NCBI GenBank assembly: GCA_018398765.1
Contig: JAHBMJ010000411.1
Location: 1-48,601, forward strand
Length of the DNA: 48,601 nt
Reading direction: 5' to 3'
DNA from: Chromera velia
Lineage: Eukaryota
The notes beneath the pieces are model-generated. The model did not search any database. It was not told where the DNA came from and worked only from the letters and a program-made list of their open reading frames with translations. Both the position numbers and the translations under genes were made by a program. Below are positions 1 to 48,601 of this stretch, piece by piece. Each line of letters begins with the position of its first letter. Within the stretch, counting starts at the first letter, position 1.

Positions 1-1877
1 GGGGGGGGGGGAGGGGAGAGAAGGAAATAACCGTACCCCCTCGGGCTTAGAAGAAGGAGGAGGAGACGGACATGCAGAGGAGGACGAGGGGGAAGGGGAA
101 GGAGAGGGAGACGCGATAGTTGTGGGAGGAGATGAAGTGGGAGGGGAAGGGGAAGGTGAAGGGGAGGGGGGGCCCTCAGGGTCCCGGCTGCTTCCACAGG
201 CGCCGCCAGGAGAAGGGGGGGGAGGAGGAGGAGGCGAGACAATGAGCAGTCGTCCGTGGGAGGTGCGGGCGCGGCTCTTTGGAACGACTTACGTGATTGT
301 AAGTTTTTGTTTAGAATGCATGGATTGACCTTCGTTCCTTCCTTCCTTTCCTCCTTCCTTTCTTCCCTCCTTCCATCCTTCCTTCCTTCCTTTTTTTCTT
401 TCTTCCTTCCTTCCTTCCTTCCTTCCTATCTTCCTTCTGCTTGGGATGGGGCAAAATGAAACATGTGTTGATCCGATGACACTCTGTTGACCAAGACGCG
501 GTCGGTCCACAAATAGTGATGCTCTGCTCTTTTTTGCAGGAAGGAAGGGCAAGGAAAATTGATTGCATGGGTGTGTAAAAAGGGCTTTCAACATCTCTCT
601 CCGTGTCTCTCTCTTACTTTCTTCTTCTGGGTGCACCCATTTATTTTCTCTTCCTCAGCTGTTCCATGCATGGCATCTCTATTTGGACTTTTAGACTGCA
701 TTCAATATTTCTTCCTTCGCTTTCGGTAAGTTTCTCTTTCCTGCACACACACACACACACACATACATACACATGCGGACAGATGCACATGGGTGGGCGG
801 GTGCGTGCAGAACGACAGCGAGACCCTCTCAGCTACCCGCGTGCCCCGGTGCCCGATCAGCATGGCCTCCTCTCTGGGGTTCTGGAATTCTCCCATTAGG
901 TCGGTCTGGCTCAGATGTTCAGTGATGAAAGACTAAATGAATGAACGAATGAATGAATAAATCTGCTGTGTTGCGTGTCTGCTGTTGTCCGTGGTGTCTG
1001 TTGTTTGCCCTTTTCTCGTTGCCCTGTTGAATTTTCTTGGGCTTATCCGTTTCTCACTCTTCTGTGCTCTCTCTTTTTGCCTCACACTCGAGTCGAGTAA
1101 GCCCTCGATTGATCAATTCCTCGTGCATGCTGCAGGGCTGCTGGTGCCCCTCCCTCTCCCTCTGTGGAGGCAGACTTAAAGGAAGAGAGAGAGAAGGGAT
1201 TCGGACCCGAGCAGTCAGCCAAGGAGTTGCATTTCGTTCGTCCTTCCGAATTCGGCAGAGGGATGGAACCAGAGATTTTGGACCTCCCCGAGCCCTTCGC
1301 CTTGCTGGAGCTGTATGACACAGCAGGCGGCGGCAGCTCGGGGGGAACCTCCGGGTCAGATCTGAGGGGAGGGGGGGAGGGAGGAGACGGGAGAGGCGAC
1401 CTCCCAGGGCATGTCCTCTCTCCGTTCTCTAGGGACAGTGCTGCCGGGGCAGAGCCGGAGGGACAGCCCGGGCAGGGATTGGGGGGCGCTGGGGGGCCTG
1501 CAGCAGCAGCAGCAGATGGGGGAAGTGGAGGGATGGGCATCGGAGGCCGGGCCCAGGCTCAGGGGGCCAGTGTGGCGCCTCCCCGGATGCCCATGCAGGG
1601 AGGGGGGGGGGAACCGACGATGGCCGCTGCGGGGGCCACAACTGAAGAGCAGGCAGGGGCGATGTCGAGCATGGAGGCGAACCGGTCGATGTCCTTCTCT
1701 GCGGGCTGCAGGTGGGTGGCTCTCTCTGGCGGTTTGTCTGTCGATCTCTCTGTCTCTCTGTCGGTCTGTCTATCTCTCTGTCGGTCTGTCTGTCGATCTC
1801 TCTGTTGCACAGTGAGAAGGAAGGAAAGGGGAAGACACAAGTAGTCTTTCACTCTGCTTATCCATACAAACACAAAT

Positions 1878-1916
<39 letters not shown>

Positions 1917-4900
1917 GTGTGTGTGTGTGTGTGTGTGTGTGTTGTTGTCGTATTGGGTCAGCGAGAGAGAAGAAAAGAGCACATCTTTATTTGCCTCTGT
2001 AGCTGTGTGTGTCCCAAGGTATCAGAATGTACTTCTTCGTCTGAGGGTTTCAGAGGGTGGAACGAAGTCCCGATTGCTGTGAGAGGTGTTGAAGATGAAG
2101 GTCTTCTTTTTCTTTTTTTGCCTGCCTGTCTGCCGTTCCACCTGCACTTCTTCTCTCTGACAAGCTTCGCGAAAGATGAGCCTCTGCACGTGTACAGCTT
2201 CTCGCTCGCTTTTTTTGGTTCTGTTCCACCCACAAAATCGCACACAAACACAATGTGCTTCCCCAGACGCACGACTAATTAATTGTCCAACCACTCGATC
2301 TTCCTTCACTGCAGCGGAGACGCTGAGCCCCTCTGCGGTCACTTCTTTCAGAGGTCCACAGGGTCCCTCTCTAGGCCTCATGCTGCCGAGCTGGCCGCGC
2401 GCTTGGGGTCCAAGATCAGACTGCTTGCGTCAATCCGACAGAACGCGATGATGCCAGGCATCGCCCTGCCCCAGCCTCCTGAGGCTAATCAGACGGGGCG
2501 GCCGGGGGCCCGGAGGCCCAGCGTCGTCGGCACCATGCTCGAGCCTCCTCCTCCTCCTCCTCCTGCAGGGGGGGGGGGGGATGCGACCCGACAAGAAGAA
2601 GCGTCTGCATGGAGGGCCTCTCCGGTAGGTCCTCAGCAGATGGGGGCAGCTCAGAGGAGACACACCAACACCCCGGTCGGTCCGCGCATTCCGCCCTCCT
2701 CTCGCTGGGCCGTTTCCACCGAAGGGTCGGGTCCCCTGGTGATTATGATTTTTGCCAGCAGGGGTTCGCCCTGTCTGAACGCCCCTGTCATCATAGCAGC
2801 GGCCCGACGCGCCGCGAGTGGTCGTCGGGGCGCGCTGCATCCCGTAGTGTCCCGTCTGATGGGACTGAGAGGCCCCCCCACAGTGCGTGTGGGCCCCCTT
2901 CTGTGGGCTGTGAAGGGAACGCCTGAAGCGTCGGCAAGCAGGGGGGGGGGTCAGCGTCGAGCGGGTGGGGAGGAGAGGGGAGAGACGGGTGGAGATAGAC
3001 AAGAGAGAAGTAACCAGGCACGGCCAAGCTCCTCCATGCAGAGGGCAGACGGTGTGCCTCCCCCGCCGCCTTCCGGTCCCTCTGCTGGTGTTGCAGTGGC
3101 ATCTGTTGATTCCCGAGAGGGCAGCAGACGTCCGTCGTCCTCGGGGGGAGACGGGGGAGGGGGGGGTCGGAGGGGGGATAACCACCGTCAGAGATTTCAG
3201 ACCCAGAGGTTCCGAGAGAACTTCTCCTTTGCCCCAATTGACGACAGTTTATCTCCCCGTCCCAGAAGACGAAGAAGAAGGAGAGGCTCAGGAGAGGAGG
3301 AGGACGAAGAGGAAGAGGATGGAGGAGCAGAAAATTCAGCAGAGTCTCCCAGTATGGGACGAAGAGGAAGAGGAGGACCAACACCGCACTCACCGACTCA
3401 CATGGCCGACCCATCACCAGACAACCGCAATCCCCCGACTGGAGCACAAGACCCTCCTGATCTGATGAATTTGCCAGCAGATGTGCAATTTGAAGAGCAG
3501 CCCACCTCTGCACCGCCGATGCTTGAAGGTCCAGAGACGGACCCGGTTTCTTCTCAAGCAGGGCCTGTTCCCTTGCCCGCAGGTGGTGCGAATGATCGCT
3601 TTCTCTCTGCAACGTCGGAGGCGCCGGTGCCCCCCCCTCCGCCTCCCCAGACGGCGTCTGCAGCAGGACAGTCTGAGAATGTTCTTCCCTCTCTGCCTGC
3701 GGTGTGGCCTTCTGACGAGGCGCTCCAACGAGAGGTTGCACAGGACTTGGAAGAGGACATGGATGCGGAGGAGGAGGGCGGGGGGTTTGGTGATCTCCCG
3801 TCGTCTGCAGTTTTGTTTGATGACGGGGAGATGGCAGAGGGAGACAGGGCCCCCCTCCCCCCTTCTTTGATGGTTTCTCCTAACGAGGGGGCGGGGGGGG
3901 GGACGAGCGGACCCCGGCCCGCATGGCCCTCCGCCGGGAGGAGAGACAGCGACGACCCGGTGCCCTCCCCTCCCCAAGACGTGGGGGGTGCCGGGGCCCT
4001 TCCGCCCGTGCCCCCTGCGGAGACAATGCAGCTGCCCTCAGGAGTTGAGGCAGAGGGCCAAACCCTCGGGAGAAGGGAATCCGCAACAGGAGAAGCAGGA
4101 GAAAATGAGGGGGGGGAGGGGAAGCGGGGGGAAGGGCCTCCAGAGGTCCGGCGGCTGTGGCAGGAACTGAAGCCCTGGGAGTGGGGGGAAAAGAGCAACC
4201 ACCGAACTTTCTTCACGGTCATTCTGGGAGAACTCAGGTCAGACGTGCAGTCATTTAGACACACGGACGGACGGACGGACGGACGGTCGAAGGGAAAAAA
4301 AGAAAAGAAACTTGGTCTTTGTCGGTGCAGAGTGCTCATTCCTTCTTGATTATTTCTCCTCTCTCTTTCCAACCAGGCGCCTCTAGTTTCCTCTCTCTAG
4401 CGAAGCAAGCAATGGCTTCTCTATTTTCCTCCAAACTCTCTCTTTCTCTCTCTCTCACACACAAACACGAACGCACTCTTTCTGTGTGTCTGTGTGAGTG
4501 TCGTGGGTGTGCGTGTGCGTGTGCAGTTGACCTTTTATCCTTTTGGTGCACATTCTTGTAGACGTGTCAAATATGCAGATGTGTGTTCGCCTCCGGCCGT
4601 ACGTGCAGAGCGAAGCCCGACGCCCCCCCTGCCCAGAGACGAAGCCTGAGTCACTGTGTGTCCGGACTGAAGAGGACTGAAACCTTCAGACTGCGCATTG
4701 CTGAGGGGTGGATACTCAGGTCAGTCGGTCAGGGAGTTTGATGACCTTCTTTATTTTTCCTTTGCTTTCGTTCCATCAGTGCCCATGTTTCTGTCCTCTT
4801 TCTGCGCCTCTCTCTCTTGTCTCTCTCTCTCGGGGGCCATTTTCGCACTCCGTTCACTCTCACACTCATCACACTCACACTCACTGCTTTTCTTCTCCCT

Positions 4901-5422
4901 CTATTCCCCAGCCCCCCCCCCGACGTGGCCGAGCTGAACGCCCATGAGGCTCTGCCATCCGCCAACGCGATCGACACAGAGAGGTCGGCATCGGCACAGC
5001 CGCACCAGCACCAGGCAGGAGGAGGGAACGACGCCGCTCCCCTGCCGAACGTCATTGGGAGGTCTGCGGAGGGACCGGGAATCGAAGGAGACGATGCTGC
5101 GCTCCTGGAAGGATATAGGGGTGATGGGCGGGCGGCCTCTCAGTCACCCCTGGCACAACCACTCCAGGGAGGGGGGAGACTGGCGGAGCTGGTTGGGGAC
5201 GCTCGACGTGCCTCCGGACAAGGAGAAGCGTCGGGGGTCAAGTTGAACGGCCGCACCTTGCCAGGGGGGCAGCAGAGCAGTGAGGGGAGGCGGCAGTTGA
5301 TTGAAGACGGTGCTCGGAGTGTATGTGCGAGAGGTTCCGATTTTTGGAATTTCTCGGGGGAGTACGCAGAGACAGAGTGGCTGGAAGTTCGCTTCTTCAT
5401 CAACCATTTTGGCAGGCGCTGA
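1..5422 (+). CDS. Multi-exon hypothetical low-complexity (Gly/Pro/Glu-rich) protein, 5' end outside window
   Basis: Phase-compatible GT-AG exon chain read by hand: <1-298 (donor GTAAGT), 811-899 (GTCGGT), 1136-1711 (GTGGGT), 2315-4237 (GTCAGA), 4579-4719 (GTCAGT), 4912-5422 (stop TGA). Incorporates ORFs 1164-1844, 2283-4349 and 4817-5422. No domain recognised. Confidence 0.65.
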
Positions 5423-6273
5423 GCAAGCAACGTACTAAACAGCCTAGTAAAAAGCTTATTGAAAATTACAGAAAAAACATGTATTAAATTTCATGTGACA
5501 GTCAATTACAGCTTGAATCACAGTTTGTATACTATTGAGTAAGAAGCTAAATATAATGGGAGATCATAGCTTTTATAACATAAATAAATTTATAGATTCT
5601 ATGTATATGGGTATAATTATTGTATCGATATCGTTTGGCGTCCAGAAAAGGCTGCACATCATATCGTCCATATTTTTTATGTTTGATTTTAAACCGTTCT
5701 GCCTCAATTCAGATTCAGACTTATGATTATCTAGAAGATTTCGTTGTCACGACGCTATGTTTGGGGTGGAAGCCTGACAAGATTATCGAGCTATTTCTAG
5801 CAGTTGTATTACATGCATTTCCATAACATTTCTTTTACCATTTTTTCACAAGTTGAAAGAGCAGTTCTTCAAAGTTTATATAAGAGACCTTTGACTCTTT
5901 AAAAAAATGATTGGGGGCAATGGAGAGATCTTTTGGCACTTTTACTATGCATCATTAGCCGATACTAGTATGTTTTATGGAAGCGTACAAAAGCGTACGA
6001 ATTATAAAAATTTAGACCTCACCTCATTTTTCTATTCTAATAAAAAATCGATGAAACTAAACATAACAAAAGTTACATATATCTCAAATTCTACTAATTC
6101 CTTACTCATTTTTAAAGAGCTTTAAACCTCCAATCTAGCCTCCCACTAAAAGAACCTGAGACGAAGGCCAATTAACTTCTACTGCAAATGGCTTTCAACT
6201 TTAATAACACCAAAAATATCCAAAAATTGAAGCTAAGCGCGAAGCTTTGAGCAAATTCTGAATTACTTCTGAT

Positions 6274-9200
6274 CTAGAACTCCATGTTGCTGAGGCCAAT
6301 AGGCAGCGATAAGAAGAGCGCCGTGACCTCCTGGTTACTACTCACCCCGCAAACTGCAGGCAAAAGACCGGGTGAAAGTTTCCATCGCAAAGAAGCAAAT
6401 GAAATCCAGCTGTAATATGTACGTCAGTCGTTTTGACGAAGAGCTGAGGAATCGTGAGAACCTCAGAAACGCGCAGTCGCACCCACAGACTCGCATGTTA
6501 TCATTTCTCGATGGCACAGACAGGAAGGAAGGGGGGCATACGTACAAACGCGAAGCAGCTTTCACCCGCTTATCATGCAACACGCCATACACACACCTCT
6601 GCCTGAGTAAACAAAATCCCAACCACCCACCGCCTTGTCGCGCTTCAAGGCACTCGCGCCACTAGTTGCATGGGTGTACAAAGGGATGCACGAGGGGATG
6701 CACGCATGAAGGTGCGCCATCTCATGTGCCCCGGCGTAGCCAAAATTTGCCCCTATTCAATTTGAATCCAGCCATGCACAGCCATACAGCCGGCATGCCT
6801 TCCAGACTTCATTCTCAAAAAAAGACAAAGTCTTCTCACATTTGCTCCTCTCTTGCACGCCTCGATCATGCGCTGCCAGATCTCCCCAGGGACAGACCAA
6901 CCATCCAAAACAAAATATTATTCAAAAACGCACAGACAAAACTGACAACTCAGGTCCAGCCTCTTCAGCCCTTCGAGGCTCTTCAGACGCGCCCCCAGAG
7001 CCTCCCACCCGGCAAAGCTGATCTCGCCGTTCCCTGCACACCGACTCATCCATGCATGGATGATACCAGACATATCCTGACGTCGACTTGCGTACACAAG
7101 AACACACGCACGCAGGCAAAGGCTTCCCCTACCTGCATCTTCCATTCACCCAAGTGGACCTTCAGATCGAGGCTGATCGACATGCATGCAGACGTACAGT
7201 GTGACAGAAGGAGAAGAAGAACATGAACGCTGAGGTGTCGTCGTGTCGAGTCGATCTCTGGATCCGGCCGTCGGAAAAACGGACCGTTCAATTTCAGTCT
7301 GCCTCCCCACTATGTGCATGCATGCACCTAAGCACCTCCTTTTCCTCCTGCACTCCCCATGCAACCTCATCTAGTCACAAGCACAGAGAGAAGCTCAAGC
7401 CCTCAACAATTTCCAATTTCCGAGAGAAAAAAGAAGGCTGTCCGCTACTGACAGCAGAGTACTAGTTCCTCGAGGCCGCGTGGAAGCGATGGGAAGAGCT
7501 GCAAAACCCTCTGGTCATTGAGGCCGCACCCTGCAGTCAGAAAGCTTCAAGCCGTGATAGAAGCCTTGCAAGACTTGCCTTCCCACTCACTCAACAGAAC
7601 GCAGAGCAAAAGCAAAATAACTTAACGATCCATCATATTTTGCCCCATGCATCCCCCGCTGAGCCCCTCTTCCCTCCTCAAGGACAAAACAAATAAATCG
7701 AAGATTCAGAAAACTAATTGCACAGCCAGCGTCCCGACGACCGGACGTACTTTCCATGATCCTGAAATCACATTCGCTTCTCTCTTGCACCCCTCGATCA
7801 TGCACCCCCAAGGACACGCAGACAGACCGACCATCCATCCAAAACGATACATTCGCAAACGCACAGACAGAACTGACCACCCAGGTTCAGCCTCTTCAGC
7901 CCCGCGAGGCTCTTCAGACGCGCCCCCAGAGCCTCCCACCCGACAGGGCTGATCGCGGCGTTGACTGCACACCGACTCATCCATGAATGAGACCTGACAT
8001 ACTCTGACGCAGACTTGCATACAGAAGCACGCACGAACGCACGAACGCAGGCAAAGACTTCCCCTACCTGCATCTTCCATTCACCCAAGTGGGTCTTCAG
8101 ATCGAGGCTGATCGACATGCAGACGTACAGTGTGACAGAAGGAGAAGAACAAACGTGAACGCTGAGATGTCGAATCGATCTCTGGGTCCGGCCGTCGGAA
8201 AGACGGACCGTTAAATTTCAGTCTGCCCCCCCCCCCCACTACGTGCATGCGTGCACCTACACAGCCCCTCTTCCACCTGCACTCCCCATCCATTCTTATC
8301 TGGTCATAAACACAGAGAGAAGCTCAAGCCCTAAACAATTTCCAATTTCCAGAAAAACGAAGGCTGCTCCCTACTGACCGTCAAGCTTCAGATCCTCGAG
8401 GCCGCGTGGAAGCGCTGGGAACAGCTGCAGAACCTTCTCCTCATTGAGGCCGCAGTCTGCAAGCAATGAGGCCACGAAACTGCTAAGGTTACGCATGAAA
8501 TGCATGGAGAGTTGAAGACTTAAGGATAAGTTGGTCTAGTTAGCGTCTTCTGTTTTGCCTGGGCAAGTCATCCGACGTGCATTTGCATGTGTGCATGGTG
8601 CTGCGGCATGACAATCAAGATAGGACTGCTCGTGAGCTCGAAGGAGTTGTCTCTCTCTTTTTCATTCTCAAATCAATATGTGAGCAACCAGCAAAGCACA
8701 GAAAAAGCTCGAAGGAGTTGTCTCTCTCTTTTTCATTCTCAAATCAATATGTGAGCAACCAGCAAAGCACAGAAAAAGTCCGAAGGAGTTTGCGGCCTCG
8801 TTCGTCAATACAAGCAGACCTCTCCGCCACGAGATCGACCAGCGGGTTCAGCTTCTCCTCAAACGAGGGTGGGCATGTACCCGTCGTATGATACAGCAAC
8901 AGAACAGATAAGGTGCTTTCCGCACTCTAGCAAATGTACGTGGGGTCATGTAGTCCAACGGACGCATTCTCCAAGTCTATGTATATGTGGAAGAAGCCGT
9001 CACTGCCGAACGAAGTCCCCCTATATTCCTTGCTCAATCAATTTCATTCGTTCCGTCAATCGATCAGTGTCAAACAAAAAACTCACCTACCATCCAACCA
9101 AAACTCCATTCAACCCACCAACCAACCATACAATCCAGCCAGCAAACTCAAACAATCAGCCAAAGAGTAAACAATCAAAGCGGTCAACTGATCACCTACA

Positions 9201-11890
9201 TTGCCACCCACAGACCCATGCAGCCAAAAAGCAAACCGACCCTGAAGCCAGAGACTCCTCAATGAGGCAACATGGGCCTCTGTCCCATTCTGCCCCGAAT
9301 CTCCGAGACTGCCCAAAAAATGGCTGATAACATCTCCAAATCGGATGAAGGATCTCCGGCCTGAGTGAATGCAAAAGACAATCAGTACAAACAGAGGCCA
9401 AGCACGCATGCTCAAGAAGGAAAGACGGGTTATCAAAGCAATCGGCGCGGTGAACCAGAGAGCGACCGCGACCCAACATTGCTTCGGAATTAAGTCAGAT
9501 TGCTAGCGACTGCCAGAGATCGACAGAATACACAATTGAAAGTTGAATATGACAATCAAAAGGATGGCAGATCAAAATTAAATGGGAGGGACAATAACCT
9601 CCTCAGCAGGAGAACCTTGGGAGACCAGCTGCTGCATGTTAAAAAATAAGGGAGATCGAGTGGCGCTGGGCACAGGAGGGAAGGCAGGAAAATGCATCAA
9701 GGAGGGGATTCGTCACAGCACCAAAGAGGTCTACGTTGTGCGTTGGGGCAAAGTACATAAAATTTCATCACTCTTGCACCCAGTTTGCAGATATTCTTTT
9801 TCACCTAGGTGATTGTTGTTGCATTGCCGCAACGACTAACCCAACTTGAGTTCCTCCGTCGACTTCGGTAGAGTCGCGAGGAGAAGGCGGAGCTTCCCCG
9901 GAGAAATGTGTGTGTCTGCAAGACAACCAAGCAACAAGCTTTGGGTACATGCTCTTCATGCAAATGTGTATGGAAAGGTGCATGCTGAGACCTCTTCAAG
10001 CTCAGCCGTTTAGGTTTCCAAGGCCCTCCGCTCCCCTCCCACATGATTGTGATAGCACTTGCATGCACCTGCCCTCTTTTTCACAAAGTCAGAGTCATTC
10101 TCTGGCCTTAATTCCCGCAGGGTCGACAAATTAGCACACGATCGAGAATATCGGATAGTTTGTAAGCAATCTATTTTGGAAAGTGGCAAGTCAGGCAGGC
10201 AGGGAGAGTTTGCGGATCAGGAGCAGCGCTTGCGATTTTATGTGAGGAGGGTGGTTGGGGGTCATGCAGGCGTATGCATGCAAGAGGCACTCACCTGTGA
10301 GGTCCAGACTCTTGAACAGGGCACGGATCTTCTTCTGAAAGGTTGTTGCAGACAGAGAAGAGAAGAGAAGAGAAGAGAAGAAAGGAGCTGTCAACCATTG
10401 AAACACAGAATAAAGTGCCATTCATGTACGCTCTTCTTACACCTTGCAAGTCGGTACTCTGCATAAAAAATCATCATAAAAAAAAACAGACATCCTTCTA
10501 CCACGGCCTCCACCTACACATTCATGCAGCGTGCTCACTACGACTGCACGAAAAAAAGGTCAAAGAGACAGGAGAAACAAACATCCGGGACGCCCTGCAA
10601 GCTATCTTTCAATCAAATCCAAAGACAATTCTCGCGGACCTTCTGCATGTAGTGAAGCATCAGCCACGCCACGCCGTACGAGTCCTTTCTTTGGGCGAGC
10701 TCCGAGACGTCCTGCGGGAAAGATAGTGTACAGGAAGAAGGGTAGTGAATGTAACCCAATGCCCCCCCCTCAGTGAGAATGTGAGGGAATCGAAGAGAAG
10801 AGGGATCTCAACAGTCTGGATGAAGCTGCATAATTTTACACAATAGACCGGAGAGAAGAAAACAGAATGCTGCTATGAGAAAAACGACGGGAATGAAATG
10901 GACACTTATCATGCATCATTTTGGAAGTCAGTAGTTGTTGCGAAGGAAAAGTAACTGACCGTAGAGACGGTGGAGTTCATGTCGTTCTTCAGAAGGCGAA
11001 GCAGTGCAGCGCCCCAATTCTTGGGGGGATCAGAGGTGTCCTGCGAGAAGGTCCGCGTGCAGAGAGGGAATTAATAAGAAGAGACGAAAAGCACATGGCC
11101 GGTCTGAAGAAGCAGAACAAGAAAAACTTCAGGGCTGTCAATCAAAACTGGAGCGGACAGGGGTTGACTGCCTTCAAGTTGCGTGTGTCCGTCTTTGCCT
11201 GGAAGCAAAAAAGGACGACACCACTTTATCACGGCCTGTGCTGACTGTGGCCAAAATTGGCGCTCCCGTTTCTACGGCGAAGCGAAGAAAGCTAGACGAG
11301 CAAAAACGAACGAAAACGGTGGTACACGCGGGAAAAAGGGGGAGGCAAAACCATTGATTCTGTACATGAATGCAAGCGGATAAGTCCCAGAATACCTTCC
11401 GCTGCAGACAAAAAACACGTCACTCTCTTTCCCTTTCTCGTCCCTTCGTGTGCATGCAGACAGATGTTCGTGCCAATCGGTATACCTCGCGTGTTTCTTC
11501 TTTCTCCCTCACCTCTGTCTCTGCTCCATGGCTCGCCAACGCCCCTGCCGCGTTCTCTTTCACGCCATCGGAAGTGTGGGACGTCAGCTGGGCGACTGAC
11601 GCCTCCATTGCTGAAACCTGAGGGATATGTACGGAAAGGACGATATATACACAGCGCGGGTTCTGAACAAGGCAAGTTGAGCACGCGTTTGCGGCGCGAC
11701 GACAGAAAAACGCAAAACACCGGATGGGGGGCTTCTCAGTGCACTCACAGTGGCCACCAGAAAAGTCACATGCATGCAAATACACTCATTCACTCTACAA
11801 TCTCATGGAGAAAAAAGGTCTGACGAGGCATGCAGGAGGAAAATACTGCATGGCACGACTCTCTTCATCTAAATTCAAAGCGAGCCCGTC

Positions 11891-11982
<92 letters not shown>

Positions 11983-12016
11983 CCTTATTGTGTTGGGGTG
12001 TGGTGCTTTTCGACAT
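6274..12016 (-). CDS. Leucine-rich repeat protein (RI-like LRRs), one repeat per exon at the C-terminus
   Basis: Minus-strand exons: 9308-9241 (..ASLRSLWLQ), 8456-8379 (DCGLNEEKVLQLFPALPRGLEDLKLD), 7964-7878 (VNAAISPVGWEALGARLKSLAGLKRLNLG), 7530-7453 (GCGLNDQRVLQLFPSLPRGLEELVLC), 7033-6947 (WNGEISFAGWEALGARLKSLEGLKRLDLS), 6353-6274 (FCGVSSNQEVTALFLSLPIGLSNMEF*). All are joined by phase-1 GT..CAG introns. Further open exons near 9600, 9810-9915, 10300-10350, 10640-10710, 10960-11040, 11095-11200, 11490-11617. The first exon MSKSTTPQHNK|GTATAT at 12016 is tentative. Confidence 0.75.
6837..8460. repeat. Tandem duplication of a ~930-bp two-exon/two-intron LRR unit
   Basis: 6837-7540 and 7769-8460 align through exons and introns (e.g. 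CTTCCCCTACCTGCATCTTCCATTCACCCAAGTGG occurs in both). Exon offsets are 931 and 926 bp. Confidence 0.9.
8636..8790. repeat. 71-bp tandem duplication inside an LRR-gene intron
   Basis: The unit GCTCGAAGGAGTTGTCTCTCTC...CACAGAAAAA starts at 8636 and 8707, with a partial third copy at 8778. Confidence 0.9.
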
Positions 12017-12185
12017 CCTCTTTTATAAGAACCCGGAAACGACCTGCACGAAGAGAGAGGACCGGAGAGGCCGTGAGACAGAAAAGCGCAGAGCGAAAAA
12101 TACACTCAGATGTCTCAACTTAGTGAAGAGAGATTGAGAAATCTGGGCAACACATGCAAGCAGGATGCCCTATTTGTATGTTATA

Positions 12186-12217
<32 letters not shown>

Positions 12218-12780
12218 AAGGTTGTTCTCTCTCTCTCTCTCTCCCTCCCTCCCTCCCTCTCTCTCTGTCTGTCCGTCTCTCTGTCTCTCTCTCTCTCTAT
12301 AGATACATATTGATATTTCCTGAGGGAGAACACAAGAAAACCCATATTCATGCACCATAATATACTTTTATAGCAAGCTGAAAACGAGAGAGGCCGGGAA
12401 TGTTTCAAAGCAATCAGCAGAAGCGACTGACAATGAAGAGTTTCCTGTGCAACGATTCATGTAGAGCTGTGGATCTGTGCAGAACCCAAAATACAAACAG
12501 AGCTTCGAAACGTATGTAAGCTTGTTTGCAGCAATGAACGCGCAACCAACCTATACGTGTATTTCATGAGCAAACCAGCAAATTCTCATTTCACTGAGCC
12601 TCTGTTATGCCCCTCATACGCTCAGTCACGAGCTTTGACATACTTAATTGCTAAAGCCTGTGCCTCCCTGCTGACAGTACGTGTTTTTTTGATGCATTTC
12701 AGCGCTGTTACTGAGCTGTACTGAGCTGTGTCATAGCCTAGCTGTATATAGTGAGTCAATGATGTCGGGTGCCTGACCTT

Positions 12781-12865
12781 CGCGCATGCATGCGCATGCA
12801 GACCCCGGCCGCGGACCCCGCAAATGCCGCATGCAGGGCCCGGCCGGCGCTGGCTCCAATTAAGG
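12781..12865 (+). promoter_or_regulatory. Putative RPS25 promoter with clustered YGCATGCR motifs
   Basis: CGCATGCATGCGCATGCA (12783-12800), CGCATGCA (12828-12835), CGCGGACC, GGGCCCGGCC and AATTAAGG lie 130-215 bp upstream of the ATG. YGCATGCR matches the TRP-2 element of Toxoplasma ribosomal-protein promoters. Confidence 0.55.
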
Positions 12866-12995
12866 TGCCCGAAAATCTGACAGGCGGGGCCATTGCCGCC
12901 AGGCCTTCATTCCTCGCACGACGAATTTGGGAGAAACCGCTCGATCCGGTTTCTTCACTGAAGCGGGTCCAGGCACTCCTCCATCGCAAGAGAAG

Positions 12996-13546
12996 ATGGC
13001 ACCTAAGGTTCAGAAGTCGAAGGAGCAGAAGGCCGCTGCGGCCGCCGCCGGTGGTCGCTCCAGAAAGAAGGTCGGTTGGAGCACCTGTGACCTTTCCTTA
13101 CTTCTTAGATACATCTCTCCATGAGCATTTATTGGTGCCTTTCCCTGCCTCTTTGTGACTGCAGAAGTGGAGCAAGGGCAAGGTCCGCGAGAAGCTGAAC
13201 AACGCTGTGGGTATGACCAAGCAGGCCTACGAGCGCGGACTTGCGGACATCCCCAAGGCAAAGCTCATCACCCCCGCCGTTGTCTCTGACAGGTAACTTG
13301 AACAGCGAGACTACTCTCTTTCCTCTCCTCTCTTTCCTCATTGGGGTCTCTGTCTGTGTGCTCGGAGCCACCTCTCAACACTCTTTCCTTCTGCCTGTTG
13401 ACGCGTGCTTGCTTGCCTGCAGGCTTAAGGTGAACGGCAGCATTGCCCGTCAGTTCATCAAGCACCTGGAGGTTGAAGGTCACATCCGCAGGGTGGGCGA
13501 CCAGAACCACCACCAGATGATCTACACCCGTGCCACCAACCAGTAA
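12996..13546 (+). CDS. RPS25: 40S ribosomal protein S25 (eS25), 108 aa, 3 exons
   Basis: Exons 12996-13070, 13165-13292, 13423-13546 give [40 protein letters not shown]...[73 protein letters not shown] and IYTRA are eS25 hallmarks, and the GT-AG introns are phase-consistent. Confidence 0.97.
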
Positions 13547-13993
13547 AGCAAAAGACCAATTGAGGAAATTGACTGAAGGCTGTGCGCATAGAGTCAATAA
13601 CAGATCATCCATCAGCCTTCCTGGTGCCACGATAGGTTACAAAGAGCCACACTGAAAAGAGACTGATGGAAAATCCACTCGGGAGCTAGGCTTGGAACGG
13701 ACTCATTCTCGGATGATTCCCTCTGTGTATCTTCCGGTTGGGTTTTCTTGAGGGACAGACAACGCTCGTGTGCCTAAATTGTACTTGATACTTCTATTTC
13801 CATTTGATATTGTGGTTTGATGTGGGGAACTTGTCCCTCCCTCCTTCTCTGTTTATGTATTGCTCCTCCTCTACGAATCTTGTCTCCTTCCCTCTTGTTT
13901 CTTTCCTCTTCTTTCCTGTGCCTCCCGCCCATTCTGGCCTTTTCCTTTTGCCACACCCACTATCCCTCTCTCTCTCTCTCTCTCTCCCTCTCT

Positions 13994-14063
<70 letters not shown>

Positions 14064-15183
14064 GCGCGAATACCCACGGGTGTGGTGGTCCTGTAATTGG
14101 AATTTCCGCCAGTTTGACTGAAGAGTGTGGAGAGTCTCTGAAGACCAGTGGTGAGGCGGAGAATCCAAGCAGCTGTGGAGATTCGAGATTGACCAGCAGA
14201 GAGCGGAATGTACGACAAGAGAAAAAGTGCAGAGGGTGAGTGAAAGGACGGGGAGGCGCTAGAAGAGTAGGGGGAAAAGTGGAGCAGAGAAGTGTTGGAA
14301 TGGAAAGGCAGGAAGTACGACGACCACGAAGCCGATCGAGAGGGAAGGGAGAAGACTCGGAAAAAAACGATGGATGAAAAAGGGTTGGAGATACGGAGCT
14401 AGTTAGGGATAAAGAGAGTGCGCAGAAGAAAGACCAGACCTCGTTCTTTCGGGGGGGAAGGATCGAGCGTACATGAATATGGGGCAACAATAAATGTTCG
14501 AACAGATGGACAGGGTCGCTCGAGGACAGAAAGAGACTTGATGCACAAGGCTGTGTAGGCGAAGAGATGAGGGGGGGACACAGAAAGAAATAGAACGCCT
14601 CAATCAGGCAAAGGGGGAGCGGAGAAATTTCAAGAAACCAAGTGAGGCTCAGCCAGGAGGTTCAAGGTCGAAGGACCACGTTCGCAAGCGCAGGCCGGGA
14701 ACCAGATTTTTGTGGGGGGTGCGCCCTGGATGAGTAACACTTCGATCGATCAACGTGTGTGTCTGGGCGAACGGGGGCTCTTGATGAAGGAAGGAGGATC
14801 GTGGAATTCTGTAGGTAGCGCACTCCCTGAAAAGACTTTCTTCTTTCAAGGTTTTGGGTGAAAAACCTCCTCGGGTCAGTTAATGCGGTTGACACAGTTC
14901 CTTGGTTGCGGCATCTGCAACGCTCAGAAGAAGAATCCCGCTTCTGAGGATCACTCCGGTCATGCTGCCTGCCTTCGCGTTTTTGACCTCCACCCTCCAC
15001 CCCCCATGCACCCCACCAGCCCCCTTTTCCTGAGATTTCCTTCCGAAATCACCCTCTTTCTTTTCAAGTTTCTCTAGAAGTTTCTTTCATAACTGAGACA
15101 TAAGACTGATTCAAGTTTCTTCATATCGTCATCAGAGTCTTATAGTTTTTTAAACTTGTGTTTAACTTGAAGTCTGGTTTTTC

Positions 15184-15552
15184 CTAGGCTCGGATTCAAT
15201 ATATATTATATTTTAGACAAAACGTTAATATAATATAATGTAATATAATATAATATAAACTTAATGTAATATGAGAGGATGAAGATTGGGTTGAAGACCG
15301 GAGATGAGTCAGAGAATGAAGATCCGTCCTACGATCGGTCCTGTAAAATCTGATGATGACGCATCTCTTTGGTTATACGGTTTTTTATCAGGCTTCAGAG
15401 GCAAGTTGCTCTATTTAGATGAATTAAGAGGGGAAAAAAGACAAACACGGGGTGAATTTATATAAATGTTATATCATATTATATTATATTTATATTATTA
15501 TATTAGGGGAACCCTAAAGATATATATATGTATATATTGAATCCAAGCTTAG
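15184..15552. mobile_element. Non-autonomous hAT-like MITE (369 bp)
   Basis: 22-bp TIRs CTAGGCTCGGATTCAATATATA / TATATATTGAATCCAAGCTTAG (2 transition mismatches), with AT-rich subterminal (ATATA)n repeats. A perfect 8-bp TSD GGTTTTTC lies at 15176-15183 and 15553-15560; 8-bp TSDs are typical of hAT. Confidence 0.85.
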
Positions 15553-15561
15553 GGTTTTTCT

Positions 15562-17404
15562 TAATGACCAGGTTTGATTTGATAGATTTGAATTTGATTT
15601 GATTTGATTTGGGGTTAAGGCTCTAGATTTGCAAATCTAGGCGGATTTAAGGTTAGATTTAAGGTTAAACTTCCTAGTAAACTTCATAGGTTCCCTAATA
15701 TGCGACTCAGGATGGTGTGAGCTCTCCTAGTTTTTACCAATAACAACTCACAATTTTAGGTTTTTGACTGACTTTGAAGAAATGATTCGATTTGAAACAA
15801 CTTTGAAGCCTAGTTTGAAGCATTTTTTTTAAAAAAATGGTGGAACACTTTATTTTGTTAAGATGTGTTTTTATTTGTTATACTTACTTACTTAATTGTG
15901 GTTAAGCTTAAGGTCTTCGAGACCAGAGACAAATGACAACCCATGTACGTATGTAGTTTTAAACAAAAGGAGCAAGCCGCCGCAGCTTAGCCTGCTTCCA
16001 CATGAATATGAACAACTATGACCCTGCACAGCCTAGACTGGAGCTAAAGGCTGAACAACCACACAAAACGCACATGTACTCATTTCAAAGAAGCTTCGAT
16101 CAGTGCACTTGCCTTCTTCGGCTCCCGGTCCAAAATGAATGAAACGAGCTCTCTTATATATGTCTCTTCCTAGGTCTCTTCTTCCCCGATATTACCTCTT
16201 CCCCAAGCTGCAGTAGTCCATCTAGCTCTACAGATCTTTTCATCGATTCCTGTTCTCTCTTTCACTCTCTCTGCCAGTAAGTGAAGTTTGGATCTAAGCT
16301 GCTCTGTTCGCACGCATGCAGACATTGTCAATCGATGCACCGCATCGTTGATCACTTTTTTACCTTTAACTGCAGGATGGTGAACATAGTGTTCTTCGCA
16401 GGATCCACCGTGTCTCTTTCCGATACCAGCATATACCCGAAGGAGAAAGGTGAAAGAAGAACTACCAGATAAGAGAGAGGGAGGCAGACTACGCATTTGA
16501 ACTATGTAACCCCACCCCCTTCCAACCCAGGGCCTCCCCCCTAAAAACAATATGATAAGACGCTGGTGTGATCAGTTCTCTATCTAAAAATTACTCAGTT
16601 GGGAGCTATGTGGATAGATACCACATGAACGGGCGAGCCTATGCTCATCGACGGGTCTTAAAGTTAACCATTCAAACAACCATTCTGAGGCTTCCATTTC
16701 CCTCACTTTCTGCCTGAGTGTCCATCTATTCGTTTCGTTTCTCCCTCTCTGGCTTTCTTTTCTCAAAAGATCTGGTACGATTATTTGAAGCATGCAACTG
16801 GCTGAATTAGACTATGCCGGGGTCAGCGATCTGTGTAATGCACCCGAAACTGCCCAAGGAACCTCGAAGTCCCTTTCTGTTCTTTTTATGCTTTCTATGA
16901 AACCCCCCAACCAATAACAAAGGATCTCTCTCATGGGATGCATAGTACCAACCAAAACTAAAGTTGGCACTTTAAAAGAGTTATAGGGCAAACCGAATGT
17001 CCAGCGCACAAATCAAAGCTGCAATGCATCAAGTACTACGATATCTCTCTGACTTACCGGTAAGACTTCCAGTGAGTACGTTGTTACCGGCTCCCAGAGC
17101 GCTTGCAGTAAACGAACTTTACATTGAGAAGGTAAAAGACCTTTAAAAGGATGAACAAGTGTCCATCACTGCCTCCAAACAGCGTTCAGCACTTTCATGC
17201 CTTTGTAATAACTAAAACGGGGAGTCTGGGGATGTCTGGGAGGCAGACTCTGAGCCCTTCAACGCACAGATTTGAGGTTAAAAGTCAGATTTGAGGTGGA
17301 TTTGATGTAGATTTGATAGTACGGTGTCAGAGTAAGCCCCACCAGACCTGCAGATTTGATTTGAGGTTAAGCACAACCTCAAATCAAATCAAACCTAGTC
17401 ACTA
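15562..17404. mobile_element. TIR-bounded element with GATTTGA subterminal repeats, carrying a LINE fragment
   Basis: TAATGACCAGGTTTGATTTGAT (15562-15583) is the reverse complement of ATCAAATCAAACCTAGTCACTA (17383-17404) at 20/22. GATTTGA/GATTT(G/A)AGGTTA repeats occur near both ends. No clear TSD. Confidence 0.65.
15950..17215 (-). mobile_element. Decayed 5'-truncated non-LTR retrotransposon (LINE ORF2, region C-terminal to the RT core)
   Basis: The minus frame reads KVRLLQALWEPVTTYSLEVLPVSQRDIVVLDALQL*FVRWTFGLPYNSFKVPTLVLVG. This matches the K-x-x-L-x-x-x-x-x-P-x-x-x-Y-x-x-E...L-x-x-x-Q-x-x-x-x-R-x-x-x-G-x-P pattern that follows LINE RT domains. It has several in-frame stops, and no YADD core is present. 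Confidence 0.6.
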
Positions 17405-18856
17405 GATTCTAAACTTTTTCTAGTGGTTTTTATACGTTGCAGCCTGTAGCAGCCTTAAAAAAAAATATGAACAGACTTAACAGAGTTTTTTTGTGTGTGG
17501 CTAACTTTTTATAACTGAAGATTCTGAACCTTTTGAACTAGCTTTTGAACAGTTAATAGTAGTTGATAGTCTAGTTTACAATATTTGTAGTAATTTTGTA
17601 CGTACACCCTCTAAAGGATTCGGATCAATGTCCGGAGGATTGGTTTCCTGCCCCAATGCTGAATGTCCGACGTGCGGCTTCTAGGGAAAGCGCCTAGACG
17701 CATCAGACCTCCCTGGCCAGCCCACACAGGTCTAGCCTATGCTGCAAACGGATCATATTGAACAATCAATCACCTACGTGTGTATGCGAGAGGGCTCACT
17801 CCATTCCAAAGTAGGGTTTGAAAGGGAACAATCCCAGAATTGCAGATGAACGGCTCAAAGCGAGTTCCAAAACCTCCCAGCATCCCATCTTTCTCCTTTT
17901 TCCCTCTTCTTTTACTTCCTCTGTATCAGTGACACTCCACACCTTTTCATACTCTTTAATTCTAAAAACTCCTAATTCTTAGTATGTAATCCTAATTATA
18001 ACCTCTATACAAAGGTGTTTAGTCACTTGTGATTAGAACATATTCAATTATCTTATGAAGTGATTGAATGTGATTGAATAAAGTGATTAATTAGCCAAAG
18101 TCCGATTCTTACTAGTCTTTAATACTTAGCTTTGGTCATTCTAACAGTGTCTGTTTTTTTTTACCTACGTTATAAAAATATATGTTAAATTGTGCTAGAT
18201 GTTGTGGAAGTAGTCTAAAGGCTTGTACACGTCCAGTGCAAGACGTACGCGCTATATGTATGCATGCATGGGGCCTAACTCTTACCAGCTGTGCAGTGCA
18301 GCCCGCGAGCATGTATACACGATCGATCGAATGCTTACATTAAATATAGCGCGGCGAGCTATGTATGCATTCGAAGCCGAACAGCCGTTGTACATATTGC
18401 ATCATAAATCGGGTTCTAGATCGGGTCTTCATGCATGGGTTTCAAACAGAAGGTAAGATGTAAACTTGAAGTCACAATAAGCCATGATACCATCATGATA
18501 CCAGATGACTAAGGTCTGATATATTCAGACGATTCACTCTATAGTTGAAAATGCGTCAGTTGGACGTACAAGACTTCTTCAAAGCCGTTCAACCACCGCC
18601 TGACAAACCTGTAGAATCGTATACATGCAATTCCTGTGAGGTGACAGCCAAAAGCAGCAGAGGGACATCCATACAATCTTTGGACTCACTTTTGAAACTG
18701 TAAAAAGAAGACAGAAGAAATCGAAAAAACAATTGCCCCGCATTAATTCGTTTGAGAATATATTCCTGAATCCTGAATATATTCCTAAGACCTCCCTGAA
18801 CCAAACTACCACTTGAAAGTTTAAGCCACATTTTTGGATAAACTTGAAAGTCCGCG

Positions 18857-18985
18857 CCGCAGGCGCAGATCATTTACGGTGTCTTGAAATCCAAAGCCGC
18901 ATATCTGGACGGTATCTTGAACATTTACGCCGCAGGCGTGGACGGTCTCTTGAAAAACAATGCCGCAGAGAGAGATCATCTTGAT
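18857..18985. repeat. Degenerate ~33-bp minisatellite (4 units)
   Basis: Units begin CCGCA and contain (G)ACGGT.TCTTGA: ...TACGGTGTCTTGAAA, GGACGGTATCTTGAAC, GGACGGTCTCTTGAAA, GATCATCTTGATC. Confidence 0.6.
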
Positions 18986-19759
18986 CATATTTTTTTAAGT
19001 GGGAGTTAGGTTCAGGGAGGTTATTCCTGAATAGTATATTACTTTTGCAGTGAGTAACTAGTGAACAAATATATTCCATGATTAAACATCTTTGCCTCTA
19101 CAAGATAAAACGGCGACAGTGCCCACTACTGAAGGGCACCAATAAATCACTTATCACTTATCACTTCTAGTATCACTTATTCTAATCCTAGAATAAATCG
19201 GATATAGTCCTAGGTATAGTTCCAAAGTGGTCCGAAGCTAGTTTGATATTGGATGTACGTCTAAATCTAAAACTAGGCGATCAATCGTCAAAAACTTTAT
19301 CCAATTTATTAAGGTAAGTTCTTTGATCTACCTTAGGCAACCATGTCAACTTTCTTCATCAACTCCCTAGCCAACTCCTGCCCCGTGCAAAATACAGCAA
19401 GAAACGAAAGAGACCTGGATAGAGAAAAGATTTTGCTGTAATCGGCTCAATCTCTCTTCTATGAAGAAGCCCAAAGTTCCAATCTTAGTTCCTTGCAAAG
19501 GGTGATTCTTCCGGGAGTCACTGGGCTCTGGACGGAAAGAAAAAAGAAGGCAGGCCTATGCCTGGCCTGCAAGACAAACAGATACAAGAGAAGATGAAGA
19601 AGATAAGGAAACGCGTGTTCGACACATGCCACAAGAAGCAAAAAAGCAGCAGCCACATTTTTGAACTGGGACACTGTGAATTGTTTGACCATCTTCAGAC
19701 CAGTGCCGCAAAACCCAGCCGGGCAGCGGAAGGAACCAGATGCAGCACTCAGAATGACC

Positions 19760-20407
19760 CGACTCTCTCTGTGTGCTTTTATCTTTCTCTCACTTCTCTC
19801 TCCCCCTCCTCTTCTCTCTGTCTTTCTGTCTCTTTCATCTCCTTTCTCTCTTATTTTCTGCGAGCGCGCGCTCACACACTCACACGACCTAACGTTCTCC
19901 TTTCTTCCTTCCCTCCGTTCCCCCGGTTTCTTCTTTCTGCTTTTCTTTGTTTTGTTTGCTTTTCTCCATACCTCTCTCACTCGCGCTTATTTTTTCTTCT
20001 CTTCTTTCCGTCTTTGCATCGCTTCCCTCCTTCGCTTCCTCGTTCGTTCTTTCTTTCCTTCCTTTGTTCTTTCTTTCTTCCATCCTTCCGTCCGTCCGTC
20101 CTTTCTTTCTTTCTTTCTCTCTCTCTCTCTCTCTCTCTTCTCTCTTTCTTCCTTACTTCCTCCCCTCCTTCCTTTCTTTCTTTCTTCCTTTCTTTCTTTC
20201 GTTTTTTCTTTCTTTCTTTCTGTCTTTTTCATTTCTGTGTATATGTGTGTGTGTTTGTGGGTGTGCAGAAATGCCAAATGGACTTCTACGCTCTTGTAGG
20301 CGGCAGCGAGAATTGCTTGACCTGTGCTTCTTTCTTTCCTTCTGTCTTTCTTTCTCTCTTCCTTCCTTTTTTCCTTCATTCCTTTCTTCCTTCCGTCCTT
20401 TGTTCTT

Positions 20408-20466
<59 letters not shown>

Positions 20467-20856
20467 GCCTTCCTTCTTTCCTTTCATTCATTCATTCTTT
20501 CTTTCTTTCTTTCTTTCTTCCTTCCTTTGTTCCATCTTTCCTTCCTTCCTTCCTTTCTCTCCTCTCGTTCATTCTGCGATTCATTGATTTATTCTTTCTT
20601 CCTTTCTTTCTATTTCTTTTTCTTTCTTTTCTGTTCTGTCTCTCTGAGTGTCTGTCTTTCTTTCTCTCTTCCTTCCATGCTTTCATCTTTTCTTTTGTTA
20701 GTTTCCACTTTTCCTTCATCTAAATTGCTTATCTTTTTCTTTCTTTCTTTCTTTCTTTCTTTCTTTGCTTGCTTCCTTCCTTCCTTCCTTTCGTTCTTCC
20801 TTCCTTCCTTCCTTCCTTTCTTTTTTTCTTTCTTTCTTTCTTTCTTTCTTTTTTTC

Positions 20857-20904
<48 letters not shown>

Positions 20905-20930
20905 CTTCTCCCTGCTCTCTCTCTCGCTCC
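19760..20930. repeat. Long polypyrimidine low-complexity tract (CT/CTTT/CCTT)
   Basis: About 1.2 kb of nearly pure C/T simple repeats, which creates spurious F/L/S-rich ORFs. Confidence 0.9.
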
Positions 20931-21855
20931 CTGTGTGCTCACAACCCATGCACCGACCGACCGAGGAGAAGCCCTGGCTTGGAGGGATCCGTGGATGTCC
21001 CCTGGCTGATCAGCACTTTGTCGACCTCATCGTCCTGTTGGGTGGCATGTGGCAGTCAGACAGTCAGTCAGGCAGGCAGGCCGACTGACTGAGCGCCTCG
21101 ATCAGACAGTCATATTCGTCTTCTTCTTCCGTTTGAAACACTCAAAAGCTCTTCCTCGTCTCGTCTTCCTTGCTTCATTCGTTTTCCTTCCTTCTTTCCT
21201 CCCTCCAAATGCTGCCGGGTCTGTTTGTGCTGGCCATTCTTCATCCATCCATGTCCCGTTGTGCCTGCTTGACTTGGGCATTCACTCAGAGTCATCCTCT
21301 CTTGTGTGAGTGTGTGTGTGTGTATCTGTGTGTGTGTGTGGAGACTCACCGATGCATCAAGGGAGAGATGGACTGGTCACAGGAAGGATGCACCGCCTCT
21401 CTCTTTCTTCCCGGCGCCTCTCGACCTTTCTCTACTTCATTCAAAAACCGAGCGGAATGCAAAGTCAAAGAGACAAGCGGACAGGCAGCCAGGCAAAGGA
21501 AGCACGAAGCTAGGCACAAACTGTGCAGATCAGTCACCTAACTGACTGACTGGCTGAGTGACTGACCAGCATGCGCTCATTGAGCCACTGGAATCTCTCG
21601 GAGAGAATTTCGTTTTTGGCGAGTTTGTTGAACCTCCGGTGCCAGTAGGCAGACTGCTTGCATGCAGATCGGAGAAAGGATTTCGATCGAGGGTTTTAAG
21701 CAAGGTAAGAGGTCTTTCTGCTTTTTGTTTCAGACTCGTGGTTTTACTCTCAGCGGTCAGGGACACGAAGGGGAGGGGCGAACCGGAGGGAGAGAGGGCA
21801 CTGTAACTCTGCATGAATTCTGACCAATCGATTCATCAGCGGGCCGAAAAAAGAG

Positions 21856-21887
<32 letters not shown>

Positions 21888-22004
21888 NNNNNNNNNNNNN
21901 NNNNNNNNNNNNNNNNNNNNNNNNNNNNNNNNNNNNNNNNNNNNNNNNNNNNNNNNNNNNNNNNNNNNNNNNNNNNNNNNNNNNNNNNNNNNNNNNNNNN
22001 NNNN
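21888..22004. other. Assembly gap (N run) inside a (CT)n microsatellite
   Basis: 117 N characters flanked by (CT)n. Confidence 0.99.
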
Positions 22005-23319
22005 TCTCTCTCTCACACACATCAACTGAAGAGATGGCGCATGAATACGGGCGCAAAAGATCATCATTTGAGGTGCGTCTCTGCGGACAGAGTAAGCATC
22101 TCTGGGAAGATCGTGGGAAGGAATGGAGAAAAAAAGAACCCCCCGGAATTTGAAGGTGTGGTGCCCGAGACGGGAATAATCTGCCGACCTTCAAATAGGA
22201 GTAAACGAAAGGAATTGCCGCGACCGCAAGCACGCTTGTCCCCACTTTAAGCCTGCACAGAAGCCAAATGCCATTGATGTGCACAGACTCGCGCAGCGAC
22301 ATACACAGACGCAGTTGTGAGGGACCATTTATTGCTAGTGACACCCTTTTATGTATCCACGGGGTGATTGGGACCCCAACATTCCCATCCCTTCCACTTG
22401 ATTGCATTGCAATTGGATCGGCGCTCTGAGTAAAAACGGTGAAAAAGAATCGCATGCACGTACTCACATCGCTGCTTCCTTCGAGCCGGCACTGCTGGCA
22501 GCACCAGCGGCCGCACTCGACCTCAGGGCTCTCGACAAGCGGAGGAGGGACATCTGCCTCGTTGACGGTGCAAGGACGGAAGTACCAGGAAAGCAAAATG
22601 CGCCCTGACACACCAAACAAATACCAGGAAAGCTCGGACCTCACAAAGAACAAGGAGCGGATTGCCCTTGGGAGGCAGACCAGCTGATCGTCGGACTGTA
22701 GCGGAGGGAGCGAATATCGCGATCCGAAAAAAGACGCGTGGCACCCTTGAGAGCCGCGATATATTAATATTAGTTGTGGAAGCAAAACCTGACAAGTGCG
22801 CCAGGTGGTTTTTGACCGCGAAGGGCTATATGAGACTCACTCAGTGACTCATCGAATGCCTCAGCGACTGTGCCTTCGCGTCTTGTCACAGGGAATCTGA
22901 TCATTTTGTGTGCGAGACGCCCAAGTTTTGTATATATTAATAGTTTTGTTCGGCCTACGACCGTCGGCACGCAGGAGGGTTGGCAGCGGGCCGCGCGGGC
23001 GCGCGGCGGCGGCGCGCAATGCGTGCATGAATTAAACCCCGCAACTTGTACGCAACATGTTGCAACTTGCAACATCTTGCAACGTCACTATATCGATATG
23101 GCTGTAGCCAGTTAAGTTCCAATGTGACTTCTTCAATGCACAGTCCCATGTGCACTCCAAAGAGCCTCAAGAGTCTTGAGACAAGGGCATCCTGACGTGC
23201 GTTTCTATGCTTGCTGTGTACTTGTTGAAACCAAAGGAAAAAATTACGGTCACTGCGAGACACCTTTTCAACTCAATGGTAAAGAAGTGTATAATCACAT
23301 CAATAGACTACCACACACA

Positions 23320-26212
23320 ATGTTTTTCTCCAGCACAAGCGCAGAGCCCAGCGCTTCTAGCCGCGACAGCAAAGACAGGCTCGAATTGTTGGAAGGATTC
23401 CGTCGAAAGTGTTTCGAGAGACAGGTATATATTAATATGTGCACATGCGTGCAACACCTCGCGCACAAATTAGAAATATCTCTTGATATACATTCTCTTA
23501 TGTTGCTTCATTCATGATTGTACGATGCCTGCAGCTCAAGCACCTCGCTGGCGTTGTATCCTGGACTGCAGTGGTGATGATTGTTTTCGCTGTCTCATTC
23601 GGGCTTCTGGGAATAGCGGCCGTTCGGGAAGTTGTGCCGGGCGTTGTTGCTTGGCTTGGCCTCTGTGTTGTTTTTGCACCTGACAACTTCCTCAGTCAAA
23701 AGCGCCTGACGCCCGTGCTGAGGGAGAATCTGGCTCTGGCTGGCCTTCTCAGTTCCATCCTGCTACTTAGACTGAGCACCTTCACCTGGGAGCCAGAGTC
23801 ATCGATGCTTCTGTTTACCGGTTGGGGATACGTGGGTCAGTCAAAAATGACTGACCTTTAAAATTTCTGCCGGCCTTTTCACACATTCTCTGTTTTGTTT
23901 CTTTCCCTTTTTGAACGTTCAAACACCCTCTTTCTAGCTCCTTCTGACGCTGCGTGCTTCCCTACGTACATGCACAGGTGCGCATGGCAGAGTGTGACTA
24001 TTCCCGGACGTGCGTGTGTGTGTGTGTGTGTGTGTGTGCGTGTGTGCGTGTCTGCACGCAGCCGCATTCATGAAAGTGATTCTGGCTGTCCTTCACATCC
24101 CCGACCGCTCCTTCATGTTCTTGAACATCCTTGACACCGTCCTTTGGTCACTCACCGGAATTGTGAGGTCAAAATCCGACTCCGAAAACTTCCCAGAAAT
24201 CGCCTTCTTCGCAGTAGCAGCGGCCCCAGGTCCCCTCCTGTTGGCCTGGGGGTTACGACAATTACCTCTGTTGACACTCGCAGATGCAGAAAAGGAGGTA
24301 CAGCAACGTGTAGCTGCCGAGCAAGCAAGGAATGTGTTCTTCAGCGACGTGATGCATGAGATGAGGAACCCTCTCTCTGGGGCCACTCTGCTTGTTCACG
24401 AGTTTGTGGGTGCGTTGAAAGACATGTCGCGTAGAATTGGCAAGAGGCGGATCAATCTCGCTGAAGCAAGGGAAGTGGTAGAAGAGACTGTCATTCGTCT
24501 CCAACAACGTCACTGATGGCAACCCAATTTGAAAAAATGAAAGTTGTTTGTGATGATGCGTTGCAACTTGAAAAAATCCAAAAAGGAAAATTTGAACACG
24601 AATTCCGTCCTGTCATCTTGGAAGACTGGACCCGAAAAGTCGCATCTCAGGTAGCCCCCCTTTTTGGGACAGAAAACATCTCAACAGGGGTTGGTGGTGT
24701 CAAAGGAGCAGCAGGTGGAAGAAGGCGAAGTCTCTCCATCGGTTCCATTCCCCCCCCCCCGGGGAGTTTCAGTGCTCGACCCTCAAAGTGGACCCGGAAG
24801 TTCATCCGATTCTCTCAGCGCATCCAGTCGCAGTTGCTGATTTCACGAGACTGGAACAGGTGATTTCAAATTTCGTCAGCAATGCCCAAAAATTCACAAA
24901 GAGTGGTTCAGTCAAGCTCAAATTCGAGGTGACGGGTGACGGGAGGGGGGGGCTGGTTTCGACTGGAAGCTCTCCCCCAATTGTTGTGGAGAGCAAGCAG
25001 GCGTCCTGCGCACGAGCCTTGAAGGAGAAAAGCGATACAGAGAGCATAGCAGCAAGCGCTGATGGTCTCATTTGGGTCTGTTTGAAAGTCTCTGTAACTG
25101 ACACGGGGGCGGGTTTAAGTAAGGAAGATATGGGTAAGTTGTTTGAGCCCTACAGCCAGGTGCGTGCGGGAGAGCTGCAAAACGGGGGCGGGACAGGTCT
25201 GGGTCTGTGCATTTGCAAGAGCTTCGTTGAAGCCCACACAGAGGGGTATATTGGGGTGGAAAGTCTCGGGAGGGGGGCGGGGAGTACATTCTTCTTTCGC
25301 ATTCTCGTTCCGTTGCTGGACTCTTCTTGCGTCCCTACTAGCTCCCTTGGTCAGAAGACGCACGTAAATTCTGTACGAGAGGTGTCGGATCGCAGTGAGT
25401 CTGTCTTGTCTTTGCTCAGTGATGCAATGGCATCATCTGAGGATGTGACTGTCGGGGCGGACCTTTACCCCGTGATGCAAAGGGAAGTTCGGAGAGTGAA
25501 GGAAGGAGGCAGAAGGCGTATGAGCACGGGCGCGATTCGGTTCTCGATGGCGGATAGGAAGAGGCTGTTGGCCTTTCGAGAACCTGGGTGGGACTCCAAG
25601 GGAGATGCAGAAAATGTACAAGAACATCAAGATATTAAAGGAAATCCCCAAACAAGATCTGATGGACAAGACACCGAAAAACAAGTGGGTGCGCTAGGTA
25701 CACACGAGGCTGTACCCACCCACGACAGACACGGTACCCTCCCTGCCCTCGGCACTGCTACTTCCCGTGAGATTGTTGATGTGCTTCTTGTGGACGATGA
25801 CCGTTTCTGCCTGATGGCAGGCTCTGCGGCAATCAAAAAATTAGGATTTTCAGTTCTCACTGCAGAGGATGGCGAAGAGGCCTGTGAGATGATCATCTCT
25901 CAGGGTTTTTCATTCCGATTCGTCTTCGTTGACAGAAACATGGCCTGAATGAACGGACCGGAGACCATCAAAATATTGACTGCCCACTTCGAAGCAAACT
26001 CCGTACAGGCTCAAAAGGATCTTTTGAAACTTCCACACGCGAGTGCGAGTGGGAGCGCGCCGTTACAGAAGAGACCTATCATGGTTGGGTGCACGGGAGA
26101 TGCAACCCAAGAGTCCAAAGACTCTTTCCTCCAAGCTGGAGCTGACCTACTTGTCTTCAAGCCTCTCCAACACGCGCAGCTGAAGGAGACTCTCTCAAAT
26201 GTAGAGTCTTAG
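23320..26212 (+). pseudogene. Membrane-bound hybrid sensor histidine kinase (TM region - HisKA - HATPase_c - REC), disrupted
   Basis: Exons 23320-23424, 23535-23835 (hydrophobic helices) and 24062 onward, with phase-consistent introns. Motifs: H-box FFSDVMHEMRNPL, N-box RLEQVISNFVSNAQKFT, G1 VTDTGAGL, F-box LFEPYSQ, G2 GGTGLGLCIC, G3 GAGSTFFF, receiver VLLVDDD...FVDRNMA*MNG...GCTGDA...AGAD...KP. Lesions: frameshift near 24505-24516, frameshift at or near the C11 run 24750-24760, and in-frame TGA 25946-25948. Confidence 0.85.
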
Positions 26213-26948
26213 CTCAGCATGTATCGTGAAGATGCGTGCATAGCGTAGCTGCGCAGCTGCCACTGAGTCGCATACATCTTTCATTGACGCTTACATAATT
26301 TGTGCTCTTTAATCAGCTTCTAGATTAGCTTTCACTGATTGCATTTCATTTTCATACTATTCTCATTATTATTTTCAAAGTTTACTTTAAATAAGAAGAA
26401 ACTTTGAACTTAAAGCTGATCTCATTATGCTGATATCTTATCTTATAATAAAACCATGACTTCTAGTAAAGCTTGAAGTTTTTAAATACGTTCAACAGTT
26501 TAAACCTCTGTTGGCGCAAAGTATTTCATACTGCAATATCATATATAACTATAAATTTATAAAAAAATGCTTTAAAACTGATACTAACTACTAGTAAGCT
26601 AGCTATAGAATCAATAAAAATTTAGCATTGAAATTTGCAATTTGTTATAATTTGTTGTTAAAGTTTTTGCTACAGTAGTTGTTACATTTCTATCCCGAAT
26701 GAAATGTCAACTCTCCCATTAAATGTGTATTCCTACATATTTGTATAAACAGATCATATTCTTAATGCCCGATATGCTAGCCTCTACGTTAGCCTGCATA
26801 TTCTATCATATCCTAACCTAGATCTAGATCCCTAACTCAATTCAATTTCTTTACATTCTTCAAGGTAGCAGGATATGCCAGTGAGTTTAACTTATACGTA
26901 TGATGAGTAACAGGAGAAAAGCCAGCTTGTATATTTATACCTCGGGCA

Positions 26949-27097
26949 CTATCCTCTTGGGCTTTTCCCTTGAGCATTACGGTTTGAAGGTTGGCCGCCA
27001 TGAAAGGCTCCTTGGCGGTCTAACCCGGGTCGAGGCATCACGCACCCGGCCAGACTTTGATCGAGAGGAACCTCCACCCCTGCATTCATGTACACAG

Positions 27098-27145
<48 letters not shown>

Positions 27146-27770
27146 CGAGAGAGAGACAGTCAAGGAGACAGCAAAAGAGTGTAGAGGATTGGGGTTAAAG
27201 AAAAGAGAATTTGGAGCAGACTGCCTGGATAAGAGGACAGAGATAGTCAGACGCAGTCAAACTGCACAGGCAGCCAAAGGGTTGCAAAGGAAACGACGTG
27301 CCTGTCCTAGACAGATAGGATAGATAGCTGGTCAGACAGATTACTTCTTGAACAGACAAACAGATGGAGGAATATGCAAGGAAGTCTTGATGCACAACTT
27401 TCATGTGCATGCACAGAAGAAGAAAGAAGTGACGCGAGCACACACGAACCAGTGAGGTCTCCTTGAAGTTATCTTGCGATAATCATTTTCATACAGAATT
27501 TTTGTAAAAAAAAAAAAGTACACACCACAGACGTACCAGTGAGGTCTCCTTGAAGTTGTCTTGCGATTATCAGACGCCACACAGTCGCACCGGCGGCTCT
27601 CAAAATGTTCCTGCGAGCAACACGTGCGCGCGTGCATGCATGGAGGGCATGAGTGAAAGAAAGGAAGGAAGGAAGGAAGGAAGGAAGAACAAAACAAACA
27701 AAGAAAGAAAGAAAGAAAGAAAGACACAAACAAACAAACAATGAATGAAGGAAACAAAGAAGGAAGAAAG

Positions 27771-27808
<38 letters not shown>

Positions 27809-30800
27809 AAGAAAGAAAGAAAGAAAGAAACAAACAAACAGAGAATGAAGGAAACAAAGAAGGAAGAAAGGAAGGAAGGAAAGAAAGAAAGAAAGCAAGG
27901 AAGGGACAAACAAACAATCAAACAAACAAACAAACAAGCAAGCAAGCAAGCAAACAAACAAACAAGCAAGCAAGCAAACAAACAAACAAACAAACAAACA
28001 CACGAAGAAAACAAGAAAAGGTGCGTCTTGAATTCACGTGCTTCTGTCTCTCTGTGTGTTCCTATTTCGATTCGAAGGACCCATCGATGCAGACAAATTA
28101 GGGGGACTGCTGGATCGATTGGTCCACTCTTGCTTCACTCAACAGAGAGAGCTTTAGAGAAGCTCCTCCCAAAATCCCCAAGCAGGCAAGCAGACAGGTG
28201 AATTGACGTCACGGTGGAGAAAAGAAACCTATTATTTTATTCCTATTCTCTCTCTCTAATACTTCACATGCTTGGACACCTAGGCGCAAGTGGAAGGAAG
28301 GCAGAAAGTCTGGAGGAGATGAGTGGAGGAGTTTTTCATTCCCTCAAGAACAAAAGGTTTCGGTGTAAGGGCCTCGCGCATAGAAGCATTGCGACCGAGT
28401 TTGTTCGTACGGAGAAAAAATTTACAGAAAACACAAATTGGGCGGTCATGATGAATATGCAAAACACGAAAAGAAAGGGGAGATAAAAAACAGACCGACC
28501 GAAAAAGTTCAATTTCCTCAATGCTGAAAGGACGACATGAGAGGAAGATGAGGTCTGCTCCCTTCTCATCTACCTCATCCTGGTACGTTTCTTTTTTCCT
28601 GTCTCCCCGGAGGGCAGCCCTTCTCTCCTTCTCACTCAAGAGACTCAGCATGTCGGCACGAGAGACGTCCTTCTCATGCACCTCTCTGCAGGCATGCATT
28701 GATTTTCATGCATTTATTTTCATACAGAATCCAGGGAAAATAAAAAGAATTGTATATGAAAATAAAAACACGTCCTTCTCATGCACCTCTCTGCAGGCAA
28801 AATTGAGGGAGGAATGGAGCAGAGATTGCGCATCCTGTCTGGTGGTGCATTTCGCCATTTGGCCCATACATACCATTCCTTCTGGGATTTGTTTCTCTGA
28901 AGGGACTGGATGGCTTGCCTGCCTGCCTGCCTGATGCCGGGCATCGCACAAAGAAGTATGGACCAGTCATCTTCTAACTGTCTACCTGCGTCTATTTACA
29001 GCAATTGTCTGTCTCCAGCGAGTTTTCGTTTTCAGCACTTCATGAGCGCACGAAGAGGAAAACGACAAAGGACCCTTCGACATGTAAAGCAAGCCTGGCC
29101 TCCTATGGCAGACCTTCCACACTTTGCGTCTCTCTGAGTGCCGTCTCCAATTTTGTTGATCAGCTGCACTGTCCCTACAAGCCGCACTGCAGAGACGCCG
29201 TCCCCGAGACGGCGAATCCCGGCAGCCTCTCCGGCACGCCGACGGTCGGGCATCAGACGCGCCTGCAGGGAGACCCGCACACACAGAGACAGGGATGCCA
29301 TTTGAGTCATAAGGACGAGAATAGAAAGAGGCACACACACACACGCATACACACACGCACGTACGTGCGTACACGCATATGCCAGAATCAATTTTCTTAC
29401 GTGGAGCCAAAAGCGGCTTTCCGAAACGGAAACTATGTTCCCAAGACCCCAAACAGACAGCAGGTATCCGGCTTGCCTACTCACTGACTGACTCACTACG
29501 AATTCACTCATTCACTTTCTCACTTACTGACCCTGGCTCACACACCCGATTCTTCGAACAACACACCTACCTACGTACCTGAGTCATGAATGTGTTGTTT
29601 CCCCCGGCCCCCTTCTTCCCTCCCCCCTCATCTCCCAGAGTCCAATTGCCATGATCCTCTGGATTCTCAAACGCCAACGGCCCCAACAGCATGTTTCCGT
29701 TCAGCTGCCCTTTAGCCTTCCCCTTCCTCTCTACACCGTCCACCAGAGGATTCAAAAAGTGCTCCTCTGTCAAGTCAGGCACATACAGGACGCACATACG
29801 GTCCACACATTGTCCCACAAGGCCTGCGTTCAGAGGAAGACGCATGGCTCTCAGTCGCTCCCCCGTGTATTTTTTCTTTTCCTTGAACCTCATGCCGGTC
29901 TGCTTCGTCTCCCCAGCCTCCTTCTGGGCAGGAGAGAGAAGAAGGGAACCGTCAGAGGCGTCAAAAAACAAAATTCGCACAGTCTCAACCTGCACAAAAC
30001 AGGGATCAGAAACACAGCGCAGAGCACGTTTGTGTTTATCACCGTCCTTCCCTCTTTCTCTCCATTTTGCGTACGCATTTCATCTTTCTCATCCCAAAGA
30101 CTTTATGTGTCCATGACTCCACGCACAAGTCGATGTGCATACACATCGCCACCCGGGTTTCACCGACTGTTCCCATCAGGACCAACCACCCTCATCATAT
30201 TCCTCGAATGAGAGACACCTTCTGTTACCAGCAGTACAGAAACAGGACAGCCTCCATAAATGGACAAGTAAAAACACTGTGCACAAACACAAAGCACTGC
30301 GTTGCGTTGAAAGTACACCAGGTGCCCAGTGTCTTGGAAGAAACCTAAAAGCGTACCTGGAAGAATTCCTTCAGTTGCGCCTGTAGCATCTGCTCCAATT
30401 CAGGGAACCCCCTGCATTGGTACAGAGTCGCACAAATCTCCAGACAAGAGAACACCCGGTATTGCATCATCAGAGCACCACGATGGGCCTGCATCCGAGC
30501 CATCACAGCGCCAGCACAGTTGCAGAGAGTCTGCAGGACCTTCGAGTCGATCACAGTGAAGTTCTGCAGACAGGAGGGGAGAAGACACACGGAAGGAAGG
30601 GAGACGCAGTTACATAGCTAGGGGATGCACACGCACAAACAGAACTGGATACACGTGCAGCTTTGCAGAGAGAGCCATTGGATTCCATGATCGAAGGATC
30701 GACAGATCGAGGGATTTAGCTGGAATGACGAAAAAAGGAGCCAGAAAAGAGACACAGGAGAAAAAGTTGGAAGGGGGTCCTGAGCAGCCGGAATCCTGGT

Positions 30801-31573
30801 AACAATGAGCCGAGAAGATATGCAAAAGAAGGGTTACAGATGGGTTCTGCTCTACTCAGTCACAAAGAAAGAACAAAAACCGGAGGCCAAAGAAGCAATT
30901 AAGCCTGCAGGGGGGGAGGGATCGAGAAGGAAGACTGACCCTATACTCTGTCGGATCTCCCGTCTTTTTTTCTCTTTCTGTAGGAAGGAAGGAAGGAAGG
31001 AAGGAAGGAAGATACGCAGACAGAGAAAAGCAGGATGTTAAACGGATTGGCGCAAAGGGCCGCGTCCCTGTTTACTGCAATGCAGACAGTCTTTGCTTTT
31101 TGATTCACTGCAAAAACAACCTGAGAGGTATCCCGCAGATGAAAACGGTCATACGGGAGCACTTTACAGTTTCTTTCAGTCCGTCTCTTTATTTCTCTCC
31201 TGGCTGCATCTGTTGGCTCCTTTTTGTTTCTCTCGTCAAGCCTGGTTGCGCAATTAAGGAAGGTGCTCCTGTCCGAGAGTTTCCGTCGCCACTGACTGAC
31301 TGAGTGACTGACTGACTGGCTGGCTGGCTGACTGACTGACTGACTGAGTGAGTGAGTGAGTGAGTGAGTGACTGACTGACTGACTCAGTGACTGACTGAC
31401 TGACTGTGGACTTGAATCACTGCCAAGACTTTCGAGTTGCCCATGTTTGTGCACACGGCTGAGGCCAGGCAGCGCATCTGGCAGAGAGGAAGACTCCTTG
31501 GCCCTAGGCCCTTGAACACCGGAGTCAACTCTCCAGCCAGTGCAGTCTTTCTCTCTTGGGGAGGCCGGAATAC

Positions 31574-31612
<39 letters not shown>

Positions 31613-33150
31613 TACACGTTCGCGCATGCATTTGTCCTGCTTAGCACACGAAGAAGAAGAAAAAGAACGGAAGCGTTCCCGAGGGTCAACCGAAGTTTCA
31701 GTATCCCTTCCTCGCCCCCATCCCCCCAGAAAATGAAAACAGAGCAATTCCACTCCCCCGTCTCTTCCCTCCAACCCCACCACATGATTCCATCACTGTA
31801 TCTCTATCTGCATGACACCGACCCTCCAACCCCACCACATATTTTCATTACTCTACCTCTATCTGCATGACACCGACCAACCGACCAACCGACTGACCCA
31901 AACCTGGTGAAGGCCGTCCAGGTGGAATTTCGTTGGCTCGGACAGGGATGTTCTCCTCTCGACAACGTTCTTTAGCTCGGACTTCAGGAAAGGGTCCACA
32001 ATGAATGCCACAGGACGGACAGCGTGAGGGAGGGCCTGCTTGATCGTTGCGAGAAGCTCGACCATCGTGTCGTGCTGAGACCGTTTGCGCATCGCCGCGA
32101 CGCCGCACGAGACCATCCGGTGGAGCATCTGCTCCGATTGGACCTGCATGTACAAGGATGGACGGGCGGCCGGGGGCATTCATTCATTTGTGTGTGGAAG
32201 GAATGGGACAGGAGAGGGGGGCCATTCATCGATTTGTGTGTGGAAGGAATGGGACACGAGGGGAAAGGGTAAGCAGAAAGTTAGGGACTGAAGATGATGA
32301 AGCGTGCAACACTCTAGGAAGAAATGGAAGTTCTAACATGCGTCGATCGACAAAAAATTGGACCCCCATTACGTCGTATACACTCGCTGCACGTTGAAAG
32401 AAGGAGACCAAAGATAGATGAAAACGTCCTTGACAGACTGAAGGAAGACCAATCAAATCAATGCACGGACAGACTATATGGTTTCTTTCCCTTTGGACAG
32501 ACAGACAAACAGACAGACAAACAGACAGACAGACTATATGCTTCTTCTTCTTCTTCTCCCTCAGACAGACAGACAGACAGACAGACAGACTATATCATCT
32601 TCTCTTCACTTCACTTTTTCCGAACCGCTTCCTTTCTTTCGGACAGACAGACAGACAGACAGACTATATCGTCTTTTCTTCACTTCACTTTTTCCGAATC
32701 GCTTCCTTTCTTTCGGACAGACAGGCAGGCAGACAGACAGACAGACAGACAGACACACAAACAAGCAGACACAGACAGACAGACACACGGACGACAGACA
32801 GACTATATGTTTCTTCTTCTCCCTTCTTTTCTTCATGGACACAATAGACAAAAGAAGGAAAGCAACAAAGACAAAGGAACATCACGACAACTCAGACAAA
32901 GTGGGCAGGGGGCCCGAAAGGTGAGAGTTAAGCGCCCCTTGCCTCTCCACCTCCCGACAGACTTTCACGTGATCACTGGTTTCACACGCTACTCCTCTGC
33001 TGCTTCCACTCAAGACAAGAAAGAAGAAAAGAAAACAAGGCAAAAAAAACCAACAAAAATTAAAAATGACAACAAAACAGACAGACAGACAGACAGACAG
33101 ACAGACGGACAGACAGACGGACAGACAGACAGACACACGGACAGACAGGC

Positions 33151-33182
<32 letters not shown>

Positions 33183-33235
33183 TATATGTTTCTTCTTCTT
33201 CTCCCTCCTTTTCTTCATGACAGACAGACAGACAG

Positions 33236-33266
<31 letters not shown>

Positions 33267-33329
33267 GACAGACAGACAGACACACAGACGGACAGACAGA
33301 CAGACAGACGCACACACAGACAGACACAA

Positions 33330-33369
<40 letters not shown>

Positions 33370-35418
33370 GGACAGACCTCCGTGATCATCTGATCCCTCC
33401 GTGCCTGTCTCGCGATCTCTTCTCCCTCCACCCCTGCTGTGTGATCTCCTATCTTCGTACTCTCGTTCCATTTGTTCTTTCGGGGCTGGTGCACTGCGGT
33501 CTTCGGGGGCCGACAGGGGGTGCCTCCGGTTGGCGATTTGGAAGCCCGGGGGGATAACGCTGTGGAGACTGGGGGTAGGGGTAAGGGGGTTCGTTTGGGT
33601 GGATCTGTAGTGGGAAGCTGGAGAGAGTGGCTTTGGGGGGGAGGTTCTGTCTTCCGCCTCTCTTGCGGTGGTTGTGTTGCAGCTGTAAAGGAGAGACGTG
33701 CGTTCTTCTTCTTTTTGTCGTCCTCGGGATCATCGTCTATTTGCATCAGGGCTTGGGTTGGAAGATCGAAGGTCATCATACTCGTCGCTTGTTCTGTTGT
33801 GTCAATCAACCTCTCCCCTCCCTCTTCTTGCTCGTCTTGATCACTTACGTCTCCTTCCTCAATCTTCTCCTCCTCACCTTTGTTTGTGTGTGCATCTGCT
33901 GCAATTGCACCTCGCGGAGGGGCCTGTGGATCGTTACCCTCTTTGTGTTCGCCTGCGTTCTTTTTGGCTGCTGTCTGCTCATTTTCAGAAGAAGAGGAAG
34001 ACGATTCTCGCATTGACCCCAAAATCTTTAGATTCCTCTGTATGCCCTCAAGCCGTCGCTTTTCTGCTTCTGCTTTTCGGTCCGTTTCCTTCCACACCTT
34101 TTCATTCAACGTCCCCTTGTCCCCCTCTTCCTCCGACGCCCGTCTCCCTGCAAGCACCCGCTTCATCCCGTCAAACCCCGCCGCCGCCACCTGCGTCCCT
34201 TTGTTGAAAGGGCAGAAGGCTGCAGGGTCGTCTGGACCCAACGCGCGTCTGTCTGCATCCACTCCCACAGGTTCATGTGTCGAATCAAACATCCCCAAAG
34301 AAACCTGCACGCTACCCCTCCGATTCTCATATTTTACACCCCCCCCAAGGTCCACTCCCTTCTCTGTCTCTTTCTCCCGCTCGGATCGGGACGAGGCACT
34401 CGCCCTTGAGCGAGGAGACCCCGAAAGAGAGTGCCTGCTGCCTTTCTCCTTTCGTCTTCTGCCTCGCCGCTTCCTCCTGCCCCCCCCCCCTCCTCCTCCA
34501 CGCTCCGACTCGCTCACTCCCGACAATCCCAGAGAAGTTCTGGAGGCACTCAGGGATGAGGCCGTCATCAACTCAAGAGCACGGCCGTCCTGCATGCATG
34601 GAGGAATTAACGGAGGGAACACACACATACTTACACATGATTTTGAGGGGGCCGAACAAACAAGGAAAGAACGATGGAAGCATAGCGAAGGATATGGTCA
34701 AGACGAAAAAGAAAGAACGAAGAGCGAAACCAACGAGTGAAGAACATGGACGAAATTGGACAAGCAATCAGATCCACATGAGGGACCCAATACCTGTCTG
34801 TTGTGTCGCTACAGTTGCATGGCCAAGACAAAAAAACATCTCTTTTCGCTGTCCCATTTCACATATGTTCTTTCCGCTTCTCCAAAAGGAAAACTATTGA
34901 AACTGATTGCTTACTCACCGCCCACACAATTTGTGCCCGGTGTTTCTCCCCTTCTCTCCCACGTTCCCGCTTGCCCCCTCCGGAAATGACCTTCCCCCTG
35001 TCCACATCTTGCAACGGCTCTGCATGTATCAGGCATTGATTCATTGCAACAAAAGTTCATACGGGGGGAGCCACGGCAAAGTGGGAAATGATCAAGAAGG
35101 GAGGGCACGTCAGCCGGAGAGTCTGGTACACATTTTTCATCTTCGCACAACGCATTGTGACTGAAGGACGGATACACGTATTAGAGGATGATTCACTTTG
35201 TCTTTCTTCCTGGCAAGTATGAATCCAGAGAAGTTGGAACACTGGCAGGCGCATACAATGCAACGGAACCGCTAATGTTGATGTTGAATTTGTGTGCACT
35301 TGTTCAACACTTTTTTTCTCAGTTTTACAAAAAAGGGCATAAAAAGGGTCAAAGAACTCCTGAATGCAGAGGCCCTTCCTGTCAGAAGACCCGCACATGC
35401 ACAAGAAATGATTTTCGA

Positions 35419-35462
<44 letters not shown>

Positions 35463-36117
35463 CGGGCCTTCAAGGAAAAAGGCCCCCTCGTCCCTTCCTT
35501 TCCGAGGAGACTGAGCAGACGCCTCTGTCTTCTCAATCGCCATCGACGCCTCTCGAGGGCTTCCGTCTCCTTGTCGTTGTCGGTACCTCTCCCCTTCACT
35601 GAGACATACGCAGGCGGAGATGGAAGGAAGGTTAGACAAACAGGAGAAAGGATGCGAAAGAGGATGGGCAGGGAGGGCTCTGTTGAGTGTGAAGTGACAG
35701 AACAGAGATGCCAACACCTGAAGTGGCACTGTTGTGTGGTTGGTTTTTTTTTCTGCCTCTCGTTCTGCGGCTCTACCCTCTTTTCATCTATCGATTTTTG
35801 TATTTGAATGAATGTCCCGAGTACACCGTCTCGAGCTTCAACAGCCTCCTTCGTTCAAAATGAGCCCCTCTATTCTACCTGCAACACAACACGCTCCTCC
35901 TCTGCCAGGCGAATGAACACTTTTGTCTTCTTCAGTCTCCTCTTGCCAACAAATTCAGGAGACAGACAAAGAGGGTGCATGCTGCCACCATCATGCAGGC
36001 TGACCCACCTAGAGTCCGAACTAGAGGAGGAGGAGGAAGAAGCGCCCAAGTCCCCCTCCCCCCGCACTGCTCTGAGACGTCCCTCCCTTCCTCTCGCGGC
36101 CCCAGGAACGCCTCCTG

Positions 36118-36161
<44 letters not shown>

Positions 36162-37680
36162 TGTGGGTGCGTGGATGCTCATGTTTACACACGACAGAGA
36201 GACCGCATGCAAATCCAGGCTCCTGGTCTTGTTGTCTATCGCTTTCTGCCTGACTCATGGACTAAGGGGGGATGGCACTGGCTCGCAGGTTCATTGAATG
36301 ATGGATGCAAGCACGTGAGGGAGGCTTGACTGACAGACCCGCAGAGAGTTGACGAATCATTTAATGAAAAGAGAAGTACAAATAAACAAGGGAAGGCTGA
36401 CCTCCTCTCTTCTGGACTCTGGCCTTTAGCTCGGCGTTTTCCCTCTGGGCCCTTCTGAGGCGCCTCCGAAAGTCGGCTGCTTCCTGAAAGAGCACAAAGA
36501 GACAGAAAAAAAGGATGCAAACGAGCAAAATTTGAAGGGAGGCGGGAAAAAAGGACGTCCAGAAGGAAGGAAAGAAGGAAGAATTGAAGGGAAGACGGGT
36601 GACCAGACCAACGAATGATTACGAGAGCACAGCGCCTTACTCAGCTAACCTTTTTGTTTTGTTTGGCCTCTTTGACGAGGTCACGTGCCCACATGCATTT
36701 ACTTTCTATATGCTCTGAAAAAGAATTCTGTATGAAAGTAAATGCATGCTCAGCTGACCTTTTTGTTTTGTTTGGCCTCTTTGACGAGGTCCCGTGCCCA
36801 CAAGTTTCGAATTCGTTCTGAGGTGAACACAGAGGGAACCTCAACAGTTTCCGTTTCCCCTTCCCGCCCCTCGGTCGTTCCCCATTTCCCCCCCCCTTCT
36901 CTCGTCCTTTTCGCTTCTTCTTCTTGTGCAGTCTCCCGCGCGGTTCCCGACGAGAGGGGGACCAGCCGGCTGCCTGCCTCCCGTCTGCCTTCTCCAATGC
37001 TTCTGCTGTCCAACTGTTGTTTTAGCCTCTCGATCCTGCAGGGAGGCAGGCAGGCAATCACAATTGATCATTCAGTCATCAGTGCATAGCCAAACAACGT
37101 GTTGTTCTGATCTGGACGCATCCACAGCCCTGCACATCGAATATACACGAATGCGGCCACAGGATGCAAACGCAGTGTAGTATCTACGGTAAACTGGAAC
37201 TTGCTGGCCACATTGTTGCCAACGAACAGACAGACAGACAGACAGACAGACTGACTGACTGACTGACTCTTCCTGCTGCTGTGTGACAACAGATCGAAAA
37301 TTCTGTACGACCGAATTGGTTGTTTCGAGACGTTGGCGGATGTTTTGGAATTCCGAGGCAAAGATCATCTGAGAGTGTTCTCCTTGTTGTGTCTGTCTGT
37401 GCGAGGAGAGAGCAGTCCCTTCATCAGACTCAAGACCAGAGGAAGGGGGGAAGGGGTTCTGGAAGTGGTGTTGTTGGTGTTGCCTCAAGGAAGTTGAAAT
37501 TGGTTGTCGCTTTACCCTCTGCGTGGCGGGAGCGGTAGACAGACTCTTCCTGGCGTGCACAGTGTCTGCACGTCCTGCTGCTGCAGGTGTGGATAGGGTT
37601 TGTTCGGCTGCTGTGATGAACTCTTCGTGCCTTCGCCATAGGGAGCTCGGCTTCGTCTTGGGTCTCTGTTGCATGAACAT
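26949..37680 (-). CDS. Multi-exon protein with N-terminal coiled-coil/low-complexity region and tandem GAF domains
   Basis: Probable start MFMQQRP at 37680. Exon peptides: ...[51 protein letters not shown] (GAF-1); 29989-29579 [10 protein letters not shown]...[34 protein letters not shown]...[43 protein letters not shown] (GAF-2, NK...F..E motif). The last exon 27079-26949 reads [14 protein letters not shown]...*. Several internal exon boundaries are uncertain. Confidence 0.7.
27444..27572. mobile_element. Short insert family copy C with 42-bp flanking direct duplication
   Basis: Repeats 27444-27485 and 27531-27572; insert TTTTCATACAGAATTTTTGT(A)12GTACACACCACAG. Confidence 0.7.
28665..28799. 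mobile_element. Short insert family copy B with perfect 30-bp flanking direct duplication
   Basis: ACGTCCTTCTCATGCACCTCTCTGCAGGCA at 28665-28694 and 28770-28799; the insert contains CATGCATTTATTTTCATACAGAAT...TATGAAAATAAA. Confidence 0.75.
36640..36802. mobile_element. Short insert family copy A with 54-bp flanking direct duplication
   Basis: Repeats 36640-36693 and 36749-36802 (2 mismatches). The insert has a perfect 15-bp inverted repeat CATGCATTTACTTTC / GAAAGTAAATGCATG around AAGAATTCTGTAT. Confidence 0.8.
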
Positions 37681-37954
37681 CGTTCCAAAAGTTTGACTAG
37701 TGTTGTTTGCTGGGATGCATTGTTTGCCTTCGCGCAGTGTGGATGTTTCCCTGTCTTTTCTGAAGCAAGGACACAACTTTTGTCAGACAGTCAGAGGAAC
37801 GCTCAAACATGCTGGCAGGAAGGCTGATCTTCTCTGCTTGAAGCTTCAAAGAAGTACATCGATCATTGAAGTGCTGTCAAGGTGGGCAGGTCCGGGTCAA
37901 GCGAACCATGAATGTGCGTTTAGCGCGCCCAACGCATCGCCCGCCCGCGCGGGG

Positions 37955-38045
37955 TGCATGCATGTTGGCCCACGCGGACCGCGGGCCCGGCCATGATTTG
38001 TGTGCACTACAGCCAGCCAGGAGTCAGACAGAACACAAATTAAGG
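37955..38045. promoter_or_regulatory. Putative bidirectional promoter between the GAF gene and ESS2
   Basis: GC-rich island with TGCATGCATG (37955), CGCGGACC (37973), GGGCCCGGCC (37983) and AATTAAGG (38038), the same words in the same order as upstream of RPS25. Confidence 0.5.
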
Positions 38046-38384
38046 AAGCATTGCCGCAAAATTGCCGGTTTGTTTGCCTGATGACAACCTCGGTCTCTGT
38101 CCTGTTCTCTCATGTATCAACTGAGTCTCCGTTCTGCCCCAGAGGTCTTTTCGGGTCGATTTGGAATTGGAAACGGATTGATCTACTGTGCTTTGTTGGG
38201 TGGAACTGATTCTTCTTCTTTAACTCATTCTTGTGAGTCAACTGGCTCTTCAGGTTGCTCTCCTTCCCTGAGTGCCCTTCCCTTGGGCACAAGAGACAGG
38301 AGAGGATCTTGCTCTGGTTCTTGAGTCGCTGGAGAAGCTGCAAAGTATCTCCTTTCCAGTGTCTCTGGTTCAGGAAAAAAGAAG

Positions 38385-40538
38385 ATGGAGGACATACCCG
38401 GCTCCCCTGTTCCACCTGTTGCTGTTGCGGCTGCTGCAGCAGCTGCTGCTGCTCCTGATTCTGCGACCGGAGTAGCGGCAGCAGATGTGTCTTCGGCCCC
38501 CTCTGCTCTGGCCCTGAACAAGAGAGGTGAGGGTGAGGTGGTGTTGAGGACAGCAGAAGAGAAACACGTTCTTGTTGTGAAGGAAAGGAGAGCCCAAGAG
38601 CTCCAACTCGCAGTAGCAGTCCCCGACCCCTATCCAAGAACGCGGGCCCCTCCCCGTGTGATGTACGAAGAGGACTATGTGGGGATGCTGGATGAGATCA
38701 TAGAAAGAGACTACTTCCCCGACCTGCCCAGATTGAGGGCCTTCAATGACTTTGCCGAAGCCTCCAGAAAGAAAGACACAGCCAAAATGCTGGAGGCACA
38801 GGCGCGTCTGCTCATTGCGTCCACGCCAGCGGGTACCGAGAAGGGCACCCCGGCCCGGTCTGCGTCTTCTGCAGTACAGGGGCAGGGGGAGGTGTCGGAT
38901 GCAGGTGGGGAGTCGCGTGTTTTGGCTGTTCCAGGCACGTCTGGGTCTCGGGTCACATTGGTAGATGGACGTGAAGTGAGTGTGAAGAAGAGTATGCGGT
39001 TGGATGATTTCCAGCGAGTGTACACTAGTGAGGACAACGCATCGTTCGAAACGATCATGGAGAAGGAGATGGAGGTCAGGAGGGCAACAGAGGGATGGAT
39101 TGAGGATAAGCAGAAAGAACACAACCTGAGAAGGCAATTGAATTTGCATGCGATTGAGGACGGTAAGCCTGCCGATTCTCTTTTGTACACCAAACACACA
39201 GCAAGAAACAATCTAATGTTCCCTGGAAGAGCGTTGGAAGATCAGCAGACGGGGGACACCAAGCAGACCGCATTGGCTGTTCCAGCCAAGGCCGAAAACA
39301 AACAGATCGCCTTCCGAAATACCCGATTCACGACAGCCCAGCAAGATTCAGACGAGCAAGAACAGAGACAGAAAGCAAGTCTCGCCGCCAAGCAGGCAGA
39401 GGCAGACGATGAATCCTTCCACCGCCGTTTCCTTCAGACTGGGGAGCTCCCTCCTTCCGCTAGCCAGACGGGGGGTGGGGGGGGTCTGCAAGATCCCGAA
39501 GACCTCCAGCTTCCCCTGGGTAGGGGGGGGTTTGCGTATGTAGGCACACCCTCATTGAACCCCGATTCCATTGGGGCTTCCCCTCTGATGACTTGGGGGC
39601 AGGTGGCCTCTACGCCGCTTCTGTTGGGTCCGAAGGGTGAGGGGCCGTCTTTTGAGTTGAGGGATCCCTCGAACAAGGAGACGTTAGCTTTGAGACTAGC
39701 AGAGAGCGCAGGGAAGAAAATTCGAGATAAAAAGAGAAAAATGACAGATGAGCTGCGGTCAGTTCTGAATCCTGGCAGCATTATTCGGCAGGGGACAGGG
39801 GGGCAGACGGCGCGGGTGCAGGGGGGGAGTGGGAGAAGGGAGCGTCCGGGCACGTCTTTGATCTTGAGGGGGAGATTCGGGACGAATGAGACCCTGTCGA
39901 TTGATCGTCGGTTGGCCGACCTAGCTGCCAAGAACCCTGCGTGTGCCCAGATCCTGAATTCCATGGCCAGCAAGGGTAGGCTTCAGGGTTTGGGGGGGGA
40001 CGCTCAGCTGCGTCAGAGTTATTCTGGGAGGAGCAGGAGGGGGTCGGATGTGCGGTCCGTCATGTCGGTGGAGGGGGGCAGCCGTGGTAGTAGCAGTATG
40101 AGTATGCAGGGGAGGTCTCAGAGGGGGGGAGGCTCAAAGCGCCCCCACCCCAATGGAAGTGAGTTGCCTGCTGCAGCGGCTGCGGCAGCTGCAGGAGGGG
40201 GGGAGGGTAGTGGGAAAAGACCCCGTCACGGTGTTGCGGCACCGTCTCAACAGACAGAGAAAGATGGGAGGGCTGGAGGTGCCTCCGCTTCCTCCTCTGC
40301 CCGTGTTGGCGTGCCTGCTTCCTCCTCTTCCTCTTCAGTGTCAGCCGACGCTGCCTTTGCTGCCCTCGGCTTCGTGTCAGATGCCAGAGGGATGACACCT
40401 GCAGGGCGGGATGGGGAGACGAGCAAGAGGGGTGAGACTCAGGCAGAGAGGGAGAGAGCGTCGGGGGTGAAGGGGGGAAAGGCCGGCGAAGGAAAGGACA
40501 GCGGACTCACTGACGATCTGCTGCTGTTTGGTAATTAA
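38385..40538 (+). CDS. ESS2: Splicing factor ESS2/DGCR14 (ES2 domain), 717 aa, single coding exon
   Basis: Family motifs EEDYVGMLDEIIERDYFPDL, LDDFQRVYTSEDNASFETIM, ARNNLMF, GFAYVGTPS, SPLMTWGQVASTPL, and C-terminal LTDDLL. Confidence 0.92.
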   Translation: MEDIPGSPVPPVAVAAAAAAAAAPDSATGVAAADVSSAPSALALNKRGEGEVVLRTAEEKHVLVVKERRAQELQLAVAVPDPYPRTRAPPRVMYEEDYVGMLDEIIERDYFPDLPRLRAFNDFAEASRKKDTAKMLEAQARLLIASTPAGTEKGTPARSASSAVQGQGEVSDAGGESRVLAVPGTSGSRVTLVDGREVSVKKSMRLDDFQRVYTSEDNASFETIMEKEMEVRRATEGWIEDKQKEHNLRRQLNLHAIEDGKPADSLLYTKHTARNNLMFPGRALEDQQTGDTKQTALAVPAKAENKQIAFRNTRFTTAQQDSDEQEQRQKASLAAKQAEADDESFHRRFLQTGELPPSASQTGGGGGLQDPEDLQLPLGRGGFAYVGTPSLNPDSIGASPLMTWGQVASTPLLLGPKGEGPSFELRDPSNKETLALRLAESAGKKIRDKKRKMTDELRSVLNPGSIIRQGTGGQTARVQGGSGRRERPGTSLILRGRFGTNETLSIDRRLADLAAKNPACAQILNSMASKGRLQGLGGDAQLRQSYSGRSRRGSDVRSVMSVEGGSRGSSSMSMQGRSQRGGGSKRPHPNGSELPAAAAAAAAGGGEGSGKRPRHGVAAPSQQTEKDGRAGGASASSSARVGVPASSSSSSVSADAAFAALGFVSDARGMTPAGRDGETSKRGETQAERERASGVKGGKAGEGKDSGLTDDLLLFGN

Positions 40539-43296
40539 GAAGTAAGGGTGAACACACGCACCTACGCACGCACACGCATGATCTGAAAATAAGGGGGTAG
40601 AGCGAACGACCCTTCATCACTGCACACGCACACGTTCTGCCAATCGCTGTGCTCTGGTACAAATAAGTTTATTTATTTATTCCCCTGTCAGATGGCCTGT
40701 TGCTCTTCCCTTCCTTGTTTGGTTGAGTGCCTGCCTGCCTGGCTGCACGTCATTGACCGGAGGGATCGGTGCGGTCCGTCCGTTCTCGTCATCCCCTTAA
40801 TTTCCTTTAATTCCATTGTGTGCCGTCTTTCTCGATCGAGCGACCTCCGAATCTGTCTCTGCCTCTCTTGTCACTCGATTTGTGTTGGAAGCAGAAGAGA
40901 GGGGCAAAACCAAAGTAGCTCTTGAGATCCCTCACAACTCCCTCTGGGTGGAGGGGTGGGTGCATGGGTCGTGTACCGCCAGGGCGTATAAGGTGTTTCC
41001 TTGCATGCATCTATAGGCATGCATAATTGATCGATGCATACATATTCATACTGAAGAGCGAGATAAAGAACCAAACAAAAGATGTATGCGGACATAGTAT
41101 CTGTGACGTGGGTTTCAAGTTGTTTTCACTAGTAGTTTTCATTTTTATGATATCATCATCATCATCATCATTCACCATCGCTATCGGCCCATAAATGAGC
41201 GTCTAGCGTTCGGCTGGTTCGATACGCAGCTGGACATACTGTTAGGGCAGTCCTCGATCTCCTACAAAGGAAGATAATACAGGCAAGAACGGCTTTCCCG
41301 TGATGGCCACTCACTGAATTCCCGTGGCAAGGCAGAGTGGTTTTACATCGTCACACGATAGAGCAACTAATATAGAGTAAATCAAGGATCAACAGACGAT
41401 TTGAATTTTTTAATCAGTTTAGACTTGTATGCTAGTTGAATTATGCTAAGAATTATGCCACTATATAGCTAGTTTCTTAGCTGGTTTCTTTTTAGGTCCT
41501 ACACTCTAAAGTTCTAAAGAAAAAAAGAAAGAAAGTTCATTTGGGTTTTGCTTCTGGTTTTGCTTGTTTCTAGCTTTACTTGAGAAAGACTATCAATCAG
41601 GTCCCCTCTTTCATTTAAATCGAAAGACTAGGTTGCTTACCAAACGTTTTATAAGCTTAATCGCAGGTTTTATGATGCTTTCTCCACCTAGCTCCTTAGT
41701 ATTCATCTCCTACTCGCCCCTCCCTTTTGTGTCCCTGACCATTGAAAGTAACACGACAAGCCCAAAACAAACAGAAGAAAGACATCTCACGTTACTTACC
41801 CTCGATCGAATTCCTTTCTCGAGAGGAGAGAAGATGTTCAACCTTCTCGGTATGTGTACTAGTGTCTGCAAGTGGGTAAGGGATTTTCCTGTGTTACGGT
41901 CTACTTAGACCACAACTTAAGTCTTTGATTGTTCTAAGACGTTTTGCTGTCTGTGTCCTTTGGCAAACATCAGGAGAATTACAATGGATGAAATGTGAGC
42001 AGGTGGCAGACTGAGAAGCGAAAGGTCCCGGGTTTGATTCTCATCTCCATCTCTTTTACCTTTTACGAGAAGCTGATTTTGGCCCCGCACGCGAAACCGA
42101 TCCCGCGTAGCGAGCCACAACCGAGACTGCGCAGTACAGTAACACCACAAGAATCAGAAATTAGCCGATTATGAAAGAAGAAAAATGCAGAGCCGAATAG
42201 TTCGAGTCGCATCCAAATTCAGTGGAGGACGATCGACCTCTCCAACTCTTAGTCATGATGAGTCATCACCTTCAATAAACTCGGATCGACTCAACCTCTT
42301 TGAGATCTCATCCAAACCTTCCTGCAGATACAAAGATACAAACATTCACACTGCAAACAGGAAACATAGTAGAGATGCCTAAACATACAGAAGGAATCCA
42401 GACAAGAGTTCGAGCAGAGAAGGCCCCCGGACACAGGCCTTGGGCGAGCCCCTTGGTCGCCGTCTGGGCTAGCTGGAGCCTTTGGCTGCGTGGCCCCCAC
42501 CCTCACGTGATCTCCTTAAAAGACAGACGTGCGCTAGAGCCCTCTAAGACTTCAGACTCAGCCTTCTAGAGTGGCAAACAAACCTGATAGAATGACTGAC
42601 CTTCATATATCTATACAACCTTCTAGCTCTCACCTCTTTGGAGTTAGATGGTGCCTGCGTCCTCTCTCATAGCGTGAGAGTAGGTCGTAACACCTGGTTG
42701 CAGTGGAACTGTTACCTCATCATCTGCTTGGACAGATCTAATTCCTTGTAGGTCAGATCTATGCTTTCCTTCTTACCTGTCCGTAAACTTGAGGAGACAC
42801 GCTTCCATCCGTGCAAGTGAAAGAAAAATAAATATGTGCTTTAGATAGAATGAGGCCATGCACACATATCCCTTGTGTCTTCCTGAGAACTTAGAGATCG
42901 GTGCCTTGCATCTAGGTATGCATAGCTGTCCTCAATATGATGAAGGTGCGTGATTCATCTCAGAGAGATCGGTGGATTGGCTTCCCCTGTGTAGCTGAGA
43001 GCATGATCGCACAGGCGCTGTATCGTCCTTTCTTCTTTTCTTCTTCATGTAAGCGAGAGAGTCTGGTATCAAAAAGCAGTGTTTCGCGGGATATCTTTTG
43101 TTTTCCTTGCAGTGCACTCCATGCATGGCAGGAATGCGTAGCACTGCATAGTGACTGTACCCGATCTCGCATACCTGGACTGACTGGTTGCAGCGCGATG
43201 CCGAAAGCGCCTGTTTTGCCTGTGCCGATGAATAGGGGTGCTAAGATAACGTGAATGGACTGAGATCTTTGAGGGAAAAGAAACGACTATACAAAT

Positions 43297-43392
43297 TGTG
43301 AGCCTTGTCCGCGTCCCGCAAGCCTTGCGCTTGGGTGCGCTGCGAAGAGGTGTGGCGGCGGCAAGCATGGCGGGACGCGCGCAAGGCTCACA
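43297..43392. repeat. GC-rich long inverted repeat (hairpin/MITE-like)
   Basis: TGTGAGCCTTGTCCGCGTCCCGC (43297-43319) pairs with GCGGGACGCGCGCAAGGCTCACA (43370-43392) at 21/23. Weaker pairing (GACTAT/ATAGTC) extends outward. Confidence 0.75.
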
Positions 43393-43927
43393 TAAATAGT
43401 CATGACATGCTTCTGTTCTTTGGAAGGGATGGATGTCTTTCCAGTGTGTGCTTTATTAAAGTATAAGAGGAACAAGCCAGTAGATCGATCTCTATTTAAC
43501 CAGCCACTTCTTAGAAGATAAAAAAATTCTATCGAGTGCTGGCCGAAACTTTCCAAAACTGGCCCCGAAAGTACAACAAACTCTAGCAATACTGACAAAC
43601 TGCTAAACCAGTAAACTACCATATAGTAGCTGTTAAAACTCCATTGCATAGTTTTTAAATTTAATTAGTTTACTCCTACTAGATCTGCTACCAATTTTAA
43701 CCAATATTTGTATAATTTCTAGTACAGTTTCTACTAGTAGTATGATTTTAATACTTATAAAATTAGAAAAAAATTCTAATCGGATAAAGACTTCTTTTTG
43801 CGTAAAAAAAAGAAAAGTTAGTATAGCAATATCAGTCGTTGAAGTTCTCAATGAATAGCTGAGAGAACTGACCACAATAATATTTATAATTTATGCAAAT
43901 TCTTGCTATTTCAAACTTGTTTTTTTA

Positions 43928-46720
43928 TTATGTGGCTAAGCCTGGAGTCTTCTCGGCTCTTTCTATCAACCGTTTTGCCTCTTTGATCTGGTCCGCAACG
44001 CTGAGACTACCCGAATCTACATCCTTGGGATTGTATAAACATGCTGCCACACATCTGCACATACGTTCATTTTCAAACAGAATTCTTTTTGTGTACGAAA
44101 GTAAATGGGAGTGTACAAACATGCTGCCGCACATCTGCACATAAAAATGAAAAGTGAAAGAAATATTTTTTTTTGGCTCCCTCCACACGGCATGAACTTG
44201 GCTCTCAGCATCGAATATTGGAATTGAGCGAAAGCCAAAGAGAGATTACAAGAACCAGGCCTCTGACGTTGACTGAGCAGTCTCTTTCGTCTCTCATTTG
44301 AAGAGTCAAACAATCATTCAACAGAACAAAACACGAATCAGGAATATGTATGTGAAAAAATCATTCTTCATCGCTTTGTCGCCGCCCACAAAGATAAATG
44401 GATGAAAGACGTGCCCTAGGATCAGGTGACCTGATTTCACCTCTAAGTAACTTTTCCGATTGTCTGGTTCGCGATCTAAGCAAATAGGACGCGAATCTGG
44501 GGGGTTTTCTGCTGTTCTCAATAAGACTACAGCCGTCGACTCTTCAATCTCATTTGATTGACTGACCCAGAATGATCGTAGAAAGGGGTTTTCATGTGCT
44601 TGTAGTCAACAAACGACAAATCATACGATGCAGCGCTGGTCGACACCATCATATTGTCGGCGTTCATGGCCATCTCCCACCAATCCTTCGACTCCCTTCC
44701 GTCTCCTGCAAACAGGAGAAGAGAGAAGAAAGAAGGGAAAATTGTCCTGCTCCTTCGACAAAGGATTGCGCATTCATGCGAAAACTCGGAAAGGAAGGCG
44801 GAAGAATGGATCGATCGATCAATCATCTCAGTAAAACACGAAGTTGTCTGTCTCACTCTCCATTTCCCCTCAGCCCAAAACGCCCACCTGTAGCCTGTGC
44901 ATCACACTCTATGATCAGTTTGTGTGTGATCAGCAGGTTGGCCTTCTGGAAAGGTGTGCTAGGGGAAAGGTCGTGGGTCTCTGTGAGGAGTTTGGCCCCG
45001 GGTTGGAGAGGCAGGCCGAAACATTTGGTCAGGCACTGGTGGACCTCATGTCTGTTTCTTTTCAGCTGCACGCAGGGAGGGAGGGAGGGAGGGAGGGAGA
45101 GAAGTTGAAGGAAGTTCGACTGAAAAAATAATTACCTGGGAGATCGATGGAAGGTCTCTCTGATTTGTTTTCTCAAGGGACACTAGACAGCGATTTTCGG
45201 AAAAAGAAATAAGAAAGGAAGCTCTTGCATTTCGGCTTTGTACACCGATCGAAGAAGCGAATCGATCAGCGGATAAAAGCAGACCTCATTCTTCAAAGAG
45301 ACTTCCTGGCAGAAGGAGGGAAGTTGCGCGACAGTTGTGGGATAAAGACCCCCATGATTGGAAGGAAATGGGATGGGTGAGAACGCTTCTTCCTTCTTTT
45401 CACGGACTGTCTGAGTGACTGAGTGTCTGACCTTTCTGCACACTGAAACTTTGGGAGAGAGGGAAAGAGCAGCCCCAAGAACATCCCCCCCTCTGGTCTC
45501 TGCCTCGGCTCTCGCCTTGATGCTTGCAGCCGGGGAGTCTTCTCCGCTTTTTCGTTTCCTGCCGACATATTTGCTCTTCTTTTTTGAGGGTGTAGAGAAT
45601 TGTCGGACGGCAAGCTTGAGAGCCGTGCGCATAACATCTCTTGGAGGATACTCGTGAAAACACCTGATGGGGAGGAATGAAGCGTGTGTATACGCATGCA
45701 GCGGGTTCTCCATCTATGATTCTGTGTGAAAAAAAAGAGAAGTGGAAACGGAAGAAGTCAAGCTGCTGTCTGGTGCACGAATCTGGACTGACGTCATTTC
45801 GGTTTTCCTTGTTTTCAGCCTATTTTCTCTTCGGGTCTTCTCTGCTTCTCACAGACAAGCTAGGAGGTTGTGTTGTGTCATGCTTCATGGAATGGAAAAG
45901 GAGCAAAAGACAGGCACTGTCTGACAAAACTTGCATGCAGCAAAACAGTGGCACCAGACAGACAGACAGAACGAATTCACTCACTGTGCGAGAAAGGAGA
46001 AGGATGAAGGAACGCGAATGCATGTCACGCCCATCTGCTCACTCATGCATGTGCTCATTCGTTCACTCACCGGGCGAAGGGAGCAGCAGCCTGATTCGGT
46101 TTTTTGTCATCTGCCGGGTTGGAGGCCCACCTGCAAGCACGTGCATGGACGAGCAGCAATTTTGATCCGATGGAATTGACACCCTCCCTCTAGCTCCTCT
46201 TATGCCTTCCTTACTTGCTTCCTTGACTCCTCGCTTGCTTGCTTCCTTCTTTTTCTCCTCTCTCTCCTTCTCCACTATGAATTGTTCTCATGTTTCATTA
46301 TTTTGGTCTGGGCAAACTCTCTTTTATTTCCACCGGAAAGAATTCCTTTCATTGATTCAATCTGGGGGAGAGCATCTTCATTAGTTATTGCCAATCAATC
46401 CGTTTGTCTAAATTCCATCTTGATGCATGTGCATCCAGGAGATTTGAAAATCTCTTCTCTTCTTGATGCATGTGCATCCAGGTGATTAGAATATCTCTTC
46501 TCTTCTTTTAATTCTCTCTTTCGGCTTACTGACGGACGTCTCGAGAGGCAGCTGGATCATTGGGGACTTTGAGTTCTCTCTCATCTCGTCGAATTCTGCC
46601 AGCTCCTTTGCCCAGACCCTTTCTTTCATGTGCACAAGCGTCTTCAGGAGGGCACGGGCAAGGAGGAAGTAAGTTGGGGAACTCTCAGTCAAATATCTGC
46701 ATGCAAGGGTTCACATACAC

Positions 46721-46763
<43 letters not shown>

Positions 46764-47119
46764 TACACAGAGAGAGAGACTCAGGGAGAGAGATGGAAAC
46801 AGAGAGAGAGCCTTTCACGCAAGTCAGCAACAGACGGACACAAATTGATTATTAAGGCTCTCACTCTCTCTCTATTTCTTGCTCTCTCTCTTTCTACTCC
46901 ACTGCAGGAAGCACCCAAACAGGAGGGGTTCCAGAGATGAGACAGCCCTGAGTTTTCCTTCCTCGGTGCACCATCAAAAAGCACACCCAACCTTTGCAAA
47001 CCGAGAGGGGTCCTGTAGCCATGCATAGACTGACAGACAGACAGACAGGTAAGAGATATGCACAGGCATATAAGAGACAGACTATATGTTTCTTCTTCTT
47101 CTCCCTTTTTTTCTTCATA

Positions 47120-47152
<33 letters not shown>

Positions 47153-47941
47153 AATACAGACAGACAGACAGGTAAGAGATATGCACAGGCATATAAGAGA
47201 CAGACTATATGTTTCTTCTTCTTCTCCCTCTTTTTCTTCATAAGAGACAGACTATATGTTTCTTCTTCTCCCTTCTTTTCTTCATAAGAGACAGACAGGC
47301 AGACAGACAGACAGACAGAAATACAGACAGACAGACAGACTCACAGACAGCAAAACGGCCAAAAAAAGAAAGCGACACCGTCAGCGAGACGAAGCCCGGT
47401 CCCTCTCTCTTTCAATCTCTTTCTACGTCTTTGTCTCTGCCTCTCTTACTGCCCTCATTCATTCCCTCACGCACTTGCTGCTGATGTGCACCCCCATTTT
47501 GGCGTGCATCCAGTGGGACGACGAGAGGAGAGACCGGAACCTCTTCTGAAAACACGAGAGCAGCCCAATGCTGTCCTGCAGACAGACAAAGTTTAGGCAA
47601 CGAAAGACGGCGGGGAGGGAGGGCAGCCCATAAGAGAGTGAGGAAATAAACGAAGGAAGGGGCAATACAAGGCAGGACGAACGTAAGAGACAACTTAACG
47701 AAAAATGGTCAAGGGAACAAGCAAAGAAAAAAGGGAAGCAAGAAGGCCAAAAAACCAGATCCAGCCCTCCTTGTGCGTCCCTCCTCCCACATGCAGACCG
47801 ACATACCTGCACTTCCTTCTGCCACAGCCTTGCCAGGTCGTTCTGGACGGAAATTCTTTTCTGCTCGTCCCCCGACGCCTTTGCCGTCTCATAGTCCACT
47901 CTGTATCCCTTGGCAACATTGTCGAATCCGTCCTGTGCCAC
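43928..47941 (-). CDS. Multi-exon hypothetical protein, 5' end unresolved; weak RAP-domain-like segment
   Basis: Open exon-like segments bounded by CAG/GT: MAQDGFDNVAKGYRVDYE...LWQKE, DSIGLLSCFQKRF..., YFLLARALLKTLVHMKERVW..., CFHEYPPRDVMRTALKL..., HEVHQCLTKCFGL...PFQKANLLITHKLIIECDA, and final CVAACLYNPKD...GLAT*. The exon chain is not fully reconstructed. Confidence 0.5.
44026..44143. mobile_element. Short insert family copy D with 38-bp flanking direct duplication
   Basis: Repeats 44026-44063 and 44106-44143 (3 mismatches); insert CGTTCATTTTCAAACAGAATTCTTTTTGTGTACGAAAGTAAA. Confidence 0.75.
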
Positions 47942-48264
47942 GGCCTGCCAAGGGTCCTTGAAGCTCCTGCGGGGAGGTGACGGCAGGCAGGCTGAATTGA
48001 AACTAATAGGAGAAGGTAGGAATGCAGGCAGGCTGAATTAAAACTGATACACCACCCGGCTGTGTGGGCGAAGTTCTAAGCACAATCATCGTGTCGTTTT
48101 AAGGCGACAGCTTGGTTTCAAACTTCTTGGCTGCGAAAGGTCCTTCTGGCACAACGTTTCGGTTTGAGAAGAAGAAAAGAGAAGATTCAGCTGACTAGCT
48201 GGTAAGTGATCAGAAGTCAGACCGACAGAGACTCACAGCTACCGACGGAGAAGTTTGGAGATGG

Positions 48265-48281
48265 ACACGCACACACACGGA

Positions 48282-48315
<34 letters not shown>

Positions 48316-48443
48316 GAGACACGCACACCCACCCACACACACACACACACAGAGAGAGAGACACGCACACCCACACACACACACAAACACACACACACAC
48401 ACGCACGCACACACACACAAACACACACACACATACACACTCA

Positions 48444-48482
<39 letters not shown>

Positions 48483-48525
48483 ACACACACATGCACACTC
48501 ACACACACACACGGACACACATACA

Positions 48526-48592
<67 letters not shown>

Positions 48593-48601
48593 ACACACAC
48601 A
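48265..48601. repeat. Long imperfect (CA)n microsatellite
   Basis: About 340 bp of CA repeats running to the end of the window. Confidence 0.95.

Follow-up and report, generated by a model that had tools for sequence, protein, structure and literature searches.

Across 48,601 nucleotides of the Chromera velia genome (contig JAHBMJ010000411.1, hereafter the window), four loci share the layout of a short insert enclosed by a direct duplication of host sequence, raising the question of what kind of event could place inserts of 42–75 bp between repeats of 30–54 bp. The stretch is rich in microsatellites and contains a gap of Ns. All four loci, which an initial annotation had described as hairpin-like mobile inserts, were recovered at the positions listed in Table 1, and their inserts are homologous.

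Four insert-plus-duplication loci in the window

The four loci are confirmed as real. The motif TTTCAWACAGAAT matches the window four times against 0.02 expected, a count of at least four being reached in 0 of 100 shuffles, and an exact repeat (14–30 bp) straddles all four matches. Straddling exact repeats of at least 12 bp were found at 2.9% of 5,000 random window positions and at none of the three near-miss motif sites in the window. Gapped non-microsatellite repeats no more than 500 bp apart number eight in the window, loci A–D included; the other four comprise two in the array 47070–47269, an 18-bp pair at 47349/47737 and a 26-bp pair at 47983. When the window was searched with a profile, no clear fifth copy emerged (the best other site, 45713–45734, has an E-value of 0.38 and no duplication); outside it, a fifth locus with the same layout carries a duplication of at least 13 bp.

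Locus B is no assembly artefact, because a single contig of run X2, which may itself be the source of the window, covers 28530–28930 with 0 differences. At A, sequencing contigs support the left joint between duplication and insert (X1 and X2, 36653–36743, 0 differences); the right junction is crossed by no piece among those listed. Artefactual assembly, or local tandem duplication that chanced to fall around pre-existing motif copies, would be in keeping with the microsatellites, the N gap and the fact that no empty site was seen. It is nevertheless extremely improbable: it is largely refuted for B by the spanning contig, and runs against the real substitutions that separate the duplication copies at A, C and D, the straddling of 4/4 motif copies compared with about 3% of random positions, and the repetition of the layout at the fifth locus. 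The joint of an empty allele appeared neither at A (runs X1, X2, X3 and X7) nor at B (X2 and X4), a result that is uninformative either way since contigs drop rare variants; with no empty site seen, insertion is read from the anatomy of the loci.

Table 1 Features of the four loci in the window.
Feature	Position	Strand	Description
Locus C, left duplication copy	27444..27485	+	42 bp; may start at 27439; pairs with 27531–27572, 39/42 identical
Insert C	27486..27530	+	45 bp; single family-end piece (reference ~12–29), then an A12 run and bases not assigned to the end; no second arm
Locus C, right duplication copy	27531..27572	+	
Locus B, left duplication copy	28665..28694	+	30 bp; 30/30 identical to right copy
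Splice acceptor within B left copy	28686–28687	-	The copy also holds 21 exon bases; basis, RNA contig X4 record 9
GT-AG intron	28686..29113	-	428 bp; excises insert B together with one copy of the duplication; reading frame open to either side
Insert B	28695..28769	+	75 bp; tandem 14-bp and 24-bp end pieces, 10-bp linker, inverted 25-bp piece
Locus B, right duplication copy	28770..28799	+	Original acceptor and its pyrimidine tract; unused in the RNA contig seen
Locus A, left duplication copy	36640..36693	+	54 bp; 52/54 identical to right copy
Insert A	36694..36748	-	55 bp; full 34-bp end, 8-bp linker, inverted 15-bp piece; hairpin fold
High-copy core (family end, reference)	36716..36749	-	Outer boundary sharp, 36747–36749; basis, summed depth and loose-end counts
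Locus A, right duplication copy	36749..36802	+	Likely minus-strand splice donor at 36757–36758
Locus D, left duplication copy	44026..44063	+	38 bp; 35/38 identical to right copy
Insert D	44064..44105	+	42 bp; 31-bp end piece beginning within the duplication, inverted 16–19-bp piece almost directly adjoining
Locus D, right duplication copy	44106..44143	+	

The repeat at C can be extended to 47 bp, of which 43 are identical. The repeated stretch at B takes in a splice acceptor, which is thereby duplicated. A contig from an RNA-type run (X4 record 9; the RNA label of runs X3–X8 is a guess by automated labelling) matches 28530–28687 and resumes at 29116, thereby using the new copy in the left repeat. 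Such events can therefore move splice sites while leaving the gene intact. At A, an RNA contig (X3 record 24) ends at 36758 with 84 letters unplaced; a new 109-bp intron between the AG/GT sites of the two copies was considered and rejected, as no joint was found and X3 cover is absent at 36592–36682. A Pfam scan of 203 window ORFs (24 + 114 + 65, leaving out overlapping and low-complexity ones) detected no reverse transcriptase (RT), endonuclease, transposase or other mobile-element domain, its matches being ES2, a hybrid histidine kinase and ribosomal S25, plus three weak sub-threshold hits. Rfam at gathering score and ARAGORN returned 0 matches in the window, and when Rfam matches to A were ranked by E-value instead, they were weak, of a generic hairpin type and well short of that score; we take them as chance.

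The repeated unit and its variable joints

The high genome-wide copy number that had been predicted proved real: 535 and 530 contigs from two DNA runs align to A, nearly all on the 34-bp core, amounting to roughly 2,000 copy-equivalents, while contigs of two other organisms (X9 and X10) gave 0 alignments on B, a control for chance alignment and no proof of absence. Summed depth on the core reaches 56,746 in X1 and 30,777 in X2, versus 15–27 on the flanks, and within A the X1 depth of the long arm (about 50,000) far exceeds that of the short arm (about 1,200); the drop at 36716 is not a clean truncation gradient, because it is partly due to A's own linker. Outer ends in X1 cluster at 36747–36749 (18, 21 and 54 contigs), including three bases that overlap the target, and most contigs run 1–3 bases past the CA. 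Inner loose ends, by contrast, lie at scattered positions and agree at only 0.46–0.56. Non-LTR elements have a fixed 3' end and variable 5' truncation; the alignments here are too short to trace such a gradient, and the polarity is inferred. No long, well-agreeing extension towards a parent element was seen in the 30 letters of loose end shown for the aligned contigs. Of the original description, the long duplications of varying length stand, but what is repeated is a single end some 34 bp long, one-sided, and not a hairpin element.

Every insert consists of pieces of this one reference end (A, 34+15; B, 14+24+25; D, 31+16–19; C, 17 only), each starting on or close to the outer boundary of that end, usually two placed head-to-head and sometimes in tandem. 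The joint between the arms differs in all five readable two-armed copies, namely A, B, D, a contig (X4 record 10) whose second arm is about 11 bp long and which terminates exactly at TGCA, and one X2 contig that forms a palindrome without a loop; contigs spanning the A hairpin add many different insertions and deletions at 36706–36714. Head-to-tail tandems are spaced by 1–11 bases, others by 22–40, and some lack an intervening duplication. The tandem left end of B (28692–28729) is common to other contigs, with a depth of 290–360 against 17.5 and about 16–20 copy-equivalents; the idea that it was unique to B was accordingly rejected, and some structures must be inherited or recurrent.

The inverted arms that had been described, perfect over 15 bp in A and spanning 12 bp in B, are present, although the duplication supplies the first two bases of the left arm at A. 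Intact inverted repeats are present in A; those of B and D carry substitutions or truncation and C has none. The hairpin is different in each copy and absent in C. Relative to shuffles, A folds strongly (z -5.8), B marginally (z -1.8), and C and D not at all. A hairpin RNA some 55 nt long and able to propagate itself, akin to a promoterless SINE and copied whole by one-sided target-primed reverse transcription with fast-diverging loops, would account for the fold of A, for the roughly 40–65 copy-equivalents that cover its entire hairpin (15–16 contigs stop exactly at the far arm) and for the presence of the core in RNA-type runs (89 contigs in X3), and stem-loops are known at LINE and SINE 3' ends. 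We consider it quite unlikely, however, given that the second arm tracks the same reference for varying lengths (about 11–25 bp, the loop-free palindrome included), that C and D do not fold, that the five longest listed X1 pieces across the A hairpin each differ by 3–10 letters, and that Rfam gives no match at gathering score; the RNA contigs may, moreover, be mere host transcripts.

Proposed two-ended priming and other possible routes to the inserts

To the reading we favour we assign about an even chance: the inserts would be short pieces of the conserved 34-base end, made by a Penelope-like or non-LTR RT that primes at both nicks of a staggered cut and stops after 15–34 bases. An endonuclease would nick the two strands 30–54 bp apart; the free 3' ends, often CA or GCA, would pair with the palindromic end of a template RNA and be extended; synthesis might then stall at an A-run some 30 bases in, or restart, giving tandem pieces and A-runs. 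The two extensions would be joined at a point that varies with each event, with gap filling producing the duplication, and one-sided events could yield copies like C. What the data show directly is the layout of the loci, a high copy number, an outer end that is sharp, junctions that vary, tandem forms and, at B, clean splicing. The reading is suggested by pieces that start at the outer boundary, by variable junctions, by tandems and by microhomology: overlap of end and target amounts to 2–3 bases at three of the seven window junctions, 1 base at three and none at one, and microhomology of at least 2 bases at 3/7 has a P of about 0.007. It is weakened by the lack of an RT or endonuclease ORF in the window scan, by a parent that was not seen, by the sharing of B's tandem left end, and by the failure of the examined runs to show an empty allele at either A or B. 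Two further points weaken it: the target overlap found here is unlike that of the Penelope-like protein in vitro, and the chromerid repeat table has no Penelope row.

Weighing against two-ended priming as well, most outer junctions fit a precise TG...CA end in register when 1–2 substitutions are allowed. As the main rival reading, the inserts, whose ends read TGC...GCA, could instead be MITEs: internally deleted copies of an element that has a 17-bp subterminal repeat and inverted TG...CA ends, mobilized by a DDE transposase with long duplications and a preference for TGC at joining sites. Such an origin is possible but doubtful. Inverted arms occur in A, B, D and two outside copies, a TG start fits most junctions with 0–2 substitutions (X4 record 10 exactly, with TGCA), TTTCA recurs at a 17-bp spacing that the inner loose ends continue, the B-type left end is found in several contigs, and 3.3% of the Chromera genome consists of non-autonomous class 2 elements. 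The view that long duplications speak against DDE transposons was overstated, IS481EU duplications being 4, 15 or 25 bp within one family and those of IS1202 up to 24–29 bp. The lengths of 30, 38, 42 and 54 bp nevertheless exceed these classes, although with four loci a longer series is conceivable, and the IS481EU terminal signature TNT..AYA is missing. Also awkward for a MITE are C, which pairs one truncated arm and an A-run with a 39/42 duplication, the right arm of D, which is 2–4 bases short, tandems without a duplication in between, and contigs that mostly terminate 1–3 bases past the CA. With the exception of B's shared left end, moreover, arm lengths and linkers vary among all copies read, and no uniform length or internal sequence was found.

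Neither a dedicated RT nor a DDE enzyme would be needed if the inserts stemmed from a fuzzy-ended HUH element resembling a Replitron, or from a host repair polymerase that uses an abundant sequence as template. Replitron-1 of Chlamydomonas gives variable duplications and fuzzy ends, and microhomology with heterogeneous junctions is compatible with end-joining repair; repair polymerases, though, usually template on nearby DNA, and hundreds of loci here carry copies of one fixed sequence, each begun at the same end. Together with termini that are inverted rather than direct and the absence of duplications from most Replitrons, this makes such an origin very unlikely. Also unlikely, though less remote, is a system with no long parent at all, in which breaks with a wide stagger, throughout the genome, have both their 3' ends extended by telomerase-style copying, restarts included, of a dedicated template some 34 nt long.

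Whatever its origin, this is an abundant repeat below the size of routine annotation, and, since each copy here duplicates 30–54 bp of host DNA, the family is likely a steady source of micro-duplications. If two-ended priming is correct, the copies form a large natural record of both-strand priming and joining, a step not yet settled for Penelope-like elements that could be tested by counting. The DDE reading would instead extend transposase duplication lengths to 30–54 bp in a eukaryote, and on either reading a search of the genome should turn up an unusual enzyme. A template without a parent would represent a minimal two-ended retro-insertion system, in a free-living close relative of apicomplexans, with thousands of 30–50-bp duplications and splice sites repeatedly rebuilt.

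Comparison with known systems

In line with the annotation, which had recognised no described family, we found no match in the literature and no published description of such an insertion footprint; exact pattern scans of viral contigs, metagenome contigs and prokaryote genomes, collections from which the host is probably absent, gave 0 matches. Replitrons share variable duplications and fuzzy ends (in Chlamydomonas), but have short direct terminal repeats, span 0.9–3.6 kb and are duplication-free in most families, whereas the termini here are inverted where two exist. With IS481EU and IS1202 the inserts have in common short inverted ends starting with TG and duplications far above 10 bp; IS481EU, however, is reported from parabasalids only, with classes of about 4, 15 and 25 bp and TNT..AYA ends, as opposed to 30–54 bp and TGC...GCA, and arms and junctions here vary per copy, unlike in derivatives of these elements.

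Non-LTR elements such as Dualen-4b of Chlamydomonas and R9 of rotifers likewise produce long or variable duplications whose length is set by the nick distance (126 bp for R9; a median of 900 bp among Dualen duplications >50 bp; PMC9977147), and the series of 30, 38, 42 and 54 bp varies as in non-LTR LINEs and SINEs. Their short-repeat tails, which permit slippage, can be likened to the inserts, and for L1 it is documented that reverse transcription extends both ends of a break, as proposed likewise here. The second primer in twin priming copies from within the RNA; here, both sides begin at the same end. The structural-RNA head and internal promoter of SINEs have no counterpart in inserts of 42–75 bp without tRNA matches or Rfam matches at gathering score. 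LINEs account for 2.7% of the Chromera genome in the chromerid repeat table; neither a body nor a partner LINE was found in the window or the aligned contigs.

Penelope-like elements (Poseidon PAc, and the Naiad and Chlamys clades) leave head-to-tail partial tandems and an inverted truncated neighbouring copy (PMC11167929; PMC8557442), a feature that recurs here in miniature only, at A, B, D and the outside tandems. We found no report of them in chromerids. The telomerase-like RT and GIY-YIG endonuclease that such elements encode did not appear among the 203 window ORFs scanned. The whole insert measures 42–75 bp here and lacks an ORF, a pseudo-LTR body and a ribozyme; the RT start of PAc is non-homologous to the target, whereas the ends here overlap it by 1–3 bases; and duplications of 30–54 bp, a feature of these inserts, are not stated as a Penelope-like hallmark in the sources consulted. 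A terminal segment of 30–40 bp lies between two RT start sites in Penelope-like elements, and the core here is 34 bp, but nothing beyond it could be linked to a pseudo-LTR. Finally, a purified Penelope-like protein cuts and extends both target strands in vitro (PMC11167929), which resembles the priming proposed here.

Four loci with long duplications around related inserts

The four repeat-insert-repeat loci described in the initial annotation are present as stated (table), and their inserts have in common a 13-bp motif with 4 matches in the window against 0.02 expected. When these matches were checked for flanking repeats, an exact repeat was found to straddle all four, as against 2.9% of 5,000 random window positions, and none of three near-miss motif sites (the four loci also make up half of the eight gapped non-microsatellite repeats lying no more than 500 bp apart in the window). 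Locus B is further supported by one contig from the DNA run X2, which covers it entirely with 0 differences; overall, an artefact is very improbable. If the C duplication is longer, as an extension read by eye would have it, it would take in some of the A12 run together with the bases that follow, which may leave an insert of only ~20 bp.

Features of the window (identical positions in brackets; compositions relative to the 34-bp family end)
Feature	Coordinates	Duplication (bp)	Insert (bp)	Composition or description
Locus C	27444-27572	42 (39)	45	one 17-bp piece, then A-run
Possible leftward reach of C duplication	27400-27444 and 27500-27531			degenerate
Locus B	28665-28799	30 (30)	75	14+24 bp tandem, plus 25 bp inverted
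Locus A	36640-36802	54 (52)	55	34+15 bp, head-to-head
Locus D	44026-44143	38 (35)	42	31 bp plus 16-19 bp inverted
Family end	36716-36749			34-bp high-depth stretch
Second insert family	32471-33220 and 47079-47300			short inserts, 9 copies, all + strand
Separate direct repeat	47983-48049	26 (24)	15	purine-rich spacer, unrelated to the mini-insert family
Hybrid histidine kinase	23998-25945			HisKA, HATPase_c and receiver split over adjacent ORFs; hydrophobic ORFs precede
Matching blocks	7185-7535 and 8116-8461			34 and 69 bp, ~930 bp apart; probably tandem duplication of exons

The window is eukaryotic in character and microsatellite-rich, and codes for ES2 (closest match Vitrella, 36%, with dinoflagellates among the next named matches), ribosomal S25 and a hybrid histidine kinase. 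The host is probably Chromera or another chrompodellid alveolate. Copies of the second insert family begin TATAT right behind an AGAC microsatellite unit and run for 20-55 pyrimidine-rich bases, varying in length, before the microsatellite returns; a different element that targets (AGAC)n may have left them as target-primed fragments.

A single 34-bp end in high copy number

Evidence from beyond the window came from contigs of sequencing runs aligned to loci A and B. In the DNA runs containing the stretch (X1 and X2, 196 and 201 million letters in total), 535 and 530 contigs, respectively, align to locus A at 80% likeness or more, bearing out the high genome-wide copy number initially proposed. 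Summed depth there rises from 15-27 on the unique flanks to peaks of 56,746 (X1) and 30,777 (X2) at 36722-36734, or ~2,100-3,200 and ~1,900-2,100 copy-equivalents; summed depth does not equal copy number, and the firm numbers are those of contigs. A family of ~2,000 copies is a rough inference, and a genome total of ~16,000, extrapolated from four per window, is speculative. Chance alignment is unlikely, because a control at locus B with runs from two unrelated sources, other organisms with 782 and 677 million letters, gave 0 contigs.

The repeated unit is a single 34-bp end. The short arm of A reaches a depth of only ~1,200 in X1 (40-65 copy-equivalents over both DNA runs). The outer boundary is sharp, with 18, 21, 54 and 13 X1 contigs leaving at 36747, 36748, 36749 and 36750 (the last 13 are compatible with chance run-on) and unrelated flanks beyond it (agreement 0.36-0.43), and the inner boundaries are scattered among the loose ends listed. 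The inserts had been called hairpin-like, which is true of A (a strong hairpin, z -5.8) and marginally of B, whereas C and D do not fold; that a whole hairpin RNA was copied has a small probability. The palindrome TGCATGCA, abundant in coccidian genomes, occurs 16 times in the window (~20 times the uniform expectation) and matches the element's outer end; it may supply priming or target sites.

The sole outside locus with both flanks comparable is an RNA-type contig (record 10) with a B-like left part and an arm of ~11 bp. Its flanks have in common a 13-bp string that extends up to the limit of the 30 letters shown. Record 10 counts as a fifth duplicated locus, the repeat being 13 bp or more and probably 25-35 bp long. 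Other copies include a head-to-tail tandem (record 11), two arms joined without any loop (one X2 contig), an A-rich tract entered by 4 X2 contigs and, among the contigs aligned to A, further tandems with about 1-10 letters between them and others with 22-40. The left end of the B tandem, considered as unique to B, was rejected as such, being common to ~16-20 copy-equivalents. A hairpin/30 bp/hairpin array, seen in X1, X2 and the RNA-type run X3 (depth 130, 50 and 9), may stem from repeated insertion or from unequal crossing-over between duplication copies; the other strand of its 30-bp spacer reads as an acceptor-donor-like CAG|GTGAG.

Duplications at splice sites

Record 9 of X4, an RNA-type contig, aligns to 28530-28687 and resumes at 29116, skipping a minus-strand GT-AG intron of 428 bp (29113 to 28686); the frame is open to either side of it. 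The B duplication contains the splice acceptor and 21 exon bases, and the X4 RNA splices at the downstream acceptor copy; insert B is therefore spliced out. The upstream copy retains the old pyrimidine tract and is without X4 cover. At locus A, an X3 contig ends at a GT within the right duplication copy, a likely splice donor. At the two RNA-covered loci (n=2) the duplication straddles a splice site, demonstrated for B and inferred for A, which could reflect survival bias or targeting.

Origin of the inserts and likeness to known elements

The reading we favour, at about an even chance, is that a reverse transcriptase primed on the two nicks of a staggered cut and aborted early. This would explain one fixed start on both strands, the arms of any length, the new junction in each copy, the restarts, the one-armed copies and the 1-3-base overlap with the target. 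At 3 of 7 junctions the overlap is 2 bases or longer (P ~0.007, approximate as the reference was taken from A). No enzyme or parent element was found among the 203 window ORFs scanned.

The main rival, a MITE with TG...CA ends, is less likely: its register fits most junctions with 0-2 substitutions, the family end contains a 17-bp internal repeat, and 25-bp duplications are possible for a eukaryotic DDE enzyme, as IS481EU illustrates (PMC10045372), but C, the direct tandems and the change of junction from copy to copy fit it less well. An HUH element or repair capture has a slim chance.

The mini-insert family is real and high-copy, its footprint is unusual, and it is apparently undescribed: in line with the initial annotation, which did not recognise a described family, the full-text literature searched, covering few subscription journals and no Repbase, yielded no account of this repeat and none of chromerid mini-inserts with long duplications. 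Published supplementary repeat libraries may already contain the 34-bp end as an unclassified repeat, a class forming 7.1% of the Chromera genome (PMC4501334).

For abortive two-ended reverse transcription there is a biochemical parallel, as a purified Penelope-like protein cleaves and extends both strands; its start, according to the same account (PMC11167929), needs no homology with the target DNA, in contrast to the 1-3-base overlap here. In the way they work, the mini-inserts seem closest to Penelope-like or non-LTR elements, whose ends can be truncated, inverted and in tandem, a resemblance that assigns them to no family.

What the first reader, a model, noticed from the sequence alone, without database searches (positions are those of the whole stretch)
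27444..44143. All four insert-associated duplications straddle an exon-intron junction
Seen on the minus (coding) strand. A duplicates 44 nt of exon plus donor (..KQNKK|GTCAGC; intronic copy GTTAGC). C duplicates 36 nt of exon plus donor (..QGDLT G|GTACGT; intronic copy GTTCGT). B duplicates acceptor plus exon start (TGCCTGCAG|AGAGGTGCATG.., identical copies). D duplicates acceptor plus exon start (TATGTGCAG|ATGTG..). In each case the insert and spare copy fall in the intron and the ORF stays intact, and both decoy donors are mutated at +3. Inference: either insertion targets splice junctions (spliceosome-, R-loop- or nucleosome-edge-coupled), or only junction-spanning events survive selection. 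Either way it creates competing splice sites and offers a route to intron sliding or introner-like intron gain. The junctions come from my manual gene models, and D's is the least certain.
Basis: partly seen in the sequence, partly recalled or inferred. Interest (0 to 1): 0.85.

Follow-up and report, generated by a model that had tools for sequence, protein, structure and literature searches.

The report
Short repeat that targets exon edges
In the alga Chromera velia, four copies of a short repeated DNA element each sit between two copies of a 30-54-base stretch spanning an exon-intron border (two borders seen in RNA, two inferred), always reaching only 9-11 bases into the intron, which suggests a mobile element that likely aims at exon edges and would therefore usually leave the gene readable.

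Summary
Observation confirmed. The window is Chromera velia DNA. Four related AT-rich inserts (40-75 nt) are each flanked by locus-specific direct repeats of 54, 30, 47 and 38 nt. All four repeats span a splice site. A and D positions are seen in RNA-type contigs. B is supported only by the public protein model. C, skipped by that model, is supported by homologues (34.9 vs 5.6 bits; 0 of 1000 shuffles). New here: the intron side of every repeat is 9-11 nt and the exon side 21-44 nt, for donors and acceptors alike. Survival of tolerated events alone gives about 3e-4 for 4 of 4 straddling, and about 1e-3 for the 9-11 clustering (post hoc). The family is roughly hundreds to low thousands of copies. 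It fails MITE and introner membership tests. Likeliest: a non-autonomous element inserted by long staggered nicks biased to exon edges. Limits: n = 4, three in one gene, no genome to test further copies, mobiliser unknown, decoy use and intron gain not shown.

The parts
36749..36802 (-). A: upstream repeat copy, 44 nt exon + 10 nt intron, holding the donor at 36759|36758
   Evidence: joint in X3 and X4; P0001
36694..36748 (.). A: 55-nt insert, imperfect palindrome, 29% GC; its 36715-36748 arm is high-copy in the genome
   Evidence: fold z -5.4, 0 of 200 shuffles; DNA depth 4964 vs about 26 in that bin; GC
36640..36693 (-). A: spare intronic repeat copy with weakened donor (T at +3)
   Evidence: its use would give a stop two codons after the first donor
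28770..28799 (-). B: upstream (spare) repeat copy; keeps the original pyrimidine-rich context and holds an internal AG|GT
   Evidence: its use gives an early stop
28695..28769 (.). B: 75-nt insert, two inverted arms plus a 12-nt extension, 24% GC
   Evidence: fold z -2.0, 6 of 200 shuffles
28665..28694 (-). B: downstream repeat copy, 9 nt intron + 21 nt exon, modelled acceptor at 28686|28685
   Evidence: P0001 maps through it; no RNA result
27537..27610 (-). 74-nt exon C of the GAF-like gene, missing from the public protein model
   Evidence: homologue tail profile 34.9 vs 5.6 bits, 0 of 1000 shuffles
27526..27572 (-). C: upstream repeat copy, 36 nt exon + 11 nt intron, inferred donor at 27537|27536
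27486..27525 (.). C: 40-nt insert, one arm plus an internal A12 run, 20% GC; no significant hairpin
   Evidence: (z 0.54)
27439..27485 (-). C: spare intronic repeat copy with weakened donor (T at +3)
   Evidence: its use gives an early stop
44106..44143 (-). D: upstream (spare) repeat copy with an intact AG
   Evidence: ambiguous 22-nt joint in X3; its use gives another C-terminus
44064..44105 (.). D: 42-nt insert, two shortened arms, 29% GC; no significant hairpin
   Evidence: (z 0.33)
44026..44063 (-). D: downstream repeat copy, 9 nt intron + 29 nt exon, acceptor at 44055|44054
   Evidence: joint 44054->44567 CT..AC in X4; open frame across it
26949..37680 (-). Host gene of A, B and C: 13-exon gene for a GAF-domain-labelled protein (P0001, UniRef label)
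43928..45065 (-). Host gene of D: last three exons of a gene of unknown family; its 5' part was not resolved
   Evidence: joints at 44054/44567 and 44704/44887; open frame; no relatives

Best explanation
Four members of one short AT-rich repeat family each lie between 30-54-nt direct repeats of local sequence that span a splice site (two seen in RNA, two inferred), and they are likely insertions of a non-autonomous element copied in by nick-primed synthesis, with staggered cuts that likely fall at exon edges. Steps. (1) Shown: the family is repeated in the genome and has a conserved unit of about 33 nt with a variable, often fold-back second part. (2) Inferred: the direct repeats are target-site duplications from two nicks 30-54 nt apart. 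(3) Inferred: one nick falls about 10 nt on the intron side of the splice site and the other 21-44 nt inside the exon, mirror-wise for donors and acceptors. That points to a positional cue at the exon edge (chromatin boundary or bound splicing machinery), not to a long sequence motif. (4) Inferred: the insert is made in place by a LINE- or Penelope-type enzyme acting in trans, which would explain the variable duplication length, ragged ends and 2-4 nt overlaps between insert ends and repeat ends. (5) Follows from the geometry: the copied splice site puts the insert and the spare copy in the intron, so the reading frame survives if the outer exon-side site is used; spare donors then decay.
For: Geometry 10, 11, 9, 9 nt intron vs 44, 36, 21, 29 nt exon. 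Chance about 3e-4 for 4 of 4 among tolerated sites and about 1e-3 for the clustering. Junctions. Only four strong copies in the window, none deep-intronic or intergenic; 0 of 4 insert-free local duplications straddle. Repeat divergence of 0-9% suggests separate events of different age. High copy: DNA depth 4964 vs about 26, with unrelated flanks beyond 36746-36750 in all 4 runs laid; rough ceiling about 1,600 close copies (the tool warns that depth is no copy number). Variable duplication length is a stated product of target-primed reverse transcription, and Penelope-like insertions often carry an inverted truncated copy (bioRxiv 10.1101/2021.04.23.441226, passages). C. velia has 5.2 Mb of LINEs (PMC4501334 supplement 2).
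Against: n = 4, three in one gene, in a window picked because the pattern was noticed; the 9-11 nt clustering is post hoc. Overlaps of 2-4 nt make the acceptor-side boundary uncertain (B 7-9, D 5-9 nt). No mobilising enzyme or source locus found. No terminal poly(A): the A12 in C is internal. The arms end in a CATG-type inverted repeat, which fits a DNA transposon as well. No empty-site allele was seen. For B and D the upstream acceptor keeps the original intron context, and nothing here shows which copy the insert-bearing allele uses. Flanks of other genomic copies were visible only as mixed 30-letter consensus rows and settle nothing.
Confidence: 0.5

Rival explanations
1. A non-autonomous DNA transposon (MITE-like) moved by a transposase with a long, variable stagger, as in IS481EU, IS1202 or IS1549/IS1634, inserting at exon edges as introner MITEs favour nucleosome linkers.
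For: A is a clean hairpin with both arms ending in CATG. Long duplications exist for DDE elements: about 4, 15 or 25 bp in IS481EU and 24-29 bp in IS1202 (PMC10045372, passages); 8-514 bp in IS1549/IS1634 (PMC2266710, passages). Linker bias is predicted for 104 of 132 introner genomes (PMC9860276, passages).
Against: C and D lack two intact arms and do not fold better than shuffles, and B has a degenerate end although its repeats are still 30 of 30 identical; a transposase needs both ends. Lengths of 30-54 nt exceed the eukaryotic record read here.
Confidence: 0.2
2. Host DNA repair: paired nicks at exon edges are filled by strand displacement to give a tandem duplication, and a fragment of an abundant short RNA or DNA is captured at the join by microhomology; the repeat does not move itself.
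For: Ragged ends, 2-4 nt overlaps and variable second halves. Insert-free tandem duplications of like size occur in the window (46418-46507).
Against: The same unit of about 33 nt recurs at 4 of 4 sites and at high copy number. No Rfam family explains it as an abundant RNA: only generic hairpin-type and other hits far below gathering score. Insert-free duplications here do not straddle junctions (0 of 4).
Confidence: 0.15
3. No targeting: insertion is random or only gene-biased, exonic hits are purged, and four junction-spanning survivors in one window are a chance cluster that drew the reader's eye.
For: Junction-spanning events are tolerated by geometry; the window was selected for this pattern; n is small. 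Earlier scan notes describe single cases of this kind for L1 and L2 elements (unchecked AI notes).
Against: About 3e-4 even at the junction density of the GAF gene, further about 1e-3 for the intron-side clustering. Introns and intergenic DNA make up 60.2 + 56.5 of 193.6 Mb (PMC4501334 supplement 1) and should hold most survivors, yet hold none in this window.
Confidence: 0.15

Closest known systems
Introners / introner elements (Micromonas, Aureococcus, Symbiodinium; Amoebophrya IEs) - PMC9860276, PMC12130899, PMC7789003, PMC11282704 (passages read)
   Same: Short non-coding repeat family with inverted arms, flanked by a duplication that holds a splice site.
   Different: Introners create an intron in exonic DNA, with duplications of 3-9 bp (3-5 nt in Amoebophrya). 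These inserts land at the edge of an existing intron, copy 30-54 nt and create no intron (0 of 4).
Penelope-like and LINE-driven insertions by target-primed reverse transcription - bioRxiv 10.1101/2021.04.23.441226 (passages read)
   Same: Variable-length duplication, truncated ends, inverted partial copies.
   Different: No reverse transcriptase, pseudo-LTR or terminal tail found; the bias reported for those Penelope-like clades is to microsatellites, not splice sites; the inserts are only 40-75 nt.
IS481EU, IS1202 (PMC10045372) and IS1549/IS1634 (PMC2266710) (passages read)
   Same: Unusually long or variable target duplications around elements with inverted ends.
   Different: Those encode or depend on a known DDE transposase and keep both ends; IS481EU reaches about 25 bp; no exon-edge bias appears in the passages read.
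MITEs in general
   Same: Small, AT-rich, high-copy, hairpin-forming (A, weakly B).
   Different: The duplication is long and variable rather than short and fixed; both arms are intact in only 1 of 4.
Intron gain or sliding by tandem duplication of a proto-splice site - PMC2891723 (abstract and outline read), PMC3265369 (search listing only)
   Same: A duplication copies a splice signal; B's repeat holds an AG|GT that could in principle bound an exact 105-nt intron.
   Different: Here an element sits between the copies and the copied site is an existing junction; the exact-intron reading of B needs a 4-nt exon and has no support.

Membership tests
Introner | The element is itself spliced out as a new intron, with splice sites at or next to its ends | tested here: not met
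   All four lie inside introns of 275, 428, 457 and 512 nt that would exist without them
Introner | Repeated family of similar sequences at unrelated loci | tested here: met
Introner | Duplication absent or 3-9 bp | tested here: not met
   30-54 nt against the range in PMC9860276
MITE | Terminal inverted repeats at both ends | tested here: inconclusive
   A yes (z -5.4), B partly (z -2.0), C and D no
MITE | Short target duplication of fixed length | tested here: not met
   54, 30, 47, 38 nt
MITE | Autonomous transposase element sharing the termini | not testable with these tools
   no genome held
TPRT retroposon (LINE- or Penelope-driven) | Variable-length target duplication | tested here: met
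TPRT retroposon (LINE- or Penelope-driven) | 3' poly(A) or simple-repeat tail next to the duplication | tested here: inconclusive
   an A12 run in C only, 8 nt inside the insert
TPRT retroposon (LINE- or Penelope-driven) | 3' end shared with a reverse-transcriptase-encoding partner | not testable with these tools
   no genome held
TPRT retroposon (LINE- or Penelope-driven) | Origin from a known small RNA, or a hammerhead motif | tested here: not met
   no Rfam hit near gathering score in 26500-45500 or in inserts A and B; an undescribed RNA is not excluded
Long-duplication DDE transposon (IS481EU, IS1202, IS1634 type) | Related DDE transposase in the genome | not testable with these tools
   no genome held
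Long-duplication DDE transposon (IS481EU, IS1202, IS1634 type) | TNT..AYA termini and duplications of about 4, 15 or 25 bp (IS481EU) | tested here: not met
   arms end in CATG; duplications 30-54 nt

The most novel reading that the evidence does not exclude
Chromera velia carries a high-copy mobile element whose integration machinery reads exon boundaries directly, nicking about 10 nt inside the intron at both donors and acceptors. Each insertion copies the splice site and hides in the intron: a splice-site-homing element, a safe-harbour strategy not found in the searches run here, and a standing source of duplicated splice sites.
Probability: 0.35. Interest if true: 0.85.

Novelty: new variant of a known kind. 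Interest (0 to 1): 0.62.

Why it matters
Targeted elements are known that home on tRNA genes, promoters, rDNA or nucleosome linkers (recalled, apart from the linker bias read in PMC9860276). One that lands a fixed distance from splice sites would show that exon borders are marked on DNA or chromatin precisely enough for an integration enzyme to use. With hundreds to thousands of copies it would give a natural genome-wide test of how a spliceosome chooses between two near-identical sites 80-110 nt apart, how spare sites decay, and whether splice-site duplication feeds intron sliding or gain. One script on the public C. velia assembly plus RNA-seq would decide it.

Tried and rejected
No whole genome is held, so no genome-wide count. 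No RNA result was obtained for B or C, and no further flanks of other copies. No run listed is on record as RNA; X3, X4 and X7 are guesses, though X3 and X4 carry GT-AG joints absent from the DNA run X1. Pattern scans: 0 hits in metagenome and viral contigs with the single-arm pattern; 8 metagenome and 5 prokaryote hits with the two-arm pattern, 0 of 13 with a flanking repeat above 10 nt, so unrelated. Loose-end rows are mostly mixed consensus; one single-contig flank in X7 has an acceptor-like TGCAG about 15 nt from the element end and the other has none, so they are not used as evidence. snRNA or other known-RNA origin: not found. Organelle origin: considered, not tested; the paper search gave nothing on point (listing only). 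Gene of D: no relatives; my first 5' exon model did not read through. The first C-exon test had an off-by-one coordinate and was redone. Earlier scan notes on this genome: none. Literature searches that found no description of this family or of splice-site-targeted long duplications: (listings). 'Chromera' has 0 occurrences in the main text of PMC9860276, PMC12130899, PMC10045372, PMC10288648 and the Penelope preprint; 'MITE' and 'palindrom' have 0 in the genome paper. The datasets of the two introner surveys and the preprint's supplements were not seen and could list this family or its duplication lengths.

Full report
Source and setting. An exon of the region matches a protein labelled as a Chromera velia CCMP2878 GAF-domain protein at 100% identity (P0001), and a second exon 7 kb away matches the same protein. 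A, B and C therefore lie in one 13-exon gene on the minus strand; D lies in a separate gene of unknown family. No whole genome is held for this window.

The observation. The inserts are 20-29% GC and share a core: the exact 13-mer occurs three times in 48.6 kb, always in an insert, and with one mismatch in D and at one acceptor-like site. A profile of the four inserts finds them at E 1e-13 to 2e-6 (by construction) and nothing else below E 0.18. A is a strong hairpin (z -5.4), B a weak one (z -2.0), C and D are not.

Are the junctions real? Contigs of one DNA-type and three RNA-type runs were laid on 36200-44950. X3 and X4 skip 36484-36758 with CT..AC ends, exactly the A intron. X4 skips 44055-44566, exactly the D intron to the downstream copy; X3 joins to the upstream copy with only 22 nt on that side. 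X7 shows none of these joints and the DNA run X1 shows none. X3 and X4 differ from the window by about 0.8%, so they are another strain and may lack the inserts: they fix the junction positions, not the choice between copies. The X3 joint could be use of the spare acceptor or simply that strain's own exon sequence. For B the only support is that P0001 splices there. For C the public model skips the exon and ends in another frame. A profile from the C-terminal tails of 47 of 56 unnamed homologues (those with the anchor motif, tails of 35 residues or fewer dropped) scores the model with exon C at 34.9 bits, the spare-donor model at 29.1 and the public model at 5.6; 0 of 1000 shuffles of the exon reach the real score, and the alignment continues in frame into the last exon. 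The C donor is therefore very likely real and the public model wrong there.

More than chance? Using the junction density of the GAF gene and counting only tolerated positions (intronic or junction-spanning), the per-copy chance of straddling is 0.10-0.17: 0.0026 for the three in that gene and about 3e-4 for all four. This is conservative for the window, much of which is intergenic. Four other local duplications without the insert span no modelled junction (filtered set). The sharper point, not in the first report: the intron side of the four repeats is 10, 11, 9 and 9 nt, the exon side 44, 36, 21 and 29 nt. Given straddling, a range of 2 nt or less has probability about 1e-3 whichever minimum is assumed. 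Selection can demand a minimum of copied intron but not a maximum. Against this: the test is post hoc, n is 4, the window was chosen for the pattern, and 2-4 nt overlaps between insert ends and repeat ends could shorten the acceptor-side values to 7 (B) and 5 (D).

What the insert is. In the DNA run the bin holding insert A has summed depth 4964 against about 26 for single-copy bins, and contigs leave the window sequence at 36746-36750 on one side and 36714-36716 on the other, into unrelated flanks. That defines a conserved unit of about 33 nt present at many loci; the crude ceiling is about 1,600 close copies, and overlap between contigs could make it several times fewer. The second half of each insert varies and is often an imperfect inverted copy of the unit. 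No Rfam family accounts for it, and no relative was found in viral, metagenome or prokaryote collections. The unit read one way resembles a local acceptor (pyrimidine run ending in CAG, next to a TGCATG-type motif common before acceptors in this gene), which may help the downstream copy of B and D to work; that is inference.

How it most likely works. Locus-specific direct repeats around a shared insert are best read as target duplications from two nicks 30-54 nt apart (inferred; no empty site seen). Their mirror-image placement at donors and acceptors points to a positional cue at the exon edge. Variable length, ragged ends and short overlaps favour nick-primed synthesis by a LINE- or Penelope-type enzyme in trans (0.5) over a long-stagger transposase (0.2) or host repair with capture (0.15); no targeting at all gets 0.15. 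Because the splice site is copied, the insert ends up intronic and the frame survives if the first donor or the second acceptor is used; use of a spare site gives an early stop for A, B and C and another C-terminus for D. How the cell avoids the upstream acceptor in B and D, which keeps the original intron context, is unexplained.

Comparison with known systems. Introners make new introns and have duplications of 3-9 bp (PMC9860276, passages; PMC11282704, passages; Amoebophrya 3-5 nt, PMC7789003, passages); this family fails both tests. Long duplications are known for IS481EU and IS1202 (PMC10045372, passages) and IS1549/IS1634 (PMC2266710, passages), variable ones for target-primed retroelements (bioRxiv 10.1101/2021.04.23.441226, passages) and Replitron-1 (PMC10288648, passages). 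The genome paper lists unclassified repeats and non-autonomous class II DNA but names no such family in the passages and two supplementary tables read (PMC4501334). Ten searches of the paper library gave no description of splice-site-positioned long duplications; the library is incomplete and the introner surveys' datasets were not seen.

Verdict. It is an insertion family with unusually long duplications and an apparent preference for exon edges: a new variant of a known kind on present evidence, potentially a new targeting mode if the 9-11 nt offset holds genome-wide. Decoy use, intron sliding and intron gain remain unshown.

Noticed in passing
window 27537-27610 (-): The public protein model P0001 skips this 74-nt exon and so loses the conserved C-terminal segment seen in its homologues.
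   Followed up: yes
window 27537-47807, modelled donors: Donors here are mostly GTC-type: +3 is C in 8, A in 4, G in 2 and T in 0 of 14 correctly placed donors.
   Followed up: partly
window 28665-28799 (-): B's repeat holds an AG|GT, so insert plus one repeat could be removed exactly as a 105-nt GT-AG intron, but only behind a 4-nt exon. No evidence for it.
   Followed up: partly
window 38325-40538 (+): Single long frame with Pfam Es2 (E 1e-52), covered by unspliced RNA-type contigs.
   Followed up: partly
window 24596-25948 (+): Frame with HATPase_c and a partial response-regulator match, a hybrid histidine kinase.
   Followed up: partly
window 41164-43200: A second, longer repeated region: DNA depth about 40-1100 against 25, almost no RNA-type cover beyond 41455; not classified.
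   Followed up: no
window 46418-46507: A 43-nt-period tandem duplication without insert that overlaps the stop codon of the minus-strand frame 46486-46710.
   Followed up: no
window 36711-36749: Contigs in X1 and X3 return from about 36744-36749 to about 36711-36716 with 2 or 22 other letters between (table 5c), hinting at family members with tandem or other fold-back arrangements of the unit.
   Followed up: no
window about 6850-7530 and 7770-8470: Two similar blocks about 900 nt apart, seen by eye; probably an internal exon-intron repeat of a minus-strand gene.
   Followed up: no
window 12997-13546 (+): Small gene with two introns that looks like a ribosomal protein S25 gene (name recalled, not tested).
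   Followed up: no
window 21889-22004: Assembly gap of 116 N inside a CT microsatellite.
   Followed up: no
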